Shown here: piece after piece, positions 1-64,000 of the stretch
Layout of the letters: every line of letters begins with the position of its first letter
Position numbering within the stretch: position 1 is the stretch's first letter
From: Chloroflexota bacterium
GTDB lineage: Bacteria > Chloroflexota > Dehalococcoidia > Lucifugimonadales > UBA826
Direction of reading: 5' to 3'
DNA length: 64,000 nucleotides
Assembly (NCBI GenBank): GCA_003228105.1
Contig: QGNN01000001.1
Location: forward strand, 6,761 to 70,760
The notes under the pieces: generated by a model
Seen by the model: the letters and a program-made list of their open reading frames with translations, nothing else
Databases searched by the model: none
What the model was told of the DNA's origin: nothing
Translations under genes and position numbers: made by a program

Positions 1-528
1 AAGAAAACTATGGGATATGAAATTGCTGAACAGTTGGGATGGGAACTGCCAGATAACATTATCTACCCCACAGGAGGTGGAACAGGCATCGTTGGAATGT
101 GGAAGGCTTTTCAGGAAATGGAAGAATTGGAATGGATCTCCTCGAAACGGCCAAAAATGTTTGCTGTGCAGGCTGAAAATTGTGCCCCAATAGTTAGGGC
201 ATTTGAGAATGGGGAGGAGTTTGCCCAGCCTTGGGAAAACTCTAATACTCTAGCAGCTGGTATAAGGGTGCCAAGTGCTATAGGGGATTACCTCATTTTA
301 AAGGCAATCAGGGATAGTGGAGGATCGGCTATCACAGTCTCAGATGATGATATGATAGATATGATTGATCTCGTCGGTAAACTTGAAGGTTTTTTTGTCT
401 GCCCCGAGGGAGCTGCTACTGCATGCGGAGCGAAAAAATTGATAGAAAATGGTTCCATCGACCCATCTGAAAAAACTCTGTTATTAAATACAGGATCAGG
501 GTTGAAATATTTGGATATGTTGCCCTAA
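1..528 (+). CDS. thrC: threonine synthase, C-terminal part (5' end lies outside the window)
   Basis: Frame is open from base 1. Fold-type II PLP enzyme motifs are present: PTGGGTGIVGMWKAF, FAVQAENCAPIV, FVCPEGAATACG, NTGSGLKY. These fit the threonine synthase C-terminal half. Confidence 0.7.
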   Translation, partial: KKTMGYEIAEQLGWELPDNIIYPTGGGTGIVGMWKAFQEMEELEWISSKRPKMFAVQAENCAPIVRAFENGEEFAQPWENSNTLAAGIRVPSAIGDYLILKAIRDSGGSAITVSDDDMIDMIDLVGKLEGFFVCPEGAATACGAKKLIENGSIDPSEKTLLLNTGSGLKYLDMLP

Positions 529-532
529 AAGC

Positions 533-781
533 CTATACCAAATCCGTAAGGGATATATGAGGGGCATAAATGTTGAGAGAGTTTTCGATCATCATTTTGA
601 CCATGTCGTGATCCGGTACGCATTCCGGACATTCCTCATTCGTACCTTTGTTATATTTGACTATAAGTTGATTTTCGCTAAATGAGATCAAATCTAGAGA
701 CCCTCCTTCGGAAGCGACAATAGTCTCCATGTTATCTAAAACTGTCTTTACGCCAGGATCATCCGTGTTTATCGGCATCAA
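533..781 (-). CDS. NifU-like (Nfu-type) Fe-S cluster domain protein
   Basis: 82 aa. The pattern EGGSLDLISF...LIVKY...CPECV resembles the NifU C-terminal domain with a CxxC pair. Confidence 0.55.
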   Translation of the reverse strand: MMPINTDDPGVKTVLDNMETIVASEGGSLDLISFSENQLIVKYNKGTNEECPECVPDHDMVKMMIENSLNIYAPHISLTDLV

Positions 782-793
782 ATAAATCCTCCT

Positions 794-1981
794 CTAATTT
801 AATCTTTCAAAAATGGTGGCCACTCCTTGACCACCTCCGACACACATTGTCACAAGACCGGTGTTGGAGTCGGATCTTTCCATTTCTTCCATTAGTTTTA
901 CCGTCATGATTGCACCAGTGGCCCCAACTGGGTGTCCTAGGCTAATTCCGCTGCCATTCACATTGGTTTTTTCTATGTCCAGGTTTAATTCTCGGATGCA
1001 GTAGAGAGCTTGAGATGCAAAGGCCTCATTAAGTTCAATTACATCAATGTCATTTATGCCCATGCCTGATTTATCCATCGCTTTTTGGACGGCAGGAACA
1101 GGTCCAATACCCATCACCGCCGGTTCCACGCCAGCAATTCCCCTGGTGTGCCATTTCATCCTTGGTTTTACTCCCAAATCTGCGGCTTTTTGAGCTGACA
1201 TCATTACTACAGCGGCAGATCCGTCATTTATGCTAGAAGCGTTACCTGCGGTGACTGTGCCATCTTTTTTGAAAACAGGCCTCAAGGTAGATAAACTTTC
1301 TATGGTTGTATCTGCCCTGGGACCCTCATCTTCCGTTACAACTACAGAGTTTCCTCTTCTCTGAGGCACGGATACAGTAGTTATTTGATTAGTGAATCTT
1401 CCTTGAGATATGGCGGTGCTCGCCCGCTGGTGGCTTATAACAGCAAGTTCATCCTGGTCGTGGCGAGACACGGAAAATCGCTCTGCGACGTTTTCAGCTG
1501 TGACACCCATGTGATATCGATTTACTGGACATCCTAACCCTTCAGTAAGCCCATCTACTAGCTGAGAATTCCCCATTCTTAAACCGTCGAACCGTGCTTT
1601 GTAATCTATAAAGTAGGGCACCTGGCTCATGTTTTCTATTCCGCCGGCTACAATAATGTCCGCTTCCCCTGTTCGCACTAGTTGTGCAGCCATGTTTATT
1701 GCTTCGAGTCCAGATGAACATTGCCTATTAATTGCAATAGTGGGTGTATCATGAGGAATACCTGCTTTTAAGGCAGCTAAGCGGGCAGCATAGCCGGCCT
1801 CAGCGGCCTGGATTGCGTTTCCCAATACGACTTCATCCACCATATCAGGAGATATGCCCGCTCTCTCAAGGGCAGCCTTGATTGCAAAGGATCCTAGATC
1901 TGGCGCACCAACATCTTTGAAAGCTCCTCCGAATCTACCAACTGGAGTTCTTGCTCCAGAAACGATGACCGCATCATTCAT
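794..1981 (-). CDS. acetyl-CoA C-acetyltransferase (thiolase II)
   Basis: 395 aa. Active-site motifs NRQCSSGLEA, GHPVGATG and C-terminal CVGGGQG are present. Confidence 0.9.
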   Translation of the reverse strand: MNDAVIVSGARTPVGRFGGAFKDVGAPDLGSFAIKAALERAGISPDMVDEVVLGNAIQAAEAGYAARLAALKAGIPHDTPTIAINRQCSSGLEAINMAAQLVRTGEADIIVAGGIENMSQVPYFIDYKARFDGLRMGNSQLVDGLTEGLGCPVNRYHMGVTAENVAERFSVSRHDQDELAVISHQRASTAISQGRFTNQITTVSVPQRRGNSVVVTEDEGPRADTTIESLSTLRPVFKKDGTVTAGNASSINDGSAAVVMMSAQKAADLGVKPRMKWHTRGIAGVEPAVMGIGPVPAVQKAMDKSGMGINDIDVIELNEAFASQALYCIRELNLDIEKTNVNGSGISLGHPVGATGAIMTVKLMEEMERSDSNTGLVTMCVGGGQGVATIFERLN

Positions 1982-2123
1982 GATTGTTCCTCCGACTTCT
2001 TAAATACCTATCAAACCCTACCTTAGCAGAGCCGAATGCCTGTATCAATTTAGCCTCATTTATATATAAGATTCTATATGTAATATTCATATATTGTATT
2101 TGATAGTAAATTTAGGACTTCTT

Positions 2124-3983
2124 GTGTACGTTATAGGTACTGCCGGTCATGTTGATCATGGAAAATCTACACTTGTGGAACGCCTGACAGGTATCGATCC
2201 TGACAGATTTCAAGAGGAGAAGGACCGCGGCATGACCATTGATATTGGCTTTGCTTGGATCACACTTCCTTCTGGAAGAGAGGTCAGTATAGTTGATGTT
2301 CCAGGCCATGAAAAATTTGTCAGTAACATGTTGGCAGGAGTTGGTGGTATTGACATGGCTCTCCTGGTTGTAGCAGCAGATGAATCGGTAATGCCGCAAA
2401 CTAGAGAACATCTCGCAATTCTAGATTTGTTGGGCGTTACTAATGGGGTGGTAGTTGTAACTAAGAAAGATTTGGTTGATGAAGATTGGCTGGAACTGGT
2501 TTATGCTGAGGTAGAAGAATTGTTGACTGGCACGACATTGGAAGGGGCTGAAACAATAGCTGTTTCGGCAACTACCGGTTCAGGTATCTCCAGTCTTATG
2601 GATTCCATAGATTCCGCCTTGGATAAAACTACTGCTAAAAAGGATTTTAATAGACCTAGATTACCTATTGATAGAGCTTTCTCGATTAGTGGGTTTGGCA
2701 CTGTAGTAACCGGAACTTTAATCGACGGATATTTGTCGGTAGGCCAAGAAGTGGAAATAATTCCCATTGGGTTAAAGGCTCGTATCAGAGGTCTTCAGTC
2801 CCATGGTAAATCTGAAGCCAACTTTGGCCCCGGCACACGAGTCGCTGCGAACCTAGCGGGAATAGAATCCACACAAATTGCCAGAGGGGATGTTTTGAGT
2901 TTACCAAATTGCATAGATCTCTCTGAGGCTTTTGATGTTCGACTTAATGTTGTTGAGGGTGCGCCTAATCCATTACGCCACAACATGTTCGTTACATTGC
3001 ATACAGGAAGCTCAGAAGTTGTAGCCCGTTTGAGGTTGCTGGAGGAAGGAGAAGTACAACCTGGTAACAGTACATGGGCACAACTTAAGCCTGAGAAGTT
3101 ATTACCGGTACTTAGAGGGGATCACTACATTATTAGATCAAATATGACTACACTTGGTGGCGGTAGTATTGTCGATACCCGAGCGAAACGACATAGGAGA
3201 AGACATCTTCCCACCTTGCAAAAACTCAAATCCTTAGAATCCGGCACCCCCTCTGAAATTATCCTTAATATTATTGAATCTGCTGTCCCATCTACTTTAG
3301 GTTCACTGCTTTCATCCTCGACAATGCAGGAAGAAGAGATAATTCCTACCATAGAAATATTGATAGCAGAGAAAGCTTTAATGTCTACATCTCCCGGTAT
3401 TGAGAAATCCTATTTTTTCACCACTAAACGGTGGGAAGATATCTGTGATTTGACTAAGAAGAGCCTTAATTTGTTTCATGCACAGTTTCCTCTAAGGCAA
3501 GGTATGCCCAGAGAAGAATTAAGAAACAAACTGAGTTTGTCTCCAGAAAGTTTTAATGCTGTTGTGAATGTTTTGGAAAAAATCAAGGTGTTGAGAGATT
3601 TTACCTCCCAAATCGCCCTTACAGACCACGAACCACACTTGACGGAAGAACAGAGTCGAATTTCAGAGGCTTACATGGGAAATATATCTAAAGGCAAATT
3701 TTCACCGAGAACGGACTTAGAAGTAGATGATGATGTTCTGAATTTCCTGATTGATAAGGGACGATTGGTAAGAGTTAGTGATGGAATAGTTTTCTCATCT
3801 GAGGCGTTTAAAGAGATGTTGGATGGAGTTCGTTTTTACATATCAAGGAATGGGGAAATCACGGTCGGTGATTTCCGAGATCTTTTTCAGACAAGCAGAA
3901 AATATGCTTTGGGGTTTATGGATTACCTAGACCAGCAACAAATTACTAGACGGGTCGGCGATGCTAGAATTTTGAGAGAATGA
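2124..3983 (+). CDS. selB: selenocysteine-specific translation elongation factor SelB
   Basis: G-domain motifs GTAGHVDHGKSTL, DVPGHEKF and TKKD are followed by a roughly 250-aa C-terminal extension typical of the SelB winged-helix SECIS-binding region. The ORF track starts at TTG 2094. GTG 2124 gives the usual MYVIGTAGHVDHGKS N-terminus, so the start is uncertain. Confidence 0.85.
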   Translation: MYVIGTAGHVDHGKSTLVERLTGIDPDRFQEEKDRGMTIDIGFAWITLPSGREVSIVDVPGHEKFVSNMLAGVGGIDMALLVVAADESVMPQTREHLAILDLLGVTNGVVVVTKKDLVDEDWLELVYAEVEELLTGTTLEGAETIAVSATTGSGISSLMDSIDSALDKTTAKKDFNRPRLPIDRAFSISGFGTVVTGTLIDGYLSVGQEVEIIPIGLKARIRGLQSHGKSEANFGPGTRVAANLAGIESTQIARGDVLSLPNCIDLSEAFDVRLNVVEGAPNPLRHNMFVTLHTGSSEVVARLRLLEEGEVQPGNSTWAQLKPEKLLPVLRGDHYIIRSNMTTLGGGSIVDTRAKRHRRRHLPTLQKLKSLESGTPSEIILNIIESAVPSTLGSLLSSSTMQEEEIIPTIEILIAEKALMSTSPGIEKSYFFTTKRWEDICDLTKKSLNLFHAQFPLRQGMPREELRNKLSLSPESFNAVVNVLEKIKVLRDFTSQIALTDHEPHLTEEQSRISEAYMGNISKGKFSPRTDLEVDDDVLNFLIDKGRLVRVSDGIVFSSEAFKEMLDGVRFYISRNGEITVGDFRDLFQTSRKYALGFMDYLDQQQITRRVGDARILRE

Positions 3984-4022
3984 GGTTGGATTGCTGATAT
4001 GGGATTCTTAAACAGTGACTCA

Positions 4023-4364
4023 CTAAGGAGTGGCGTGATAGCTTAATTCTTCTTCCAGGATGATTGTTAATTGATGTGCGAGGTCGGACTCTTCCTCGCA
4101 AATTTTCTCTAAAGCCATTTTAAATATAGTTAGCTGGCCCCTCAAATTCATGTCATTGTGGTATGCATTGGATATTGGAACGGCCTCGTGAAGGCTCAGC
4201 AGATCTAGCTCTTCTTCGAGGTTGGTACCTAGAAGATCAGATTTCTCGGCTATTTTCGAAACAATAATATCTATTTCCTTAAGACACGTTTTCAGTTCAC
4301 CGGGCAGACCGGCCACAGCCATGTCGAGGGCTGACTGGAATTTTCTTTCTGATATCGAGATCAT
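4023..4364 (-). CDS. hypothetical acidic protein, possibly a degenerate zincin-like DUF1025 metallopeptidase-family member
   Basis: 113 aa. By eye the layout resembles small metallopeptidase-family proteins: N-terminal F..AL..A...LP..L....I.IIV, central LLSLHEAVPIS, C-terminal TIILEEELSYH where HExxH is expected. No intact HExxH is present. Confidence 0.3.
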   Translation of the reverse strand: MISISERKFQSALDMAVAGLPGELKTCLKEIDIIVSKIAEKSDLLGTNLEEELDLLSLHEAVPISNAYHNDMNLRGQLTIFKMALEKICEEESDLAHQLTIILEEELSYHATP

Positions 4365-4499
4365 CTAAAAATATTAGCATTTTTTGACAGATATCTACAG
4401 GCAATTGACCCGAATTTTGCCCTGTTTTATCGTACTCACTATGTTTCTCTAGAATATGGAAAACTTGCAACAGTTACTGGAGTCTGTGAGGTAATTAAA

Positions 4500-5399
4500 A
4501 TGAAGGTAACTCAGATAAAAAGGTTCCCCATAGATGATGAAGACTGCAGGGTGTATTACATAGTAAAAGTTGATACAAACTCTGGGATTTATGGTTTTGG
4601 AGAAGTTGGCATATGAAATTGGGGAGGGGCGATTGGTAAGGCCATTGAGCATCTACCTCAAGTGGTCATAAGGGAAGATTCGTTCAGCACGGGAAAGATG
4701 TGGCAACAAATGGTTCGCGGAGGATTTTTTCCTGCGGATAAAGTACATTCATGTGCAATAAGTGTGATTGATATTGGTTTGTGATTGGGGCCAAGATTCT
4801 TGATATGCCATGGTACAAACTGCTTGGAGGCCCCGTGAGGGATAAAGTGATCTGCTATCCACATACTCAAAGAGACATAATGTCAGAGTTATTGGAAAAT
4901 TGTAGAAGGCACATTAATGTTGGGCGGAAATTTGTACGTTGGCACCAATCTGAGATCGGACCGTCAGCCATTTATGTAGACAATTTAAATACTTTTGAAC
5001 CGGTGGAATCCATACGCATAGCTGAACAACAAATCGCTACGAAAAGGGAGGTGATTGTTCCTGAGACACCGATATGTTTTGACATCCACACTCGATTGGA
5101 TACAGCCCATGCAGTTGTATTTTGTGAGGCGGTGGGGCCTTACGCGATTTTTCGCAGAAAATCTTTTGAGGTCAGAAAATTCGTCTAGCTATCGTTTGTT
5201 GGCACGACATACATCTTTACCGATCGCTGCTGGAGAGCAATGGGATACTAAATGGCTATTCATGGAAATGATTGATGAGGAGTTGGTAAATTTGGGTTTT
5301 GGTGAGTTTGTGTATATAGAGAATTACATGTATTCTTCCCCGTGGACTTTGCAAATCAGCTATTTGATTGCTAAGGACCGTTCGCTAAATTGTATCTAA
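4500..5399 (+). pseudogene. enolase-superfamily (mandelate racemase / D-galactonate-mannonate dehydratase-like) pseudogene
   Basis: ATG 4500 follows GAGGT. The product MKVTQIKRF...VKVDTNSGIYGFGEVGI hits TGA at 4614-4616. The same frame continues (AISVIDIGL) to TGA 4782-4784. Homology then moves to another frame (GAKILDMPWYKLLGGPVRDKVICY, FDIHTRL) and back near 5150 (HTSLPIAAGEQW). The C-terminal third of the fold is missing. Confidence 0.7.
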
Positions 5400-5418
5400 T
5401 TAGGGAGGTACGAGATTA

Positions 5419-6561
5419 ATGACCGATTTAAGAAAGACTGTTGCTATAGTCGGAGTGGATGAGTCCGATGAAATTGGGAAAGTTCCCAATAAATCGAATC
5501 TAACTCACCATGCTGAGGCAGCGTACAACGCTTTGGAAGACGCAGGCATGTCTATGAAAGATGTGAATGGCCTTTTTACTGCTGGTACATCTACGTTGAA
5601 TTTGGCTGAATATTTGGGTATTGAGCCGAGTTTTACAGATACCACCGCTGTTGGGGGCTCGTCATTTATAATTCATATTGCGCATGCTATGGCTGCCATT
5701 AATGCTGGATATTGCGATGTGGCACTCGTTACCCACGGTGAGGCAGGTCGAAGTAGAAGGAGTCGCCCAGGTGGTGACGCTGCTGATCCTGGTTCACAGT
5801 TTGAAACACCATACGGATTTCTGGGAGCACCCATTAATTATGCTATGGCTGCCAGGAGATACATGCATGAGTATGGGGAAGATAAAACCCGGCAAGCCAT
5901 GGCAGAAGTTGCAGTGGCTACCCGTAAGTGGGCGCAACTAAACCCAAAGGCTTATATGCAAGATGAAATGTCTTTTGATGATTACCATAATTCACGTTGG
6001 ATATCTTGGCCATTCCATCTTTTGGATTGCTGTTTAGTGACAGATGCCGGAGGGGCATATGTGATCACATCAGCTGAGCGGGCTCGCGATGCCAAGAAGA
6101 AGCCTGTATGGGTTTTGGGTGCAGCAGAGTCGCATGACCACAATCTGATCAGCCAGATGCCGGATCTCACCCGTACAGTGGCAAAAAACACTGGACCACT
6201 AGCATTAGAAAGATCGGGTGTTACTCACGATGATATTGATCTCGCGATGATTTATGACTCTTTTACATATACTGTACTGGCTACTTTGGAAAGCCTAGGG
6301 TTTTGCGGACCTGGAGAAGCTCCTGATTTTGTGGCTAACCAAAGAACAGCCCCAGGCGGGGATTTTGCTATGAACACATCGGGAGGTGGGCTATCCTACA
6401 CCCACTCCGGAATGTATGGAATGTTCCTAGTTTTGGAGGCGGTTAGGCAGCTAAGAGGAGAGTGTGGCGATAGACAGTTAGACGATCCAAAATTGTGTCT
6501 GATCAACGGAACCGGAGGGTCACTGTCTTCCACCGGCACTACTGTTCTGGCAGTAGATTAA
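5419..6561 (+). CDS. thiolase-like protein (SCP-x / nonspecific lipid-transfer type)
   Basis: 380 aa, preceded by RBS GGGAGG. It has SCP2-thiolase-like features (GGSSF...AINAGYCDVALV, LDCCLVTDAGGA, NTSGGGLSY) and sits next to a DUF35 gene, as is usual for this family. Confidence 0.75.
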   Translation: MTDLRKTVAIVGVDESDEIGKVPNKSNLTHHAEAAYNALEDAGMSMKDVNGLFTAGTSTLNLAEYLGIEPSFTDTTAVGGSSFIIHIAHAMAAINAGYCDVALVTHGEAGRSRRSRPGGDAADPGSQFETPYGFLGAPINYAMAARRYMHEYGEDKTRQAMAEVAVATRKWAQLNPKAYMQDEMSFDDYHNSRWISWPFHLLDCCLVTDAGGAYVITSAERARDAKKKPVWVLGAAESHDHNLISQMPDLTRTVAKNTGPLALERSGVTHDDIDLAMIYDSFTYTVLATLESLGFCGPGEAPDFVANQRTAPGGDFAMNTSGGGLSYTHSGMYGMFLVLEAVRQLRGECGDRQLDDPKLCLINGTGGSLSSTGTTVLAVD

Positions 6562-6579
6562 TTTAAGGAGTATTCACAC

Positions 6580-6990
6580 ATGGCTTATAACAAACCACTA
6601 CCGGTACCTCAAGGGGAATCGGATGTTTATTGGCAAAAGGCAAAACAAGGCGAATTATGGTTGAGGAACTGTAAGTCTTGCGGGAATGCCTATTTCTATC
6701 CGCGAGATATTTCTCCTTGCTGTTTCTCGAAGGATACAGACTGGATACAAGCTTCAGGTAAAGCTACTTTGTTTACTTACGGAATAGTTCAAAGAGCTCC
6801 TCACCCAGGGTTTGTTGACGATGTTCCTTTCGTGACAGCAGTAGTTGAATTGGAAGAAGGACCCAAGATGGCTACTAATATTGTCATCGAAGATCCCACA
6901 CCAGAGAATTTACAAATTGGAATGGCTTTGGAAGTTGTGTTTGAAGACATAACAGACGAACTAGCCCTTCCTAAATTCAAACCAGTGTAG
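6580..6990 (+). CDS. DUF35 Zn-ribbon/OB-fold protein (thiolase partner)
   Basis: 136 aa. Zn-ribbon CKSCGNAYFYPRDISPCC is followed by an OB-fold-like segment (GKATLFTYGIV...VELEEGP). It starts 18 nt after the thiolase-like gene. Confidence 0.75.
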   Translation: MAYNKPLPVPQGESDVYWQKAKQGELWLRNCKSCGNAYFYPRDISPCCFSKDTDWIQASGKATLFTYGIVQRAPHPGFVDDVPFVTAVVELEEGPKMATNIVIEDPTPENLQIGMALEVVFEDITDELALPKFKPV

Positions 6991-6997
6991 GGAATGG

Positions 6998-7040
6998 CAA
7001 GGAAAAGGGCGGACTTATTTATAACCCGCACTTTTCCTTG
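6998..7040. terminator. long hairpin between convergent genes (putative bidirectional terminator)
   Basis: CAAGGAAAAG-g-GCGG (loop acttatttataac) CCGC-a-CTTTTCCTTG gives a 10+4 bp stem. It lies between the 3' ends of the DUF35 (+) and DUF971 (-) genes. Confidence 0.5.
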
Positions 7041-7053
7041 TTCAGAACATAAT

Positions 7054-7072
7054 CCCTTGCTGGCAGCAAGGG
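7054..7072. terminator. palindromic hairpin downstream of the DUF971 gene
   Basis: Perfect palindrome CCCTTGCTG-G-CAGCAAGGG, 28 nt after the stop of the minus-strand gene. Confidence 0.4.
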
Positions 7073-7099
7073 TTCTCCAGATTTCTACCTAAGGGGTAG

Positions 7100-7411
7100 T
7101 TAGGCGCAGCTAGCACAAGGGCACATTTTTCTCAAAGTGTCAAAAGGGAAAATACCGGTATAGTGGGCGTCGCTCCACAAAAACTGGATTGCATAATTAC
7201 CGATCATTAAATGGTCTTCTGCTGTCAGGTCTGAAGGTATGGTGGCTGGGTCTAGTAGTTGCCTTTTACTCCACTCTTCAACACATTCCGCACACTGGCA
7301 ACTGATTCTTATTTCTTTGGCGCCATACGTGCTTTCGTGGCCGTCTGACCATCTGATCAGAATTTTGTCCCCGTATACACCGACTTTTTCTATTTTCAGG
7401 CCTTGAGTCAA
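7100..7411 (-). CDS. DUF971 (gamma-butyrobetaine hydroxylase N-terminal-like, Zn-binding) protein
   Basis: 103 aa. Pattern IRWSDGHES.Y....IR..CQCAEC....IQF.WSDAHYTGIFPF..LR..CPC. Confidence 0.6.
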   Translation of the reverse strand: MTQGLKIEKVGVYGDKILIRWSDGHESTYGAKEIRISCQCAECVEEWSKRQLLDPATIPSDLTAEDHLMIGNYAIQFLWSDAHYTGIFPFDTLRKMCPCASCA

Positions 7412-7534
7412 GCTTCACCCCGTTTTTGTATTGGCATTAGGATAATCCATTTTGCTTTTTCACTACAACACAGAATGTATGGAAGAAAATCTGGTTTATA
7501 ATCTTTCTCACATCAAAATTAGGCATATTCAAAG

Positions 7535-8842
7535 TTGAGGTTTTACAGTTTGGCAAAACGCAAGATAGGGAAAATCATAAAGCGACCAGGTCTTAAATTT
7601 GGGGATCCTGATATTGAGATTCCTATTGCAGCAGATCTCCTTAAGGTAGAAGGAGTGCCGCAGAGAGATACTGAGGTGTCTTATTACAGTAGAGAATTTC
7701 CCTTGGAGAGCTTTTCAATAGAGCAAAGCGCTTCGGCTCTATGGGCCCAAAAAGAGAGAGTCAAGCATACTCCTGAAACTGAGGAGCTTTACAGAAATTA
7801 CCAAAAGAAGATCACCCCCTGGATAAACAAAATCAAGAGGTCAGGAGAGCGGGCTCCTAATGTTTCTTCACAGGCAGAAAACCCTACTGAGGTTATTCGT
7901 AATAAGGCAAAAGAACTGGGATATAGCGAGATAGGGTTTACCAAGTTTGACCGAAGATATATTTATCAGAGCCGGAAGAGCTTTGTTCGGCGTGACCTTC
8001 CCAATGTTATATGTTTAGCATATGAGCAAGAATATATTGAAACTCAAAATATACCCTCCTACTCCTCGGAGATTGCACAAGGTGATGCGTACTTAACCCA
8101 AGCTGATCTTTCTCTAAAGCTGGCGGGTTTTATTAATGAATTAGGTTTCAGTGCACAAATATCTGGACCTGCGTGGCATTTTGGACCCATGATTCCTATG
8201 TTTGTAGAGGCTGGTTTGGGCCAGTTGGGGGTGAACGGTCAGTTGCTTTCTCCACACTTTGGATCCCGCGCCAGATTACAGCTGATAATTACTGATGCAT
8301 ATCTTGATTATGATTCACCAATTGATTATGGCATGTATAAATTTTGCGAACTTTGCCAAGTTTGCTTTATGCGGTGCCCCGGCAAAGCAATTCAATCACA
8401 AAGGGTTTGGTTTCGGGGGGTTGAGAAAAATAAATTGATTGCCAAGCGTTGTCGCCCCGTAATGGCTCGTTATTCAGGTTGTGGAATATGTATGAAAGTT
8501 TGTCCAATCCAAAAATATGGAATGCGACCCGTAATGGAACATTATGTAGAAACTGGGGAGGTGTTAGGAAAAGGAACGGATGAGCTTGAATCGTATGAAC
8601 TCGAAAACAAAGGGTATTTTAGAAGTGGGAAAGTGCCAATATTTGATCGAGACTTCTTCGACATGCCTGAAGGGAGAACTGAACATAACTTGGTGGAAGA
8701 ATTTAAGGATAATCTGGTCAACATGAAAAGTTTGGATAAACAGAGTGAGTATGAGCTATATGTAGAATTTAAAAATGCATTAAATTCATCAAAAACTAAG
8801 AATGGGGAGGTAATTGATATGGGAATGGATATGGAATTTTAA
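7535..8842 (+). CDS. RdhA/QueG-superfamily double-[4Fe-4S] protein (reductive dehalogenase-like, cytoplasmic)
   Basis: 435 aa with a TTG start. It has CELCQVCFMRCP (Cx2Cx2Cx3CP) and C-x10-CGICMKVCP, the two cluster motifs of reductive dehalogenase/epoxyqueuosine reductase enzymes. There is no twin-arginine signal and no adjacent rdhB-like anchor. Confidence 0.5.
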   Translation: MRFYSLAKRKIGKIIKRPGLKFGDPDIEIPIAADLLKVEGVPQRDTEVSYYSREFPLESFSIEQSASALWAQKERVKHTPETEELYRNYQKKITPWINKIKRSGERAPNVSSQAENPTEVIRNKAKELGYSEIGFTKFDRRYIYQSRKSFVRRDLPNVICLAYEQEYIETQNIPSYSSEIAQGDAYLTQADLSLKLAGFINELGFSAQISGPAWHFGPMIPMFVEAGLGQLGVNGQLLSPHFGSRARLQLIITDAYLDYDSPIDYGMYKFCELCQVCFMRCPGKAIQSQRVWFRGVEKNKLIAKRCRPVMARYSGCGICMKVCPIQKYGMRPVMEHYVETGEVLGKGTDELESYELENKGYFRSGKVPIFDRDFFDMPEGRTEHNLVEEFKDNLVNMKSLDKQSEYELYVEFKNALNSSKTKNGEVIDMGMDMEF

Positions 8843-8875
8843 CTTTTGTTGCTCATCCTGCTGCCACCAAGTTTG

Positions 8876-8903
8876 TTGACCCATGGTTTGAATTTGTGAT
8901 AAT
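8876..8903 (+). promoter_or_regulatory. sigma70-type promoter for the selenoprotein gene
   Basis: TTGACC (8876-8881), a 16-nt spacer ending in TGt, then GATAAT (8898-8903). This is a near-consensus extended -10 promoter about 50 nt upstream of ATG 8954. Confidence 0.5.
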
Positions 8904-8953
8904 TTAGGCACGGCTAGTAAATAAAATATCGTGACTTCTAGAAGGAGGATAAC

Positions 8954-9229
8954 ATGGCAGGTGAAGGAAAATTCGAAGTAGAAATAATTTATTGTGTGCC
9001 TTGAGCGCATCACGGAATGGCGGCCTGGATGGCCAACGAGTTTTTTGCTGAAGCAGGGAAAGATATTGCTATAAGAATCACGCCAGGAATAGGTGGAATC
9101 TATCAGGTATTTGCTGATGGAGAGAAGATATTTGATAAGGCAGAGGAAGATGGTGTGTTCCCGAATTTACCGAGAGTAAAAGAATTGAGGGCAATTATTA
9201 GGGAAAAATTAGCAGCCCCTGTTGCCTAG
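8954..9229 (+). CDS. Rdx-family (SelW-like) selenoprotein, Sec encoded by in-frame TGA at 9002-9004
   Basis: The ORF track gives only 9017..9229. The same frame stays open upstream through one TGA to ATG 8954, which lies 5 nt after GAAGGAGG. Read-through gives MAGEGKFEVEIIYCVP-U-AHHGMAAWMANEFF...ITPGIGGIYQVFADGEKIF...GVFPN. This is the beta1-CxxU-alpha1 motif plus the GG.F.V and FP motifs of the Rdx family. Confidence 0.85.
9019..9038 (+). promoter_or_regulatory. candidate bacterial SECIS hairpin
   Basis: GGCC-UGGAU-GGCC (9022-9034) starts 18 nt after the UGA and has a possible flanking G-C/U-G extension. The G-containing apical loop is at a distance compatible with bacterial SECIS elements. 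The stem is short and was not folded computationally. Confidence 0.3.
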
Positions 9230-9256
9230 ACTTTAATAAGTTTGAATTTCAGAAAA

Positions 9257-9298
9257 CCCCTGGGTTAGATTTCGATCCAACCCGGGGGTTTTCTGTTT
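9257..9298 (+). terminator. rho-independent terminator of the selenoprotein gene
   Basis: CCCCTGGGTT (9257-9266) pairs with AACCCGGGGG (9279-9288), giving 10 bp including one G-U. The stem is followed by TTTTCTGTTT. Confidence 0.7.
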
Positions 9299-9345
9299 AA
9301 ATTGTTTGTCAGACACCTCTTAATGGCGGAGAAATTTAGTAAGTT

Positions 9346-11634
9346 ATGGAAGTATTCGACGGTATTAATGTTATTGACACCACATCTGGCAAGGCTGGAT
9401 CTATTTGCTCAATGTTTTTGAGTGATAACGGGGCTAGGGTTTTGAGGGTTCCCGTAAAACAAAATATTAACCGAGATGATCCGGAATTTGCCACTTTACA
9501 CCGAGGGAAAGAACTCCATAATTTAGATCTAAAGACCCAGTACCCATTGTTTGAGAAACTTGTTCATAAGTCTGATGTTTTAATCGAGGATTTACTCCCT
9601 TTAGATCCATTGCAAAAAAGGATCGGGTTTCAAACCTTGAAAAAAGTGAATCCTGGATTGTTACATTGTTCGATTACCCCTTATGGCCAAAATGGATCTT
9701 TAAAGAATGAATCACCTATATCTGATTTGATCAAAGCTAGAACAGGTATTTTAGATAGTATGCCAGGGTTTGAGGAAGGTTCAACTCATGTCATGCATCC
9801 TGTCATAGACGTAGGGGCTGGTCTTTTGGCAGCTTTGGGACTAACGAGCGGGCTACTTCGCCGCCTTGAGAGTGGCGCTGGCCTGAAGATAAACACATCG
9901 TTGATGGCCGCTGGTCTTTTATATATGCCGAAAGCTACCGGAGATAGAGTTCGCCCACGACCTGTCAAAGTTACCCCAGTTGGAGGCGGGCCATTTTATA
10001 GTGTCTACGAATGCCAAGATGGGGAGTGGATTCAGCTGGGCTGCATTCACGCGGGATTTGTAGATATTGCCGCCACTGTTATGGGTATAGTAGAGGTTAT
10101 GTCTAACCCAAGATATGGGGACGGCCGCAACCCGGTTGATGAAGAAGCGAGGGTCGAGCTTTTTGGGATAGTGAAAAATGTTATGAAGACAAAGCCATCT
10201 CGTGAATGGGCCGAACTATTTGAATCAGTAGATGTCCCATTTGCTCATGCTGGCACAGCAGATGCGGCGATTGAAAATCAACAAGTTGTACATAACCAAA
10301 TGGTTCATGAATTAATTGATCCAATTTATGGCCCAATGATTCAATATGGGTTGCCTATAAAATTTTCTAATACTCCGGGTTCGATCAAAGGGCCGCGTGT
10401 GCTGGATTCCAGTAGTGAGATTACGTTAAAAAAATCCCTGCAAATTGAAAACAATCTTGAGAACCATGCCTTTAATAAGCTACCTTTAAATGGAATCAAA
10501 GTGGCTGACATCACGAACGTAATAGCTGGCCCCACAATGGGGAGACTCCTTGCTGATTTAGGAGCTGATGTACTTAAGATAGAACCTCCATACGGAGATA
10601 TCTCACGACCCTCTAGTGGAAGATATTTTCATGCCTTGAACGCGAACAAAAAATCGTTATCTATTGATGCTAAAAATGAAGTTGCACAGAAGGCCCTTCA
10701 GAAAATTGTCGGATCATGCGACGTTATGGTTGCGAATCTAAGGCCTGGTGCCACGGGTAGGATGGGATTGGATACGGAGACCTTAAGAAAATTCAATCCA
10801 AAAATGATAGAAGTACATGTAACTGCATTTGGTTGGGATGGCCCCTTTGCTAATAGGCCTGGGGTCGATCCTTTGGCTCAGGCCTGGATGGGTCTCCAAG
10901 TTGCGCAAGGCGGACAAGGTAATTCTCCATCTTTTCTCGCGCCTGTGGCCCCGACCGACTATACTGCCGGGTGCATGGGAGCCTTGGGGGCAGTTATGGC
11001 TCTTTATGCAAAAGAGAAGAGTGGGCTTGGCCAAGTGGTTAACACTAATTTACTTAATGCTGGGTGTTTGCTTTTGGAAGGCGATTTTTCTCGTTATAAA
11101 AATAAGATACAAAGACGAATATCCGATAAATCCCAGAATGGGCTTAGTGATTTTCACAGGTTATATCAAACTAGTGACGGCTGGATTTATGTGAGTGCTG
11201 AGGATTCAGCATCAGGGGATGCCCTGCTTGATGCCGTGGGATTAACAGGCCTTGGTCAGAAAAATCCTCGTCATGAACACTCAGAATTAGGCTCCCAGTT
11301 AGCAAAAGCTATAAAGCTCCATAATTCTAGATACTGGCTGGAGCTGATGCGTTCTAATGATATACCTTGTGCGGAATCAATAATTGACTATGAAGTGGAT
11401 TTTTTTAAGGATAAGCAGGCGATTCAAAACGATATGATATCAAAAAGTGTGCTTCATGATGGAAGTGCCTATGCTTTTTCTCATAACCTCATTCAATTTC
11501 CAGATTTGCCCATAACCCAAGTCAAACCAACCCCTCTTTTAGGGGAACATAGCCTTGAAATTCTTAGAGAATTCGGAATAGATGAGTCTGTGATTGATGC
11601 TATCTCCCAAAACGGATCTTTAGTAACATCGTGA
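9346..11634 (+). CDS. tandem-fused family III CoA-transferase (two CaiB/BaiF-like modules)
   Basis: 762 aa. Second half: LNGIKVADITNVIAGPTMGRLLADLGADVLKIEPP...PTDYTAGCMGALGAVMAL. First half is a diverged copy: FDGINVIDTTSGKAGSICSMFLSDNGARVLRV...PVIDVGAGLLAALGL. Confidence 0.75.
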   Translation: MEVFDGINVIDTTSGKAGSICSMFLSDNGARVLRVPVKQNINRDDPEFATLHRGKELHNLDLKTQYPLFEKLVHKSDVLIEDLLPLDPLQKRIGFQTLKKVNPGLLHCSITPYGQNGSLKNESPISDLIKARTGILDSMPGFEEGSTHVMHPVIDVGAGLLAALGLTSGLLRRLESGAGLKINTSLMAAGLLYMPKATGDRVRPRPVKVTPVGGGPFYSVYECQDGEWIQLGCIHAGFVDIAATVMGIVEVMSNPRYGDGRNPVDEEARVELFGIVKNVMKTKPSREWAELFESVDVPFAHAGTADAAIENQQVVHNQMVHELIDPIYGPMIQYGLPIKFSNTPGSIKGPRVLDSSSEITLKKSLQIENNLENHAFNKLPLNGIKVADITNVIAGPTMGRLLADLGADVLKIEPPYGDISRPSSGRYFHALNANKKSLSIDAKNEVAQKALQKIVGSCDVMVANLRPGATGRMGLDTETLRKFNPKMIEVHVTAFGWDGPFANRPGVDPLAQAWMGLQVAQGGQGNSPSFLAPVAPTDYTAGCMGALGAVMALYAKEKSGLGQVVNTNLLNAGCLLLEGDFSRYKNKIQRRISDKSQNGLSDFHRLYQTSDGWIYVSAEDSASGDALLDAVGLTGLGQKNPRHEHSELGSQLAKAIKLHNSRYWLELMRSNDIPCAESIIDYEVDFFKDKQAIQNDMISKSVLHDGSAYAFSHNLIQFPDLPITQVKPTPLLGEHSLEILREFGIDESVIDAISQNGSLVTS

Positions 11635-11643
11635 TATAAAGGC

Positions 11644-14430
11644 ATGTATCATATCGACAGAATAAACGAGAGCAATGTTCGTCTTTTGTCCATAGTAAGT
11701 GGTCTCGCATTTATCTTCGTCAGCATTAAGCTTTGGGATTATGAGTTTTATTTAATATCCCTCCCAACGCTCTTTGTCGGAATTATAGCTATTTTAATTA
11801 GCGCTAATAACTATCCGATTTCTATTCGGGAAAAGAATAACAGCCCTCAAACTCCCGGTGTCAGTTTAGGTAGCGAATCGTCGAAGATAATGTGGTTGAG
11901 ATTGACCGAGAAAACGGTTGGGTGGTTCCTAGTTGTTGCTTCGGGTACTTTATCAATATATGGATTCATGCTATTCGATAGGTCGGCGCTTGGAGCTGGG
12001 TGGATATGTTACCTGTTTTCGGTTTTGGCAATGGCGGCTGTACCTTTCTTATTTAGTGGGTCAAGGGTAGCGACTTCTAAACCCCTTATAAATTCCAGGT
12101 TAACAATTCCTATTCTCACGACCTTGTTAGTTATAGGCATAGTAGTTTTTGGGTTTCTCATACGTGTTTATAACATAAGTGAATTGCCTGCCGGTCTTTG
12201 GTATGACGAGGCAGATAACATCGTTAGAGCTGGACAGATACATGCCTCACCTCTGAATACTCCGGTGTTTGTTCCTTCGACACACCTCCCATCAGCCTTT
12301 TTGGTTCCTTTCGCGATGTTGCAGGAATTGACAGGTGTTCTCTGGTTGAATGGTCGACTTGTATCGGCTGGGTTTTCTGTAATTCTCATATTAGCTATGT
12401 TCTATTTTGCTAAAGATATATTTGGTGCTTTTTGGGGACTCGGGGGGGCGTTTTTGGTTTCCACTATGAGATGGAGTCTGAATTGGGGTCGAATTGGTAT
12501 GCACGGAATAACTGCTGCAGTTTTTGCTGCACTAACAGGATTCTTACTATGGAGATCCTTAGTTAGATGGAGCCCTTTTTGGTTCTTTTGGACGGGGCTG
12601 ACCCTTGGGATAGGAATGTGGTTTTATGCGCCGTTTCGGTTGTTTCCGGTAGTTATCCTGATTGGTTTAGGATTGAGAATTTACTCGGGGTTTCCAGGTT
12701 GGAGAAGATTATTTTACTGCTTAATGAGTATGGCCTTTGCCTCAATTATCAGTACAGTCCCCCTAATACAGTATTCCCTAAGAAATCCAGACATATTTTT
12801 TGAACGCACTAAAGAGACATTCATACTAAATCACCTTTCAGACGTGAATGCGGTTGAAGCTATATGGGAAAATATTGTTGAACATATATTTATGTTTCAC
12901 ATTTCAGGAGACCCAAACCCGAGACACAACTTACCTTTTGAGCCTATGTTGGATGATGTGACAGGCACATTGTTTATAGCCGGGATAATTCTTATTTTGG
13001 CCCAGTGGAGGCGGCCCCTGTTCCTATTATTTCCTTGTTGGGTTTTTGTAATGCTGGCGCCAGGGATATTTTCAGTTCCTTGGGAATCACCTCAATCATT
13101 GCGATCAATAGGAGTTATACCTGCGGTTTTGATTATAAGCATTGTGCCGTTAGTACATTTGTCGCGCCTTTTTAACTTAAACCCTAGGTGTATTTTCCGT
13201 AAAGGAGGGTTGGTTATGATTGTTATATTGTTTGGGGCTATAGGCTATTTCAATGTGAGTACATATTTCGGAAAACAAGCATCAGATCCTGACGTGTTTG
13301 CCGGTTTTTCTACCTCCGAGACCCTGATGGCAAAAGAAATGGTTAAACAATCACAGAATGGTTATACCCTGTATTCATCTAGGCAATTTCTTTATAGTCT
13401 TACTGCTTCTGTAATTTCTGGAAATGTTCATTATGAGCCATTATTTGCTCCAAGGGATTTACCTATTTCCCCCAATAGGGTTCTACACGGGGCGGCCATT
13501 TATTTGGAGCCTCGTGAGGCTGGTACTTATGATCTGCTGGGTGAATACTACCCGTCTGCTAAATTTAGGGAAATTATGGCCCCTGATGGAGTCGATCCTA
13601 TTTTGTACGAGGTCTTAATAAATAAGCAGCAGTTGATCGATAGTCTCGGAGTAAGGGCCACCTTTAAGAGAGAAGGTGACCTCGTAAAAACCGATAGATT
13701 CAATAATTTTTCATCCTCATGGTCTAAAGATTTACCAGGAATAGATTTGCCGGCAGGTTTTGTACTTCAAAGTAATTTACATGTGCGCCAACCGGGACTT
13801 TACCAATTTAAAGTGTCCGGTGATGGACAGTTATTTTTGGATGACATTTCAATTCAGAAAAATGGGGAGGGTATTAAATTAGGTATAGGGTTGCACTCAG
13901 TAAGACTTGAAGGGGTTGCGCATTCCGAATCAGGTTTTACGGAGTTATTATGGAGCCGTGACGGAAGTGTAATGGAAACTATATCTTCGACATTGCTTTT
14001 CTCAAATGAGAGACCTCCAATGGGATTGGCTGGAGTGTTTTATCAGGAATCTCAACCCCTAGTGTCACATGTAGGGCTCACTGCTGATACCTTTTACTAC
14101 GACCCGCCAATTGAAGGTCCTTATAATGCCGTATGGGCGGGGTTTTTGGAAATACCATTATCAGCAAAATACAAATTTTCTTTAACAGGAAACGGTGCTA
14201 TGAAACTGTTTGTGAATGACGTTTTGATCACTGAGACCACTTGGGATAGTGAATTCGGTCAATCAGAAGAAATAAGTATTCGCAGTGGGAAAGCCAGGAT
14301 TGAATTGCGGTACCTATCATCGACTGTTTCACCTCAATTCGAAATACTTTGGCAGGTGGGAGAAAATAGTGAAAACGTGATTCCTGTTAGCCTAATTAAA
14401 CCCGACCCAGAGTTCATGAGAGTTCCATAA
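11644..14430 (+). CDS. GT-C fold (ArnT/PMT, GT39/83-like) membrane glycosyltransferase with two C-terminal PA14-like domains
   Basis: 928 aa, roughly 12+ TM segments. YDEADN lies in the first periplasmic loop (GT-C DE motif). The C-terminal ~260 aa has two repeats with PA14-like patterns (GLYQFKVSGDGQLFLDDISI; AKYKFSLTGNGAMKLFVNDVLI; ...ELLWS / FEILWQ). Confidence 0.6.
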   Translation: MYHIDRINESNVRLLSIVSGLAFIFVSIKLWDYEFYLISLPTLFVGIIAILISANNYPISIREKNNSPQTPGVSLGSESSKIMWLRLTEKTVGWFLVVASGTLSIYGFMLFDRSALGAGWICYLFSVLAMAAVPFLFSGSRVATSKPLINSRLTIPILTTLLVIGIVVFGFLIRVYNISELPAGLWYDEADNIVRAGQIHASPLNTPVFVPSTHLPSAFLVPFAMLQELTGVLWLNGRLVSAGFSVILILAMFYFAKDIFGAFWGLGGAFLVSTMRWSLNWGRIGMHGITAAVFAALTGFLLWRSLVRWSPFWFFWTGLTLGIGMWFYAPFRLFPVVILIGLGLRIYSGFPGWRRLFYCLMSMAFASIISTVPLIQYSLRNPDIFFERTKETFILNHLSDVNAVEAIWENIVEHIFMFHISGDPNPRHNLPFEPMLDDVTGTLFIAGIILILAQWRRPLFLLFPCWVFVMLAPGIFSVPWESPQSLRSIGVIPAVLIISIVPLVHLSRLFNLNPRCIFRKGGLVMIVILFGAIGYFNVSTYFGKQASDPDVFAGFSTSETLMAKEMVKQSQNGYTLYSSRQFLYSLTASVISGNVHYEPLFAPRDLPISPNRVLHGAAIYLEPREAGTYDLLGEYYPSAKFREIMAPDGVDPILYEVLINKQQLIDSLGVRATFKREGDLVKTDRFNNFSSSWSKDLPGIDLPAGFVLQSNLHVRQPGLYQFKVSGDGQLFLDDISIQKNGEGIKLGIGLHSVRLEGVAHSESGFTELLWSRDGSVMETISSTLLFSNERPPMGLAGVFYQESQPLVSHVGLTADTFYYDPPIEGPYNAVWAGFLEIPLSAKYKFSLTGNGAMKLFVNDVLITETTWDSEFGQSEEISIRSGKARIELRYLSSTVSPQFEILWQVGENSENVIPVSLIKPDPEFMRVP

Positions 14431-14435
14431 TATAA

Positions 14436-15176
14436 ATGGACCCTTTATTTGTGGATATATTACTAACGCTTTTGGCCATATTTGTGGGAACTATGGTGTT
14501 GGTGATAGCAGGATTTGGTATAGCTATTGGGTCGTCTCCTATCATGTTGCTTACCGTGGATCCGCAGTCCACCGTTATTATCATCAATACAGTTTCACTT
14601 TTGGTTTTTGTTTTAATGATTTATCAAAATAGGCGGCATATAGATTACCGAGAAATGACTGTCCCAGTTATTTTCGGAATGATGGGGGTTCCTGTAGGGG
14701 TATACATTCTTTCCAATTCAAATCCTTCGGCCCTGAGAGTTTCGATTGCTCTTTTAATCATTTTTTTGGGGTTTGTTATGGCCCTAAATCCGACTATAGC
14801 GGCTATTAGGCATAAATTCACCTTGTGGGGAGCTGCTTTTTTGGTAAGCGCGATGATTACGTCTACAGGGATAGGAGGCCCCATCATGGCAATTGCAGCT
14901 TTGTCACGGGGATGGGATAGGGATTCAATTCGAGGTTCGCTTCCGTATTATTATCTATTCATCGAGACAACCGCGGTAATAGGTTATTTTATAACCGGTA
15001 TGTTTGATTCTGAGCGGCTGATACTGACTGGGGTAAGTATTTTTCCTGCCTTACTGGGTTTTTTGATTGCTTCTATGCTTGTGAAAAAAATCAATCAGAG
15101 CTACTATCGAGGATTAATCCTAGGTATAGTTATGTGTGCTGGTATTGCTATTTTAGTCAAAGAAGTTTTTATTTGA
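14436..15176 (+). CDS. TauE/SafE (DUF81) family anion exporter-like membrane protein
   Basis: 246 aa, about 7-8 TM segments, with internal two-fold membrane repeats typical of DUF81. Confidence 0.55.
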   Translation: MDPLFVDILLTLLAIFVGTMVLVIAGFGIAIGSSPIMLLTVDPQSTVIIINTVSLLVFVLMIYQNRRHIDYREMTVPVIFGMMGVPVGVYILSNSNPSALRVSIALLIIFLGFVMALNPTIAAIRHKFTLWGAAFLVSAMITSTGIGGPIMAIAALSRGWDRDSIRGSLPYYYLFIETTAVIGYFITGMFDSERLILTGVSIFPALLGFLIASMLVKKINQSYYRGLILGIVMCAGIAILVKEVFI

Positions 15177-15215
15177 TAAAACCTAACAGTGGCACTAGAT
15201 GAAATTTGATTAGGT

Positions 15216-16967
15216 GTGTGCATGAATTCTGAAGAACTGAAAAATTTGAGAGACTTGAGAGAAAGGATTAGGCATTCTACTGCCCATGTGATGGCAGATG
15301 TTGTCACACAACTTTACCCTGAGGCAAAACTTGCTATAGGGCCTCCTACTCAGGATGGGTTCTACTATGATTTTATGGTTGATACCCCTTTTTCTGATGA
15401 AGATCTAGCAAAAATAGAAACCGCTATGGGGAAAGTTATTTCTCAGGATTTACCTTTCATTTATGCCGAATATACCAGAGAGGAGATATCGGCTATGAAT
15501 CAATTGGAACCTCTCAAACTAGAGGTGATATCCGGTATTCCAGAACTTGAGGTAATTAGCACATATAGCCACGGAGAATTTGAAGATTTATGTGCAGGGC
15601 CTCATGTGGAATCTACGGGTAAGATACCTGCTTTTAAACTCTTGACTGTCGCCGGAGCATACTGGAGGGGTGATGAAAATCGGCAGATGCTGCAAAGGAT
15701 ATATGGGACAGCATTTGAAAGTCAGGCTAGTTTGGATGAACATCTTGAGAGGCTTGAGGAAGCTCAGCGTAGAGATCACAGGTCGTTAGGAAAGGAATTA
15801 GATTTATTTTCCATCCACGAGGAAACAGGACCTGGCTTGATAATTTGGCATCCAAAGGGAGCAAGAGTAAGAAGTATTCTTGAAGATTTCTGGCGCAAAG
15901 AACATTATAAGCGAGGCTACGATCTTGTATACACGCCAAATATTGGACGGGAAAATTTGTGGCAAACGAGCGGGCATTTAGATTTTTTCCAAGAAAACAT
16001 GTTCCCTCCTGCTGAAACAGATGGGCAAAATTACTATTTAAAACCAATGAATTGCCCTTTCCATATTATGTATTACAAATCCTCTTTACGTAGTTATCGT
16101 GATTTACCAATGAAAATAGGTGAGTTGGGTACGGTTTATCGCTACGAAAGAGGAGGTACGCTTCATGGGATGCTTCGCGTTAGAGGATTTACCCAAGACG
16201 ATGCACATATATTCTGTACCCCAGATCAGATCGAAAAAGAAATAGACGGTGTTTTGGATCTCACATTCGATTTAATGGAAGCCTTTGGATTTGATGATTT
16301 CACCATGAACTTGTCCACCAGACCTGATAAAGCAGTGGGGTCAGACGAACAATGGCAATTGGCTGAAAAATCTCTTATGAACACTTTGGATTCTAGAGGA
16401 TTAGATTACCAAATTGAAGAGGGCGGAGGAGCCTTCTATGGACCTAAAATCGATGTGAATATTAGAGATGCGATAGGTAGATCATGGCAGTGCACTACAG
16501 TCCAATTTGATTTTAATTTACCTGAGCGATTTGGGCTAACTTACATCGGAGATGATGGTGGTTCCCATCAGCCTTTTATGGTTCATAGAGTGATATTTGG
16601 TTCCCTGGAAAGATTTATGGGAATATTGATCGAACATTACGGGGGAGCTTTCCCTACTTGGCTAGCGCCAACACAAGTTCAAATCATCCCAATCGCTGAT
16701 AGACATAATAAGTATGCTACTTCCCTGCACAACCAATTGTCAGAAAGCGGAATAAGATCCGGCATAGATACTCGAAGTGAACGAATGAATGCTAAGGTTC
16801 GAGATGCCCAAATCAATAAAATACCGTATATGTTTATAGTGGGTGATAGGGAGGTGGAATCGGAAACTGTTGGTGTAAGGTTGAGATCAGGAGAGGATTT
16901 AGGGGCCCTTTCCTTAAATGAAATAAAAAAAAGGATTTCTTCTGAGGTGGAGGGTAAAATCACCTAA
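15216..16967 (+). CDS. thrS: threonine--tRNA ligase (lacks the N-terminal TGS domain)
   Basis: 583 aa. Editing-domain start RHSTAHVMA...GPPTQDGFYYDF is followed by a class II core (HRSLGKELDLF, FQFD-type segment TVQFDFNLPERF) and an anticodon-binding C-terminus. The start may instead be ATG 15222. Confidence 0.9.
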   Translation: MCMNSEELKNLRDLRERIRHSTAHVMADVVTQLYPEAKLAIGPPTQDGFYYDFMVDTPFSDEDLAKIETAMGKVISQDLPFIYAEYTREEISAMNQLEPLKLEVISGIPELEVISTYSHGEFEDLCAGPHVESTGKIPAFKLLTVAGAYWRGDENRQMLQRIYGTAFESQASLDEHLERLEEAQRRDHRSLGKELDLFSIHEETGPGLIIWHPKGARVRSILEDFWRKEHYKRGYDLVYTPNIGRENLWQTSGHLDFFQENMFPPAETDGQNYYLKPMNCPFHIMYYKSSLRSYRDLPMKIGELGTVYRYERGGTLHGMLRVRGFTQDDAHIFCTPDQIEKEIDGVLDLTFDLMEAFGFDDFTMNLSTRPDKAVGSDEQWQLAEKSLMNTLDSRGLDYQIEEGGGAFYGPKIDVNIRDAIGRSWQCTTVQFDFNLPERFGLTYIGDDGGSHQPFMVHRVIFGSLERFMGILIEHYGGAFPTWLAPTQVQIIPIADRHNKYATSLHNQLSESGIRSGIDTRSERMNAKVRDAQINKIPYMFIVGDREVESETVGVRLRSGEDLGALSLNEIKKRISSEVEGKIT

Positions 16968-16988
16968 CAGATCTACTATCTAATTTTG

Positions 16989-17017
16989 TTGATCACCTAC
17001 TCTAGGTGTGCTATATT
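16989..17017 (+). promoter_or_regulatory. putative promoter of infC-rpmI-rplT
   Basis: TTGATC (16989-16994), a 17-nt spacer ending in TGc, then TATATT (17012-17017). Confidence 0.4.
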
Positions 17018-17071
17018 CATTATGGTTCAGTGTATCCACTGGACTATTTATTTTGTACAAGGGGAAGCAAC

Positions 17072-17638
17072 ATACCTAAAAATTATCGGGTTAACGATCA
17101 AATAACTGCCCAATCTGTGCTGGTTGTTGATGACGAAGGGAATCAGCTGGGTGACTTGCCTACCGACAAGGCAATAGAAATGGCGATGGAGAAAGGCCTG
17201 GACCTCGTGGAGGTAGCAGAATCAGCCAATCCGCCAGTCTGTCGATTGTTGAATTATGGGAAATTCAAGTATGAAGCTACTCGTAAAGAACGTGAAGCCA
17301 GAAAAGCCTCCAAAACCAAATCTAATAACTCCGTGCGAGAAGTGCGGATGAAGACACGAATTGGAGCTCATGACAGGGAAGCCAAAACTAGATTAGTGAA
17401 AAGACTGCTAACTGAGGGCTCCAAGGTGCGAGTTTCGGTCATGTTTAGAGGGCGAGAGGTACAACACCCTCAAATAGGTATGGCTTTGCTCAAACACGTG
17501 GCAGAAGATCTACAAGAAGATGCATTATTGGAAAAAGCCCCTTCTTTTGAAGGCAGATTTTTGGCTATGATTTTGGCCCCTGGTCCATCTTTAAAAAAGA
17601 ATACAAATAATAGGGAATCAGAAAGTGCCAAAACTTAA
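17072..17638 (+). CDS. infC: translation initiation factor IF-3, probable non-canonical ATA start
   Basis: IF-3 homology begins at (I/M)PKNYRVNDQITAQSVLVVDDEGNQLG...KGLDLVEV. In-frame ATA 17072 lies 6 nt after AAGGGGA. The track's GTG 17006 sits inside the predicted promoter and adds a non-homologous N-terminus. Confidence 0.8.
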   Translation: MPKNYRVNDQITAQSVLVVDDEGNQLGDLPTDKAIEMAMEKGLDLVEVAESANPPVCRLLNYGKFKYEATRKEREARKASKTKSNNSVREVRMKTRIGAHDREAKTRLVKRLLTEGSKVRVSVMFRGREVQHPQIGMALLKHVAEDLQEDALLEKAPSFEGRFLAMILAPGPSLKKNTNNRESESAKT

Positions 17639-17831
17639 AACTCATAAAGGTGCAAAGAGGCGTTTCAAAGTGACGGGGACAGGAAAGTTGATGAGGATGA
17701 AAGGTCTAAGAAGCCACCTGCGCAGGAAAAAGCCAAAAAGTGTAAAAAGATTATACTCTGGAACATTGCCTGTTAGCGAATCCGATGTGCCTCGAATTAA
17801 GAAGCTGCTTCCGTACAGTAAAAAATCGTAA
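17625..17831 (+). CDS. rpmI: 50S ribosomal protein L35
   Basis: 68 aa, MPKLKTHKGAKRRFKVTGTGK, GTG start, overlaps the infC 3' end. Confidence 0.9.
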   Translation: MPKLKTHKGAKRRFKVTGTGKLMRMKGLRSHLRRKKPKSVKRLYSGTLPVSESDVPRIKKLLPYSKKS

Positions 17832-17852
17832 TTTCAGACAGGAGATCTTTAG

Positions 17853-18215
17853 GTGACTAGAGTTAGAACTGGTGTAACAAGACGCCGTAGACATAAAAAA
17901 ATATTGGACATGACTAAAGGCCATCAAGGTGTCCGTCATACTCTTTATAGGCGTGCACATGAATCGATGATACACGCCTTGCAGTATTCATATGACCATA
18001 GAAAGAAGAAAAAAAGGGATATGCGGCGTTTATGGAATATCCGAATAAACGCAGCCGCCCGATCGAATGAAATCACATATAGTAAATTGATACACGGACT
18101 AAGATTGGCCGGTATCGATATCAATCGTAAAATGCTGGCCGAGATGGCCGTCAGTAACCCGGAATCGTTCACTGGTGTCGTAGAAAGCGCTAAAATTGCC
18201 CTCGAGGCTGCCTAA
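17853..18215 (+). CDS. rplT: 50S ribosomal protein L20
   Basis: 120 aa, TRVRTGVTRRRRHKKIL...INRKMLAEMA, GTG start after AGGAGA. Confidence 0.9.
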   Translation: MTRVRTGVTRRRRHKKILDMTKGHQGVRHTLYRRAHESMIHALQYSYDHRKKKKRDMRRLWNIRINAAARSNEITYSKLIHGLRLAGIDINRKMLAEMAVSNPESFTGVVESAKIALEAA

Positions 18216-18239
18216 GTAATTAAGTTGGTAAACCTAACT

Positions 18240-18887
18240 TCAGCGGTTTGAAATTTGGATAAGATCCTTGTGTAAATGGTCAGGGTCTATTGGGTTCGTG
18301 TGTACCACTGCAGGTCGACCTTCCCCATTTAATATATAAACGGGGGATGAATGTACAATGTCGTATTTTCGGTCCATCTTACTGCTAAGAGATTCCATGG
18401 CAGATTCTTGCGGATTGAGGTAAAAATTCTTCCAAATAATTCCTAATTCTTTTTCATTTCCACTGAGATAATGCCAATTCGATGAAAGTCCCCACCTATT
18501 TTTGAAGGCAATTCTGGATTCAATGGTGTCTCCTTTTGGGTCAACCGTAATTATTAAGACAGGAGTGTTTCGCGTGTCTTCCGACTTTTCCAAGGATTGC
18601 TTAATGCTTGATGTCACCAACGGACAAAGGCTGGTGCAATTAGCAAATAAAAAAGTGATCAAATGCACTTGGCCTATGTGGGTCTGGTCTGTTACTTCCA
18701 AATTGTTCTCATCAAATAGCGAGAATTTTGATCCGCCATGATTGTTGAGAACTGTTCCGTATAAATCAGACTTATTTTGAAAGTTGCATCCAAGGAGACT
18801 AATAAATGAGAAAACGATTAATAATAGTAGAGTGAGAAACTGAAAACCTTTGCCATTGCGAGGGAAATACCGATCCCTGAGCAACAA
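18240..18887 (-). CDS. SCO1/SenC copper chaperone (thioredoxin fold), probable lipoprotein
   Basis: It carries CTSLCP (the Cx3C copper motif in FANCTSLCP) and a downstream His. Probable TTG start at 18887 gives MLLRDRYFPRNGKGFQFLTLLLLIVFSFISLLGC, a signal peptide with a lipobox. The 306-aa ORF in the track is an upstream read-through overlapping other genes. Confidence 0.7.
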   Translation of the reverse strand: MLLRDRYFPRNGKGFQFLTLLLLIVFSFISLLGCNFQNKSDLYGTVLNNHGGSKFSLFDENNLEVTDQTHIGQVHLITFLFANCTSLCPLVTSSIKQSLEKSEDTRNTPVLIITVDPKGDTIESRIAFKNRWGLSSNWHYLSGNEKELGIIWKNFYLNPQESAMESLSSKMDRKYDIVHSSPVYILNGEGRPAVVHTNPIDPDHLHKDLIQISNR

Positions 18888-18892
18888 AGCTT

Positions 18893-19096
18893 TTATGGAA
18901 ATGTCTTTTTTTCGAGAAGAAAGGCTACTAAAGGAGTAAGAATCAACAGTGCTATCCCAATAGCGATAACTCCAATACTGCCCAAACTGGTGTGGTGATG
19001 TATTTGGTAGAAAATGAAGCCAAGGGTTATGGCAAATACCGCTATCATGGCGAAAGAGGCTAAGGGTACCACTAGAGCTAAGGTGACTTTGTTCAT
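18893..19096 (-). CDS. small two-TM membrane protein, translationally coupled to ctaG
   Basis: 67 aa with two hydrophobic helices. Its start overlaps the ctaG stop by 4 nt. I recognised no homology. Confidence 0.4.
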   Translation of the reverse strand: MNKVTLALVVPLASFAMIAVFAITLGFIFYQIHHHTSLGSIGVIAIGIALLILTPLVAFLLEKKTFP

Positions 19097-19941
19097 TGCA
19101 ACTCCCGTTCTGTAGAATCCTGCTTATTATACGCTGTTTCCTCGGAATTGGAATCTTCATCGAACCATTTGAAGAACGCGATTATGATCAGGAAGAGGAA
19201 GAGGAATCCACTTCCCACTTTCATTATGATTCCCCCAAGTTGCTGATCTACAAGTGGACTTATATTCCAAATTCGTGGAGCATCAATATAGTGTTGATAA
19301 ATTGGTTCTCTAGCAAACGTTATTATTCCAAATACCATAATTTGAGCTAATGACATAACGAAAAGATATAACATTTGGATTGGGTAGGGCAGCTTTGGGA
19401 TAGACTGCACCTGACTGCAAATAGGCCACCACATTACGATAGAGGCGGATATGAAGAGTGAATGCTCTAGGATATGTACCCAGTGATAGGTGACGGAAAG
19501 GCCATAAAGAACTGGTAAATGCCACATTGAAAAAATTATGTTGAATATCACAATGGCCCCGATTGGGTGAAAAACTCTCTTGAAGACTGATATAGACCGT
19601 CTGTGTTGGAAGAGTTTTGAGACCAGCCAGCCAGGCGTCCCCAAAATTAGAAGAGGAGGACATACAAGTGTTATGAGGACATGTTGCAACATGTGGGCAC
19701 TAAACAAGTAATGATCGCTTAATATGTGTAGAGGCGAGGTCAGCGAAAGGAAGATAACGAAGGTGCCCAGGGTAAACATAATAGTCTGACGAGGATTTAT
19801 TTCGGGGGAATCAGCTTGTCTTTTTCGGTATGGGCCGATTCCATATAGGTAGGCGCATTGGACCAAAATCAAACCGAGTACAATCTCTAAATGAGGGTGC
19901 CAGTGCAACCATATTGAGTCAGAAAAACCTAAAAACGACAT
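19093..19941 (-). CDS. ctaG: cytochrome c oxidase assembly factor CtaG (caa3 type)
   Basis: 282 aa polytopic protein. SAHMLQHVLITLVCPPLLILGTP matches the Bacillus-type CtaG signature. Confidence 0.75.
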   Translation of the reverse strand: MSFLGFSDSIWLHWHPHLEIVLGLILVQCAYLYGIGPYRKRQADSPEINPRQTIMFTLGTFVIFLSLTSPLHILSDHYLFSAHMLQHVLITLVCPPLLILGTPGWLVSKLFQHRRSISVFKRVFHPIGAIVIFNIIFSMWHLPVLYGLSVTYHWVHILEHSLFISASIVMWWPICSQVQSIPKLPYPIQMLYLFVMSLAQIMVFGIITFAREPIYQHYIDAPRIWNISPLVDQQLGGIIMKVGSGFLFLFLIIIAFFKWFDEDSNSEETAYNKQDSTERELQ

Positions 19942-19977
19942 GCGTGTAATTTGGTGTTTGGTTTCAGTTTAACGAGG

Positions 19978-20283
19978 TTAGGAATACACGCCAAAAAGCA
20001 GTAGTAGAAAACTAATTACACATGCAGCTAGTATGAAGCCGGCGACAAACATGTATGTAAAAAGTTTGTGATCGAATTTCAAATGCATGTAATACATAGC
20101 AACCAAAGCGAACTTAAAGGCGGACAATGTGAACAATATAGGAATCATCCAGTGTCCTAGGAACTCAAGATAGAAAATGCCAACTTCTACGGCTGTTATA
20201 GCACATAAAATTACTGCTATGCGAAAATATTGCCCAGCTGTTGGATGTCCTGTGTGTTCCTTTGCAGAAAGTTCCTGACTCAT
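19978..20283 (-). CDS. ctaF: cytochrome c oxidase subunit IV (prokaryotic COX4 family)
   Basis: ATG 20283 follows GGGAGAT. The product MSQELSAKEH... has three TM segments ending in YYMHLKFD. The longer track ORF overlaps ctaE. Confidence 0.7.
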   Translation of the reverse strand: MSQELSAKEHTGHPTAGQYFRIAVILCAITAVEVGIFYLEFLGHWMIPILFTLSAFKFALVAMYYMHLKFDHKLFTYMFVAGFILAACVISFLLLLFGVYS

Positions 20284-20303
20284 ATTATCTCCCAATGTAC
20301 CAT

Positions 20304-21029
20304 TTAGAAACCCGGAAATACCCCAAACAAGTATACGACTGTGAATATGACTATCCATACAACGTCGACGAAGTGCCAATATAGTGCTGCTAAGTCCACG
20401 TCCAAATTCTTCTCTGGGGTAATGACACCTTTCTTAAATGATAAAAGTAATAGCGAAAGGAGCCAGACTATTCCCAAAGTAACGTGAGCACCGTGAAAAC
20501 CCGTTAGAGTGTAGAAAGTTGTTCCAAAAAGATTTGTTTGAGGCTTTAACCCTTCATGACTTTCTGCATGGGCTTCACCAGAAGCACAACCTTCATCAAA
20601 GATATGTTGTTCGTATTTGGTCAATTCTCCTGGGTTAACACAGTCAACCTCTACATGGTGGTTCGCAAAGCTGCTGAACTCATAAACTTGAAATCCGATA
20701 AAGGTTGCACCCATTATTGCGGTGGATACCATCCATATTCTGAAACCCTTCATGTTGTTTTTTGTTAAGGCCGAGTAAGCAAGTACCATACTCATACTAC
20801 TCATTAGAAGCACGAAAGTACTAATGGAAGTAACGGGTATATCAAACACATCTATAGGTAAAGGGCCCTCTAAACTTTTGCCTTGATATACCAAATATGT
20901 TGCGATCAAGGAACCAAAAAACATGCAGTCTGAACCAAGAAATGCCCACATGAGCATTTTCCGATGGTTCAGACCGGTTGTGGTACCTTCATCTTCCCCG
21001 TGTATTGGAGCTGCGTGTTCCTGTGCCAA
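20304..21029 (-). CDS. ctaE: cytochrome c oxidase subunit III
   Basis: WAFLGSDCMFFGSLIATY, FHGAHVTLG and YWHFVDVVW are present. TTG 21029 follows AAGGAAGG by 7 nt. The alternative ATG 21071 has no RBS and overlaps ctaD by 29 nt. Confidence 0.85.
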   Translation of the reverse strand: MAQEHAAPIHGEDEGTTTGLNHRKMLMWAFLGSDCMFFGSLIATYLVYQGKSLEGPLPIDVFDIPVTSISTFVLLMSSMSMVLAYSALTKNNMKGFRIWMVSTAIMGATFIGFQVYEFSSFANHHVEVDCVNPGELTKYEQHIFDEGCASGEAHAESHEGLKPQTNLFGTTFYTLTGFHGAHVTLGIVWLLSLLLLSFKKGVITPEKNLDVDLAALYWHFVDVVWIVIFTVVYLFGVFPGF

Positions 21030-21042
21030 TTGAGAACCTTCC

Positions 21043-22899
21043 TTAATTAGTAGAGTCTTCTTCAGGATCATTTACGGGTTCAAGAGACCACGAATATACC
21101 CCGATAAATCCTATTGTTAATCCGACTGCAGCCAAGGCCCAAGGAATTAACAGGTCGTTGAAGACGACCCCGTATGCTGCAATAAATAGTCCAAATGCTG
21201 CAACTATAGGCCAATAAGAAGGTTGGGGCAGGTGAATTTCATGACCTTCATTTCCTGAACCGCCACTTGCTGGTACTTCTTTATAGTCTAAACCTTGCTT
21301 AGTTTCCCACCAATCGTCAAGCGATCGAACGATTGGAATTTTTTCAAAGTTATATTCTGGCGGCGGTGACGGTATGGACCATTCCAAGGTTCTTGCGTCC
21401 CATGGATCTGCTGGAGCTGGTTCGCCGTTTTTCCAGTGTCTTCCTATGTTAACTACAACTAGAAGGAATCCGATTATTAATATGAATACTCCGCCTGTAG
21501 ACACACCGTTCCAAAATTCCCATCCCATTCCTTCGACATAGGTATAAATTCTACGTGGCATTCCATCTAGGCCAACAAAATGCATTGGGAAGAAAGTCAC
21601 ATTCTGCCCCAACATTATTAGCCAAAAGGAGATCTTGCCTTGACGCTCACTGTACATTTTCCCGGAATATTTGGGAAACCAGTAAAAAATACCGGATAGA
21701 ATGGCCATTATTGCCCCACCAAACAACACGTAGTGTATGTGAGCGGGTACGAAATATGTGTCTTGTTGTTGGGCGTCATGGGCCGATACGGCGTGCATAA
21801 CCCCACTAATACCACCCAATAGGAACATGGCAATAAAACCCAAAGAGAAAAGCATTGGGGTGTTGAACCTGATTGAGCCACCCCATATCGTTCCGATCCA
21901 ATTGAAAACTTTTATTCCTGTGGGGACGGCAATCAACATAGTTGTCACCGTGAAAACTGCATTTGCAACAGCGCCAAGTCCCACCGTAAACATGTGATGG
22001 CTCCATACCATCCAACCCATGAAGGCTATGATTGCTCCTGCCAAAACTACTGTTTTGTACCCAAACAAAGGCTTTTTGGAGAATACGGGGAGCACTTCAG
22101 AAACAATGCCCATCGCTGGCAGGATAAGAATATACACTTCCGGATGCCCAAAAACCCAAAAAAGGTGCTGCCATAAAACAACACTCCCTCCGTTGGCGAC
22201 ATTAAAGAAATTGAACATGAAATACCTGTCAAATGTAAGTTCAATTAATGCAACTGTGATAACTGGGAAAGCCAACACTAAAAGAATTGCAGTGAGGAAA
22301 CTCATCCAAGTGAATAAAGGTAGCCGCATCATCGTCATCCCTGGAGCTCGCATGTTAATTATAGTCACAATAAAGTTAAATGAAGCCGCTAGAGAAGCTA
22401 TACCTAGTACTTGTAAGCTGATTATCCAAAAGTCGATACCAGTGCCAGGATTTTGGGCAACCGAAGTAAGCGGTGCATATCCAAACCAACCGGCATCTGT
22501 AGCACCACCAATCCAACTAAGCTTTAGCATCAAGGCCCCCCCAAGGAAAGTCCAATAGCTAAAAGCATTTAGTCTAGGGAAGGCGACATCACGGGCTCCT
22601 ATTTGCAGGGGTATAACGAAGTTAAAGAAGGCCGCTGAAAGAGGCATAACGGCGAGGAATATCATTGTAGTACCATGCATCGTGAACAGCTGGTTGTAAA
22701 CAGCTGCACTCACTATGTCTAACTCTGGACCAGCTAATTGTAGCCGCATCAAGGTTGCTTCTATGCCTCCAGAAAGAAACATTATGAAGGCGGTTACTCC
22801 ATACAAAATACCGATTCTTTTGTGATCGATCGTGGTGATCCAATTCCAGATACCAGTCGGATGGACTGGCCTTGGTATTGATATTGGAAATGTACTCAC
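21043..22899 (-). CDS. ctaD: cytochrome c oxidase subunit I
   Basis: 618 aa. WVFGHPEVYILILP, HHMFTVG and VPAHIHYVL heme/CuB ligand motifs are present. Confidence 0.95.
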   Translation of the reverse strand: MSTFPISIPRPVHPTGIWNWITTIDHKRIGILYGVTAFIMFLSGGIEATLMRLQLAGPELDIVSAAVYNQLFTMHGTTMIFLAVMPLSAAFFNFVIPLQIGARDVAFPRLNAFSYWTFLGGALMLKLSWIGGATDAGWFGYAPLTSVAQNPGTGIDFWIISLQVLGIASLAASFNFIVTIINMRAPGMTMMRLPLFTWMSFLTAILLVLAFPVITVALIELTFDRYFMFNFFNVANGGSVVLWQHLFWVFGHPEVYILILPAMGIVSEVLPVFSKKPLFGYKTVVLAGAIIAFMGWMVWSHHMFTVGLGAVANAVFTVTTMLIAVPTGIKVFNWIGTIWGGSIRFNTPMLFSLGFIAMFLLGGISGVMHAVSAHDAQQQDTYFVPAHIHYVLFGGAIMAILSGIFYWFPKYSGKMYSERQGKISFWLIMLGQNVTFFPMHFVGLDGMPRRIYTYVEGMGWEFWNGVSTGGVFILIIGFLLVVVNIGRHWKNGEPAPADPWDARTLEWSIPSPPPEYNFEKIPIVRSLDDWWETKQGLDYKEVPASGGSGNEGHEIHLPQPSYWPIVAAFGLFIAAYGVVFNDLLIPWALAAVGLTIGFIGVYSWSLEPVNDPEEDSTN

Positions 22900-22945
22900 T
22901 TAGTGGCCTCCAACTCGATTCGGCAGCATAATTTTCTATTCATGG

Positions 22946-24073
22946 TTATTTTAATGACGACAGATAGTGGACTAGTTGAGATATCTGTTCCTCTGTTAAC
23001 TTTTTATCTGGGTTTGTGTATACCTGAGCACCACTTGACATCAGGTTACCCGGTTTTACCTCAGCAGGATTTTCCAACCAAGTTCTGAGGTTTTTCTGTA
23101 AAAGGGCATCATTAACTGAACCATTTTCATCAGAATTTCTCAACATTCCAGCGGCAAGATCCCTTCTAGATCCCACATGAGCCAAATTAGGGCCAACCCT
23201 TCCTTTTGAGCCTTTATTTACTACTGTTTTTATAGAATGACATCCAGTGCATCCTGCACTCTTGAACACTCCGGCACCTTCCTGTACCAGCGGGTCGGAT
23301 GATTCCAATGCGGGATTGGACTGTGCTTGTAACCAAGACTTGAAGTCGGGTTCAGGCACGGCAATCACTTTAAATTTCATGTTTGCATGTGAGGTGCCAC
23401 AGTATTCCGCGCACTGCCCGTAATATTCTCCCGGTTCATCAGCTTGAAACCACATGAAATTTCCCTCGGATGGAACCATGTCGGTTTTGCCTGCCAATTT
23501 AGGTACCCAGAAACTGTGTATGACATCTACTGACTCTAAATTTATTGCAACTGGATATCCCACAGGTATATAAACTTCATTTGCAGTAACTATTTCTTTC
23601 TCTGAGTTAGTTGGATCTGGATATCTGACTTCAAACCACCATTGATGACCTATCGCTTCTAAGGTGTGTTCTGGTTTAGTGGTTTTGGGAGCTTCATACA
23701 TATAAAAAAGTGTCTGAATTGTTGGGACCATGAGAATTATGAGCAACACGGCAGGTATAGCTGTCCATATAATTTCTAATTTATGGTTGCCTTGTGTCTG
23801 GACTGGTATGTCTGATTCGTTTTTAACCCTAAATTTAAAAATAGCGTATATAAGTGCAGCTTCAACTAGTACAAAGACTATAAATCCACCAATTAATATC
23901 CACCAAAAAACTTCGAGTTGTTTTAAAGCAACCGGGCCTTGTGGATCAAAAGTTGATTGATTGTGGTCAGGATAGCAAGCTGTCAGCAATAAAGTAAGAA
24001 GGGCTAGGGAAAGAAGAAAAGCAGTCTTGGGAATTTTGTTAAATCGAATTAATTTTGTGTTGCTAGAGTGCAT
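22946..24073 (-). CDS. ctaC: cytochrome c oxidase subunit II with fused C-terminal cytochrome c domain (caa3 type)
   Basis: Contains the lipobox LLTAC, the CuA site HSFWVP...CAEYCGTSHANM and a C-terminal CTGCHS heme c motif. Confidence 0.9.
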   Translation of the reverse strand: MHSSNTKLIRFNKIPKTAFLLSLALLTLLLTACYPDHNQSTFDPQGPVALKQLEVFWWILIGGFIVFVLVEAALIYAIFKFRVKNESDIPVQTQGNHKLEIIWTAIPAVLLIILMVPTIQTLFYMYEAPKTTKPEHTLEAIGHQWWFEVRYPDPTNSEKEIVTANEVYIPVGYPVAINLESVDVIHSFWVPKLAGKTDMVPSEGNFMWFQADEPGEYYGQCAEYCGTSHANMKFKVIAVPEPDFKSWLQAQSNPALESSDPLVQEGAGVFKSAGCTGCHSIKTVVNKGSKGRVGPNLAHVGSRRDLAAGMLRNSDENGSVNDALLQKNLRTWLENPAEVKPGNLMSSGAQVYTNPDKKLTEEQISQLVHYLSSLK

Positions 24074-24192
24074 TTAAAACCTTATGTTAATCTCATTCCA
24101 AACCAATTGGAAAATCTATCAAACTATGGGCACCCTCGTCAAGCTGATTGACGTATAAAAATACTGTTTATTTATTTTCATTATAAAATGCG

Positions 24193-25056
24193 TTATCCGG
24201 AAATAAAACTTTCGACCACCATAACCACGAAAAGAAGTGCGAGATAAGCCATGGAATATAAATATATCGGCATGGCTAATTCGATTGAGTCCCTGCGTTT
24301 TAGCAACCAAGTTGACCCTATGAAACCTGCTGATAACACAATAGCAGAAATCCCAAAAATAATTCCTAGTTCCTCTACAAAATATACTGTTGCAACCAGC
24401 AGAGCTAGCAATATCCACGTGTAAACAAATATTTGAGTCTTGGTTGCGGGCACTCCTGAAACCACCGGCAGCATGGGTATGCCCGCGTTAGCATAATCAT
24501 CTTTTAAGATAAGAGAAAGTGCCCAAAAATGAGGAGGCGTCCAAAAAAACACTATCAGAAACAAGAAAAGTGGAGCAGGGTCTAAAATATTACCTGTCAC
24601 CGCTGCCCAGCCGACCATTGGAGGTATGGACCCAGCCGCTCCCCCTATCACAATGTTTTGAGAAGTGATTCTTTTAAGGAACATGGTATAAACAAAAATA
24701 TAGAACAGTGTGGCCGATAGCGTAAGTACGGCGCTCAACAAATTGGCGTAATAATACAAAAGGCCGAAAGCTATTAAGTTTAATATAATGCCAAAAATCA
24801 ACGCTTTTGCAGGTGCCACTGAACCTGATGCCACAGGTCTGTTGGTTGTCCTTTTCATCTTTACATCTATGTCTCGATCCCAGAAATGATTTAGAGAATT
24901 GGCACCACCTGCCGCTAGGCTACCACCTACCAATACTGCTGTTGTAATCATAAGATCAGGAAACCCGCCTGAAGCTAGGAACAACCCACCTAAAGCAGTT
25001 ATTAACAGCAGGACAATAATTTTTGGTTTTGTTAAAGCTATATAAGAAGAAATCAT
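24193..25056 (-). CDS. ctaB: protoheme IX farnesyltransferase (heme O synthase)
   Basis: 287 aa UbiA-family protein with NHFWDRDIDVKMKRTTNRP. Confidence 0.9.
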   Translation of the reverse strand: MISSYIALTKPKIIVLLLITALGGLFLASGGFPDLMITTAVLVGGSLAAGGANSLNHFWDRDIDVKMKRTTNRPVASGSVAPAKALIFGIILNLIAFGLLYYYANLLSAVLTLSATLFYIFVYTMFLKRITSQNIVIGGAAGSIPPMVGWAAVTGNILDPAPLFLFLIVFFWTPPHFWALSLILKDDYANAGIPMLPVVSGVPATKTQIFVYTWILLALLVATVYFVEELGIIFGISAIVLSAGFIGSTWLLKRRDSIELAMPIYLYSMAYLALLFVVMVVESFISG

Positions 25057-25995
25057 TCACTTATCTTTTGAATACGCAGGTTTATATTGGGTTATGCAAC
25101 TGACCATATATATCGTAGCTATCCATACTAAAGTGGCCAAAGCCAAATGAATAGTCTTCAGTGCAGGATTAAAACCGCCCCATACCAAAATTGCCCCGAG
25201 CACAATTTGTAAAAGCAGACTGTGGATTAAGGTCATGGAGACACGTTTCACAGCTGGGATATGCCCATCATTTTTGATGAAAGACCAAACAATAAAAGCT
25301 GCTATTAAAACCATTAAGCCTGCTATATACCTGTGCCCCATATGGATCGCATATATTGCTCCGCCGGGAAACAAATCACCTCTACATAACGGCCATGTTG
25401 AGCAGGCAGAACCTGCTCCAGCGCCAACCATGTAAGATCCCGAGATTATCAATAGGAAAAGGCCTACAGAAATCACCCATAGTTTTTTCCTCCAATTTGG
25501 CGTTGCGATCCCTTTAGTATCCAAGCTAGATGATTTGTTAGTGTAAAAAGTCAACCCGACTATAGCAGTGACGGATCCTATCAATAATTCAGCAAGTGAA
25601 AGATGAATTAATCTTATCCACCATACCAATTCAGTTAAGACTGTTATTCCTCCGAGTACGGCAACACATAAGACAAGTCCTAGGGCAGCCCCAGCAAGGC
25701 GAATAACAATTTTTTCTTCCCTAAACCGAAACCAGCATAATAGGGAAAGTGTTCCTACAAAAACCATTAACAAAGATGCATTTAGGCGGTGGGAATATTC
25801 AACAAGGGTATGAAATTCAAAAGGAGGTATTAATTGTCCATGGCATAGCGGCCAATCTGGGCATCCCAACCCTGACTCACTGGATCTCACATATCCCCCC
25901 AAGGTCACCTGGCTGAAAGCAGATAGCAATGTGATAATTGCTAGCCATTTAAGGGTGTTCCAAGGTTTAGATTCCGGTGTAGATATCCTTTTCAA
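25057..25995 (-). CDS. ctaA: heme A synthase (COX15/CtaA)
   Basis: 312 aa, 8 TM segments, GCPDWPLCHG and conserved His-containing helices (EYSHR, HMGHR). TTG start with no obvious SD. Confidence 0.85.
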   Translation of the reverse strand: MKRISTPESKPWNTLKWLAIITLLSAFSQVTLGGYVRSSESGLGCPDWPLCHGQLIPPFEFHTLVEYSHRLNASLLMVFVGTLSLLCWFRFREEKIVIRLAGAALGLVLCVAVLGGITVLTELVWWIRLIHLSLAELLIGSVTAIVGLTFYTNKSSSLDTKGIATPNWRKKLWVISVGLFLLIISGSYMVGAGAGSACSTWPLCRGDLFPGGAIYAIHMGHRYIAGLMVLIAAFIVWSFIKNDGHIPAVKRVSMTLIHSLLLQIVLGAILVWGGFNPALKTIHLALATLVWIATIYMVSCITQYKPAYSKDK

Positions 25996-26147
25996 TAAGG
26001 AGGTTAACCTCTTTTAATCCGCAGCTATGGTATCCGGATTAACACTATGTGCTTTTTTTCACTTATTAACCGTAGCATATCAGTTTTGAGGGGTCAAAAA
26101 ATCTAACCGTCCTAATACTATTTGTTAATTACTATGTCTAATGTATA

Positions 26148-26177
26148 TTGCTCTATTTTGTAAAAAGTCTCTAAAAT
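26148..26177 (+). promoter_or_regulatory. possible promoter of tRNA-Pro
   Basis: TTGCTC, 18 nt, then TAAAAT, ending 12 nt upstream of the tRNA 5' end. Weak, by eye only. Confidence 0.25.
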
Positions 26178-26189
26178 TGATTTGAATAT

Positions 26190-26265
26190 CGGGGCGTAGC
26201 GCAGTTGGTAGCGCGCCACGTTCGGGACGTGGAGGTCGCTGGTTCGAGTCCAGTCGCCCCGACCA
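26190..26265 (+). tRNA. tRNA-Pro (anticodon CGG), 3' CCA encoded
   Basis: Cloverleaf read by hand: acceptor CGGGGCG/CGCCCCG, D arm GCGC-agttggta-GCGC, anticodon arm CCACG-ttCGGga-CGTGG, variable loop aggtc, T arm GCTGG-ttcgagt-CCAGT, discriminator A, then CCA. Confidence 0.9.
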
Positions 26266-26312
26266 TTTCCTTAGCAATCCTATAAACTTGGAAGTCATGG
26301 GTAACTCCTATA

Positions 26313-27533
26313 GTGTCAAAAAATGAACTGTCTCGATCCAAACTGGGTATTGTTTCATGGGTCGTTTATGACATGGGGAATACGTTGTTTTCGGCTGGTG
26401 TCGTTGGTCTGAGATTTCCGCTATGGTTGACCAGAGATATGGCAGGAAATGACGGCACATTTGGATTTTCGCTTTCTATATCAATGGTCATTGTGTTTAT
26501 ACTTTCACCTATTGTCGGCACAATTTCTGATGTCACCAAACGTAAAATGCCATTTTTACTTTTCACTACTGTGGTCGCTGTTTTTGCCACAGCATTAATT
26601 GGTGTATTCAACTATGAAACTTCGATAGTTCTTTTTTGTGCTGCCGTCATTTTGATTCATTTAGCCAATATCTTTTATAACGCGTTGTTGGCAGACATAA
26701 CTACGGAATCAAATGTTGGATATATTGGAGGGTTAGGGGTTGGGATTGGTTATTTCGGTGCTATTTTAGCTGTAGTTTGTGGGTTGTTGTTTTATGATTC
26801 TGAAGGGCCTGTTTTTTTATTCAAATTAATGGCCCTATTGATGTTTCTTTTAGTCCTACCTCTGTTTTTATCTGGGCGCTATTTTATAGGAAATACCGAA
26901 ATTACTGAGTTTCGATCAGTTTTGTTAAGGGCCTTAAGACAGGCTTTCTTGTCTCTATGGCAGGCCAGAAAGAAAAAAGTTTGGGCAATGTTTCTCTTTG
27001 CGCGTTTTTGGTATTTTTCCAGCATATATGCTGGTTCAGTATTTGCTGTTCTGTATGGAGTCGAAACCGTCGATTTGTCAGAGAGAGAAGTTCAATTGAT
27101 ATTAGCCGTGGGTATTATATTTGGTATTCCGAGTGGTGCCGTCTGGGGATTCTTGGTGGATAAGTACGGTTCTTTTTTGAATTTGAAAATTAATGTTATG
27201 GCTTGGTTTTTGATATTGGGATTGGCTGCGCTTCTGCCAGTCTTTGATCTCCCGGGAGAGCTGTGGTGGGTTGTAGGGGTGATGAGTGGTGTATTCATGG
27301 CGGGTCTATACGTGTCAGAAAGACCGTTTGTTCTTTCCATGTCTGCTTCCGATACCGTCTCGGAATATTTTGCAGTGTATAACATGGTTGGTAGGCTCGC
27401 GGCTATTACAGGGCCTTTTGCGTGGGGTTACATATCATCAACTTTAGGATGGGGGCAAGTGGCCTCTATCACTTGGTTAAGTATATGCTCACTTATAGGA
27501 TTCCTAATATTGGCTTGTACCAAGGCGGAGTGA
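26313..27533 (+). CDS. MFS transporter (UMF1/Atg22-like family)
   Basis: 406 aa, about 12 TM segments, N-terminal WVVYDMGNTLFS pattern typical of the UMF1 family. GTG start. Confidence 0.55.
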   Translation: MSKNELSRSKLGIVSWVVYDMGNTLFSAGVVGLRFPLWLTRDMAGNDGTFGFSLSISMVIVFILSPIVGTISDVTKRKMPFLLFTTVVAVFATALIGVFNYETSIVLFCAAVILIHLANIFYNALLADITTESNVGYIGGLGVGIGYFGAILAVVCGLLFYDSEGPVFLFKLMALLMFLLVLPLFLSGRYFIGNTEITEFRSVLLRALRQAFLSLWQARKKKVWAMFLFARFWYFSSIYAGSVFAVLYGVETVDLSEREVQLILAVGIIFGIPSGAVWGFLVDKYGSFLNLKINVMAWFLILGLAALLPVFDLPGELWWVVGVMSGVFMAGLYVSERPFVLSMSASDTVSEYFAVYNMVGRLAAITGPFAWGYISSTLGWGQVASITWLSICSLIGFLILACTKAE

Positions 27534-27535
27534 AT

Positions 27536-28426
27536 TTAGGGAGATATCACCAGTTCGCTCAAAAGTTTCTTTGTAGACACAATGTGTTTATTTAAGCGCA
27601 TTTTTTCCGGGGAGATACCCAGTGCTAAACCCAATAACTGGGGCAGGTGGATTATAGGTAAATCTATTTCACGTTTTCTTGCGGATGCTGCATTTGGTTG
27701 GTATCCATCCAAATTGAGGTGACATAGAGGGCATGGGGTAACCATGGCATCGGCACCCCGATCTTTGGCATCTATCGTGTGGTTTGCAACCATGTTGACT
27801 GAATTTTCTGGGTTTATAGTCAAAATAGGAAAACCACAGCACAGGGTTTTGCCTGGAAAGTCTACTACTTCCCCACCCACACTTTCGATAACCATTTCCA
27901 ATGCTTGTTTGCGACCAGGGTTTTCAGCGAACCCTAATGCTTTTGTGGGCCTAACGATATAACAACCGTAAAACGGAGCCAGTTTCAACCCGTTAAGTTT
28001 GTTTACTATTTTTGATTCAAGGAAATCTATTCCTAAATCTTCTGCAATTATCCACAACAAATGCTTAGGGTCTGCCGTCCCTTTGTATTCAAGACCTTCT
28101 TCTTTCAAGTCCTCATTAATTGATGCCAAATATTCAGGGTCTGCCAGAAGTCGTTCGTTAGCCTGAGACATAACTCCCTGGCATGTGCTGCATATAGTCA
28201 TCAAAGGATTCCCGGACTTTTCTGCCATAGCAAAGGTTCGAGCATTAAGGGTATCGCCAAGCCTCAGGTTTTTTTCCTGTAAAACCCCTGCACCAGTGCA
28301 AGAAGCACCCTTCAGCGACTCTTCATCTAGCTCAATGTCTAGTATTCTACATACTTCGATTGTGGCGGAATATAATTCTGGGCATGCGCCTCTTGATACG
28401 CATCCTGGATAAAAAGCATATTTCAT
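27536..28426 (-). CDS. HdrB-like CCG-domain subunit of succinate dehydrogenase/fumarate reductase (SdhE type)
   Basis: 296 aa. MKYAFYPGCVS...CTGAG and ...LCCGFP...CPLCHLNL form two cysteine-rich CCG-type domains. It overlaps the sdhB stop by 4 nt. Confidence 0.7.
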   Translation of the reverse strand: MKYAFYPGCVSRGACPELYSATIEVCRILDIELDEESLKGASCTGAGVLQEKNLRLGDTLNARTFAMAEKSGNPLMTICSTCQGVMSQANERLLADPEYLASINEDLKEEGLEYKGTADPKHLLWIIAEDLGIDFLESKIVNKLNGLKLAPFYGCYIVRPTKALGFAENPGRKQALEMVIESVGGEVVDFPGKTLCCGFPILTINPENSVNMVANHTIDAKDRGADAMVTPCPLCHLNLDGYQPNAASARKREIDLPIIHLPQLLGLALGISPEKMRLNKHIVSTKKLLSELVISP

Positions 28427-29379
28427 TTCTTAGTCTCAACCTTTTCAAAGATTCTTCTAACGTTTTCTACTCCCGGAATACTTTTATGGAATATGGGTGG
28501 AACCTTACCGGCGCGTTGAGATCTAATCACTAATGGGATTAGCCCTATCATTGCCTTGATATTAAATATACCGAAACTTTTTATCACCAATTTTTTTTCA
28601 TCAAGCCATCCACTATGCTTGACTGAATTAGTGAATTCATTGGCGTGCCTAGCTCCGTTGGTATTCGTGTATCCTGATTCCATCACCTGTTCACGCAATG
28701 CCATTATTCTATCCATTGGGGCTACCCCTTTCGGACAAACTTCAACGCACTTCATACATCTCGTGCAATCCCACACTCCTCCGGACTCATTAAGAGTCTT
28801 AAACCGTTGTTGGGCTGAATCATCCCTGGGGTCCCCAACGAATCTGTATGATTTAGCGAGTGCTGCCGGGCCCAGAAAATTGGAATCGACTTCCATGACG
28901 GTGCAATCTGAGACACATGCTCCACAAAGTATGCACGATACTACTCCTGCAAGATGGAGCATATCTTCATCAGGGGCTAGATACTCTGTTTCGGGCTCTT
29001 CTCCCTCTGGCTGTAACCATGGTTCCACTGCTCGGATCTTTTCCCAAAACGGCTGGAAATCTACGACCAAGTCTTTTATTACTGGTAAGTTACCAGCAGG
29101 TTCCACAGTTATGGTATTCCCATTCTCAGATAGCGAATCTACGATTTTTGTGTTGCAAGCAAGACCTGCCTCACCATTAACCTTCACCGCACAGGACCCA
29201 CATATTGCACTTCGGCATGAACATCTTAAACTCAATGTTCCGTCAATTTCTTCTCTTATACGAATTAAACCATCTAGAACTGTGGATGAGGCATCCATAT
29301 CCATCTGGTATTCTTGGAAATGGGCTACTGTATCAGTCGATTCAGGATCATATCGCCTAACGTTAAATTTGACTTCCAT
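28423..29379 (-). CDS. sdhB: succinate dehydrogenase/fumarate reductase iron-sulfur subunit
   Basis: 2Fe-2S CSCRSAICGSCAV, 4Fe-4S CILCGACVSDC and 3Fe-4S CTRCMKCVEVCP are present, followed by a C-terminal extension of roughly 70 aa. Confidence 0.85.
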   Translation of the reverse strand: MEVKFNVRRYDPESTDTVAHFQEYQMDMDASSTVLDGLIRIREEIDGTLSLRCSCRSAICGSCAVKVNGEAGLACNTKIVDSLSENGNTITVEPAGNLPVIKDLVVDFQPFWEKIRAVEPWLQPEGEEPETEYLAPDEDMLHLAGVVSCILCGACVSDCTVMEVDSNFLGPAALAKSYRFVGDPRDDSAQQRFKTLNESGGVWDCTRCMKCVEVCPKGVAPMDRIMALREQVMESGYTNTNGARHANEFTNSVKHSGWLDEKKLVIKSFGIFNIKAMIGLIPLVIRSQRAGKVPPIFHKSIPGVENVRRIFEKVETKK

Positions 29380-29400
29380 TAATAAAAATCCTTTTGGTTA

Positions 29401-31098
29401 TTAGTATTGCCTTACCACTGGCTCCCAATCGGTGATAACAACGTCTTTGTAGGATAGGTCATGTCCTCCGTCCTTATTTTGGGAAACCAATATGTGCTTC
29501 AGCCAGTTCTCATCATCCCTATCTGGCAGGTCAGTTCGTGTATGAGCTCCTCTGCTCTCTGTTCGATCTGCCGCACTCACAGCTATTGATTCAGCACATT
29601 CCAGCATGAAACCTAGTTCCAAGGTGAAAAGAAGATTGGTGTTGAAGGTGCTGCCTTTATCGGTTACATACACATCTTCGGCTCTTTTTTTCACTGATTC
29701 AATCTTTTCTATTCCTTCACGCATACTGTTTTCATCTCGGAATACCCCGAAGTGCTCTTTCATAGCGGTTCCCATATCTAAGCGAATTTGTCCAAATGAC
29801 TCATTTTTTCCGTTTGCTAACAATTTTTGAATATTGTTCTTGTCATCGTCAGCCGCTGATTCATCTACATTCAAATGCTGTGTGGATTTGACCATTTCAG
29901 CGGCGTGTACTCCCGACCTCCTGCCAAAAACGAGTGTGTCTAGCAGCGAGTTTGCTCCGAGCCTATTGCCTCCATGTACACTAACACATGCCACCTCGCC
30001 AGCTGCGTACAAACCAGGCACACTAGTTTCACCGTCAACGCTCGCTTTCACTCCTCCCATTTGGTAATGCATCCCGGGCATTATAGGTACTGGTTCCTTA
30101 ACCATGTCTACGTTGGCGAAATCCATTGCCAATTCACGTATCTGGGATAATCGCTCACTTATGTATTTCTCTCCAAGATGCCTCAGGTCAAGAAGAACAC
30201 ACCCATCTAGTCCTCGACCTTCGTTGATTTCGGTCTGTTCACATCTTGAGACAACATCACGGGATGCCAATTCCTTAAATTCTGGTGCGTATTTGAGCAT
30301 AAATCTATCATTTTCAGAATTTAACAAATAGGCACCTTCACCACGAGCAGCCTCACTGATCAAAACCCCGCTACCTTTTAGAGTGGTTGGGTGGTATTGC
30401 ACCATTTCCATATCCATTAATGAAGCCCCCGCCCTGTATCCCAAGCTCATCCCATCACCAGTACATATCATTGCGTTCGTGCTTGGTTCAAATACTCTAC
30501 CCAAGCCTCCGGTTGCCAGGATTACTGCTTTCGCCCGAACAACCTCGATTTTTCCACTACGGATATCCATCATCACCGCCCCTCCACATTTACCGTCCCT
30601 TACAATTAAAGACAGTACAAACCACTCCTCATATACCAAGGCACCGGCTTTCAAAATCTGTTCATACAAAACGTGTAAAAGAGCTTGACCGGTGAAATCT
30701 GCTACAAAAAAAGTTCTTGCCTCTCGTTGGCCACCGAAGGCTCTAGTACCAAGCCTTCCTTCTTCATCCCTATTAAATATGGCGCCCATATGCTCCATAG
30801 CAATGACCTCACTACCTGCCTCTTCACACATCAGAGCAATCGCGTCTTGATCTCCTAAAAAATCACTTCCCTTTATGGTGTCGTAAGCGTGGTCCCGCCA
30901 GTCATCCCCTCTATCTGTTAGAGCGGCATTTATCCCGCCTTGCGCAGCACTAGAATGGCTTCTGACTGGATGCACTTTGGATACCACTGCAACGTCAGCT
31001 CCAAGTTCTTTAGCCGACAAAGCAGCTCTCATACCAGCGAGGCCTGCACCGATTATCAAAATATCGTGGTCAAGCATATTACCTGAATTAACCCCCAC
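29401..31098 (-). CDS. sdhA: succinate dehydrogenase/fumarate reductase flavoprotein subunit
   Basis: 565 aa with IIGAGLAGMRAAL, RSHSSAAQGG, HPTT, RGEGAYLLN and HYQMGG. The start may instead be ATG 31077. Confidence 0.9.
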   Translation of the reverse strand: MGVNSGNMLDHDILIIGAGLAGMRAALSAKELGADVAVVSKVHPVRSHSSAAQGGINAALTDRGDDWRDHAYDTIKGSDFLGDQDAIALMCEEAGSEVIAMEHMGAIFNRDEEGRLGTRAFGGQREARTFFVADFTGQALLHVLYEQILKAGALVYEEWFVLSLIVRDGKCGGAVMMDIRSGKIEVVRAKAVILATGGLGRVFEPSTNAMICTGDGMSLGYRAGASLMDMEMVQYHPTTLKGSGVLISEAARGEGAYLLNSENDRFMLKYAPEFKELASRDVVSRCEQTEINEGRGLDGCVLLDLRHLGEKYISERLSQIRELAMDFANVDMVKEPVPIMPGMHYQMGGVKASVDGETSVPGLYAAGEVACVSVHGGNRLGANSLLDTLVFGRRSGVHAAEMVKSTQHLNVDESAADDDKNNIQKLLANGKNESFGQIRLDMGTAMKEHFGVFRDENSMREGIEKIESVKKRAEDVYVTDKGSTFNTNLLFTLELGFMLECAESIAVSAADRTESRGAHTRTDLPDRDDENWLKHILVSQNKDGGHDLSYKDVVITDWEPVVRQY

Positions 31099-31231
31099 AT
31101 TATTAATAAAGACTTAGAAACAAAAGATAGCATAGGACTCCTTAAGGGACAACAAACTTTCCATATGGATTAAGCTATGGTCTCTCATTTGAAAAGGGAA
31201 TATTAGAGTATCTAAAATGTAAGTTTTTAAT

Positions 31232-31261
31232 TTGACCTCTATGGGTATGAAGTGTTACAAT
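31232..31261 (+). promoter_or_regulatory. promoter of the ilv-leu leader
   Basis: TTGACC (31232-31237), an 18-nt spacer ending in TGt, then TACAAT (31256-31261). Confidence 0.5.
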
Positions 31262-31290
31262 GCCACGTCTTGGAAAAAGGTAAATAGATT

Positions 31291-31612
31291 TGCTGTGACG
31301 GGGAGTAGTAACAGAAGGGTTGTGCGAATAGAGAGTCAGATATTTTGCTGGAAGTCTGATGCACAAAGACTGCGAACTCGCCCCCGAGCATCTGTCCTGA
31401 ACATTAGGAGTCAATAATGCAGTTAGTGATGGAAAAACTCAACACTTTTGCATGTTATATTGTGACCTTCTGACATAAAGTAAGGACAGGCGATAGCTAC
31501 GTTATAGCTCAACGAGTGGTTCTGATGAAGTGTTTCACAGGACAATTTGGGTGGTACCACGGGAGTGGTTTTTGTTATCCCGTCCCAGTTTAAGGGCGGG
31601 ATTTTTTTTTGA
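31291..31612 (+). promoter_or_regulatory. T-box riboswitch leader, Leu specifier (CUC)
   Basis: Stem I (31291-31390) contains a GA/K-turn base (UGUGACGGGG...CCCCCGAGCA), AGUAGUAA opposite GAA-CUC-G (CUC at 31377-31379), an AGAGAG bulge, the distal helix UCAGAU/GUCUGA and the loop AUUUUGCUGGAA. The T-box sequence AAUUUGGGUGGUACCACGG lies at 31544-31562, followed by the terminator. Confidence 0.8.
31577..31610 (+). terminator. T-box-controlled intrinsic terminator
   Basis: ATCCCG(t)CCC pairs with GGGCGGGAT across a 7-nt loop and is followed by a T9 run. It lies 70 nt upstream of ilvB. Confidence 0.75.
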
Positions 31613-31682
31613 GACCCCAGCCCTTTTAATCGCAATTAAGAATTTGCTAATTATTTATATGTAGGTTAATTAAGGAAGTTGA

Positions 31683-33377
31683 ATGATAAAGAAAGGGTCA
31701 CAGATTGTCTGTGAAAGTTTGCTCAGAGAAGGGTGTAACGTTGTTTTCGGAATACCCGGTGGGGCAATTTTGCCTTTATACCAGGCATTACCAGAATATC
31801 CTAAACTCCGCCATATTTTGACGCGACACGAACAAGGCGCTTCTCTAGCAGCTGATGGATACGCTAGGGTCACAGGTAAGCCCGGAGTGGCTTTTGCAAC
31901 ATCGGGTCCAGGGGCTACAAACCTTGTGACAGGAATAGCTTCAGCCCAAATGGATTCCGTACCACTTGTGATTGTAACTGGACAAGTTAATAGCTGGGCT
32001 ATAGGGTCAGATGCCTTTCAGGAAACTGATATCACAGGGATAACCTTGCCTATCACAAAACATAACCTTTTAGTCATGGATGCCTCAGAGATAGCGACTT
32101 CAATCAAAGAAGCATTTTATATAGCAAACTCGGGCAGACCAGGCCCAGTATTAGTAGACATACCTCGGGACGTTTTTGTGCAGGAAGTTGAATATGAGGA
32201 ACCAGGAGAGTTGAATTTACCCGGGTATAGTCCCAATTTCTCCGGGCATTCTGGTCAGATACGAAAGGCTGCTAATTTGATTAATGAATCAGAAAAGCCC
32301 GTTATTGTTGCGGGGCACGGAGTAATAATATCAAAGGCATATGATGAGTTAAAAGCATTGGCTGAAAAGGCTCAGATACCAGTCATTACTACCTTGCTAG
32401 GTATTAGCTGTTTTCCAGAGGACCATGTCTTATGGACTGGCTGGCCGGGCATGCACGGAATGGCATATTCTAGTCTCGCAATCGAGGAAGCGGATCTAAT
32501 TATTGCACTGGGTATGCGCTTTGATGATCGAATAACTGGCAACCCATCTAAGTTTGCTTTGAATTCGAAAAAGATACATATAGATGTTGATCCTTCAGAA
32601 ATCGGAAAAAACATTGCCGTCGATGTGCCTATAGTGGGAGATGTTAAAGAAGTTCTAAACCGAATGAATAATCATGTTGTAAATGCGACCCACCCTACAT
32701 GGTTGAAAAGAATAGATGTCTTGAAGGAGGATCATCCATCTTTGCAGATACCTGAGACCTCTAAATTATTGGCCCGACAGGTAGTCAAAGACATTTCTGA
32801 CGAAACCAGAGGGGGTGCCACGATAGTGACCGGTGTTGGCCAACATCAGATGTGGGCTGCACAGCATTACCGTTTCAAAAAACCTGGTACATTTCTTACT
32901 TCGGGCGGTTTAGGAACGATGGGGTATGAAGTACCTGCCGCCATGGGAGCACAGGTGGCTGACCCTGATTCAACCGTTTGGTCTATTGCCGGTGATGGAG
33001 GCTTTCAAATGACACTTTGCGAATTAGCAACCATTGCCGAAAACAGGCTGCCAGTTAAATTCGCAATACTGAATAATGGATTTTTAGGCATGGTTAGGCA
33101 ATGGCAAGAGATATTTTTCGATAGTTCATATGTTTCAACCGCCTACACGGGCAACCCTGACTTTGTTCGTTTGGCTGAGGCATATGGCATAAAAGGCATC
33201 AGGGTTACGGATAAAACACAGGTAAAAACAGCAATTGCTGAGGCGATGGATCACGATGGCCCTGTATTGGTTGATTTCATAGTGGAACAAGAGGAAAACG
33301 TATATCCCATGATTCCATCAGGCATGACGGTCTTTGACATGATAGAGGAGCCGGTATCGGAGAAGGTAACAACTTGA
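31683..33377 (+). CDS. ilvB: acetolactate synthase large subunit
   Basis: 564 aa ThDP enzyme with GGLGTMGYEVPAAMGA and IAGDGGFQM. RBS AAGGAAG. Confidence 0.9.
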   Translation: MIKKGSQIVCESLLREGCNVVFGIPGGAILPLYQALPEYPKLRHILTRHEQGASLAADGYARVTGKPGVAFATSGPGATNLVTGIASAQMDSVPLVIVTGQVNSWAIGSDAFQETDITGITLPITKHNLLVMDASEIATSIKEAFYIANSGRPGPVLVDIPRDVFVQEVEYEEPGELNLPGYSPNFSGHSGQIRKAANLINESEKPVIVAGHGVIISKAYDELKALAEKAQIPVITTLLGISCFPEDHVLWTGWPGMHGMAYSSLAIEEADLIIALGMRFDDRITGNPSKFALNSKKIHIDVDPSEIGKNIAVDVPIVGDVKEVLNRMNNHVVNATHPTWLKRIDVLKEDHPSLQIPETSKLLARQVVKDISDETRGGATIVTGVGQHQMWAAQHYRFKKPGTFLTSGGLGTMGYEVPAAMGAQVADPDSTVWSIAGDGGFQMTLCELATIAENRLPVKFAILNNGFLGMVRQWQEIFFDSSYVSTAYTGNPDFVRLAEAYGIKGIRVTDKTQVKTAIAEAMDHDGPVLVDFIVEQEENVYPMIPSGMTVFDMIEEPVSEKVTT

Positions 33378-33916
33378 AATCATCAGAAAAACACACAATA
33401 ACAGCATTGGTTGAAGATCGTGCGGGTGTCTTAAACCGCATATCTAGTATGTTCAGGAGACGTGGTTACAACATATCAAGCTTGGCTGTCGGTAAGAGTG
33501 AATCTGCTGGCTTATCTAGAATGACGTTTGTAGTTGATGGGGATGCTAAGACAGTTGAAATGGTTGTTAAGAACCTGCACAAGTTAGTTGAAGTCATTAA
33601 AGTATCCGATATATCTGAAGGAAACGCGGTGTCGCGGGAGCTAGCCTTGATAAGGGTTAAATGCGATGTAACGAGTCGTAGTGAAATAATGCAGATTGTC
33701 GATATATTTAGGGCTAAGATAGTAGACGTCTCGCAGGATACCTTGATCATTGAAGTAACGGGTAATGAGGATAAAGTTAATTCACTCGTGGATTTACTGG
33801 GTAGTTTTGGGGTTTTTGAGGTAATGAGAACTGGCACAGTGGCCATGAGTAGAAGGACGTCCTTTGAGCAAGATAAGCCTGTGAGCAGTCCAACAGTTTT
33901 GGAGAATGCATCTTAA
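33374..33916 (+). CDS. ilvN: acetolactate synthase small (regulatory) subunit
   Basis: 180 aa, ACT domain [29 protein letters not shown]. The TTG start overlaps the ilvB stop. Confidence 0.85.
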
Positions 33917-33945
33917 ATAGAAAATTTTGTACAAGGAGAATTTAT

Positions 33946-34944
33946 ATGGCGAAAATGTATTACGAATCGGATGCAGACATGAGTCTGTTAGAGGGCAAGA
34001 CTGTAGGTATTATTGGGTACGGTAGCCAAGGTCACGCTCATGCGTTAAACCTGAAGGATTCTGGGGTAGATGTATGTGTAGGATTGTACGAAGGTAGTAA
34101 GAGTTGGCCTATAGCAGAATCGGAAGGCCTAAAGGTGGCCACAGTTTCAGAAGCGGCTGCCCTGTCAGACGTTATTATGGTACTGGTTCCTGATCATCTT
34201 CAGGCTTCAGTTTACAATGAATCCATATTACCGCACCTTTTGCCAGGGAAGACTTTAATGTTCGCCCATGGGTTTAATATACATTTTGACGCGATAAATC
34301 CACCTGAAAATGTCGACGTATCCATGGTCGCGCCCAAAGCACCTGGACATAGGATGAGGGAAGTTTATACGAAAGACTCTGGGGTGCCCGGGTTACTTGC
34401 AATCCACCAAGATTCAACTGGAGGTGCTCATGCATTGGGCCTGGCTTACGCAAGAGGTGTAGGTTGTACTAGGGCTGGGGTGCTGGATACTACGTTTAAA
34501 GAAGAGACAGAGACAGATCTTTTTGGTGAGCAGGCTGTTTTATGTGGGGGAGTTGCGGCCTTGGTAAAGGCTGCATTTGAGACTTTGGTAGAGGCAGGGT
34601 ACCAACCAGAATCAGCTTATTTTGAATGTATGCACGAGTTGAAACTTATAGTGGATTTGTTCTATCAAGGCGGTATGGAATACATGAGATACTCTGTGAG
34701 TGATACGGCTGAATATGGAGATTACACTAGAGGACCCGTAGTAGTAGATGAAAATGTGAAAAAAAATATGCGAAAGGTACTGGACCAAATCCAAGATGGT
34801 ACATTTGCGAAAGAATGGATCACGGAAAACGATGAGGGCAGGCCAACATTCAATAGGTTGCGGGAGGAAAATGCCGGTCATCAAATAGAAGAAGTGGGTA
34901 AAGAGCTTAGGGGTATGATGTCCTTTCTCTCTGATCCAGATTAG
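33946..34944 (+). CDS. ilvC: ketol-acid reductoisomerase
   Basis: 332 aa with [17 protein letters not shown] and [11 protein letters not shown]. Confidence 0.95.
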
Positions 34945-35128
34945 GACTGGTTCCATATATGAATAATATGAAATGTAAGTCAATAGACGAGGTATCCTAC
35001 GTAGTTCGCCATGTTGATTTGGTCTTGGTAAGGCTGAATCAGGCGGACTACGGAATCCTGCGAATTTGCAATGGCAATTAATGCAGATGAATCTTTAGTA
35101 ATTCTAGACTAATAAAAAGGAGACCAAA

Positions 35129-36661
35129 ATGTCCCAAGAGAAAGTCACAATTTTTGATACTACCCTTAGAGACGGGGAGCAGTCAGCGGGAATAGGGCTT
35201 ACTACCCAAGAGAAGTTAGAAATCGCGAAACAATTGGAGAGATTAGGAGTTGATGTCATAGAGGCCGGATTCGCCGCGGCATCGCCTGGAGACCTACAGG
35301 CGGTTCAAAAAATCGCCGCAGAGATTAGAACTCCAAAAATAGCTTCTCTTGCAAGGTGTTACATAGACGACGTGGATAAGGCTTGGGAAGGGGTTAAAGG
35401 AGCAGCCAGACCTCGTATTCATGTTTTTATTAGCAGTTCTGACATACAAATAATGAATCAATTGCGCAAGAATCCAGAGGAAGTACTCGATATTGCTGTG
35501 GCCTCGGTTGAGAGGGCGAAAACATATTGTGATGACGTAGAATTTTCTCCCATGGATGCGACTCGGACTGATCCTGAATATTTGTATCAAATGCTGGAAG
35601 CGGTCATACATGCTGGTGCCACCACAGTCAATATAGCGGATACCGTCGGGTACATTATCCCGTCAGAATTTGGAGAAAGAATCGAAGATATCAAAAGAAA
35701 TGTACCCAACATAGATAAAGCCACATTGAGTGTTCACTGCCACAATGACCTTGGTCTTTCTGTAGCTAATAGTTTGGCTGCAGTGAAAGCGGGGGTCAGA
35801 CAGGTCGAAGGGTGCATCAATGGACTTGGCGAACGGGCAGGAAATGCATCGCTTGAAGAGATTATTATGGCTATTGAAACGAGAAACGATTTTTTTGATG
35901 TCTCAACTAATATAGATACCACTCAGATATACAGGACGAGTAGATTGGTGAGTGACATCACGGGCTTCCCAGTACAACCAAACAAGGCGATAGTGGGAGC
36001 TAATGCATTCCGACACGCCTCCGGTATTCATCAGGACGGTGTTTTGAAGGATAGCAGCACCTTCGAAATTATGGATCCTAAATCCATAGGATGGCCAAGC
36101 AACTCATTTGTCTTAGGGAAACTAAGTGGCCGGGCTGGTCTGAGGGCTAGATTAGAAGAACTTGGATTCCGTTTGGAGCAGGTGGAACTCAACGAAGTTT
36201 TTGAATCATTTAAGGAGTTAGCAGACCGTAAGAGAGAGGTCACAGATCAAGACCTTGAGACTCTACTATCAACCAACCGTAGAACTGCGGATATTCCAAC
36301 CGTATATGATCTTGAGCATGTTCAAGTATCTACCGGTGATCATGGCGTACCGACAGCAACAGTGAAAATCAGGAACCCAGAAGGGGAGCAAATTACAGAC
36401 GCAGCTACTGGTACAGGGCCTGTTGACGCGGTGTATATGGCTATAAATCGAGTAATAGGGATAGAGAATAGGCTCACTGAATTTAGAGTTGATTCAGTTA
36501 CGGAAGGAATAGATGCTATCGGAGATGTGACAATCAGAATAGAACTCCAAGGTGATGCCTTTGTAGGCAGAGGTAGCGACACAGACATTATAGTCGCAAG
36601 TGCTAAAGCTTACATGAACGCTCTAAACCGGTCTCTGGCGGTTAATCCCAACGCGGGATAA
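35129..36661 (+). CDS. leuA: 2-isopropylmalate synthase
   Basis: 510 aa with [12 protein letters not shown] and HCHNDLGL plus the C-terminal LeuA dimerisation/regulatory domain. Confidence 0.9.
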
Positions 36662-36725
36662 TTCAAAAACTATTGTTTTTATCCTAAGAAAAATCAAATT
36701 CCTAGAACCCAAAACGGAGTGTTAA

Positions 36726-38126
36726 ATGGTAGCTAAAACCATGTTTGATAAGATATGGGAGGCTCATCTGGTTAAGGAAGCAGAAGGTCAACCCTCACTT
36801 TTATATATAGACCTTCATCTTGTTCACGAAGTTACTTCGCCTCAAGCTTTTGAAGGGCTCAGAATGGCTGAGAGACCTGTAAGGCGTCCAGATTTGACGC
36901 TCGCGGTGGCTGACCACAACACCCCGACGTGGGACCTTTCCCTTCCGATAACAGACCCTATCGCTAAGCAGCAATTGGATGTTCTGACTCAAAACTGTGA
37001 GGAATTTGGAGTGACTCTTCACGATAGATTTAGCCCTTTGCAGGGCATTGTTCATGTTATAGGGCCAGAGCAAGGGCATACTCAACCCGGCAAGACAATC
37101 GTGTGTGGTGACAGCCACACTTCTACACATGGTGCTTTCGGAGCATTTGCTATAGGAATAGGAACATCCGAAGTTGAACACGTGTTGGCTACTCAGACAC
37201 TTAGGCAATTCAAACCGAAAACCATGGAGGTGAGAGTCGAAGGACCTTTGCCATCAGGAGTTTCTGCAAAGGATGTTGTGTTAAGCATAATTGGTGAAAT
37301 TGGCACAGCAGGAGCGACCGGTCATGTAATCGAATATACAGGAGAAGGGATAACCTCTCTGTCGATGGAAGGCCGAATGACTGTGTGCAATATGAGCATC
37401 GAAGCTGGTGCAAGGGCCGGCATGGTAGCACCTGATCAAGTCACATTCGATTATATGAGAGGAAGGGATAATGTCCCACAAGCTGAAGATTTTAAAAAGG
37501 CAGTAAGTGAGTGGAGAAAACTTTCCACTGATGACGACGCAGAATATGACGAGGTGGTCATTATTAAGTCTGAGGATCTAGAGCCTCATGTCAGTTGGGG
37601 TACCAACCCGGGAATGGTAGCTTCGATATCATCCCGAATACCAAGTCCCGATGACTATTCTGATGAAGGAGAAAGAGAGTCTGTTGAAAGAGCCTTAACT
37701 TACATGGACCTGGAACCCGGGACTAGAATACAAGATATACCTGTAGATCGTATTTTTATCGGTTCCTGTACCAATTCAAGAATAGAAGACTTGCGGGCGG
37801 CTGCGCGAGTAGCCGAAGGGAAAAAAGTTAGTGATGCTGTCTATGCTATGGTCGTGCCTGGTTCTAATGCCATAAAACGCCAAGCAGAAGATGAGGGACT
37901 CGACAAAATATTCATAGGAGCTGGGTTTGATTGGAGAGAGGCGGGTTGCTCTATGTGTCTGGGTATGAACCCTGACATATTACAGCCGGGAGAAAGATGC
38001 GCTTCCACTTCAAACAGAAACTTTGAAGGAAGACAGGGCAGGGGAGGCAGAACTCATTTGGTTAGCCCAGAAATGGCGGCAGCAGCAGCGATAGCAGGGC
38101 ATTTCGTTGATATACGTGAATGGTAA
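36726..38126 (+). CDS. leuC: 3-isopropylmalate dehydratase large subunit
   Basis: 466 aa aconitase-family protein with [21 protein letters not shown] and CSMCLGMN. Confidence 0.95.
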
Positions 38127-38150
38127 ATAAAAGAACAAGGAAGAACTAAA

Positions 38151-38765
38151 ATGGAACCTTTCGTTTCCTTAAATGCCAAACTAGCTCCTATTAATAGAGT
38201 TAATGTAGATACTGATCAAATCATTCCGAAACAATTTTTAAAGCGGGTTGAGAGAACAGGATTCGGTCAATTTTTGTTCAACGATTGGAGGTTTATGCCC
38301 GACGGTTCTGAGAATAAAGATTTTATTCTAAATCAAAAAAGATACAGTGCGGCTGAGATACTTGTGAGTGGAAGGAATTTCGGATGTGGTTCCTCTCGCG
38401 AGCACGCCCCGTGGGCCCTGCAAGACTACGGGTTTAAATGTATTATCGCTCCCAGTTTTGGGGATATTTTTTTCAGCAACTGTTTTCAAAATGGTGTTTT
38501 GCCAGTAGTTTTACCTGAAGATACAGTGGCTCAAATAATTGAGAATTCAGAAAATGATCCGGAATATAGGATTAATATAGATTTAGAATCACAAAGGATA
38601 TGGGATGAGAATGAGGAAGTAGTGGCTGAGTTTTCTATTGAACCATTCAGACGTCACTGCATGCTGAACGGACTAGATGATATAGGTCTTACCTTGGAAG
38701 ACGAGACGGATATAGCTGTATTCGAATCTGGGCGTTCGAACCGGGGGGGCATTTTAAGTATCTAG
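38151..38765 (+). CDS. leuD: 3-isopropylmalate dehydratase small subunit
   Basis: 204 aa with GRNFGCGSSREHAPWAL. Confidence 0.9.
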   Translation: MEPFVSLNAKLAPINRVNVDTDQIIPKQFLKRVERTGFGQFLFNDWRFMPDGSENKDFILNQKRYSAAEILVSGRNFGCGSSREHAPWALQDYGFKCIIAPSFGDIFFSNCFQNGVLPVVLPEDTVAQIIENSENDPEYRINIDLESQRIWDENEEVVAEFSIEPFRRHCMLNGLDDIGLTLEDETDIAVFESGRSNRGGILSI

Positions 38766-38786
38766 CCACATTTTGTGGGCCAATTT

Positions 38787-40550
38787 TCAGGTTCGTCTAA
38801 TGCCTTTGATTCGGTCTGTGATCGAGTGCTGAAGAAGATTCAATTCTCTGGTTACTGTACTTCTGAAATATGAACTGTATTCACCAATATTTTCAAATTT
38901 TTTATAGCGTTCCCTGAGTCTTTTTCTGGTCGAGTTGTTTTGAACTTCAAACAGTTGTTGTAATAATGCTCTTTTAAGCAATCTGGATGATTCATGATGA
39001 TCGGCGTGTGCACCACCGTCAGGTTCTGAAACGATTACGTCTACTATTCCAAGGGCTTTACAATCTGAAGCCGTGAGTTTTAGCGACTCAGCCGCTTCAT
39101 TCGCCCTGTTTTTGTCTCTATAAATAAGATTTGCGGCCTCTTCAGGTGATATGGCGGAAAAAATAGCATTTTCCATCATGATTACCCTGTCAGCTATTCC
39201 TAATGAAAGAGCCCCTCCGCTTCCACCTTCTCCAATCACCACTGCAATAGTAGGTGCTTTTTGATCAGCCAAAAGAGACATTGTCGTTGCGATGGAATGA
39301 GCGAGTCCTCGATTTTCTGCTTCCAGGGAAATATTCGCTCCTGGGGTGTCGATTAACGAAATTATTGGCAAATTGAATTTCTCGGCAATTTTTATAGCTC
39401 TCTGACATTTTCGGAACCCTTCTGGCAATATTCTTAATACTTCTCCCGACACGGGGTCTTTTGAACGATTCTGACCGATGATAACAACGGTTTGGCCTCC
39501 TAATTGCCCGATTCCACAGCTTATTGCCGGGTCGTCAGAATAGTGTTTATCCCCATGCATCTCCACAAAATTATCCAGTATGCGTGCCATATAATCCAAG
39601 GATGTAGGCCGTGATGTATGACGAGCTAATTGAACAGAATGCCAGGCCACATTTTTTGGATTATTAACAGAAATTTCACCACTTCTATTCGTTCTGTTTA
39701 AAGTAAATTCCTTTCGAAGGAGATCTAATATGACAGAGACAACTTCTCTTATCTCAGTTCGAGAAGCAATAGCATCAATCAGCCCGTGTTCGAGATGTGA
39801 CTCAGAGGTTTGGTGGTCAAAGTTGGGTGAATCATCTTTAGTTTGAGTTATACCTATAGGATTATATCCCAAAACAGCCCCTGGTTCAGCGATTGTTATA
39901 TCGGCTAGATTGGCAAAGCTGGCGAAAGCCTGTCCTGTAGATGGATTTGAGAAAATAGATATAAACGGTAATCTTTTGGAGTTATGCTTGTTGACTGCGA
40001 TCGTGGTTTTGGCCATCTGCATCAATGACAAAACTCCTTCTTGGATTCGAGACCCTCCTCCCGATATAATGGCCAATAGAGGCAATTTCTTCTTTTCGGC
40101 TGTTCCTACTGCAAGGGAAATTTTCTGTCCCACAGCACACCCCATGGACCCTCCCATAAATCCGAAATCGAATGAGATAATCATACAAATAATCCCATCA
40201 ATACTGCAGGTACCAGTCAAAACAGCCTCTGTGATTCCAGTCCGTTTTTGATCTTTATACAAGGTTTCCTTGTATGAAGCGGAAGATGTGAAGGAAATCG
40301 GGTCAACAGATACCAAATTTCTGTTAATTTCTTTAAATGATTCAAAATCAACTATAGAATTGACTCTGTCTCTAGCACTCATGCTGTAATGAAATCCACA
40401 GGTATCACATATTTTATACCTTTTATAAACATCTGATTTATTCAGATCAGAACTGCACATCAAACAGTATTTGTTTTCGTCCTGAACTGTTGTGTCGGAT
40501 TCATCTCTATTCAATAATCGGGACATCATACTCGAAAAATAACTAACCAT
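38787..40550 (-). CDS. acetyl-CoA carboxylase carboxyltransferase, fused beta (AccD) and alpha (AccA) subunits
   Basis: 587 aa. The N-terminal Zn ribbon CLMC...CDTC and GGSMG belong to AccD. The C-terminal half (GGQTVVIIGQNR...IISLIDTPGA...GEGGSGGAL) belongs to AccA. Confidence 0.8.
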   Translation of the reverse strand: MVSYFSSMMSRLLNRDESDTTVQDENKYCLMCSSDLNKSDVYKRYKICDTCGFHYSMSARDRVNSIVDFESFKEINRNLVSVDPISFTSSASYKETLYKDQKRTGITEAVLTGTCSIDGIICMIISFDFGFMGGSMGCAVGQKISLAVGTAEKKKLPLLAIISGGGSRIQEGVLSLMQMAKTTIAVNKHNSKRLPFISIFSNPSTGQAFASFANLADITIAEPGAVLGYNPIGITQTKDDSPNFDHQTSESHLEHGLIDAIASRTEIREVVSVILDLLRKEFTLNRTNRSGEISVNNPKNVAWHSVQLARHTSRPTSLDYMARILDNFVEMHGDKHYSDDPAISCGIGQLGGQTVVIIGQNRSKDPVSGEVLRILPEGFRKCQRAIKIAEKFNLPIISLIDTPGANISLEAENRGLAHSIATTMSLLADQKAPTIAVVIGEGGSGGALSLGIADRVIMMENAIFSAISPEEAANLIYRDKNRANEAAESLKLTASDCKALGIVDVIVSEPDGGAHADHHESSRLLKRALLQQLFEVQNNSTRKRLRERYKKFENIGEYSSYFRSTVTRELNLLQHSITDRIKGIRRT

Positions 40551-40591
40551 AATGCACCAATATTATTTTAGTAAGAAGGTAATATCTATTG

Positions 40592-43180
40592 TTAGGTTGA
40601 AGAAAGCACATCTCTTGATTTGGAACCATCACTAGGACCCACAACACCCATATCCTCTAATTCATCCATGAGACGTGCCGCCCTAGGATATCCAATTCTA
40701 AGCCTTCTTTGAAGTAATGAGGTAGACATTTTGGTATGTTTTTGAGCAAGGTTCATTGCTTTTTCAAACAGCTCATCTTGAGTGTTCGCTCCAATGGGGT
40801 CAGACCCCCTCATAGTGTCAGAGTTTTCATCGTTAAAGACGTTTAGGTCAATTTCTGCTTTGTATCCCCGCGGCGTGCTTGACCAATGATGAACTATATC
40901 TCCAATCTCCTCGTCTCCTATGAAAACATTTTGAACTCTTGCAGGCCTTGTGGCATCTATCGGCTGGTAGAGCATGTCACCTCGCCCCAATAATCGTTCC
41001 GCCCCCATCGAGTCAAGGATGGTCCGGGAATCTATTTGAGAAGCTACAGCGAAGCTAATCCTGCTTGGGAAGTTAGCTTTTATTAGCCCAGTTATCACAT
41101 CGACAGAGGGTCTTTGAGTTGCGACTATCAAATGAATTCCCGTGGCCCTACCTAGCTGTGCTAACCGGCAGATAGATTGCTCTATATCGAAGGCAGCGGT
41201 CATCATCAAATCAGCCAATTCGTCTATGGCGACGACGATGTAAGGCATTTTCACACCGCCTTTACTGTTAAATGAAGCTATATTTCGTACCCCTGTTTCC
41301 TCCATGCGCCGATACCTATTCATCATTTCTTGGATCAATCCCTTGAGGATTCCCACGACCTTATCATTTTCCACTATGACAGGAGTCATTAAATGCGGGA
41401 TACCGTTGTATGGAGTTAGTTCTACTCTTTTTGGGTCTATGAGAAGCAACTGCATTTCTGAAGGATCTTTTTCCATAATCAGGCCAGTTATTATTGCGTT
41501 GATGCAAACACTTTTGCCGCTTCCCGTGGCTCCTGCGATTAATAAATGAGGCATATTAGATAGATCAAAGGAAACTTCTTCTCCATCAGAACCTTTTCCA
41601 AGAGCTACAGGTAAGTGACTGTTCTTTGCCAATGACGTGTACGGTGCACTTTCCATAACATTTTTTAATGCCACAAGACTTGGAGTATGATTGGGCACTT
41701 CAATGCCTAAAAGAGATTCCCCCATCACTGGAGTTTCGATCCTAAGACTGGGAGTTTTTAGAGCTAATGATAAATCCTTTTCCCTACGCAAAATGCTATC
41801 TACGCTGACTCGAGTTTTTTCTTCCTGTTGAACCATAGCGGGTTTTCCATTTACATCTAATTCAAGGTTACCATCCTCGTCTCTAGATTTAACCCTCTTT
41901 ACTTTTCTGACCCATCCAGGTTGAATTCCGTACATGGTTACAGTTGGGCCAGGTCTGACTTTTTCTACTGCTATTTCTATTTTGTAGTCGGCGAATGTGT
42001 TTTTGATGGTGTTCGCAGTGTCGCGTATTTCATCATTACTGATACCACCTTCTGATATTCCAGAAAGCAGGTTCATATCTGGAAGCTTCCAAGAAGTTGA
42101 CACACTGGCCGAATTTAGGAGTAGGTTATTCAATTTTTTGCTCTTATCCACATCAGGATCTGCTTTAAATTCGACCAAATTATTAATTTGTGAGTCTGTT
42201 TTGAGCGACAGATCTTCTTTTGAGGAAGACTTGGACCAGTATTTATTGAATTTATTGGGATCAGAGGTTGTACTTTCCGTATTTATCAGATCTGACTCAG
42301 CCTGAACAGGTTCTAAGGTTGTTTCATCTACATTGGTAGTAGACCCTTCTTCGGCTGGGGTTAGTTGATTTATCGTGACGTTAGATGAAGAAACATAGCT
42401 AGAAAGGAGATCATTGGTAGAAGGTGTCGAATTGGGTAGGATTGGGACCTTAATTGGTGTTTCAATCAGAGTATTTTGAATACTAGGTTTGTTCATCATA
42501 GGGGCGTTTTTGATAATCTGACTCTCTTTTATATGGGGAGTAAGAACTTCAGGTGGCATGGGCACGAAGGGTTTGGGTTCTTTTTTCTCAGACGTATTTT
42601 TTGAAGCCTTTTTATTGAAAATGCTTAAGTATACGAATTTTGCAACCAGTCCTAATGACCAAACGGACAGTACCATGATCTGCCAGGATTTAACCGAAAT
42701 AGGTGGTTTGATTATTACCAATCCAACGTAGAATAACGAGAATGTTCTCAACCAGCCCATTAACGAGTTTCCGCCAATTATGTGAAGTCCAACCTCCCCA
42801 CCGATGGATCCTTCTCCGATATTTGAAATTATTTCAATAGCAGAAAAATCTATAAAACTTATCGCTCCCCACAAAGATCCAGTTATTATTAAAGTACCAA
42901 CAATTTCTCTGAGATAATTCGAGAGTATACGCTTAATTTTTTGTAAACCAGACACGATACCAATAGCAATTAACCAAAAGCAAGGCAAAATAATTCCAAG
43001 TCCAGTCCATTCGACAAAAGAACTTATGTAACCAGTCAGGAACCCAGGTATTTGTGATTCAAAGAATGCAGTTGCAATTATTGAACTGGCACATACGGCT
43101 GCAATTGCAACCCAAAATAAAATAATAGAGGGATTGAGTGGGATGATGCTAGATTGGTTATCATCAATATTTCCGTTCAT
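40592..43180 (-). CDS. ftsK: DNA translocase FtsK/SpoIIIE
   Basis: 862 aa with N-terminal TM segments, a low-complexity S/T/N/P linker, Walker A GATGSGKS, ATQRPSVDVITG and the C-terminal gamma wHTH LLQRRLRIGYPRAARLMDELE. Confidence 0.9.
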   Translation of the reverse strand: MNGNIDDNQSSIIPLNPSIILFWVAIAAVCASSIIATAFFESQIPGFLTGYISSFVEWTGLGIILPCFWLIAIGIVSGLQKIKRILSNYLREIVGTLIITGSLWGAISFIDFSAIEIISNIGEGSIGGEVGLHIIGGNSLMGWLRTFSLFYVGLVIIKPPISVKSWQIMVLSVWSLGLVAKFVYLSIFNKKASKNTSEKKEPKPFVPMPPEVLTPHIKESQIIKNAPMMNKPSIQNTLIETPIKVPILPNSTPSTNDLLSSYVSSSNVTINQLTPAEEGSTTNVDETTLEPVQAESDLINTESTTSDPNKFNKYWSKSSSKEDLSLKTDSQINNLVEFKADPDVDKSKKLNNLLLNSASVSTSWKLPDMNLLSGISEGGISNDEIRDTANTIKNTFADYKIEIAVEKVRPGPTVTMYGIQPGWVRKVKRVKSRDEDGNLELDVNGKPAMVQQEEKTRVSVDSILRREKDLSLALKTPSLRIETPVMGESLLGIEVPNHTPSLVALKNVMESAPYTSLAKNSHLPVALGKGSDGEEVSFDLSNMPHLLIAGATGSGKSVCINAIITGLIMEKDPSEMQLLLIDPKRVELTPYNGIPHLMTPVIVENDKVVGILKGLIQEMMNRYRRMEETGVRNIASFNSKGGVKMPYIVVAIDELADLMMTAAFDIEQSICRLAQLGRATGIHLIVATQRPSVDVITGLIKANFPSRISFAVASQIDSRTILDSMGAERLLGRGDMLYQPIDATRPARVQNVFIGDEEIGDIVHHWSSTPRGYKAEIDLNVFNDENSDTMRGSDPIGANTQDELFEKAMNLAQKHTKMSTSLLQRRLRIGYPRAARLMDELEDMGVVGPSDGSKSRDVLSST

Positions 43181-43283
43181 ATTATACCTGTCACGTGTGT
43201 CTAAACAGGAACAAGAGCAAATAAATCCTGTAATTTAGTCTAGTAAAATATGGGCAGTTTAGGCTAGCAGAGTTTGTACTAAT

Positions 43284-44636
43284 TTATTTGAGTTTTGGTG
43301 GGCCTGAACCATCAATATATATGGTCCCAGAGTGAACTTTGTTTCCCAGTGTTGCTTTACTGCCTGTGAATTCCACAGTTTCTCCATCTTCAATCAAAAA
43401 AATATTCTTCCTTTCTACTCCACTTTTTTCTGCGATATTTGCATGAGCCACTAGATGTCTTGTCTCCCCATGAATGGGTATAAAATATTTAGGTTTAACA
43501 AGCTCTATCATATGCCTTAAATCTTCTTTACTGCCGTGTCCATGTACGTGAACAAGAGATATGTTTTGATATATTACTTGTCCGCCCTGTCGGAACAGAT
43601 TATTTATCATATGGGAATATTTAATTTCATTCCCAGGGATCGGAGATGAAGATATAACTATGGTGTCACCTTTTTTTATTGAAACATCGCTATGCTCTCT
43701 GCGGGAAATTAACCCCATGGCAGAACTGCTTTCACCCTGTGCACCGGTTGTTATAAGCAAAACCTGATGGTCGGGTAATTTTTTCGAGTCTTTTAGGGGT
43801 ATAACGATGTTTTGGGGATCAACTACATAACCTAAATCGAGAGCGACTTTAAGATTCCTATTCATGCTTCGACCGACCACAGATACCTTACGACCTAGTA
43901 CTGAGGAAATAGTGATTATTTGTTGAATTCTAGAAAGTAAGGAAGAAAATGTTGCAATTAATACTCTACCTTTAGATCGTGAAATTATCTGGTTTAGTTT
44001 TTCCTCCAGCATAGATTCAGAATCCGTAAAACCATCCTTTTCAGCGTAAGTCGAGTCCGAACATAAAATCAGATTAGTGTTTGAAGATAAATTGGATAGA
44101 TATTCAAAATCAACAGGGTTACCAAGTGTCGGGTTATCATCGAACTTAAAATCCCCCGTATGAACTAATAAACCTACAGGACTTTTCAAGGCTATTCCTG
44201 CGGCGTCCGGAATGGAATGACATACGGGAAAAAATTGAAATTCGAAGCATCCTAAAGAATATGAGTCATAAAATTTTATAATATGTAAGTCATGTTGATT
44301 CTTATTTCCGAGTTTAAACTTGATAAATTCGCTAGTTAATTTACTTGAATATACAGGCACATTAAAATTATTTAGAAAATGTGATAAGCCACCGATGTGA
44401 TCGTCATGTCCATGGGTGATTAATACACCTAAAATCATATGTTTTCTTTCATTTAAATAGGTTGTATCGGGCACCCCGAAACTGTATGTGGGCTTAATTT
44501 CTGAAGGAAACGCTATGCCAGCATCAATTATTATAATCTGGTCATCATATTCAACGGCCATCATGTTTTTACCGATTTCTCCCAGGCCTCCAAGGGGTAT
44601 TACCTTCAATGTTTTGTTATTCAAAAGGATCTCCAA
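43284..44636 (-). CDS. rnj: RNase J-family metallo-beta-lactamase/beta-CASP ribonuclease (no C-terminal domain)
   Basis: 450 aa with IPLGGLGEIGKNMMAVEY and HGHDDHIGG. It ends where the roughly 100-aa C-terminal domain of Bacillus RNase J would begin. TTG start. Confidence 0.75.
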   Translation of the reverse strand: MEILLNNKTLKVIPLGGLGEIGKNMMAVEYDDQIIIIDAGIAFPSEIKPTYSFGVPDTTYLNERKHMILGVLITHGHDDHIGGLSHFLNNFNVPVYSSKLTSEFIKFKLGNKNQHDLHIIKFYDSYSLGCFEFQFFPVCHSIPDAAGIALKSPVGLLVHTGDFKFDDNPTLGNPVDFEYLSNLSSNTNLILCSDSTYAEKDGFTDSESMLEEKLNQIISRSKGRVLIATFSSLLSRIQQIITISSVLGRKVSVVGRSMNRNLKVALDLGYVVDPQNIVIPLKDSKKLPDHQVLLITTGAQGESSSAMGLISRREHSDVSIKKGDTIVISSSPIPGNEIKYSHMINNLFRQGGQVIYQNISLVHVHGHGSKEDLRHMIELVKPKYFIPIHGETRHLVAHANIAEKSGVERKNIFLIEDGETVEFTGSKATLGNKVHSGTIYIDGSGPPKLK

Positions 44637-45252
44637 ATAAACTTACTTGAGTGGCCGGATACTTTTGCGGTTGGTCGGAAATGGATGGTGAACTTATATT
44701 GATCAAGGAAGGGATTTGTTGAAAATCTTGTAACAATTTAGGTTTCAGGCTTGGATTATAAAGGGCCGCTGCTGGATGATACATCGGTAATATCTTAATA
44801 CCATTCCATTCACGGACAATTCCTCTAGCTTTACTCAATGTTATGTTCGGGAAGAATTTTGAAAAAGAAAATCTTCCCAACGTGATTATTATGGAGGGGT
44901 TGATCAACGAAATTTGCAAGGCTAGATATGGTTCACATGAATTGATCTCGGTTTGTTGCGGGTCTCTATTACTAGGTGGCCGGCACTTGAGCGTATTTGT
45001 GATGTATATTTGAGATCTTTTTATACTGACTGAATCAAGGAGTTCATTTAGCAAATTTCCGGCCCTACCGGCAAAAGGTCTACCTGTTTTGTCTTCATTA
45101 GAACCGGGAGCTTCTCCTATCATCATAACTTGTGCATCATAATTACCTTCGCCGGGTACAGTACGGTTTCTAGATTTTGATAATCCACAATTTTCGCATT
45201 GAGACACTGTGTGCTCCAAGGCAGTAATTGTGGTTGGTTTTAGGTTACTCAA
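44617..45252 (-). CDS. uracil-DNA glycosylase, family 4
   Basis: 211 aa. The N-terminal CENCGL Fe-S cysteines, GEAPGSNEDKTGRPFAGRAGNLL and HPAAALYNP are present. Confidence 0.8.
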   Translation of the reverse strand: MSNLKPTTITALEHTVSQCENCGLSKSRNRTVPGEGNYDAQVMMIGEAPGSNEDKTGRPFAGRAGNLLNELLDSVSIKRSQIYITNTLKCRPPSNRDPQQTEINSCEPYLALQISLINPSIIITLGRFSFSKFFPNITLSKARGIVREWNGIKILPMYHPAAALYNPSLKPKLLQDFQQIPSLINISSPSISDQPQKYPATQVSLFGDPFE

Positions 45253-45370
45253 TTTGGCTATTTCACCCTGTGCTTTCTTGAAGTGCTTCTTATATTAACT
45301 TATATTTCTTATATCTAGACCTGTTTCGCCACATATTAGAAATGACCGCAACTTTTTATGGATTTAGTTT

Positions 45371-46216
45371 ATGTTAAGAAAATCTGGAATCCTAGGGTAT
45401 CCGTTAGGACATTCAATATCACCGTATTTCCAAAATGCAGCTTTTGGATTTTTGGGTATAGAGGCATCCTACCAAGCTTGGGCAACTAAGCCAGAAGACT
45501 TATCTGATAAGGTGAACGCTTTGAGAAGTACTTCTTTTATGGGTGCGAATGTAACCATTCCCTATAAAGAAGCTGTCATAGAGTTGTTGGATGAAATAGA
45601 TGATTGGGCGGAGAAGGTAGGTTCAGTGAATACCGTAGTTAATGATTCCGGTACTTTGGTGGGATATAACACTGACACCGTGGGATTTATTCAAGCTATT
45701 TCAGAATATGGAAATTATGATCCCTCAGGAGAAGCTGTGCTGTTAATAGGAGCAGGAGGTGCTGCCAGGGCTGCAGCCTACGCATTGGTGGGAAACAAAG
45801 TAGGTTCCTTGGTGATAGCAAATCGGACCTACCAGAGGGCTGAGAAATTAGCGTCTGAATTTTCTGCCAAAGACAAAGTTAGTCCTGTATTATTAAATAG
45901 TCCTGGTTTTTTGAAAGCTGTAGATTCGGCATCTCTAATCGTCAATTCAACCGCTATAGGAATGAAACATACCTCAGTTGAAAACAGTAATCCACTAGAG
46001 GGTATTAATGTCAAAGCGGGTGTTTTAGTAAATGATATGGTGTATAACCCACTTAAAACTCCTATGTTGGTACATGCAGCTGAAACGGGAGCTAAAATAC
46101 TGACGGGTCTACCGATGCTCGTTCTACAGGGAGCTGCATCTTTTAATCTTTGGACGGGTAAAGAAGCACCAGTTGATGTGATGATTTTGGCAGCCCAAGA
46201 AGCATTGTCAGATTAA
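45371..46216 (+). CDS. aroE: shikimate dehydrogenase
   Basis: 281 aa with GYPLGHSISPYFQNAAF, NVTIPYK, NTD and GAGGAARA. Confidence 0.85.
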   Translation: MLRKSGILGYPLGHSISPYFQNAAFGFLGIEASYQAWATKPEDLSDKVNALRSTSFMGANVTIPYKEAVIELLDEIDDWAEKVGSVNTVVNDSGTLVGYNTDTVGFIQAISEYGNYDPSGEAVLLIGAGGAARAAAYALVGNKVGSLVIANRTYQRAEKLASEFSAKDKVSPVLLNSPGFLKAVDSASLIVNSTAIGMKHTSVENSNPLEGINVKAGVLVNDMVYNPLKTPMLVHAAETGAKILTGLPMLVLQGAASFNLWTGKEAPVDVMILAAQEALSD

Positions 46217-48816
46217 TTCAAGGTTTTGGTCTGATCCTTTAATGACTGTAATTTGATCAATGCTTCCAATGGTGTCATAGCATCTATATCAGTGTTTGAC
46301 AGTTCTTCTTCTAGCCAATTACGGTGAGTAAACATTTGTGTTTGGAATGGTTTTTCGGCACTTTCGTTCAATGTGGATGCAATTGAGCTTTTATCATTTT
46401 CCAGCATTGCTAATATCTCCCACGCCCTTCCTACGATTTTTGGCGGGAGGCCTGCCAATTTGGCTACATGTACCCCGTAACTTTTATCTGCTCCCCCAGG
46501 TAACAGTTGCCTTAAGAATATGAGTTCACTATTTATGTCCGAAACGGATACGTGCAAGTTAGTTATTCTGTCTAGATGCTTGGATAACTCAGTCATTTCA
46601 TGATAATGAGTGGCGAATAATGTTTTACATCCTAGAGTTTTTTCCTCATGGATAAACTCTGTTACTGCTTGAGCTATTGCAAGCCCATCGTACGTGCTAG
46701 TGCCCCTACCAATTTCGTCGAGAATAATCAAGGATTTCTTAGTTGCTTGGTTTAGAATGGACGCTGTTTCTAACATCTCTACCATGAAAGTTGATTGGCC
46801 TTTTGTAAGATCATCCTGCAGACCCACCCTTGTAAATATTCTATCTACAATTCCTATTGTGGCAGATTCAGCCGGTATGAAACTGCCGATTTGAGCCATC
46901 AATGTAAGAATACCAACCTGGCGAAGATAGGTGGATTTACCAGACATATTTGGGCCGGTTATCAGCAATATTTGATTGAATGTATTCGACACATTTGTAT
47001 CGTTAGGCACAAACTCCCCAGGGCCCACTATTTGTTCTATTACGGGATGTCTGCCTGATTTGATATCGATTGTGTCTGAGTTATTAAGAATTGGTTTAAT
47101 GTAATTACGCTCCGACGCAATTCTTGATAGAGAATAAAACAGATCCATGAGTGAAATCGCATATGATGTTTTCAGTAGTGCTTCCAGATGCATAGATATA
47201 TTTGAACAAATCTCTTCAAATAATCTTTTCTCAACTTCTTCTATTTTTGAACCTGCGTTGAGTATGACTGCTTCATAGTCTTTCATTTCTGGTGTGATGT
47301 ATCGTTCACCTCCCACCAGGGTTTGGCGGCGCACATAATCTGGGGGGACTTGGGAGATATACGATTTGCTCACTTCAAGGTAATACCCGAAGACCTTGTT
47401 ATAGCCAATTTTCAACGATTTAATTCCCGTTTCCTCTCTTTCACGAGATTCAATGTTAGCCATGTTAGCTTTGGCTGCGGTGGATTCTTGCTTTAATAAA
47501 TCCAAAGTCCTAGAGAAACCAGCTTTGATTGTTCTTCCTTCCCCTACAGATGGAGGAGATTCAGGTTCAATAGATTTTGTAATCAATTCATATGGGATTG
47601 AATTATCACTAAATTCATTGAGAACCCAAAAAGTTTCCTCGTTTTCGATTTGCTTGCCTGCTATGGAAATAAGTTCAGGTATAACTCCCAAACTGTTACC
47701 TAGACCGGTTAGATCCCTTGGCCCCGCTGTACCCATTTTTACCTTTGTTGCAAGGCGCTCAATATCCGATATGGAAGTTAAAATTTTTGCGATTTGATTC
47801 CTTCGTATCGGGTCTTTCATAAACCATTCTATGGCTTTCTGTCTTTCCTCAAGTAAATCTAATTCTAGAAGAGGTTGTCCTAGCCATTTCCGGAGTAGTC
47901 TTCCTCCCATTGGTGTTTGGGTTTTATCTAATGTTGAGTACAAAGAGGATTCTTGAGAATTCTCTCTACCACTTGAAAAAATTTCCAAATTACGACTCGT
48001 TTGTTCATCAAGAGACATAAATGGTTGTGTAGAATATGTTTTCAATGTGGGAATGGTTTTTAATGCGGACCGCTGATGTGTTTTCAAATACTCAATAATT
48101 TGAGCTGCTGCTTCGATTCCAAGGGTGAGTTTGTCGCAGCCAAACGATTCCAGCGAAGCCACTTTGAAGTTTTGTTCGACTATTTTGCGAGAGTTATTAG
48201 CAATGCTCCTTTCTTCATCTAGCAAAGTAATATGAGCATTTATGTTCTCAGAAATGTGCCCTGGCAAAGGCTTAGATAATATTACTTCTCTCGGATTTAT
48301 CCTATTTATTTCAGTGGTTAAATCTTCAATTTGTATCTCGGTTGTCAAGGATTCTGTTGTTGTAATGTCTACATAGGCAACCCCTACGGAATGGTCTTTG
48401 ATAACTATCGAGGCAAGATAGTTGTTGACATTTTTTTCTAAAAGCTGATCTTCCGTTATTGTGCCTGGAGTCACAATTCGAACCACTTCCCTGTCGACGA
48501 TACCTTTTGAGGCACTTGGATCGCTAGTTTGTTCACAAATCGCGATTCGGTGTCCTTTGGAGATCAATTTGGATAGATATCCGTCAAGAGAATGATATGG
48601 AATCCCGGCTAATGGAACTTTCTCACCTTTCCCCATTTCCCTAGAGGTTAAAGCGATTTCAAGATCTTTCGCAACCACTTTGGCGTCATCGTCAAAGGTT
48701 TCGTAGAAATCCCCCATCCTGAAGAGCAGAATATCGTTTGGGTGATTTGATTTGATGTCCAAATATTGTTGTCGAGCCGGGGTCGCCATAGAGAATACGT
48801 CCATATGAGGATGCAC
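46213..48816 (-). CDS. mutS: DNA mismatch repair protein MutS
   Basis: 867 aa with the N-terminal mismatch-binding RMGDFYETF, Walker A GPNMSGKSTYLRQ and DEIGRGTSTYDG. Confidence 0.95.
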   Translation of the reverse strand: MHPHMDVFSMATPARQQYLDIKSNHPNDILLFRMGDFYETFDDDAKVVAKDLEIALTSREMGKGEKVPLAGIPYHSLDGYLSKLISKGHRIAICEQTSDPSASKGIVDREVVRIVTPGTITEDQLLEKNVNNYLASIVIKDHSVGVAYVDITTTESLTTEIQIEDLTTEINRINPREVILSKPLPGHISENINAHITLLDEERSIANNSRKIVEQNFKVASLESFGCDKLTLGIEAAAQIIEYLKTHQRSALKTIPTLKTYSTQPFMSLDEQTSRNLEIFSSGRENSQESSLYSTLDKTQTPMGGRLLRKWLGQPLLELDLLEERQKAIEWFMKDPIRRNQIAKILTSISDIERLATKVKMGTAGPRDLTGLGNSLGVIPELISIAGKQIENEETFWVLNEFSDNSIPYELITKSIEPESPPSVGEGRTIKAGFSRTLDLLKQESTAAKANMANIESREREETGIKSLKIGYNKVFGYYLEVSKSYISQVPPDYVRRQTLVGGERYITPEMKDYEAVILNAGSKIEEVEKRLFEEICSNISMHLEALLKTSYAISLMDLFYSLSRIASERNYIKPILNNSDTIDIKSGRHPVIEQIVGPGEFVPNDTNVSNTFNQILLITGPNMSGKSTYLRQVGILTLMAQIGSFIPAESATIGIVDRIFTRVGLQDDLTKGQSTFMVEMLETASILNQATKKSLIILDEIGRGTSTYDGLAIAQAVTEFIHEEKTLGCKTLFATHYHEMTELSKHLDRITNLHVSVSDINSELIFLRQLLPGGADKSYGVHVAKLAGLPPKIVGRAWEILAMLENDKSSIASTLNESAEKPFQTQMFTHRNWLEEELSNTDIDAMTPLEALIKLQSLKDQTKTLN

Positions 48817-48893
48817 AGCATTTTAACTAAAAATCAAAGTAAAAATATTTATATTATTGAAAGTCCGACTAATGAGTTAACTTTAACTCTGGT

Positions 48894-49643
48894 CTAATCA
48901 TCTTTCCAGAACCTTTCTTCTAAGAATTCATATCCATCGCCAGTTACTTTTTCCTTCACATCCTCAATCATTCCTGGGTGGCCACAGGCATAAATCATTG
49001 TATCGGCAGTTGTGAGGTTGAATTGGTCGAGCTTATCTCTGACGATATTGTTTACTCTTCCTGTATCCCTAGACCAAGTCGAATTTCTGTCTTCATTGGG
49101 ACGACTGATTGTTGGAACAAAAGTTACCAAGGAAGGGTTTAAGACACTTAAAGTTTCAAACTCTTTATCGTATACAAACTCATCTGTATAGCTCGCTCCT
49201 TCTAGGACATAAAAGTGATGGCCGCTTCGGTTTTTCCTGAGATAGTCTCTTATGAAGCTAACGTAAGGAACTACACCGGTTACTGTAGAAACGAGAAACT
49301 GATTCTCCATTTCTTCTTTGAATGTGAATATGCCCTTAGCTCGAGGACGTATCGTCACTTTGTCACCTTTACCCAGATCCCAAAGTATCGGGGTCAGCAC
49401 TCCACCTTCTTCTACAGGGATTAACTCTATAAATAATTCTATAAACTCTTCATGCGGAGCAGAAGCTATAGAATATGCTCTCTCAATTCCATCATGCCCG
49501 ATTGTGCAATATTGGCCGGGTTTGAAGGTGTAACCGTCTGGTTTTTCAAGCCACATGAGTGCTAAATCTTCGGTGTGATTTTCTCTGCGCACTATGTCGA
49601 TTTCTTGTAATGGTGCCTTTTGAGGGAATTTTCTTGTTGTCAT
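48894..49643 (-). CDS. ferredoxin--NADP(+) reductase-like FAD/NAD(P) oxidoreductase
   Basis: 249 aa with the RAYSIAS (RxYS) FAD motif, an NAD(P)-binding segment (VSTVTGVVP) and C-terminal YACGHPGM. Confidence 0.7.
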   Translation of the reverse strand: MTTRKFPQKAPLQEIDIVRRENHTEDLALMWLEKPDGYTFKPGQYCTIGHDGIERAYSIASAPHEEFIELFIELIPVEEGGVLTPILWDLGKGDKVTIRPRAKGIFTFKEEMENQFLVSTVTGVVPYVSFIRDYLRKNRSGHHFYVLEGASYTDEFVYDKEFETLSVLNPSLVTFVPTISRPNEDRNSTWSRDTGRVNNIVRDKLDQFNLTTADTMIYACGHPGMIEDVKEKVTGDGYEFLEERFWKDD

Positions 49644-49676
49644 AAATACTCCTGTACCACTCTGTTACCCTTTTGT

Positions 49677-52352
49677 TCAGCCTTTTTCTACGCGTACTTT
49701 ACAGAGTCTCAAACCCTCAATTTTAGCCATCGGATCTGGTTCCGTACTGTTATTCAACGATTCGATTAAAGTGCCGAATAACGTAGTAGTAGCAACCATT
49801 CCTGAATGCAGGCCATTGAGGTGCGCATTGCCGGTTAATTCAAATTTCTCACCTAATATTTTGATTACATCCCCCTCCGAAATACCCGCTTTATTTGCGT
49901 CTTCCTCATTCATTTCGATAATCTCACGTCTTGTGATGGTATTTAAGTCATTTTCCGTAACGATGCCTGCGTCTCGGTCTGCGTCAAAAAGTACCCTACC
50001 AGGTGCAAAAACCATAGGGTATTGATCATCTACCAAGAGTTCCTCTCTTTGTGTGAATTCAATAGGAGAGAAAACATAACTTGAATTCAAGATGGGTTTC
50101 CTGATGTGTCCTTGGGAATCCAGGCTGTCAGCCTCAAGGGTTTTGTAAGTTTCCACCTCGTTTGTTATTTCAATTAGTACATCGTTAGAGGAAGAATAAG
50201 GCAGGTCCTCTGATCCCAATCTTGCGGCTATCTGAGATAGTATTCTCCAATCTTCATCCTCATCACCAACGGGCCCTAATGCCGGCCGAAGTCGGTGTAT
50301 TCTGCCTTCCATATTGGTGTACGTGCCAGTTTTTTCGGTAAAAAGGGCCGAAGGTAATACAACATCTGCTATGTCAGTTACGTCGCTGGCGAAACTTTCA
50401 TGGACTATCAGTAAATTTGTGGCTTTGATTTTGTCTAGAAACTCTGACCGGTTTGCGGTGTTATGAAACAATTCATCCCCGATTAGGTGTAAAGCCTTTA
50501 TAGCTCCAGAGGAGCAGGCCTCAGATATTTCCGTTAGATCTATACCTGGTGAGGCGGTTGGCCTGTGCCCAGGTAACAAGTTAGGTACGCATCCGACATC
50601 TCTAGATCCTTGTTGGTTGGCTCCCGAAAATAGCGGATATATGCCGCCTGAGTTTTTCCCTAAATTTCCGGTAATTAGAGATAAATTAACTAGAGATTTC
50701 ACTGTGTCGTCTATGTGGGTGTCAGATATTGTCTCAAGACCGTATAGGATTGAAGAGGCCTCGGTATTAGCAAATATTTGAGCCATTTCCCGGATCTCTT
50801 CTTGACTTATTCCTGTCCGCTCACTGACCTTCACTAAATCAAAATCCCATAGGGAATTTCGGAATTCATCATAACCTTTACATTTTTCGGTGGCAAAGTC
50901 ATGGTCTTCCAGCGACTGGTCTACTATGCTTCGCAAAATCCCACCTATCAAAATGGGTTCTGAATTTATTAGAGGTCGGATCCATTTTGTGGCATATCTT
51001 GTTAATTCGGTCTCCCGTTGGTCTATTACTATTAATTTGGCGCCTTTGGCCACCGCTTGTTTTATAGGAACGGACGCAACGTTTTGTTCTTCTGTTATGT
51101 TCGCCGACACTAGTAGTATGACTTGTGAATCCAATAGCTCCCATATTTTGTTTGAGGCACAATCATCGCCTATTAAATCCTGCAGAGAATCTACCAGTTT
51201 TGGCCGAGAATTTGAGGAGACGTTTACGTTGTTAGACTTCATCACTCTTCGGGCAAATTTTTGAGCCGCAAAATTGTCCTCATTCGTACCTCTTGCGGAT
51301 GCGATCAAAGCGTAATCACCATTCTTGTGATTCGCTAATTTGCTGGCTACAAAATCTAGTGCCTCGGGCCATGTGACTTCCTCGAGTTCTGAATTTTTGC
51401 GTACCATGGGTTTCTTTAATTTATTTTTGTTGTTAACAAAATCCAACCCGAACTTACCTTTAAAACAGGCCATACCCATATTGGCCTCTGCTTGTCGATT
51501 CGGGATAGACCTCACCACTTTGTTTCGTTTATTGACATCAAGATCTAGTTGGCAACCAACAGGGCAATGAGGGCAAGTCGTAGCAACTTTTTGTACTGCT
51601 TTATCCCACTTGTAATCCCTTTCAACGATTGCTCCGGTGGGGCAGACGTCTATACATGCTCCACAAAATTCGCACCCGGATTCAAGCAAGGAAGTACCAG
51701 CTGCGGTCCCAATTATGCTCCTGCCGGATCTGTCTTTTAAGGTAATCGCTTGATCTCCTCTTACTTCATCACATGCTCTTACGCATCTAGAGCATACGAT
51801 GCATAAATTCATGTCCATATCCCAGTAGGGATCTTTCACCTCCAAAGGAAGATGCCTGTTGTTGTATGTCAGTGGGGTGGTCAACTCCATTTCCATATAT
51901 CTAACAGTGTCTTTTAGCTCACACCTTTCATTTTTTGGACATGTGACACACCGGTCATTCACTGAAACATGTCTAAGGCATACATCAGTGGGACCACAAA
52001 GTTCAATTCTGTGGCAATTCAAACAACCATGCGGATGCTCTGAGATTAGTAGCTCCATGATTCCTTTGCGAAGATCCACTAAATCTCCTGTATTGGTTTC
52101 CACTCTCATTCCTTCAGAGATAGGAGTCGTGCAAGAAGCTGGACTCCCAGGGAGTGCTCTATAACTACCATCTGGAGTAGGGGATTCTGCTTTAACCACG
52201 CACATCCGACAGGCTCCGTAAGGTTTCATTCCTGGGTAGTAACACAGGTATGGTATGTACATTTCGTTATCCATGGCAGCTTGAATTATCATGCTACCTG
52301 GCTCAGCCTGTATTTCTACTCCATCTATCGTGAGATTAACTTTGTCTGACAT
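49677..52352 (-). CDS. NuoG/FdhA-like molybdopterin-oxidoreductase-fold Fe-S subunit
   Basis: 891 aa with N-terminal 2Fe-2S, HPHGCLNCHRIELC (Hx3Cx2Cx5C), two ferredoxin-type 4Fe-4S motifs and CPHCPVGC. The MGD-fold body lacks a Cys/Sec-His dyad where FdhF has it (aa ~364-395, QKFARRVMKSNNVNVSSNSRPKLVDSL). Confidence 0.75.
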   Translation of the reverse strand: MSDKVNLTIDGVEIQAEPGSMIIQAAMDNEMYIPYLCYYPGMKPYGACRMCVVKAESPTPDGSYRALPGSPASCTTPISEGMRVETNTGDLVDLRKGIMELLISEHPHGCLNCHRIELCGPTDVCLRHVSVNDRCVTCPKNERCELKDTVRYMEMELTTPLTYNNRHLPLEVKDPYWDMDMNLCIVCSRCVRACDEVRGDQAITLKDRSGRSIIGTAAGTSLLESGCEFCGACIDVCPTGAIVERDYKWDKAVQKVATTCPHCPVGCQLDLDVNKRNKVVRSIPNRQAEANMGMACFKGKFGLDFVNNKNKLKKPMVRKNSELEEVTWPEALDFVASKLANHKNGDYALIASARGTNEDNFAAQKFARRVMKSNNVNVSSNSRPKLVDSLQDLIGDDCASNKIWELLDSQVILLVSANITEEQNVASVPIKQAVAKGAKLIVIDQRETELTRYATKWIRPLINSEPILIGGILRSIVDQSLEDHDFATEKCKGYDEFRNSLWDFDLVKVSERTGISQEEIREMAQIFANTEASSILYGLETISDTHIDDTVKSLVNLSLITGNLGKNSGGIYPLFSGANQQGSRDVGCVPNLLPGHRPTASPGIDLTEISEACSSGAIKALHLIGDELFHNTANRSEFLDKIKATNLLIVHESFASDVTDIADVVLPSALFTEKTGTYTNMEGRIHRLRPALGPVGDEDEDWRILSQIAARLGSEDLPYSSSNDVLIEITNEVETYKTLEADSLDSQGHIRKPILNSSYVFSPIEFTQREELLVDDQYPMVFAPGRVLFDADRDAGIVTENDLNTITRREIIEMNEEDANKAGISEGDVIKILGEKFELTGNAHLNGLHSGMVATTTLFGTLIESLNNSTEPDPMAKIEGLRLCKVRVEKG

Positions 52353-52353
52353 A

Positions 52354-54090
52354 TTACTCTCCGGCTATGTGGTCGGTAGCGTAGGGCCTAGTATTTTTCG
52401 GTACTATTTTCGGTCGGTCACAGCTTCCTGTTGGGCAACGGTTTTCCTCTATGTGAAGTCTAAAATCTTCTTCAAAATGGGTGATAGCAGACCTTATAGG
52501 ACCAAAACCTAATTGGCCGTGTCCACAAAGAGATCCGGCCTCCATTGTGCCGCCAATACTTTTCATCAAGTCCATATCTCCAGGTTTACTAGCGCAGTCT
52601 GATATCCTTTCTACGATTTCCAGTAAATGTTCCATACCTAACCTACAAGGGAAACATTTACCACAGGATTCAAATTGGCAAAAAGCCACCAGAACTCTAG
52701 TTAAATCGACAGCACAAACCTTGTCACTTCCCACAATTATTCCTCCCGACCCGAAAATAGCTCCAGCGCTTCTCATTTCGTCAAAATCTATATGAATATC
52801 CTTGCTGTCTGGTCCTAACACTCCTCCAAGAGGCCCTCCTGTCTGTAAGAGTTTAAGCTGCCCGTTGTCAGTGACCCCCCCGCCTAGATCATCCACCACT
52901 TCACCAAGGGACATTCCCATTGGAACCTCATATAACCCTGGGCGATTCACATCACCACTAAGGCACACAATGGCAGTCCCAGTGCTTTTGTTGACACCAA
53001 TAGAGGAGAACCAGTCGGCCCCTTTTGATATGATCTCCGGAGCGTATGAAAGTGATTTAACATTATTAATGTTGCTTGGTTTTCCCCAAACCCCAAATGC
53101 TGCCGGGAACGGTGGTCTGAATCTGGGCATGGCCCTTTTCCCTTCCACTGCCTCCATAAGGGCAGTTTCCTCACCGGCTACATAAGATTCCCCTGTTAAT
53201 GCAACTTCAATATCAAAATTGAAATCTGTTCCTAATATATTGTTTCCAATTAGTCCTAGGGCGTAGGCCTGTTCAATAGCCTTCTCAGTTCTTTCTATAG
53301 GGCCATCATGGCCGTGTCTTATGAAGACGATTCCATTGGATGCCCCGGTAGCGTAACCTGCTATTGCAAGGCCTTCTAGAAGAGTGTGGGGATCGCTCTC
53401 TAAGATTCCTTTGTCATTATAGGCGCCGGGGTCACCTTCTTCACAATTGCATAATATATATTTTGTAGGTCCGGGTGATCCAACCAAAAAACTCCATTTC
53501 ACACCGGTTGGAAACGCAGCTCCTCCCCTTCCTCTAAGACCGGAATTCTTAACTTCGTCTATAACCTCTGAAGGAGATAAGTCAGTCAGGGCTTTGTAAA
53601 GACCGGCGTATCCTCCATTGGCTATGTACTGGTTTATATCATGTGGGGAAATATGTCCCGCGTTTCTGAGGGCTATTCTGTTTTGAAGTTTCAGTCCCGG
53701 CATCGACTCAAGTGAATCTTCACCATTGACTGGCCCTTCTTCTCCAATATATCCAAAAACTTTTTCCTTAGGGTATCCTTCATTTATCAAATACTCATCT
53801 ACTATATATTCAATTTCTTCCGGGGTTACATTGTTGAAGAAAAGCCTTGATTTACCTGGTTTTTTTATATCTAACAAAGGTTCAGCGTAACAAAGGCCCA
53901 GGCATCCAACCTCTTGTATATTGACTTCTAGCTCTGTCGAATCTAAATATTCCTGTAGGGCTTTGATCACTCTGAAAGCACCAGCGGCGTGACCACACAT
54001 AGCTGTTCCAATCCTGATCAAAGGAACTTTGCCACTAGTCATTTCAGTCCATTCCGCCGTTGCCTGAGAGACTATTTCTTTGTATTTCAT
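52354..54090 (-). CDS. NuoF-like NADH dehydrogenase flavoprotein subunit with N-terminal thioredoxin-like domain
   Basis: 578 aa with GRGGAAFPTGVKW (FMN/NADH), ESCGKCFPCR (N3 cluster) and an extra N-terminal Cys-containing domain. Confidence 0.85.
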   Translation of the reverse strand: MKYKEIVSQATAEWTEMTSGKVPLIRIGTAMCGHAAGAFRVIKALQEYLDSTELEVNIQEVGCLGLCYAEPLLDIKKPGKSRLFFNNVTPEEIEYIVDEYLINEGYPKEKVFGYIGEEGPVNGEDSLESMPGLKLQNRIALRNAGHISPHDINQYIANGGYAGLYKALTDLSPSEVIDEVKNSGLRGRGGAAFPTGVKWSFLVGSPGPTKYILCNCEEGDPGAYNDKGILESDPHTLLEGLAIAGYATGASNGIVFIRHGHDGPIERTEKAIEQAYALGLIGNNILGTDFNFDIEVALTGESYVAGEETALMEAVEGKRAMPRFRPPFPAAFGVWGKPSNINNVKSLSYAPEIISKGADWFSSIGVNKSTGTAIVCLSGDVNRPGLYEVPMGMSLGEVVDDLGGGVTDNGQLKLLQTGGPLGGVLGPDSKDIHIDFDEMRSAGAIFGSGGIIVGSDKVCAVDLTRVLVAFCQFESCGKCFPCRLGMEHLLEIVERISDCASKPGDMDLMKSIGGTMEAGSLCGHGQLGFGPIRSAITHFEEDFRLHIEENRCPTGSCDRPKIVPKNTRPYATDHIAGE

Positions 54091-54107
54091 TGATTAATCA
54101 AGGCCTA

Positions 54108-54596
54108 CTAATGGAGGTTTTCTTTTTCGTATAAACTACCCAACAGGTTCGAGACAATATCCGGTTTTGCGTTACCGTATAGTTCATGATCTACACTTAT
54201 CACAGGTGCTTGTGAACACGCGCCAAGGCACGTGTTAAAACGGAAAGAGACTTTACCATCGCCAGTGTCACCTTCCGAATCTAACCCTAGTTTTTCTAAG
54301 ACAGACTCTAGAATTTCGGTCGCTCCTTTTAAGTGGCAAGTAGGGCCCCAACAGACTTCTACTGAGTGTTCACCTGGAGGCGTAAACCTAAAATTAGGGT
54401 AGAAGGAGGCTACACCAAATACTGAATTAATTGAGGTATTGGAATGAACCGCTACCTCTTCTATTGCTTCTTCAGGAATGTATCCCATCGAATCCTGAAT
54501 TGCCAGCAAGGAAGATAGTACAGTGACAGTAGGCCTTTTTTGGGACTGAATGGCCTGTTGAATTCTAGTTCTAAGTTTGTCTTTATCTGCTGTCAA
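54108..54596 (-). CDS. NuoE-like 2Fe-2S subunit
   Basis: 162 aa with VEVCWGPTC and CLGACSQAPV. Confidence 0.85.
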   Translation of the reverse strand: MTADKDKLRTRIQQAIQSQKRPTVTVLSSLLAIQDSMGYIPEEAIEEVAVHSNTSINSVFGVASFYPNFRFTPPGEHSVEVCWGPTCHLKGATEILESVLEKLGLDSEGDTGDGKVSFRFNTCLGACSQAPVISVDHELYGNAKPDIVSNLLGSLYEKENLH

Positions 54597-54661
54597 AGAT
54601 GCTTACCCTCATCTTTGTAAAAATTGTCACAAGCATATCATAGGGGCCTTACTCGGACAAT

Positions 54662-55981
54662 TCATTTGTTTTTGAGATTTGATAAAGCCAAATGGGCCAT
54701 TTTACGACCCATTGCAACACTGTAATTAGTACCTCTGTCTTGTGGATAAACCTGAGAGGTATTGGCTAAATACAAGTTTTGAATTCCAGTCTGGTGAGCT
54801 GGAATATTTTTGCCGTAATTTGTGTCAACTACTGGTTGAGCGTTGGGTATTTTATGGTGATGGTATTCCTTCACCCATTCGACTGTGAAATCTGGGTTTA
54901 TTTTTTTTAAATGAGGTAGGTAACTATCAAATAATTCACTTCCATCCATTTTGTATAACTCATGATCCTCAGATAAATAATTAGACAAATACACTATATG
55001 GGTGTTCCCATACCTTTCCGATCCCACCAAGTTTGTGTGCTCGATTAATCCAATGAAAGGAATAGATCGGTCAGCTATGTTGAGCCAGTAAACATCAGAC
55101 AAGGGATATTCTAGTACTAGAATAATAAGAACTGCCGCCATATATTTTACATTTAAAAGCTTAGAGCGGTATTCGTTTGATAGACCTTCTGCCAAGCGGT
55201 TAAAAACGTGAGATGGTGTGGAGGAGATGACTGCATCGAAGGCTTCTTCTTTTTCTTGTGGCCCAATAGTCATCAAAACCTCTCCAGAATTCGAACCTCG
55301 GATTCTTTTTATTTGGGTGGATAAAAAAATTTCTGCCGAATTTAACTCACATGTTTTAGCCAATTGGCCGAAAAAATGAGAGAAACTTCCGTTTGGATAC
55401 CCTAAGACTTCTTTAGTAAAAATGTTTTTTCTGGATGCAAATCGAGTGGTCATTTTTCCCCAAATCCATGCCATGCTGATTTTGTCGTGGTTTTCCTCCC
55501 CGAATTTACCTCTTAGCATTGGCTCCCAAAATGCAGCATAAATTTTTATATTCGTATTTCTGATCAGCCATTCTTTCGCGGATATGGATTCGAGTTTTTG
55601 CCACTCTTTTATATACCGTATCTGTAATGACGATATCCCCATCTTTATTCGATCAATAACCCCTAGCGGCTTGTATTTCATCAAATCAAAGGGGCTCAGA
55701 AATTTATATATTTCCCCATCCTGAAACGTTCCAACACTGGATGGAAACCATTTAATAGTTTCTTCGAGGCCGATTTCAGCCATCAGGGAAATAATATCTG
55801 TGTCATTTGTAAACCAGTGGTGATACCCCTTTTCCAGCTCGCTCCCAGCCACTTGGAATGTGGAGGCATGTCCTCCTATAAAATCAGCGGCTTCATATAT
55901 TTTTACCTTATGACCTTTTGATGAAAGATCGTAAGCAGCTGCTAACCCTGTCGCTCCAGCTCCTATAATCCCAAATTTCAT
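54662..55981 (-). CDS. NAD(P)/FAD-dependent oxidoreductase (amine oxidase / phytoene desaturase-like)
   Basis: 439 aa with the N-terminal Rossmann motif MKFGIIGAGATGLAAAYDL...YEA..FIGGH. Confidence 0.6.
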   Translation of the reverse strand: MKFGIIGAGATGLAAAYDLSSKGHKVKIYEAADFIGGHASTFQVAGSELEKGYHHWFTNDTDIISLMAEIGLEETIKWFPSSVGTFQDGEIYKFLSPFDLMKYKPLGVIDRIKMGISSLQIRYIKEWQKLESISAKEWLIRNTNIKIYAAFWEPMLRGKFGEENHDKISMAWIWGKMTTRFASRKNIFTKEVLGYPNGSFSHFFGQLAKTCELNSAEIFLSTQIKRIRGSNSGEVLMTIGPQEKEEAFDAVISSTPSHVFNRLAEGLSNEYRSKLLNVKYMAAVLIILVLEYPLSDVYWLNIADRSIPFIGLIEHTNLVGSERYGNTHIVYLSNYLSEDHELYKMDGSELFDSYLPHLKKINPDFTVEWVKEYHHHKIPNAQPVVDTNYGKNIPAHQTGIQNLYLANTSQVYPQDRGTNYSVAMGRKMAHLALSNLKNK

Positions 55982-56014
55982 GCAATACCTTTATTGATTA
56001 AACCTTCGTAATAT

Positions 56015-57043
56015 TTATATTTCATGACGAAGTTTTCTTAAAGAAAGACCCTCTGCCCATAGAAATAATTGGCCTAAAAGTACTATAGGCACCATTAGGC
56101 ATAGGTGAGTAAGGGTAGCAAAAGCTGCGGCTTCCGATCGGCTAACACTTGTGGGCTCAATTACCATAAGTGTTTCACGGGCTATCATTTCGAACAAACC
56201 TATTCCACCTGGCATCGACGGTATAGATGCCCCAATGTTTGTTATGGCAGTGATACTGACCGATGAGGCAAAAATGTGCCCTAAACTGGAATTGATAGGT
56301 AGGATCCCGAGACTTACTAAAACAGTATGGAATAATACTGCTTCAAGTATCCAAATAGGTAAAGATAGTAACAAGGCTTTGCAGGTTATTTTCCAATTCC
56401 TTAAGGAGTATAGGCCTTTTACTACATCTTCTGTAAGGTGATTTATATTACGGGCCAAATTTCTGGGAAGCCGAGAGGTTAATTGGCCAAAGATAACCAT
56501 GGACCTTGGCCCATTAAGTGCAATAGCTATCAATAAACCAAATAGGATTGCGAACGGAGAGGTGAAAATTACGAGTAAGAATGTTTCGTCTAGTTTGGTG
56601 ATTTGAGATAGTCTTGAAAAAATCGCATCAAACGGTACAGACATAGATGACCCTGCGAGAATAAATATAAGGGCTAGACCATCCATAATACGTTCTACAA
56701 AGATCGTGCTTAATGCTGTTGCAGTCGGAACCCCTTCCTTATTTTTTAGATAATATCCTCTTATCAATTCCCCTAGTCTAAAGGGGAGAATATTGTTTGC
56801 CATATATCCAATTATAACTATAGGAAACAGGGTTCGAATTTTAATTTCATCTATTCCGGAAAGAAGTACTTGCCATCTCCATGTTCGGAACCACACACCC
56901 AAAAAGTATGCCAAAATTCCAGGGACAATAACTAAGTAGTTTGCCTTTTTGAAAGTGTTCCATATTTCACCAATATCAATAGTGAGGGCGAATATTATTA
57001 ACAATGATATCCCTGTAAATACCCACAATGAAGACTTTTTCAA
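56015..57043 (-). CDS. flippase-like / lysylphosphatidylglycerol-synthase TM-region (UPF0104) membrane protein
   Basis: 342 aa, about 8 TM segments, with FRTWRWQVLL and NNILPFRLGELIRGYYL signature stretches. Confidence 0.6.
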   Translation of the reverse strand: MKKSSLWVFTGISLLIIFALTIDIGEIWNTFKKANYLVIVPGILAYFLGVWFRTWRWQVLLSGIDEIKIRTLFPIVIIGYMANNILPFRLGELIRGYYLKNKEGVPTATALSTIFVERIMDGLALIFILAGSSMSVPFDAIFSRLSQITKLDETFLLVIFTSPFAILFGLLIAIALNGPRSMVIFGQLTSRLPRNLARNINHLTEDVVKGLYSLRNWKITCKALLLSLPIWILEAVLFHTVLVSLGILPINSSLGHIFASSVSITAITNIGASIPSMPGGIGLFEMIARETLMVIEPTSVSRSEAAAFATLTHLCLMVPIVLLGQLFLWAEGLSLRKLRHEI

Positions 57044-57083
57044 ATCCTGTCCTTATATCTGGTGATTCTTTTTAACTGGAGCC

Positions 57084-59264
57084 CTACTCTCGGTAACTGT
57101 CTCCGACAAAATCTATATTTGGGAAAGTATTGCTAGTATAGATGTATGCGTCCTCACTTCCGATGCTTTTACCTACTCCTTTTCTAAATAACCAATACTC
57201 CAAAAATATATTCCAATGTTTAGTATCTGTAAGTTTGGTAACTAAATTGATAGCATTAAGATCCCTATATGTATGTTCTGGAAACCACCACCTGTGAGGT
57301 ATTTTTCCAACCTTTTTGTAATTTTTAGATAAAGCCTTGTCCGCAGCGAGATGGTTGGAGGAATGGACGACAACAATTGAAGCTTGTTCGTGAGGTTCAT
57401 ATGATTCCGATTGCAATTTAGGATATTTAACGTTGGTATAATTTCTCAAGTACCAAGACCAAGGCCATGTGAATCCGTTAGTTTGATCAATGATGATCAA
57501 TGGCTCGTTGTCCGTTGCGGGTTTTACATATAATGTCTTTATTTTATTGTTGATCTGAAGTAAATCTGGGGAAGTTTGAGTGTATACCAGCATTTCAATG
57601 GGAATATCAGAGTTTACAAAATTCGTGTAAATAGTTGTACGAATGGTTAGTAAAAGAAGTATCGTGGCAAAACCAGCATACAAATATTTTACAAGGATGT
57701 GGGTCTCGTAACGTTGAATAAACCTCACTACCAATACAAAACCAGCAAGGAATAGTGAAAGCATTATTGTTGCAGCAAACACCCTTGGTATTGGGTGCAG
57801 GTTGGAAGAGTATTTAGTAACACTAAAAGCGATTATTAGCGATATTGTTGGAACGAAATAAATCATGCATTGGTTTAAGTTAGGCTTCGATTTAAAGCTG
57901 GATTTACTAAATAAGTCCCCTAAAAATTTCCCAGAAAGCACTATGAGTGGTAAAGATATATTTACGAGTAACCATGGCATTTTCTCGCTTGCAATCGTGT
58001 AGAGGAATAGAGTTATTACAGTCCAATAAATCAGAAATAAATTAAACTTGGTGCGATGCTTCAGAAAATATAGAGATGCTAGTACTGAAAAAATTGCTGG
58101 TAGATATTCGTATATTGGAATAAGAGTTAGGTAATAATGTGTGGGTTGACCTCCCCGAGCCTCCCCTTGTTGCACTATCCAATAACCCAATGATTGCCAT
58201 ATACCAGATTGCACACCGTTGAAAATATTGGTGAAGAAAGTGGTGTAAGCGGACAACCATATTAAATAAAAAATGACGGCACATTTCCACCAAGTTTTCC
58301 AGTGCCATTTGTACCCAATGTACATAGATCCGACTATTAGAGAAAAAACCACTAGAAAGGCCAGTAATTTGCCACCGTGGGTCGGCATTCCTATATTGGA
58401 GGCACCCTCCCCAGAAACTAGAATGATATTAGACCATCTTAGTAATATGGTTTCTTGAAAGATACCGGTGAAGGCCGACCATTGAGGGAGTGTTAATGAA
58501 ATCAAAACTATCAATACCGTGAATGCTCGGCTGTGCGGATGAGTATATACGGAATTCCTAAGGGTTTTGAAGGTCATCAGGGCGTAACCGAAGACTAAAC
58601 GAGGATAGGATAGGTTTGGGAATTGGTCTCTGTAATTTTTTCTTGGCCACGATTCGTGTATGGAACTCAATGTTAAATACAATCCCAAAGTTCCGACGAG
58701 CAAATAAGCATTTTCTTTAGTTGAAAAACTTAAGGCTAGAAGGGCAGACATCAAATAAAGATTCTTTTTATTGCCGGATACAAGGTATTTCCACATGGTG
58801 ATGACCATGCCAAAAGTAAAAACCGCCATAAGTATGTCATTTCGAGCAAACCTGCTGAAATAAACCATGGAAGGGGATATGGATAATAAGATAGAGACCA
58901 TTATTGCCCCATGTTTGCCGAGCAGATCCCTAAAGAAGATGGGTAGGATGACTAGAATCGTTCCAGCGGCAACATAGAGGATTCGGGCAGTTACGTCAGT
59001 GTCTCCAAAAAGGAAAAAAATTAAGGATGTCAACTGCATTTGCAATGGACCGTGTAGCATAGGGTTATGTGTTAAACCAGATCCTTGATATAACTCCCAA
59101 GAGTAATATGCATGGAGACTTTCGTCATGGTGCATGGCTCTGGCATCCAGATCGTAAATTCGGAGCAACAAAGCAACAGTAAACAGACAGCAATATAACA
59201 ACCACTCTATCCGAGTTAGTTTTGAAATTTCCCTAATATGGAAGTAATTGCGGATATATTTCAA
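57084..59264 (-). CDS. TIGR03663-family GT-C-like membrane protein (PMT/ArnT-related N-terminus)
   Basis: 726 aa polytopic protein. The DE dipeptide and HGP tripeptide (MHHDESLHAYYSWELYQGSGLTHNPMLHGP, 59046-59126) fit the family description. The TTG start overlaps the stop of the upstream YYY gene. Confidence 0.7.
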   Translation of the reverse strand: MKYIRNYFHIREISKLTRIEWLLYCCLFTVALLLRIYDLDARAMHHDESLHAYYSWELYQGSGLTHNPMLHGPLQMQLTSLIFFLFGDTDVTARILYVAAGTILVILPIFFRDLLGKHGAIMVSILLSISPSMVYFSRFARNDILMAVFTFGMVITMWKYLVSGNKKNLYLMSALLALSFSTKENAYLLVGTLGLYLTLSSIHESWPRKNYRDQFPNLSYPRLVFGYALMTFKTLRNSVYTHPHSRAFTVLIVLISLTLPQWSAFTGIFQETILLRWSNIILVSGEGASNIGMPTHGGKLLAFLVVFSLIVGSMYIGYKWHWKTWWKCAVIFYLIWLSAYTTFFTNIFNGVQSGIWQSLGYWIVQQGEARGGQPTHYYLTLIPIYEYLPAIFSVLASLYFLKHRTKFNLFLIYWTVITLFLYTIASEKMPWLLVNISLPLIVLSGKFLGDLFSKSSFKSKPNLNQCMIYFVPTISLIIAFSVTKYSSNLHPIPRVFAATIMLSLFLAGFVLVVRFIQRYETHILVKYLYAGFATILLLLTIRTTIYTNFVNSDIPIEMLVYTQTSPDLLQINNKIKTLYVKPATDNEPLIIIDQTNGFTWPWSWYLRNYTNVKYPKLQSESYEPHEQASIVVVHSSNHLAADKALSKNYKKVGKIPHRWWFPEHTYRDLNAINLVTKLTDTKHWNIFLEYWLFRKGVGKSIGSEDAYIYTSNTFPNIDFVGDSYRE

Positions 59265-61552
59265 CGGTCAATCTCAAAAATTGCAGCACTACCTATATTT
59301 CCAAACACCAATGTGCCGAGAGATTGGAATTTCTCTAATTGTGTAGAGGTATAACGAGTCATTTCAAGATTACCGACATAAATGAAACTAATGTCATATT
59401 TTTCCAATAATGATTTTGCTTGTGCAAGGTCCTCAGTAGAATATATCGTCTCTACGTCTGCGGCTCTTTGATATATATCAGGATTAGAATTTCGCCATTG
59501 ACTTTCATGGCCCGGCCAGTTTACTAAATTTGGGATACCGGTATTTCGGGAGATAAATCCGGAACTGTCCCATTCACCGACGGATTCTAGTATTACCTGG
59601 TTAAGACTTATGTTTTGTTTGGCGTAATTAAGAGCCGATGCCTCTAAACCTGTTGGCTTTACGCTCGAATTTTTAAAGCCTGAAATACTAGATTCGTTAA
59701 TTTTAGTCATAGTGGCAGCTGGGGGATAGTAGAAGGCACATAAAATAATTATGCCGGCAATAAATGTATAAATATATTTGAGAAATTTTTGAGGCCGTAT
59801 ATATCCGGCTAGCCAATAATATGCCGAGTAGCTTCCACAGATTGATAGTAGTATCCAAGCTGGGTAGTAGAGCTTGAAAACTGTGTTCATGCGATTTCCA
59901 TATACGTCTCCGACGTAAAAAAGTTCTGGTATCAATATCAGAAACATTGATAAAGAGAAAAGCGAAAGAACTAGGCTTCTATCGCTTAGTCCCTCTCTGG
60001 CTGTCAGAGTTAACAAAGTCAACATGGAAATGAAACATAAAATAGTTACAGGGAAAGCAAAACCAATCATGCTAGGCCCATCAGAATTAATACTGGCTTC
60101 AGGGATCAAAAACCTTATCAACCAAGGTGTGCTGACTACTGCAAAGGAAATACTCACGTGGTATTTCCAAGCTGTACTGATAGGGGTTGTCCAAAAAGTG
60201 CTCACTATTTTAGGGATTGAAAGTATTAATAAAGGACCCCATATCACGAAACCATGGGTAATCGATGTTTGATATTGAGTCCTTGCTAACCCATCTATGT
60301 CTGACTGAAAAGACGACAGGTAAGGCAGAAGCACAAGCCCACCTATGACGAATATCAATGAAGTAGATTGCGCTAATTTAATCGGATTAAGAGCGGTATT
60401 TGAAAGCCAATGCAGGCCATATACCCCAAAAATTATGGCTATGCAGATAGGGGCTGTCCACATATTGATAAAACTCACACACCCTAACATTACTCCTGCC
60501 AATGCAACTTCCAGCCAATACGTTACCCCAAGGGGTTTGGTTAAGTCTTTTTTGGATAAATCATAAGCAATGTATATAAAAGCCAATAAAAATGGTGTGA
60601 CCATAACGTGCGGATGAAGATCTCCGAGAAGATAGCTAAAGAAAGGGAACTCATTGATGGTGTAATCAAATCCCTGGCCCTCACATGCGGGACCAAAATA
60701 GTTGATTATTCTTGAACTCCTAAACCACCACCAAAATTCAGTTGGTCTCCAGCTGTCTATCGTATTGATTACTGGATTTTGCATTCCATCGATGCAAACT
60801 CGTTGCCAAAAGCTGGATGATCCAATTGAATTAATTCTTAAAAACTCTAAAAAACCCTGTAAATTTCCCATGAAGACTGCTGTGAGTGATGCAATCACAC
60901 CGCATGAAATTGTGAGGAAATCGAATTTCATGCGGGAGAATTTTAAAAGTATTGAAGTTAGTGCAAATACTGAAGACGCGGTCATCGCAGGTATTGCAAC
61001 CACCGAGAGATTATATGTGGCTACCGTTGGAATTAATGAAATTTTCGATAGTGTGCCAAATATCCAATAACCAAAATAATAATAACTGATGGTGCCACCA
61101 TAGAACCAAGGGTCAAGAGGCTGGCCGATGAAGGTTCTTGCCGATGAATTTAAAAAAGCGAAATCCATCGGTTGTTCTGTGTGATTTATGCCGGGGTCAA
61201 AGTATCTAATGCTAAAAAAAATTAGGTAGGTTAATAGGAACGTTAATTCTGTTAAAGAAATTATTCGCCAATTAGTTCTCACAATTTGTTTTAAGGCATT
61301 AGCTCGAATTGTGCCAATAATTAAAGAACATATAATTAACCCTATAAAAAACAGTATCGTTGTAATTTCGGTGGCCGGAATTATTTCGGAAATTGAAATT
61401 AACCATGTCGCGAGAGACAGGCATATGATGCCAAGGGGTTTGCTGATGGAATAACCCTTATCAGGTATCGTTCTAAAGATACTGAGAAAAATTACAAATG
61501 TGGCAAATCCCACAACCTCTATTAAAAGCAGCCATGTTATGCCGTACAACAT
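59261..61552 (-). CDS. Chlor_Arch_YYY (TIGR03662 / DUF2298) polytopic membrane protein
   Basis: 763 aa, strongly hydrophobic. The YYYFG motif is encoded at 61070-61084 (TAT TAT TAT TTT GGT on the minus strand), within GGTISYYYFGYWIFG. Confidence 0.75.
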   Translation of the reverse strand: MLYGITWLLLIEVVGFATFVIFLSIFRTIPDKGYSISKPLGIICLSLATWLISISEIIPATEITTILFFIGLIICSLIIGTIRANALKQIVRTNWRIISLTELTFLLTYLIFFSIRYFDPGINHTEQPMDFAFLNSSARTFIGQPLDPWFYGGTISYYYFGYWIFGTLSKISLIPTVATYNLSVVAIPAMTASSVFALTSILLKFSRMKFDFLTISCGVIASLTAVFMGNLQGFLEFLRINSIGSSSFWQRVCIDGMQNPVINTIDSWRPTEFWWWFRSSRIINYFGPACEGQGFDYTINEFPFFSYLLGDLHPHVMVTPFLLAFIYIAYDLSKKDLTKPLGVTYWLEVALAGVMLGCVSFINMWTAPICIAIIFGVYGLHWLSNTALNPIKLAQSTSLIFVIGGLVLLPYLSSFQSDIDGLARTQYQTSITHGFVIWGPLLILSIPKIVSTFWTTPISTAWKYHVSISFAVVSTPWLIRFLIPEASINSDGPSMIGFAFPVTILCFISMLTLLTLTAREGLSDRSLVLSLFSLSMFLILIPELFYVGDVYGNRMNTVFKLYYPAWILLSICGSYSAYYWLAGYIRPQKFLKYIYTFIAGIIILCAFYYPPAATMTKINESSISGFKNSSVKPTGLEASALNYAKQNISLNQVILESVGEWDSSGFISRNTGIPNLVNWPGHESQWRNSNPDIYQRAADVETIYSTEDLAQAKSLLEKYDISFIYVGNLEMTRYTSTQLEKFQSLGTLVFGNIGSAAIFEIDR

Positions 61553-61577
61553 TATGAAATCATATCTATTTTACTAT

Positions 61578-62501
61578 TTAGTCTATGATCCCAGAAATAA
61601 ATAAATCGGGATCGAAAACTGCAATGTCATCAGGCTGTTCCCCAGTCCCGACGAACCATATGGGGATTTTTAATTGATCAGCAATAGCTATTGCTATACC
61701 ACCTTTAGCAGTCCCATCTAATTTACTGAGGAATATTCCATCGGGGTTCACAAATCTTGTGAATTCAACAGCTTGAATTAGACCGTTTTGCCCAGTAGTA
61801 CCATCTATTACGAGGATAATTTTCACTGAGGATTCATCAGACTCCCTGATGATTATTTTTGATATTTTCTTGAGTTCTTCCATTAGATTAGATTTGCCTT
61901 GGAGCCTACCTGCAGTGTCGATGATGGCAACATCCATATTTCTACTTTTGGCGGCATGGATAGTGTCAAAAGCCACGGCCCCTGGGTCTGATCCTGGATC
62001 TTGAGCAATAACGGTAACCCCCAGCCTTTCCCCCCAAATTTGTATCTGGTCTACAGCTGCTGCACGAAAGGTGTCAGCGGCACCCAGTATTACCCTTTGA
62101 TTCAGACTTGTGAGTAAATGAGTCAATTTTGCTATCGATGTCGTTTTGCCTGCCCCATTCACACCGACCATAACGAAAACAGCCGGCTTCTGAGCACTAG
62201 CAAGGGGATCTTTGTCACTGAGGTCAAATATTTGCAACAATTCACTTCGGAGTTCCCTCAAACATTCTTTACCGGAGGATATGTTTTTTGCTTTTGCGTT
62301 TTCTTTGAGCCGGATAGCTATTTTTTCAGAGGTTTCTATTCCAATATCCGCCGAAATCAATGTATCTTGTAGATCCTCCCAGAATTCAGAATCCAATTCA
62401 GAATGTTTGAACAGGTCTCCCAGTTGGCCAAGTAAACTGACGCGAGTTTTTTCAAGAGATTCCCTTAATTTGGCAGGGTTTCTTTTTTTTAAAATGTTCA
62501 T
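61578..62501 (-). CDS. ftsY: signal recognition particle receptor FtsY
   Basis: 307 aa NG domain with GVNGAGKTTSIAKL, DTAGR and SKLDGTAKGG. Confidence 0.9.
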   Translation of the reverse strand: MNILKKRNPAKLRESLEKTRVSLLGQLGDLFKHSELDSEFWEDLQDTLISADIGIETSEKIAIRLKENAKAKNISSGKECLRELRSELLQIFDLSDKDPLASAQKPAVFVMVGVNGAGKTTSIAKLTHLLTSLNQRVILGAADTFRAAAVDQIQIWGERLGVTVIAQDPGSDPGAVAFDTIHAAKSRNMDVAIIDTAGRLQGKSNLMEELKKISKIIIRESDESSVKIILVIDGTTGQNGLIQAVEFTRFVNPDGIFLSKLDGTAKGGIAIAIADQLKIPIWFVGTGEQPDDIAVFDPDLFISGIID

Positions 62502-62613
62502 TTGTAATATTTATCAAACTTTAAAACGGTCATAATGAATGGATTTAAATATCCAAAGTCGTTACGGAATTTTATCTTATATCGGAAACTATGTTTAAGA
62601 TCTTTATTTATAT

Positions 62614-62634
62614 TGTACTTCCAAATAATGTACA
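62614..62634 (+). promoter_or_regulatory. LysR-type T-N11-A box (putative autoregulatory operator)
   Basis: TGTAC-N11-GTACA is a perfect dyad, 45 nt upstream of the LysR-family ATG. Confidence 0.4.
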
Positions 62635-62678
62635 CTATTGTGTATCAATATTTGGAATAAAGTTGAGATATTAACCTC

Positions 62679-63560
62679 ATGGAACTGAGAGAATTAAAGA
62701 GCTTTGTTGCAGCTGCCAGACTCCGAAGCATTTCTAAAGCTGCAAAAGAACTAAATATTGGCCAGCCGACTGTCACGACTCACATTAAGAAGCTGGAGAG
62801 AGAATTGTCAGTTCCTCTATTTGACAGGGTGACGAGACCTATTCGGCTTACCTTGACTGGCCAGACAATATATGAACTTTCCAATCCTCTTCTAGAGGGA
62901 ATAGATTCTTTATCATCGATAATTTCATTGGCAGAGGAAAGAGGCCCAGTAACTATTGCATCGACTCCGGATATTATTCCGCACACTTTACTTAATGTAG
63001 TACAGAAATTTAACGAGCTGTATCCGGCGGTGTATTTGAGAATTCAGTCAGCCAATAGAAATGAAGTAACCAATTTGGTACGGACAGGGGAAGTAGACAT
63101 TGGCATAATACAACACCCGGAAAGAGGGGATGATTTACATTTTGAGCCTTTATTTCTTTATGAGAGGGTGCTTATAGCGCCCAAAGGCCACGAATTGCTC
63201 TCAAGAAACATTCAGTCCCTGGAGCCAATTGCTAGGTATCCTTTAATTTTAATGGCTAAGGGTACTTATACTCGGACCATTCTAGAGGAACAGCTTCAGA
63301 AAAACGCTCTCAAATATGAGGTAATTATGGAATTAGAGAGCATGGACATGATAAAAAAATATGTGGCCCTTGGTATGGGGGTTTCAATAGGGCCAAGGTT
63401 GGCTATCGAAGACGATGATTTATCCCAGCTTGGTATGGTTTCGCTTGCTAATTTTTTACCAGTGGACCAGGCTGGAATACTGACGCTCCCAGGGAAAAAC
63501 ATATCAGATCCGGCCGAAAAATTTATGACAGTTATGAGAAAAATGCTGGTTACTAAATAG
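62679..63560 (+). CDS. LysR family transcriptional regulator
   Basis: 293 aa with the N-terminal wHTH MELRELKSFVAAARLRSISKAAKELNIGQPTVTTHIKKLE and a C-terminal substrate-binding domain. Confidence 0.85.
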   Translation: MELRELKSFVAAARLRSISKAAKELNIGQPTVTTHIKKLERELSVPLFDRVTRPIRLTLTGQTIYELSNPLLEGIDSLSSIISLAEERGPVTIASTPDIIPHTLLNVVQKFNELYPAVYLRIQSANRNEVTNLVRTGEVDIGIIQHPERGDDLHFEPLFLYERVLIAPKGHELLSRNIQSLEPIARYPLILMAKGTYTRTILEEQLQKNALKYEVIMELESMDMIKKYVALGMGVSIGPRLAIEDDDLSQLGMVSLANFLPVDQAGILTLPGKNISDPAEKFMTVMRKMLVTK

Positions 63561-64000
63561 TTATTCTATCGCTCCAACAAGGGTAGCTGTGACCAATTGC
63601 CTGTGGTCGTATATTGGTCTGTTGGAGCATGTCACTAAAATTATATTTTCCAGACCTGGATCGTATAATTTTAAGTTCGATTCATGAACTACTTCTGATT
63701 TTGTTACTTGGTACACAAGTTCCTTACCGGGTTTTCCTAAAGAGATTAGTACTTCATCACCGTTAATCAAATGCTCTGCAATTTCGGGTAAGTTATGGAA
63801 AACATTCCCCTCTCCCTTTAGCGGACTTTCTAGGTGACCAAAATACCATCCTGTAAAGGTGTCAGGTTGATTGGGAGATGACGGTATACGGCCTACTAAA
63901 TTCTTTGGGGTTTCGTAAACTTTATGGCCATCTTTTTCTACGATCCGTAAATTTGCTACAGGGGCTGTCAAGTTCAGTATCGGTATTGAGATTTTACCCG
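63561..64000 (-). CDS. sortase-family transpeptidase (5' end outside the window)
   Basis: The frame is open to the window edge (…GKISIPILNLTAPV, the usual I.IP.I...PV). It also has GH, F.NL....GDEV, YQV, the catalytic LVTC and a downstream Arg. Confidence 0.65.
   Translation of the reverse strand, partial: GKISIPILNLTAPVANLRIVEKDGHKVYETPKNLVGRIPSSPNQPDTFTGWYFGHLESPLKGEGNVFHNLPEIAEHLINGDEVLISLGKPGKELVYQVTKSEVVHESNLKLYDPGLENIILVTCSNRPIYDHRQLVTATLVGAIE

Follow-up and report, generated by a model that had tools for sequence, protein, structure and literature searches.

What controls the genes of branched-chain amino acid synthesis in this bacterium, and does the long gap in front of ilvB hold the controlling element? 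We analysed a 64-kb window, the whole stretch of DNA presented above, in which ilvB is separated from the divergent upstream gene, identified as sdhA by NCBIfam, by a gap of 584 nt. The initial annotation had put this gap at 580 nt and placed a Leu-specific T-box riboswitch in it; the length is slightly off and the T-box is there. A search with the Rfam T-box model RF00230 gave a match on the + strand with a score of 99.8 bits (gathering score 93, E = 8e-21) that runs untruncated through model positions 1–219 of 219, and all of the motifs named in the annotation lie where it had put them. The score is just 7 bits over the gathering score because Stem II carries a 72-nt insertion, and the combination of the motifs with the model match is far above chance. 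Within positions 31100–38900, RF00230 was the sole Rfam match at E ≤ 0.1. The leader ahead of ilvB is a genuine T-box of the canonical, tRNA-sensing kind with a CUC (Leu) codon, and it is very probably a class I transcriptional T-box riboswitch for tRNA-Leu that switches ilvBNC-leuACD. This identification is based on family membership, motif anatomy, mutually exclusive helices, a specifier established by comparing related leaders, and what the regulated genes encode. Coordinates are collected in Table 1.

Table 1. Features of the ilvB leader, the operon behind it and the ilvC-leuA spacer (window positions).
Feature	Position	Strand	Basis
Sigma-70-type promoter: −35 TTGACC 31232–31237, 18-nt spacer, TG-extended −10 TACAAT 31256–31261	31232–31261	+	Consensus scan
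T-box leader, full Rfam RF00230 match	31286–31590	+	Covariance-model score
Stem I: K-turn base, Specifier Loop, AG bulge, distal loop	31292–31389	+	Rfam alignment, motif coordinates, covariation
Specifier codon CUC (Leu), followed by purine G31380	31377–31379	+	Rfam alignment and related leaders
Stem II: base CUGUCCU 31392–31398 / AGGACAG 31483–31489	31392–31489	+	Rfam alignment
Stem II apical extension, clade-specific, 72 nt	31402–31473	+	Insertion relative to Rfam consensus
Mini-ORF in Stem II extension, AGGAG-N6-ATG, MQLVMEKLNTFACYIVTF then stop	31417–31473	+	Open in 7/7 insert-bearing variants
Stem IIA/B region with F-box ACGUUA 31499–31504; Stem III ~31516–31543	31490–31543	+	Rfam alignment
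T-box sequence and antiterminator	31544–31587	+	Rfam alignment, explicit structure energy
Intrinsic terminator: 9-bp stem 31577–31585/31594–31602, 8-nt loop, U-tract to 31610	31577–31610	+	Terminator scan
ilvB	31683–33377	+	NCBIfam equivalog
ilvN	33374–33916	+	NCBIfam equivalog
ilvC	33946–34944	+	NCBIfam equivalog
Conserved ilvC-leuA spacer element: hairpin 35000–35052, model match 34990–35062, overlapping ORF	34959–35081	+	Covariation, folding
leuA	35129–36661	+	NCBIfam equivalog
leuC	36726–38126	+	NCBIfam equivalog
leuD	38151–38765	+	NCBIfam equivalog
Regulated operon ilvB-leuD	31683–38765	+	NCBIfam, gene order, gap scan

All six genes of the proposed ilvBNC-leuACD operon were called by NCBIfam equivalog matches over the curated cut-offs, and these genes are of the Leu/Val/Ile pathway, in keeping with the amino acid of the specifier. 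On the + strand, the intergenic gaps from ilvB to leuD contain no terminator and no promoter consensus, and relatives' contigs keep this order of genes. The closest relatives of the encoded IlvB come from Dehalococcoidia MAGs, some of them named 'SAR202 cluster bacterium', in agreement with the earlier guess of a Chloroflexota-like genome; a close relative, GCA_029935935.1, has 97% IlvB identity.

Stem I has the full set of expected elements. The Rfam alignment places a K-turn at its base (GUGAC...CGAGC), followed by the 5′ side of the Specifier Loop, AGTAGTAA (RNA AGUAGUAA), at 31304–31311 and, on the returning strand, by the 3′ side GAACTCG (GAACUCG) at 31374–31380. The AG bulge AGAGAG (31330–31335) and the distal loop ATTTTGCTGGAA (RNA AUUUUGCUGGAA, 31342–31353) align to the model segments AGAGA and GgUUGGUGaaA and are conserved in relatives. 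As judged from these motifs, the distal part is predicted to form the platform that docks on the tRNA elbow.

The codon offered by the Specifier Loop was determined from an alignment of 28 distinct leaders related to this one, taken from Dehalococcoidia/SAR202 contigs, in which the helices on both sides of the loop covary (7 of 8 pairs with double, compensatory changes). Anchored in this way, the alignment places CUC-G in the specifier slot, as first proposed, and the loop reads GAA-CUC-G in 25 of the 28 leaders. The other three form a separate subtype with 8-nt loops that have AUC, AUC and GUA in the same columns. The loop in the window has the typical composition of an S-turn (AGUA/GAA), a codon and a 3′ purine adjoining the closing helix, formed by AGUAGUAA and GAA-CUC-G; with the K-turn base UGAC...CGAGC, these elements occupy 31296–31389. 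Compared with the Rfam consensus, its 3′ side lacks one base (GAA-CUCG vs GAAauuca), and we therefore infer the register. A different register (AAC, ACU or UCG), which would make this a T-box for a different amino acid, takes its support from that missing base but is very improbable: the rule that the codon stands directly before the purine adjoining the closing helix gives CUC-G, with the closing helix fixed by covariation, when applied to the three leaders with 8-nt loops this rule yields AUC and GUA, which are also codons for branched-chain amino acids, and the regulated genes are those of leucine synthesis.

CUC is the rarest Leu codon among the genes of the window (8%), which was counted against the tRNA-Leu model. 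NNC specifiers are a general preference of T-boxes (TBDB). CUU and CUC together account for 27% of Leu codons in these genes, so that a tRNA reading CUY codons presumably must exist; the sole tRNA gene in the 64-kb window is a tRNA-Pro(CGG).

Downstream of Stem I, a Stem II with an insertion, the F-box ACGUUA and Stem III align to the RF00230 model at the level of sequence alignment only. They are followed by the T-box sequence AATTTGGGTGGTACCACGG (RNA AAUUUGGGUGGUACCACGG) at 31544–31562. This sequence forms the 5′ side of an antiterminator composed of helix A1 (31548–31551/31584–31587), a 7-nt bulge UGGUACC (31552–31558) that starts with the expected UGGN, and helix A2 (31559–31563/31579–31583). 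The UGGU bulge had been described before at this place, and UGGUACC proves to be invariant in 20 tabulated relatives, which implies a tRNA with an A73 discriminator.

The antiterminator and the terminator share positions 31579–31587, so only one of them can form. Explicit structure evaluation gave −9.9 kcal/mol for the antiterminator (31548–31587) and −14.8 to −15.3 kcal/mol for the terminator (z = −3.1), whose arms are ATCCCGTCCC at 31577 and GGGCGGGAT at 31594. An antiterminator that includes the T-box sequence and excludes the terminator can therefore form, at −9.9 vs approximately −15 kcal/mol, and the terminator is the stabler of the two. The arms and the U-run of the terminator agree with the initial annotation, and the U-run ends at 31610, 72 nt ahead of the ilvB ATG at 31683. 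The stem itself also stands, with one change: the base set apart in lower case in the annotated 5′ arm (t) is paired by ViennaRNA as a U-G wobble, yielding 9 bp and an 8-nt loop.

An equivalent hairpin and U-run were found in 30 of 30 related leaders, and the presence of a terminator with a U-tract in all 30 relatives examined argues for the transcriptional type. Translational T-boxes are known outside Firmicutes (PMC1262725; TBDB), and a leader of that kind would sequester the ilvB Shine-Dalgarno sequence, as in actinobacterial ileS, rather than terminate transcription. It is exceedingly improbable here, since the helix in competition with the antiterminator is followed by nine U and stands 72 nt ahead of the start codon, does not involve the ribosome-binding site of ilvB (31672–31678), and recurs with its U-run in every one of the relatives.

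By analogy with the established mechanism of T-boxes, from which tRNA binding, the sensing of charging and read-through are deduced, the transcriptional switch would operate as follows. Transcription would start a few bases past the −10 hexamer, at about 31268, and the nascent leader would fold Stem I, with the Specifier Loop offering CUC to the GAG anticodon of tRNA-Leu and the platform of the distal loop and AG bulge stacking on the elbow of the tRNA. An uncharged tRNA bound in this way would pair through its 3′ ACCA end with the UGGU of the T-box bulge (31552–31555) and stabilise the weak antiterminator, and RNA polymerase would read into ilvBNC-leuACD. A charged tRNA would leave the antiterminator without this stabilisation, the stronger terminator and its U-tract would form, and transcription would end ahead of ilvB.

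The promoter postulated for this transcript, TTGACC-N18-TACAAT, is present, with 10 of 12 consensus matches plus the TG extension in our consensus scan. A single match of this type is not above chance by itself (3 sites observed vs 2.0 ± 1.3 expected). Relatives keep both the −35 and a TGnTAnAAT −10, with an unchanged distance to Stem I; a population variant, contig L083, has TATAAT in place of TACAAT.

The 72-nt insertion in Stem II, which the initial annotation does not mention, is predicted to fold as a rod-like hairpin of −26.9 kcal/mol (z = −2.9). Stem II length varies in the comparative set from short to approximately 90 extra nucleotides. The extension is common to relatives at ≥89% IlvB identity, and L087 has one of different sequence; the insert of L087 was handled separately, as MAFFT misaligned it. 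Within the extension lies a mini-ORF preceded by a Shine-Dalgarno-like AGGAG, and the elements UUAGGAG-N4-6-AUG are kept in each of the 7 variants that have the insert, even in L087, whose insert otherwise diverges. The frame is open for 18 to 24 codons, with a CUC codon in the ORF of every variant. Perhaps the mini-ORF is translated and the ribosome remodels the T-box, adding a translation-dependent layer of control, but we consider this improbable. Variable columns are distributed 5/4/5 over the codon positions with no third-position bias, 6 of 8 variable codons are nonsynonymous, the position of the stop shifts, and the frame would stay open by chance with a probability of approximately 0.19–0.25 per test. 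Moreover, the AGGAG and the AUG sit within predicted helices, and the mini-ORF is absent from relatives at 82–84% identity, which keep the T-box. In an RNAalifold consensus, the outer UUAGGAG/CUUCU helix of the extension was not retained and the 5′ strand was better conserved than its proposed partner; this is the one observation that speaks for keeping the idea of a mini-ORF. On balance, the mini-ORF is probably not a functional coding sequence. A leader-peptide attenuator was rejected as well: the mini-ORF has only two Leu, two Val and one Ile codons, and they form no run.

The ilvB T-box is widespread in Dehalococcoidia/SAR202, where we collected 30 distinct leaders. In 18 further Dehalococcoidia-type loci, a T-box upstream of ilvB reached the gathering score, in one more it fell just short (89.2 bits), and T-boxes were found in all SAR202 relatives at 82–97% IlvB identity. 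Contigs L081–L086 are at least 99.6% identical and belong to the same population, and hence contribute no covariation information. When metagenome_contigs was scanned for an exact match to a 29-nt pattern from the leader, none was returned; the same leader occurs on JGI and ENA contigs, which were reached through protein look-up.

The arrangement follows the logic of the Bacillus ilv-leu operon, as had been suggested. In B. subtilis, a CUC specifier is documented for the ilvBHC-leuABCD T-box (PMC3766115 supplement; Marta 1996 as cited in PMC2494555). The two leaders share this specifier, the switching between terminator and antiterminator, the position directly upstream of ilvB and the joining of ilv and leu genes, and the Dehalococcoidia leader aligns to RF00230 over all of its canonical modules. 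They differ in the host, here a marine SAR202/Dehalococcoidia Chloroflexota bacterium and not a Firmicute, in the operon, which here is without leuB, and in Stem II, which here has the 72-nt apical extension. The ilv-leu operon of B. subtilis is also controlled by CodY, TnrA and CcpA.

Other T-boxes have been catalogued in the same phylum. They precede ileS, trpE and a trpB-like gene in Dehalococcoides and glyS, ileS, serS, thrS, trpS, valS and trpB in Chloroflexus, Roseiflexus and Herpetosiphon (PMC2494555; PMC3766115 supplement file 2). These belong to the same RNA family as the ilvB leader. The lists of PMC2494555 and of the PMC3766115 supplement contain no Leu T-box and no ilv-leu target for Chloroflexi, and an earlier listing in Vitreschak 2008, Gutierrez-Preciado 2009 or TBDB is possible; relative to those two lists, the catalogued T-box regulon of Chloroflexota is extended to ilv-leu. 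A Leu-pathway T-box outside Firmicutes is also reported for Geobacter and Pelobacter, directly upstream of leuA (PMC2494555). The T-box described here instead precedes ilvB, and leuA has a different upstream element of its own. For the clade-restricted extra helix in an otherwise canonical T-box, a parallel is stem Sa, the lineage-specific insertion of staphylococcal glyS T-boxes (PMC9177973), which is located in the terminator/antiterminator domain and not, like the insertion here, at the apex of Stem II.

The T-box itself is textbook biology with an ordinary mechanism, and its value is mainly one of annotation. It provides a firm, testable regulatory prediction for SAR202, which is uncultured and abundant in the deep ocean: the branched-chain amino acid operon would be induced by uncharged tRNA-Leu. 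Orthologous ilvB leaders read Leu in most lineages and Ile or Val in a sister subtype, and these specifier shifts, together with the variable length of Stem II, are useful for studying the evolution of T-box specificity and of peripheral helices.

A second conserved element was found within the operon, in the spacer between ilvC and leuA. The spacer folds with −54.9 kcal/mol, far better than shuffled sequences (z = −4.55), and contains a 23-bp hairpin in which 13 of 23 pairs show double changes among 10 distinct sequences, a number reached by 0 of 500 shuffles. Of the cells, 91.7% are paired, vs at most 47% with partners slid. The 10 distinct sequences all come from Dehalococcoidia/SAR202, and the hairpin was seen solely between ilvC and leuA; it matched no Rfam family in the search of 31100–38900 at E ≤ 0.1, and its model R1 found no further instances at approximately 80 ilvB loci of other phyla. 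Overlapping the hairpin is a 40-codon ORF, MNNMKCKSIDEVSYVVRHVDLVLVRLNQADYGILRICNGN followed by a stop. Its start is conserved, with an in-frame ATG and an open frame through the hairpin in 10 of 10 sequences, it is preceded by a strong Shine-Dalgarno sequence in the GC-rich members L007, L008, L009 and L012, and it has a conserved LVLA(R/G)L core.

The ilvC-leuA element possibly gives leuACD a second point of control. We tentatively propose, at somewhat less than even odds, that the operon has two RNA control points, namely the Leu T-box and a previously undescribed cis-element ahead of leuA (the 23-bp covarying hairpin and the small ORF with its Shine-Dalgarno sequence and Leu-Val-Leu-Ala-x-Leu core), which would, independently of ilvBNC, couple the expression of leuACD either to translation of Leu/Val codons or to processing of the RNA. 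A possible but doubtful version is that the T-box gates the whole operon and the hairpin and the Leu/Val-codon leader ORF separately tune leuACD. Such tuning is compatible with the T-box and would refine it, and control of ilvBNC-leuACD by the T-box would in that case cover just a part of the logic. The folding of the spacer, the restriction of a covarying hairpin to this one gap, and the open frame with its core in all members point to such tuning. Downstream of the hairpin, however, we found no terminator, U-tract or conserved alternative pairing, its apex shows no conserved pairing with the ribosome-binding site of leuA, and the ORF is not called by gene callers. It is just as conceivable that the 23-bp hairpin is a site of RNase III processing or acts as a stability element; the ilv-leu mRNA of B. 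subtilis is processed. Of all the leads at this locus, the uncatalogued hairpin and small ORF are the most promising; if regulatory, they would constitute a new type of leucine-operon leader.

The published analogue for separate control of leuA is the actinobacterial LEU element, in which a pseudoknot allows a run of Leu codons to pair with the leuA Shine-Dalgarno sequence (Seliverstov et al. 2005, PMC1262725). We rejected the ilvC-leuA hairpin as a LEU element: it is a simple hairpin, and its Leu-Val-Leu codons paired with the ribosome-binding site of leuA better than expected by chance in the window alone (P = 0.02), with 6 of 9 sequences at chance level. Compared by description and not by direct sequence comparison, both elements have a conserved RNA structure upstream of leuA, an overlapping short ORF with Leu codons and no classical terminator; the element described here differs in being a single 23-bp hairpin located inside the operon, after ilvC.

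The gap between the divergent sdhA and ilvB genes measures 584 nt by direct reading of the sequence and holds a T-box leader. In the whole-window Rfam 15 scan there were two matches at the gathering threshold, a tRNA (26190-26262) and the T-box family RF00230 at positions 31286-31590 on the plus strand (99.8 bits versus a gathering score of 93, E = 8e-21), which spans 219 of 219 model positions and is not truncated. No other Rfam family matched in 31100-38900 at E ≤ 0.1. The leader departs from the RF00230 consensus only at the apex of Stem II, where 72 nt are inserted into the loop (31402-31473); this lowers the score and leaves the match just 7 bits over the threshold. Family membership tests place the leader among the T-boxes. 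The initial annotation had read a T-box here from its motifs; each of these was found where it had been placed, and the occurrence of the full set at ilvB is far beyond chance.

Features of the leader and its surroundings (window positions unless a locus is named)
Feature	Sequence or detail	Position	Strand	Basis
sdhA	divergent from ilvB	29401-31098	-	NCBIfam equivalog
Promoter	-35 TTGACC; -10 TACAAT	31232; 31256	+	10/12 consensus matches, TG extended -10
K-turn base	GUGAC paired region with CGAGC		+	Rfam alignment
Specifier Loop strands	5' AGTAGTAA; 3' GAACTCG	31304; 31374	+	motif coordinates
Specifier Loop	5' AGUAGUAA; 3' GAA-CUC-G		+	Rfam alignment
Stem I distal part	AG bulge AGAGAG; distal loop ATTTTGCTGGAA	31330; 31342	+	motif coordinates, Rfam alignment
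Stem II mini-ORF	MQLVMEKLNTFACYIVTF	31417-31473	+	open frame in 7/7 variants
IIA/B region with F-box	F-box ACGUUA	31499-31504 (F-box)	+	Rfam alignment
Stem II, Stem III, antiterminator	all assigned		+	Rfam alignment
T-box sequence	AATTTGGGTGGTACCACGG	from 31544	+	motif coordinates, Rfam alignment
Antiterminator helix A1		31548-31551 with 31584-31587	+	explicit structure
Antiterminator bulge	UGGUACC	31552-31558	+	explicit structure
Antiterminator helix A2		31559-31563 with 31579-31583	+	explicit structure
Terminator arms	ATCCCGTCCC / GGGCGGGAT; T-run	31577 / 31594; 31602-31610	+	motif coordinates
ilvB		31683-33377	+	NCBIfam equivalog
Spacer element	hairpin of 23 bp at 35000-35052	34959-35081	+	fold and covariation
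Hairpin instances		L001:6317-6389, L004:6354-6426, L007:6528-6600, L008:4785-4857		covariance model
Hairpin instances		L009:7436-7508, L012:6501-6573, L183:7355-7427, L189:7308-7380		covariance model

An antiterminator that includes the T-box sequence can form, with an energy of -9.9 kcal/mol when the structure is written out explicitly and evaluated. The terminator (31577-31602; 9 bp, an 8-nt loop, then a U-tract) reaches -14.8 to -15.3 kcal/mol (z = -3.1). Both structures need bases 31579-31587 and are therefore mutually exclusive. On these energies the antiterminator is the weaker of the two and would last only with the help of tRNA, in the canonical manner. Each of the 30 related leaders has a CCCGUCCC...GGGNCGGG hairpin with a U-run behind it (28 were counted by script; in the other two, where the UUUAUUUUU tract is interrupted, it was recognized by eye), and thus the leader is a class I transcriptional T-box.

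We found a T-box at or above the gathering score directly upstream of ilvB at 18 further loci and one more at 89.2 bits; all SAR202 relatives fetched by protein look-up have one. In a Stem I alignment of 28 distinct sequences, both helices that flank the Specifier Loop covary (columns 9-12 with 108-111 below it, 20-23 with 97-100 above it), with compensatory double changes in 7/8 predicted pairs. CUC followed by G occupies the specifier position in 25/28: the 3' side of the loop reads GAA-CUC-G in 24 of them and, at locus L007, CAA-CUC-G. The outcome that the initial annotation had named as refuting, a different codon placed there by covariation, did not arise for the lineage of the window. 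The remaining three leaders (L001:2698-2950, L006:2653-2914, L016:2654-2917) form a subtype with AGCGAG for AGAGAG and GAGUA for AGUAGUA. At the CUC columns L001 has GUA then G, while L006 and L016 have AUC followed by C, not a purine. GUA is a Val codon and AUC an Ile codon, and the pathway yields both of these besides leucine; orthologous ilvB leaders therefore do not all sense one branched-chain amino acid, this other Dehalococcoidia subtype reading Val or Ile.

From established knowledge of the T-box family, uncharged tRNA-Leu(GAG) would bind the CUC specifier and the Stem I platform, and its free ACCA end would pair with UGGU and stabilize the antiterminator, allowing RNA polymerase to proceed into ilvBNC-leuACD. 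Charged tRNA would give no such stabilization, and the terminator would end transcription 72 nt before ilvB. The pairing of UGGU with ACCA implies an A73 discriminator, and the UGGUACC bulge is invariant among related leaders. Among the Leu codons of 12 window genes CUC is the least used (8%); CUU and CUC jointly account for 27%, so a CUY-reading tRNA must exist. NNC specifiers are a general T-box preference (57.6%, TBDB).

The B. subtilis ilv-leu leader is described in PMC3766115 and PMC2494555 as a CUC-specifier T-box on ilvBHC-leuABCD, and the likeness drawn by the initial annotation holds: a CUC specifier, ilv and leu genes downstream and a terminator switch are all present, and the window leader is predicted to work alike. 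T-boxes are already known in the Chloroflexi, in Dehalococcoides at ileS, trpE and a trpB-like gene and elsewhere in the phylum at glyS, ileS, serS, thrS, trpS, valS and trpB (PMC2494555, PMC3766115). Neither survey has a Leu or ilv-leu target in Chloroflexi, and a prior listing may exist elsewhere, for example in TBDB; a full-text literature search returned no paper joining SAR202 and T-box. The leader is an ordinary mechanism of a known family, correctly described at the outset.

Promoter-like sites in the region number 3 versus a shuffle expectation of 2.0 ± 1.3, which is not above chance. In relatives with 82-97% IlvB identity TTGAC(C/T) and TGnTAnAAT keep the spacing to Stem I that they have in the window, and the putative promoter assignment draws on this conservation, not on the match count. 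Within the population of the window one contig (L083:2576, equivalent to 31258) carries the consensus TATAAT in place of TACAAT in the -10 hexamer, and a second SNP (31661, G/A) lies near the ilvB ribosome-binding site; the leader is otherwise identical in six contigs from different samples.

The Stem II insertion has a rod-like fold (-26.9 kcal/mol, z = -2.9) and is common to relatives at ≥89% IlvB identity, including contigs L167, L169, L171, L173 and L175 (at about 517-590). At 82-84% identity Stem II apices are shorter or unrelated, and a 70% relative has an 89-nt insertion of largely different sequence in the same place (L087:126-214). UUAGGAG-N4-6-AUG opens the insert in 7/7 insert-bearing variants with a frame open for 18-24 codons, and conservation of the UUAGGAG strand exceeds that of its proposed pairing partner, which argues for a mini-ORF that is translated and of consequence. 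We consider this highly improbable: variable columns are spread 5/4/5 over the codon positions, the amino acid is altered in 6/8 variable codons, the stop codon shifts between variants, the frame would stay open by chance with a probability of about 0.19-0.25, and AGGAG and AUG lie within predicted helices, the inner of which are retained in the consensus fold. No coding signature was found in the mini-ORF, and we read the insertion as a probable lineage-specific expansion of a peripheral helix.

The genes 3' of the T-box are ilvB, ilvN, ilvC, leuA, leuC and leuD by NCBIfam equivalog models, confirming the targets that had been proposed; no terminator or promoter consensus was found on the plus strand in the operon intergenic gaps. 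The operon (31683-38765) is without leuB (3-isopropylmalate dehydrogenase), ilvD and ilvE. Checking operon continuity brought to notice an element in the 184-nt ilvC-leuA spacer that qualifies T-box control of leuACD without contradicting it. The spacer folds strongly (-54.9 kcal/mol, z = -4.55, 0/200 shuffles as good) because of a long hairpin without a U-tract, recognizable by sequence in the same spacer of distant Dehalococcoidia loci. A covariance model trained on six copies matched only between ilvC and leuA, in the window, in L001, L004, L007, L008, L009 and L012 and in the SAR202 relatives L183-L193, and gave no match in about 80 ilvB loci of other phyla; the element is seen in Dehalococcoidia/SAR202 only, always preceding leuA. 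Among 10 distinct sequences 91.7% of cells are paired, versus at most 47% with partners slid, and both sides have changed in 13/23 pairs, values reached by 0/500 shuffles.

In 10/10 sequences an ORF crosses the hairpin, always in the same frame, with an in-frame ATG upstream (34959 in the window, 15 nt past the ilvC stop codon) and, in GC-rich members, a strong SD (GGAGG-N6-7-ATG in L007, L008 and L009; AAGGAG-N7-ATG in L012). The peptide core is E-V-x3-V-[RH]-x3-L-V-L-A-[RG]-L-x2-A-D-[YC]-x2-L; gene callers do not call the ORF, and the hairpin has no Rfam match. Compensatory, nonsynonymous changes in the arms (GUA/UAC to GCA/UGC; CGC/GCG to CAC/GUG) bear the mark of selection at the RNA level. 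At the apex nine sequences have an Ala codon (GCU, GCA, GCG or GCC) and the window has GUA (Val), and Leu codons alternate between UUG, CUG and UUA; this pattern looks like coding-level selection. Among published elements the actinobacterial LEU element, which precedes leuA, comes nearest (PMC1262725); its defining Leu-codon/SD pairing is not conserved here, so we do not file the spacer element with it. The spacer element may act as a leader of the leucine operon or mark a site of processing, the candidate roles being ribosome-dependent control of leuACD, translational coupling of ilvC and leuA, and an RNase III or stability site. Two-tier operon control by the T-box and this element is conceivable, and we advance it tentatively, at somewhat under even chances.

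The best IlvB relatives in a species-representative genome collection are from Dehalococcoidia/Chloroflexota MAGs (54-69% identity), bearing out the earlier description of the genome as Chloroflexota-like; G+C in the window is 42%. In a large protein collection an identical IlvB occurs on at least 21 contigs with graded relatives at 97-82% identity; some of these bear the name 'SAR202 cluster bacterium', and TARA and other marine samples are the source of several. Upstream on the opposite strand NCBIfam models recognize sdhA and sdhB together with a membrane-anchor subunit resembling HdrB. This cluster (27536-31098), whose HdrB/CCG-domain subunit best matches an MFR SdhE-type anchor below the cut-off, has no SdhC/D genes of the classical kind, pointing to a non-classical type E enzyme. 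Convergent with leuD across a gap of 21 nt, an ORF of 587 aa (38787-40550, minus strand) resembles AccD in its N-terminal half and AccA in its C-terminal half, and appears to be a fused acetyl-CoA carboxylase carboxyltransferase. The sole tRNA inside the window, a tRNA-Pro(CGG) predicted by ARAGORN (26190-26265, plus strand), precedes the T-box by ~5 kb; at locus L002 a tRNA-Pro(CGG) (11-86) is ~170 nt upstream of the T-box, with no sdh genes between the two.

Follow-up and report, generated by a model that had tools for sequence, protein, structure and literature searches.

A conserved four-gene module in SAR202 bacteria with two predicted GT-C proteins, a flippase-like protein and a flavoenzyme, as a probable part of an extracytoplasmic glycosylation pathway

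The closest described counterparts of the gene module analysed here are the three-component systems, among them the GtrA/GtrB/Gtr* system of O-antigen glucosylation, the Citrobacter set of PPRibose synthase, MATE flippase and GT136, and the mycobacterial UbiA-DprE1/E2-Rv3789-Aft/Emb system (PMC11127046). With these the module shares the logic of a lipid-phosphate sugar, a small to medium-sized flippase-like membrane protein and a GT-C transferase with an outward active site, the latter being predicted here; in these systems the donor is modified by accessory redox enzymes or epimerases, a task which may fall to a flavoenzyme in the module. The likeness extends to the family of this flavoenzyme, NF005560, which is also found inside proteobacterial UbiA/DprE1-like/GtrA operons. 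By contrast, the module cluster lacks a donor synthase gene, has two unrelated GT-C proteins and not one, and its flippase candidate is of the UPF0104/MprF type rather than GtrA/SMR or MATE; neither GT-C protein falls into a characterised CAZy-type family by sequence. The module is best read as a “three-component” system in which two GT-C proteins are joined by an accessory flavoenzyme. It would supply that portion of an extracytoplasmic glycosylation pathway, one using a lipid-phosphate-sugar donor, a flippase and a GT-C transferase, which lies in the membrane and at its outer face; we assign this reading a probability of about 0.6. A preliminary description of the locus had proposed lipid-linked glycan transfer on the cell envelope, and HMM, synteny and structure-prediction checks support this proposal.

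The module belongs to a marine SAR202/Dehalococcoidia bacterium, from which the open reading frames of a 64,000-nt stretch of DNA (the window) were listed. As described beforehand, four close-set reading frames, all on the minus strand, cover positions 54662-61552: the YYY gene (59261-61552; 763 aa, ATG start), the Agl23-like gene (57084-59264; 726 aa, TTG start), the UPF0104 flippase-like gene (56015-57043; 342 aa, TTG start) and the NF005560 flavoenzyme gene (54662-55981; 439 aa, ATG start). The intergenic gaps are -4, 40 and 33 nt, and the overlap noticed earlier at the YYY/Agl23-like junction is real, as the sequence reads cgTTGA with the TTG start at 59264-59262 and the YYY TGA stop at 59263-59261; for the closest relatives, alignment downstream of YYY begins exactly at this stop. 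HMM searches, one of the tests by which the preliminary description wished to be judged, matched all families above curated cut-offs, namely TIGR03662/DUF2298, TIGR03663, LPG_synthase_TM/TIGR00374 and NF005560, and these matches are far beyond chance. The claim of an operon holds for the tight co-directional packing but not for its boundaries, which are not established. The SRP receptor gene ftsY (61578-62501, minus strand; TIGR00064 322 bits), which we regard as context and not as a functional part, lies 25 nt upstream of the YYY gene and is possibly co-transcribed; it adjoins YYY in most related loci and is inverted in 14. A NuoE/NuoF/formate-dehydrogenase-like set begins 65 nt downstream of the module, and promoter and terminator scans at the locus gave scores no better than those of shuffled sequence. 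The four genes are part of a longer co-directional run, and a separate operon of their own is not demonstrable.

The YYY protein matches TIGR03662 with 404 bits (cut-off 300) and PF10060 with 306 bits, and its YYYFG signature (Y157-G161) is encoded at 61070-61084 on the minus strand, where it had been placed before. Its AF2 model is confident (pLDDT 89.6, pTM 0.93), and GT-C structures make up all of its 11 best PDB matches (DPY19, AglB, STT3A, AftA and Pmt4) with CeDPY19 at the top (E 1.3e-6), although the TM-scores against GT-C structures are modest at 0.3-0.45. PMT, PMT_2, ArnT and DPY19 are GT-C enzymes acting on polyprenyl- or dolichyl-phosphate monosaccharides, yet the YYY protein carries no PMT-type sequence signal; it has no Pfam GT-C match even at E 10, no match in a PDB sequence search, and a probability of 3% when aligned with the Agl23-like profile by hhalign. 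Judged by its predicted structure, YYY would thus be a GT-C protein without sequence-level similarity to any glycosyltransferase family. The predicted topology places the N-terminus outside and comprises 16 TM helices, arranged as three extra helices followed by a 13-helix GT-C core, and a C-terminal alpha/beta domain (residues ~607-763) that is predicted to be extracytoplasmic.

Conservation was assessed across 18 members of the family, the most divergent with 25% identity, and candidate catalytic residues were picked from conservation and topology. The two membrane faces differ in their K+R content (13 versus 4), and by this positive-inside count the outer face holds the invariant residues E126, D147, E301, D311, H313 and H315 as well as D549, R554, N556 and K560. 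The first large outward loop contains E126-Q-P-M-D130 (61163-61177, minus strand), in which E126 is invariant and D130 conserved in at least 90%, so that one or both may serve as catalytic acid. Within the signature motif, Y157, Y158 and G161 are invariant throughout the family. The second large outward loop carries T298-I-N-E301 ... D311-L-H313-P-H315 (60608-60661, minus strand) directly before a TM helix, with I299, E301, D311, H313 and H315 invariant, and this stretch is a candidate metal or substrate site. A further cluster of basic and polar residues, R554-M-N-T-V-F-K560 (59873-59893, minus strand), lies where a late TM helix reaches the outer face, and its R554, N556, T557, F559 and K560 are invariant. 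GT-C enzymes use Arg/Lys ligands for phosphate, and by analogy this cluster may bind the lipid phosphate.

STT3, AglB and PglB are among the best structural matches of both large proteins, and YYY resembles them in its 13-helix core, which here follows the three extra helices, its outward C-terminal alpha/beta domain and its outward acidic and His motifs. YYY could accordingly be read as an oligosaccharyltransferase-like enzyme, a sequence-unrelated analogue of AglB/STT3/PglB which glycosylates S-layer or other surface proteins while the Agl23-like protein supplies or trims the donor. The invariant D-x-H directly before a TM helix would suit such an enzyme, as would the TPR-fused members of the family, since TPR domains accompany protein-modifying GT-C enzymes, e.g. 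TMTC. The C-terminal domain also matches the C-terminal globular domain of AglB-S2 (3vu0: probability 1.0, TMt 0.55), but with an E of about 0.1 this match is weak, and while AglB and STT3A rank among the best structural matches for the whole protein, DPY19 and AftA match equally well. YYY further departs from these enzymes in having no sequence similarity to them, no WWDYG motif, no match to the STT3 Pfam HMM, an outward N-terminus and motifs in non-equivalent positions: the TIxE-like string lies in the core's second outward loop instead of the fifth. As its relatives are also found at loci of the polysaccharide type, alongside Wzy_C, GT4 and PA14, we consider an oligosaccharyltransferase unlikely.

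The Agl23-like protein matches TIGR03663 with 247 bits (cut-off 126) and, at its N-terminus, PMT_2 with 47.8 bits. Its AlphaFold model is confident (pLDDT 84.2, pTM 0.88) and all of its 33 best PDB matches are GT-C structures (STT3A, AglB, ArnT, Pmt4, PglB, ALG9/12 and Emb), the best-fitting single structure being ArnT (5f15, TMt 0.56). Both large proteins are therefore modelled as GT-C and not as transporter folds, in agreement with the preliminary description. The N-terminus is predicted to be cytoplasmic, with a first outward loop at residues 37-94 and an extracytoplasmic C-terminal domain at ~551-726. This loop holds H45-H-D47-E48-S ... H71-G-P73 (59046-59126, minus strand), with D47-E48 encoded at 59121-59126 and H71-G72-P73 at 59046-59054, both motifs, like the C-terminal domains of the two large proteins, lying at the outer face by positive-inside count. 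As previously claimed, DE and HGP are invariant, here together with R94, R138 and R141 in 68 homologues, and the PMT/ArnT-like N-terminus is borne out by the PMT_2 match. The DE pair, which opens the first outward loop, has the position of the catalytic DE in PMT-type GT-C enzymes; the similarity to PMT (PF02366) is nevertheless below family level, and the C-terminal domain differs.

In liposomes, the purified Agl23 protein of Haloarcula hispanica flips lipid-linked oligosaccharides (M5GN2-PP-Dol/Phy and M3GN2-PP-Phy), and it rescues yeast rft1-delta (PMC11182771). This revises the earlier placement of TIGR03663 among families of unknown function; its current NCBIfam name is “flippase activity-associated protein Agl23”. 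DUF2298, with 9042 clusters at 50% identity, is a large family and not a minor oddity. To our knowledge, DUF2298 has never been studied by experiment. The only TIGR03663 member studied by experiment acts as a flippase, which is a point against reading the Agl23-like protein as a transferase. The module could then be divided as in Haloarcula, with the Agl23-like protein as a translocator of the lipid-linked sugar or glycan, devoid of transferase activity, YYY as the sole transferase, and UPF0104 in a separate lipid-related job. The two proteins do share the TIGR03663 cut-off, the DE/HGP/Arg signature and the PMT_2-like N-terminus, but their identity is 28-33% over about 160-185 N-terminal residues, leaving about 180 residues in common and little detectable similarity past the N-terminal third; the haloarchaeal proteins are shorter (about 570-645 aa versus 726 aa) and carry PF26681 Agl23_C, which has no match among close Chloroflexi homologues in precomputed annotation. 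Haloarchaeal Agl23 genes have purK/purE and nuo genes as their neighbours, and at six such loci none of the other three module genes is nearby. Because the likeness is confined to the N-terminus, Agl23_C is not annotated in the close homologues and the gene context is different, the flippase annotation, with activity shown only for the Haloarcula protein, should not be transferred uncritically. In Halogeometricum, an Agl23 gene overlaps a GtrA gene, which parallels the Agl23-like/UPF0104 pair and matches the layout of Gtr-type transferase and flippase; were Agl23 itself the flippase, such pairing with a dedicated flippase-like gene would be redundant. Together with the predicted GT-C fold and the invariant outward DE typical of PMT-type catalysis, this makes a Haloarcula-like division of labour rather unlikely.

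The polytopic UPF0104 protein, whose earlier assignment is upheld (PF03706 146 bits, TIGR00374 76 bits), resembles the MprF flippase domain and E. coli YbhN-type proteins with an LPG_synthase_TM match over its full length. Unlike MprF, it has no synthase domain and is linked to GT-C genes, not to aminoacyl-lipid synthesis. We know of no documented flipping of a polyprenyl-phosphate sugar by a UPF0104 member. The flavoenzyme had been described as a Rossmann FAD oxidoreductase, which agrees with its N-terminal GAGATG motif (residues 7-12; 55946-55963, minus strand), but it is not a generic one: this soluble protein belongs to NF005560 (PRK07233; 474 bits, cut-off 252), FAD-dependent oxidoreductases of the amine-oxidase/phytoene-desaturase fold, with further matches to Amino_oxidase (100 bits) and NAD_binding_8. 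Four proteobacterial plasmids have operons of UbiA, DprE1-like, DprE2-like, epimerase, NF005560 and GtrA genes, and in the actinomycete Embleya an NF005560 gene directly follows DegT and a 325-aa GT2, the NF005560 members in these other contexts scoring 460-548 bits. Members of the family thus turn up next to genes for polyprenyl-phosphate sugars both in Proteobacteria and in an actinomycete, and it is this gene context which suggests that the flavoenzyme may tailor the donor.

The Embleya context also resembles the Arn pathway, in which ArnB and ArnC are the points of comparison, and together with the fit of ArnT to the Agl23-like model and the membership of UPF0104 in the family of the MprF flippase domain it brings up membrane-lipid remodelling, i.e. 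the addition of a sugar or other head group at the outer leaflet, as ArnT does with lipid A and MprF with phosphatidylglycerol. This is quite improbable, as both GT-C proteins have sizeable extracytoplasmic C-terminal domains, lipid-synthesis genes are not linked, and the NHL, PA14 and TPR domains of relatives and their clustering with Wzy_C and GT4 fit polymer or protein acceptors better.

The synteny expected by the preliminary description extends across Dehalococcoidia and beyond, most of the data coming from this one bacterial class. All 80 related loci retrieved are from Dehalococcoidia/SAR202, and in 47 of the 66 informative ones the order YYY, Agl23-like, UPF0104, flavoenzyme is intact; the UPF0104 gene follows the Agl23-like gene in these and in one more locus. 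Many loci share flanks with ftsY, LysR and Nuo/Fdh-like genes, and this, like the common class of all 80 loci and the presence of YYY alone in 12 of the 66, would fit genes that are neighbours merely through the shared ancestry of close genomes, with no joint function. However, the four-gene order persists even with rearranged flanks, as among the 47 complete modules 23 have no Nuo-like genes downstream and 13 have ftsY inverted. Where a module is interrupted, most of the inserted DNA codes for transposases, a Uma2-family protein, molybdopterin oxidoreductases and a single additional PMT_2. Genomes of 61-72% GC again bring YYY and Agl23-like genes together with flippase-like ones (UPF0104 or GtrA), in varying order. 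One distant locus (72% GC, YYY 28% identical) keeps FtsY, YYY and Agl23-like in order with overlapping coding regions, a second clusters UPF0104, three YYY copies and Agl23-like/PMT_2 genes, and a third combines GtrA, Wzy_C, GT4 and YYY with five PMT_2-type genes. Natural fusions join PMT_2 to two YYY units (2434 and 2445 aa) or to one (1507 aa), or two YYY units to TPR. These fusions and the independent linkage of NF005560 to lipid-sugar genes also speak against mere shared ancestry, which is disfavoured as very improbable. Against the module reading itself, haloarchaeal Agl23 genes are unlinked to genes of the other three families, and in 12 of the 66 loci YYY occurs without its three module partners.

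In the preferred three-component reading, a sugar would be loaded onto polyprenyl phosphate in the cytoplasm by a synthase encoded elsewhere, as the queries used detected neither a synthase for a polyprenyl-phosphate sugar (of the GT2 or UbiA type) nor GtrA in the window or in any of the 80 related loci. The flavoenzyme would then oxidise or otherwise tailor the sugar or lipid part of the donor. The UPF0104 protein, possibly with help from the Agl23-like protein, would carry the donor to the outer leaflet, a step we infer from family assignment and the Haloarcula Agl23 experiments. Finally, YYY and the Agl23-like protein, probably working as a pair or complex, would transfer the sugar or sugars onto an envelope acceptor; catalysis, donor, acceptor and the order of steps are all put forward in this conditional sense. 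A DUF2298 gene of Pseudobutyrivibrio sits within a polysaccharide locus, and distant relatives are found in arrays comprising as many as six GT-C genes, together with Wzy_C, GT4, NHL, PA14 or TPR domains. Because of these arrays, a surface glycopolymer or a glycoprotein glycan is favoured over a membrane lipid as the acceptor of the module.

The module occupies 54662-61552 on the minus strand and consists of the genes for the YYY protein (59261-61552, minus strand, ORF of 763 aa), the Agl23-like protein (57084-59264, minus strand, 726 aa), the UPF0104 flippase-like protein (56015-57043, minus strand, 342 aa) and the flavoenzyme (54662-55981, minus strand, 439 aa), in a window with a GC content of about 40-45%. 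This confirms the four-gene cluster of the preliminary description, as each product matches its family HMM above the curated cut-off. The YYY and Agl23-like genes overlap by 4 nt, and the junction cgTTGA, with a TTG start overlapping a TGA stop, bears out the start-stop overlap claimed there; the remaining intergenic gaps are 40 nt and 33 nt. Genes of the same direction continue on both sides of the module: ftsY lies 25 nt upstream, and NuoE-, NuoF- and formate-dehydrogenase-like genes lie 65 nt downstream. It is plausible that the module genes form an operon, the limits of which cannot be set because promoter and terminator scans of the region gave counts no higher than the shuffled expectation.

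Directly downstream of the module, a molybdopterin formate-dehydrogenase-like gene at 49677-52352 (minus strand) is accompanied by genes for NuoE-like and NuoF-like subunits and for an FNR-type NAD-binding protein. The selenocysteine elongation factor SelB is also encoded in the window (2094-3983, plus strand); the formate-dehydrogenase-like gene has no in-frame stop and therefore apparently does not use selenocysteine. Elsewhere in the window, a T-box leader (RF00230, 99.8 bits; 31286-31590, plus strand) lies upstream of ORFs at 31683-38765 (plus strand), which include an acetolactate synthase-resembling TPP enzyme, two further ORFs, a LeuA-like gene and aconitase-type LeuC/LeuD-like genes, so that 31286-38765 (plus strand) resembles an ilv-leu operon under T-box control, here in a Chloroflexota genome. 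A 928-aa ORF (11644-14430, plus strand) directly follows the gene of a 762-aa protein matching CoA-transferase family III in two stretches; neither this ORF nor a 435-aa ORF at 7535-8842 (plus strand) has a Pfam match at E 1e-6.

Both large proteins have their closest relatives in Dehalococcoidia or SAR202 MAGs. Gene order was compared in 80 loci from species-representative genomes, all Dehalococcoidia or SAR202 MAGs, and the 66 that extend 7.5 kb or more beyond YYY on its downstream side were counted. The order YYY, Agl23-like, UPF0104, flavoenzyme is kept on one strand in 47 of these 66, which upholds the expected synteny, and the Agl23-like gene adjoins YYY in 54, with YYY standing alone in 12. 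One locus (L001, YYY 94% identical) is collinear with the window from LysR to the formate-dehydrogenase-like gene; the module is also intact where the flanks have changed, with 23 loci lacking the downstream Nuo-like genes and 13 carrying an inverted ftsY. The idea that the four genes are no functional unit would accommodate the loci with YYY alone, but with the order kept across such changes of flank it is extremely improbable. In two of the YYY-alone loci (L046, L060) the neighbours are unrelated genes. In interrupted modules the inserted DNA mostly holds transposases (IS605 OrfB and a DDE transposase), a Uma2-family protein or molybdopterin oxidoreductases, besides a weak match to AAA_16 ATPases and one additional PMT_2 gene; these insertions are uninformative beyond showing that the module tolerates them. 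The extra PMT_2-type gene (379 aa) lies between YYY and the Agl23-like gene in one Dehalococcoidia genome (L022, 12348-13487). A tblastn search of the window and the 80 loci with GT2, GtrA and UbiA queries found no gene for a donor synthase or for GtrA close to the module. The ftsY gene itself (61578-62501, minus strand) adjoins YYY in the window and, in one orientation or the other, in most Dehalococcoidia loci; this adjacency recurs in a metagenomic contig of 72% GC (L097) and predates the rest of the shared flanks.

The YYY protein matches TIGR03662 with 404.2 bits (cut-off 300.25; residues 5-750) and PF10060 (DUF2298) with 306 bits (cut-off 27.8). As the family definition describes for strongly hydrophobic proteins of about 700-900 aa, its 763 residues with about 16 TM helices contain the YYYxG motif, here Y157-Y-Y-F-G161, encoded at exactly the positions first reported (61070-61084). 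An AlphaFold2 model based on 62 homologues reaches a pLDDT of 89.6 and a pTM of 0.93, and in a Foldseek search against the PDB all 10 matches with E <= 1e-3, and indeed the best 11, are GT-C proteins, among them the C-mannosyltransferase DPY19 (E 1.3e-6), archaeal AglB, human STT3A, mycobacterial AftA and Pmt4. The first match outside GT-C has an E of 0.04 and a probability of 0.23, and no transporter fold scores better than E 0.04 with either the YYY or the Agl23-like model, so that of the two folds at issue in the preliminary description it is GT-C that matches both large proteins best. Neither these proteins nor the UPF0104 protein have sequence relatives in the PDB, and four YYY family members used as queries gave no GT-C signal in Pfam up to E 10. 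Sequence homology between the YYY and Agl23-like profiles was rejected (hhalign probability 3%), the two being related at the level of the fold only. As PDB, hhalign and Pfam are all negative in sequence, the polytopic GT-C fold predicted for YYY is a purely structural assignment.

Topology was derived from the AlphaFold2 helices and a positive-inside count. For YYY this yields 16 TM helices and an N-terminus on the outside (13 against 4 K+R between the two faces), which may be read as three extra helices, a 13-helix core and an outward C-terminal domain at 607-763. In an alignment of 18 diverse members, down to 25% identity, the 16 residues E126, D147, W149, Y157, Y158, G161, R281, I299, E301, D311, H313, H315, D549, R554, N556 and K560 are invariant and all lie at the outer face in this topology. 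Such a set of outward invariant residues would fit an active site on that face with a metal- or phosphate-binding centre. An acidic residue in the first extracytoplasmic core loop, typical of GT-C enzymes, is present in both large proteins: YYY has the invariant E126 together with D130 in the outward loop 119-175, after the helix equated with core TM1, and the Agl23-like protein has D47-E48 in loop 37-94. These residues are putative equivalents of the catalytic residues in solved enzymes.

The matches to AglB and STT3A raise the possibility that YYY is an oligosaccharyltransferase (OST)-like protein glycosyltransferase. Membership in STT3/AglB/PglB was rejected, however, as YYY has no WWDYG, no STT3 HMM match (none in Pfam up to E 10) and a misplaced TIxE-like string, and its invariant D31 sits in a short loop which is cytoplasmic by the positive-inside count. 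The WWDYG or WWD motif is absent from the Agl23-like protein as well. Counted within the 13-helix core, the string T298-I-N-E301 of YYY is in outward loop 2, whereas the TIXE/SVSE motif of OSTs sits in external loop 5; the fifth outward loop of YYY (483-498) has no invariant residue and falls in the lowest-confidence stretch of the model, with a pLDDT of about 70. An OST-like role of YYY is thus quite unlikely.

The Agl23-like protein matches TIGR03663 in two stretches with 247.3 bits (cut-off 126.25), the best of which aligns residues 25-194 with positions 5-174 of the 435 in the model; it also matches PMT_2 with 47.8 bits. The TIGRFAMs description of this family lists an invariant DE, an HGP, two Arg near the N-terminus and an N-terminal similarity to PMT. 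The DE (59121-59126) and HGP (59046-59054) noticed earlier were both recovered, and D47, E48, H71, G72, P73, R94, R138 and R141 are invariant across 68 sequences. The AlphaFold2 model (pLDDT 84.2, pTM 0.88) again points to a polytopic GT-C fold: all 18 PDB matches with E <= 1e-3 and the first 33 overall are GT-C, including STT3A, AglB, ArnT (TMt 0.56), Pmt4, PglB, ALG9/ALG12 and EmbA-C. The predicted topology has a cytoplasmic N-terminus, the DE and HGP together in the outward loop 37-94 and an outward C-terminal domain at 551-726.

The function of TIGR03663, given as unknown in the preliminary description, is outdated at the family level, as NCBIfam now names it 'flippase activity-associated protein Agl23' and a Haloarcula hispanica member flips lipid-linked sugars (PMC11182771). 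The same source attributes to Lu et al. 2020 the proposal that the H. hispanica protein is a hexose-P-dolichol flippase. This protein rescues yeast rft1-delta and, when purified, translocates M5GN2- and M3GN2-PP-lipid in liposomes (PMC11182771); translocation of dolichyl-(pyro)phosphate-linked sugars is demonstrated for purified H. hispanica Agl23 only (PMC11182771). The window protein appears from its sequence to be a divergent member of TIGR03663. It aligns with haloarchaeal Agl23 over about 180 N-terminal residues only, with 28-33% identity, and beyond residue ~190 BLASTP gives weak, sub-significant matches (best E 0.06). In precomputed annotations, the PF26681 Agl23_C domain is present in each of the 120 haloarchaeal proteins listed and in none of 120 Chloroflexi homologues of the Agl23-like protein.

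Genes for YYY, UPF0104 or NF005560 are absent at six haloarchaeal Agl23 loci, and an amine-oxidase gene near Haladaptatus Agl23 was rejected as a counterpart of the flavoenzyme, not being an orthologue. On three haloarchaeal chromosomes (L085, L091, L092), Agl23 has a conserved neighbourhood, flanked by DMRL-synthase and aminotransferase genes on one side and by purK-purE and then the nuo operon on the other, with no adjacent glycosylation genes. The Agl23 and GtrA genes of the haloarchaeal plasmid pHBOR02 overlap; this is a classic pair of GT-C transferase and small flippase, which the Agl23-like and UPF0104 genes mirror. The GT-C fold, the outward DE and the pairing with a flippase-like gene therefore call for a transferase role to be weighed against a pure flippase role, and the former, perhaps combined with lipid scrambling, is no less likely than the latter. 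A division of labour in which the Agl23-like protein is the flippase and YYY the sole transferase would follow the liposome results on H. hispanica Agl23; against the features just named it is unlikely. For the Agl23 family, the reported flippase activity may be neither the sole nor the native function, given the GT-C fold, the catalytic-type DE and the pairing with dedicated flippase-like genes.

The UPF0104 protein matches PF03706 (LPG_synthase_TM) with 146 bits (cut-off 33.4; residues 11-324 on model positions 6-302) and the flippase-like domain TIGR00374 with 76.2 bits (cut-off 43.2). The flavoenzyme, with GAGATG at residues 7-12 and NAD_binding_8 and Amino_oxidase domains, matches the equivalog HMM NF005560 (PRK07233) with 474.1 bits (cut-off 252) over residues 1-435; its PDB sequence matches are weak. 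Several other identities were rejected: HpnE (94.7 bits, cut-off 283), protoporphyrinogen oxidase (proto_IX_ox 42, cut-off 98), CrtI (crtI_fam 37, cut-off 238) and UDP-galactopyranose mutase (no GLF match in Pfam, with UGM structures at E 2e-5 to 2e-4).

Full-length homologues of the flavoenzyme occur on eight plasmid or chromid records, and the four that were scored are all NF005560 (460-548 bits). In Rhodobacteraceae, Burkholderia, Agrobacterium and Rhizobium, represented by four proteobacterial plasmids (L087, L088, L089, L090), NF005560 shares an operon with a UbiA prenyltransferase, an FAD-binding oxidoreductase, an SDR, an epimerase/dehydratase and GtrA, as a fixed member of the set UbiA/DprE1-like/DprE2-like/epimerase/NF005560/GtrA. 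This gene set is that of decaprenyl-phosphate-arabinose-type donor synthesis plus a flippase (PMC11127046), which suggests that NF005560 performs an extra, uncharacterised redox step in the synthesis of a polyprenyl-phosphate pentose or hexose donor. In Embleya (L086), the NF005560 gene overlaps a 325-aa GT2 gene, itself located after a DegT aminotransferase gene. A hitherto unnamed flavoenzyme family is in this way tied to polyprenyl-phosphate-sugar pathways across three phyla.

DUF2298 comprises 9042 clusters at 50% identity, 4147 of them with E <= 1e-30, and an exhaustive search of the family reached four distant high-GC loci (L094-L097). The contig of 72% GC (L097; YYY 28% identical) keeps FtsY, YYY and an Agl23-like gene, with overlapping coding regions. 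L094 (61% GC) encodes PMT_2, UPF0104, GT4, a methyltransferase, a PMT_2 fusion with two DUF2298 domains (2434 aa; 8001-15305), a third YYY and an Agl23-like protein with NHL (1011 aa, 29% identical to the window protein over 704 residues). At L096, GT4, GtrA and Wzy_C genes face a PMT_2 and DUF2298 fusion (1507 aa; 4464-8987), followed by a YYY gene and four more PMT_2-type genes, some with NHL or PA14 domains, and L095 encodes a fusion of two DUF2298 domains with TPR (2744 aa; 9001-17235) and then another YYY. These giant fusions belong to arrays that hold as many as six GT-C genes. On a Pseudobutyrivibrio plasmid, a DUF2298 gene with 26% identity over 98% of the length lies inside a polysaccharide locus with two GT2 genes, an O-antigen-ligase-family gene, DegT and an NDP-sugar epimerase/dehydratase. 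Fusion and repeated re-clustering speak for a partnership that would be functional and probably physical, and suggest surface glycans as its context.

The module is best explained, with a probability of roughly 0.6, as a variant of the three-component scheme of extracytoplasmic glycosylation. A polyprenyl-phosphate sugar would be made in the cytoplasm by a synthase encoded outside the cluster and tailored by the NF005560 flavoenzyme; the UPF0104 protein would flip this donor, possibly assisted by the Agl23-like protein, and the two GT-C proteins would draw on it to modify an envelope acceptor at the outer face. This resembles the Gtr, Arn, DPA and GT136 systems, from which the module differs in having two unrelated GT-C proteins, an MprF-type flippase candidate and the NF005560 flavoenzyme, and in having no linked synthase. 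Remodelling of lipid head-groups, for which an MprF-type candidate might speak, is very unlikely; the multi-GT-C arrays with Wzy_C, GT4, PA14, NHL and TPR favour a glycopolymer or glycoprotein glycan, which is the likeliest acceptor.

The pairing of TIGR03662 with TIGR03663 is mentioned in the TIGRFAMs family descriptions. In the searchable literature, DUF2298 appears in no more than two passing mentions, searches for TIGR03662, TIGR03663, PRK07233 and PF10060 returned nothing useful, and no description was found of the GT-C fold of DUF2298 and its invariant outward residues, or of the SAR202 four-gene module, the fusion architectures and the link to NF005560. From the present analysis DUF2298 gains a confident predicted fold, outward invariant residues as candidates for an active site and a conserved set of partners, so that for this domain of unknown function there is now a glycosyltransferase hypothesis open to direct testing. 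A more far-reaching but unlikely proposal is that DUF2298/YYY proteins form an unrecognised, sequence-orphan GT-C class with OST architecture (a 13-helix core and an AglB-like outward C-terminal domain), which together with an Agl23-type GT-C partner acts as a two-enzyme machine, sometimes as one 2400-aa fusion, to assemble a surface glycan or attach it, in Chloroflexota as well as in several Archaea and some Firmicutes, with NF005560 as a dedicated flavoenzyme making a novel polyprenyl-phosphate sugar donor. If true, this would be a second 'archaeal-type' system of surface glycosylation, independent of AglB, in the abundant deep-ocean SAR202 bacteria. For SAR202 and other Dehalococcoidia, the envelopes of which are poorly known, the module points to a conserved envelope-decorating system.
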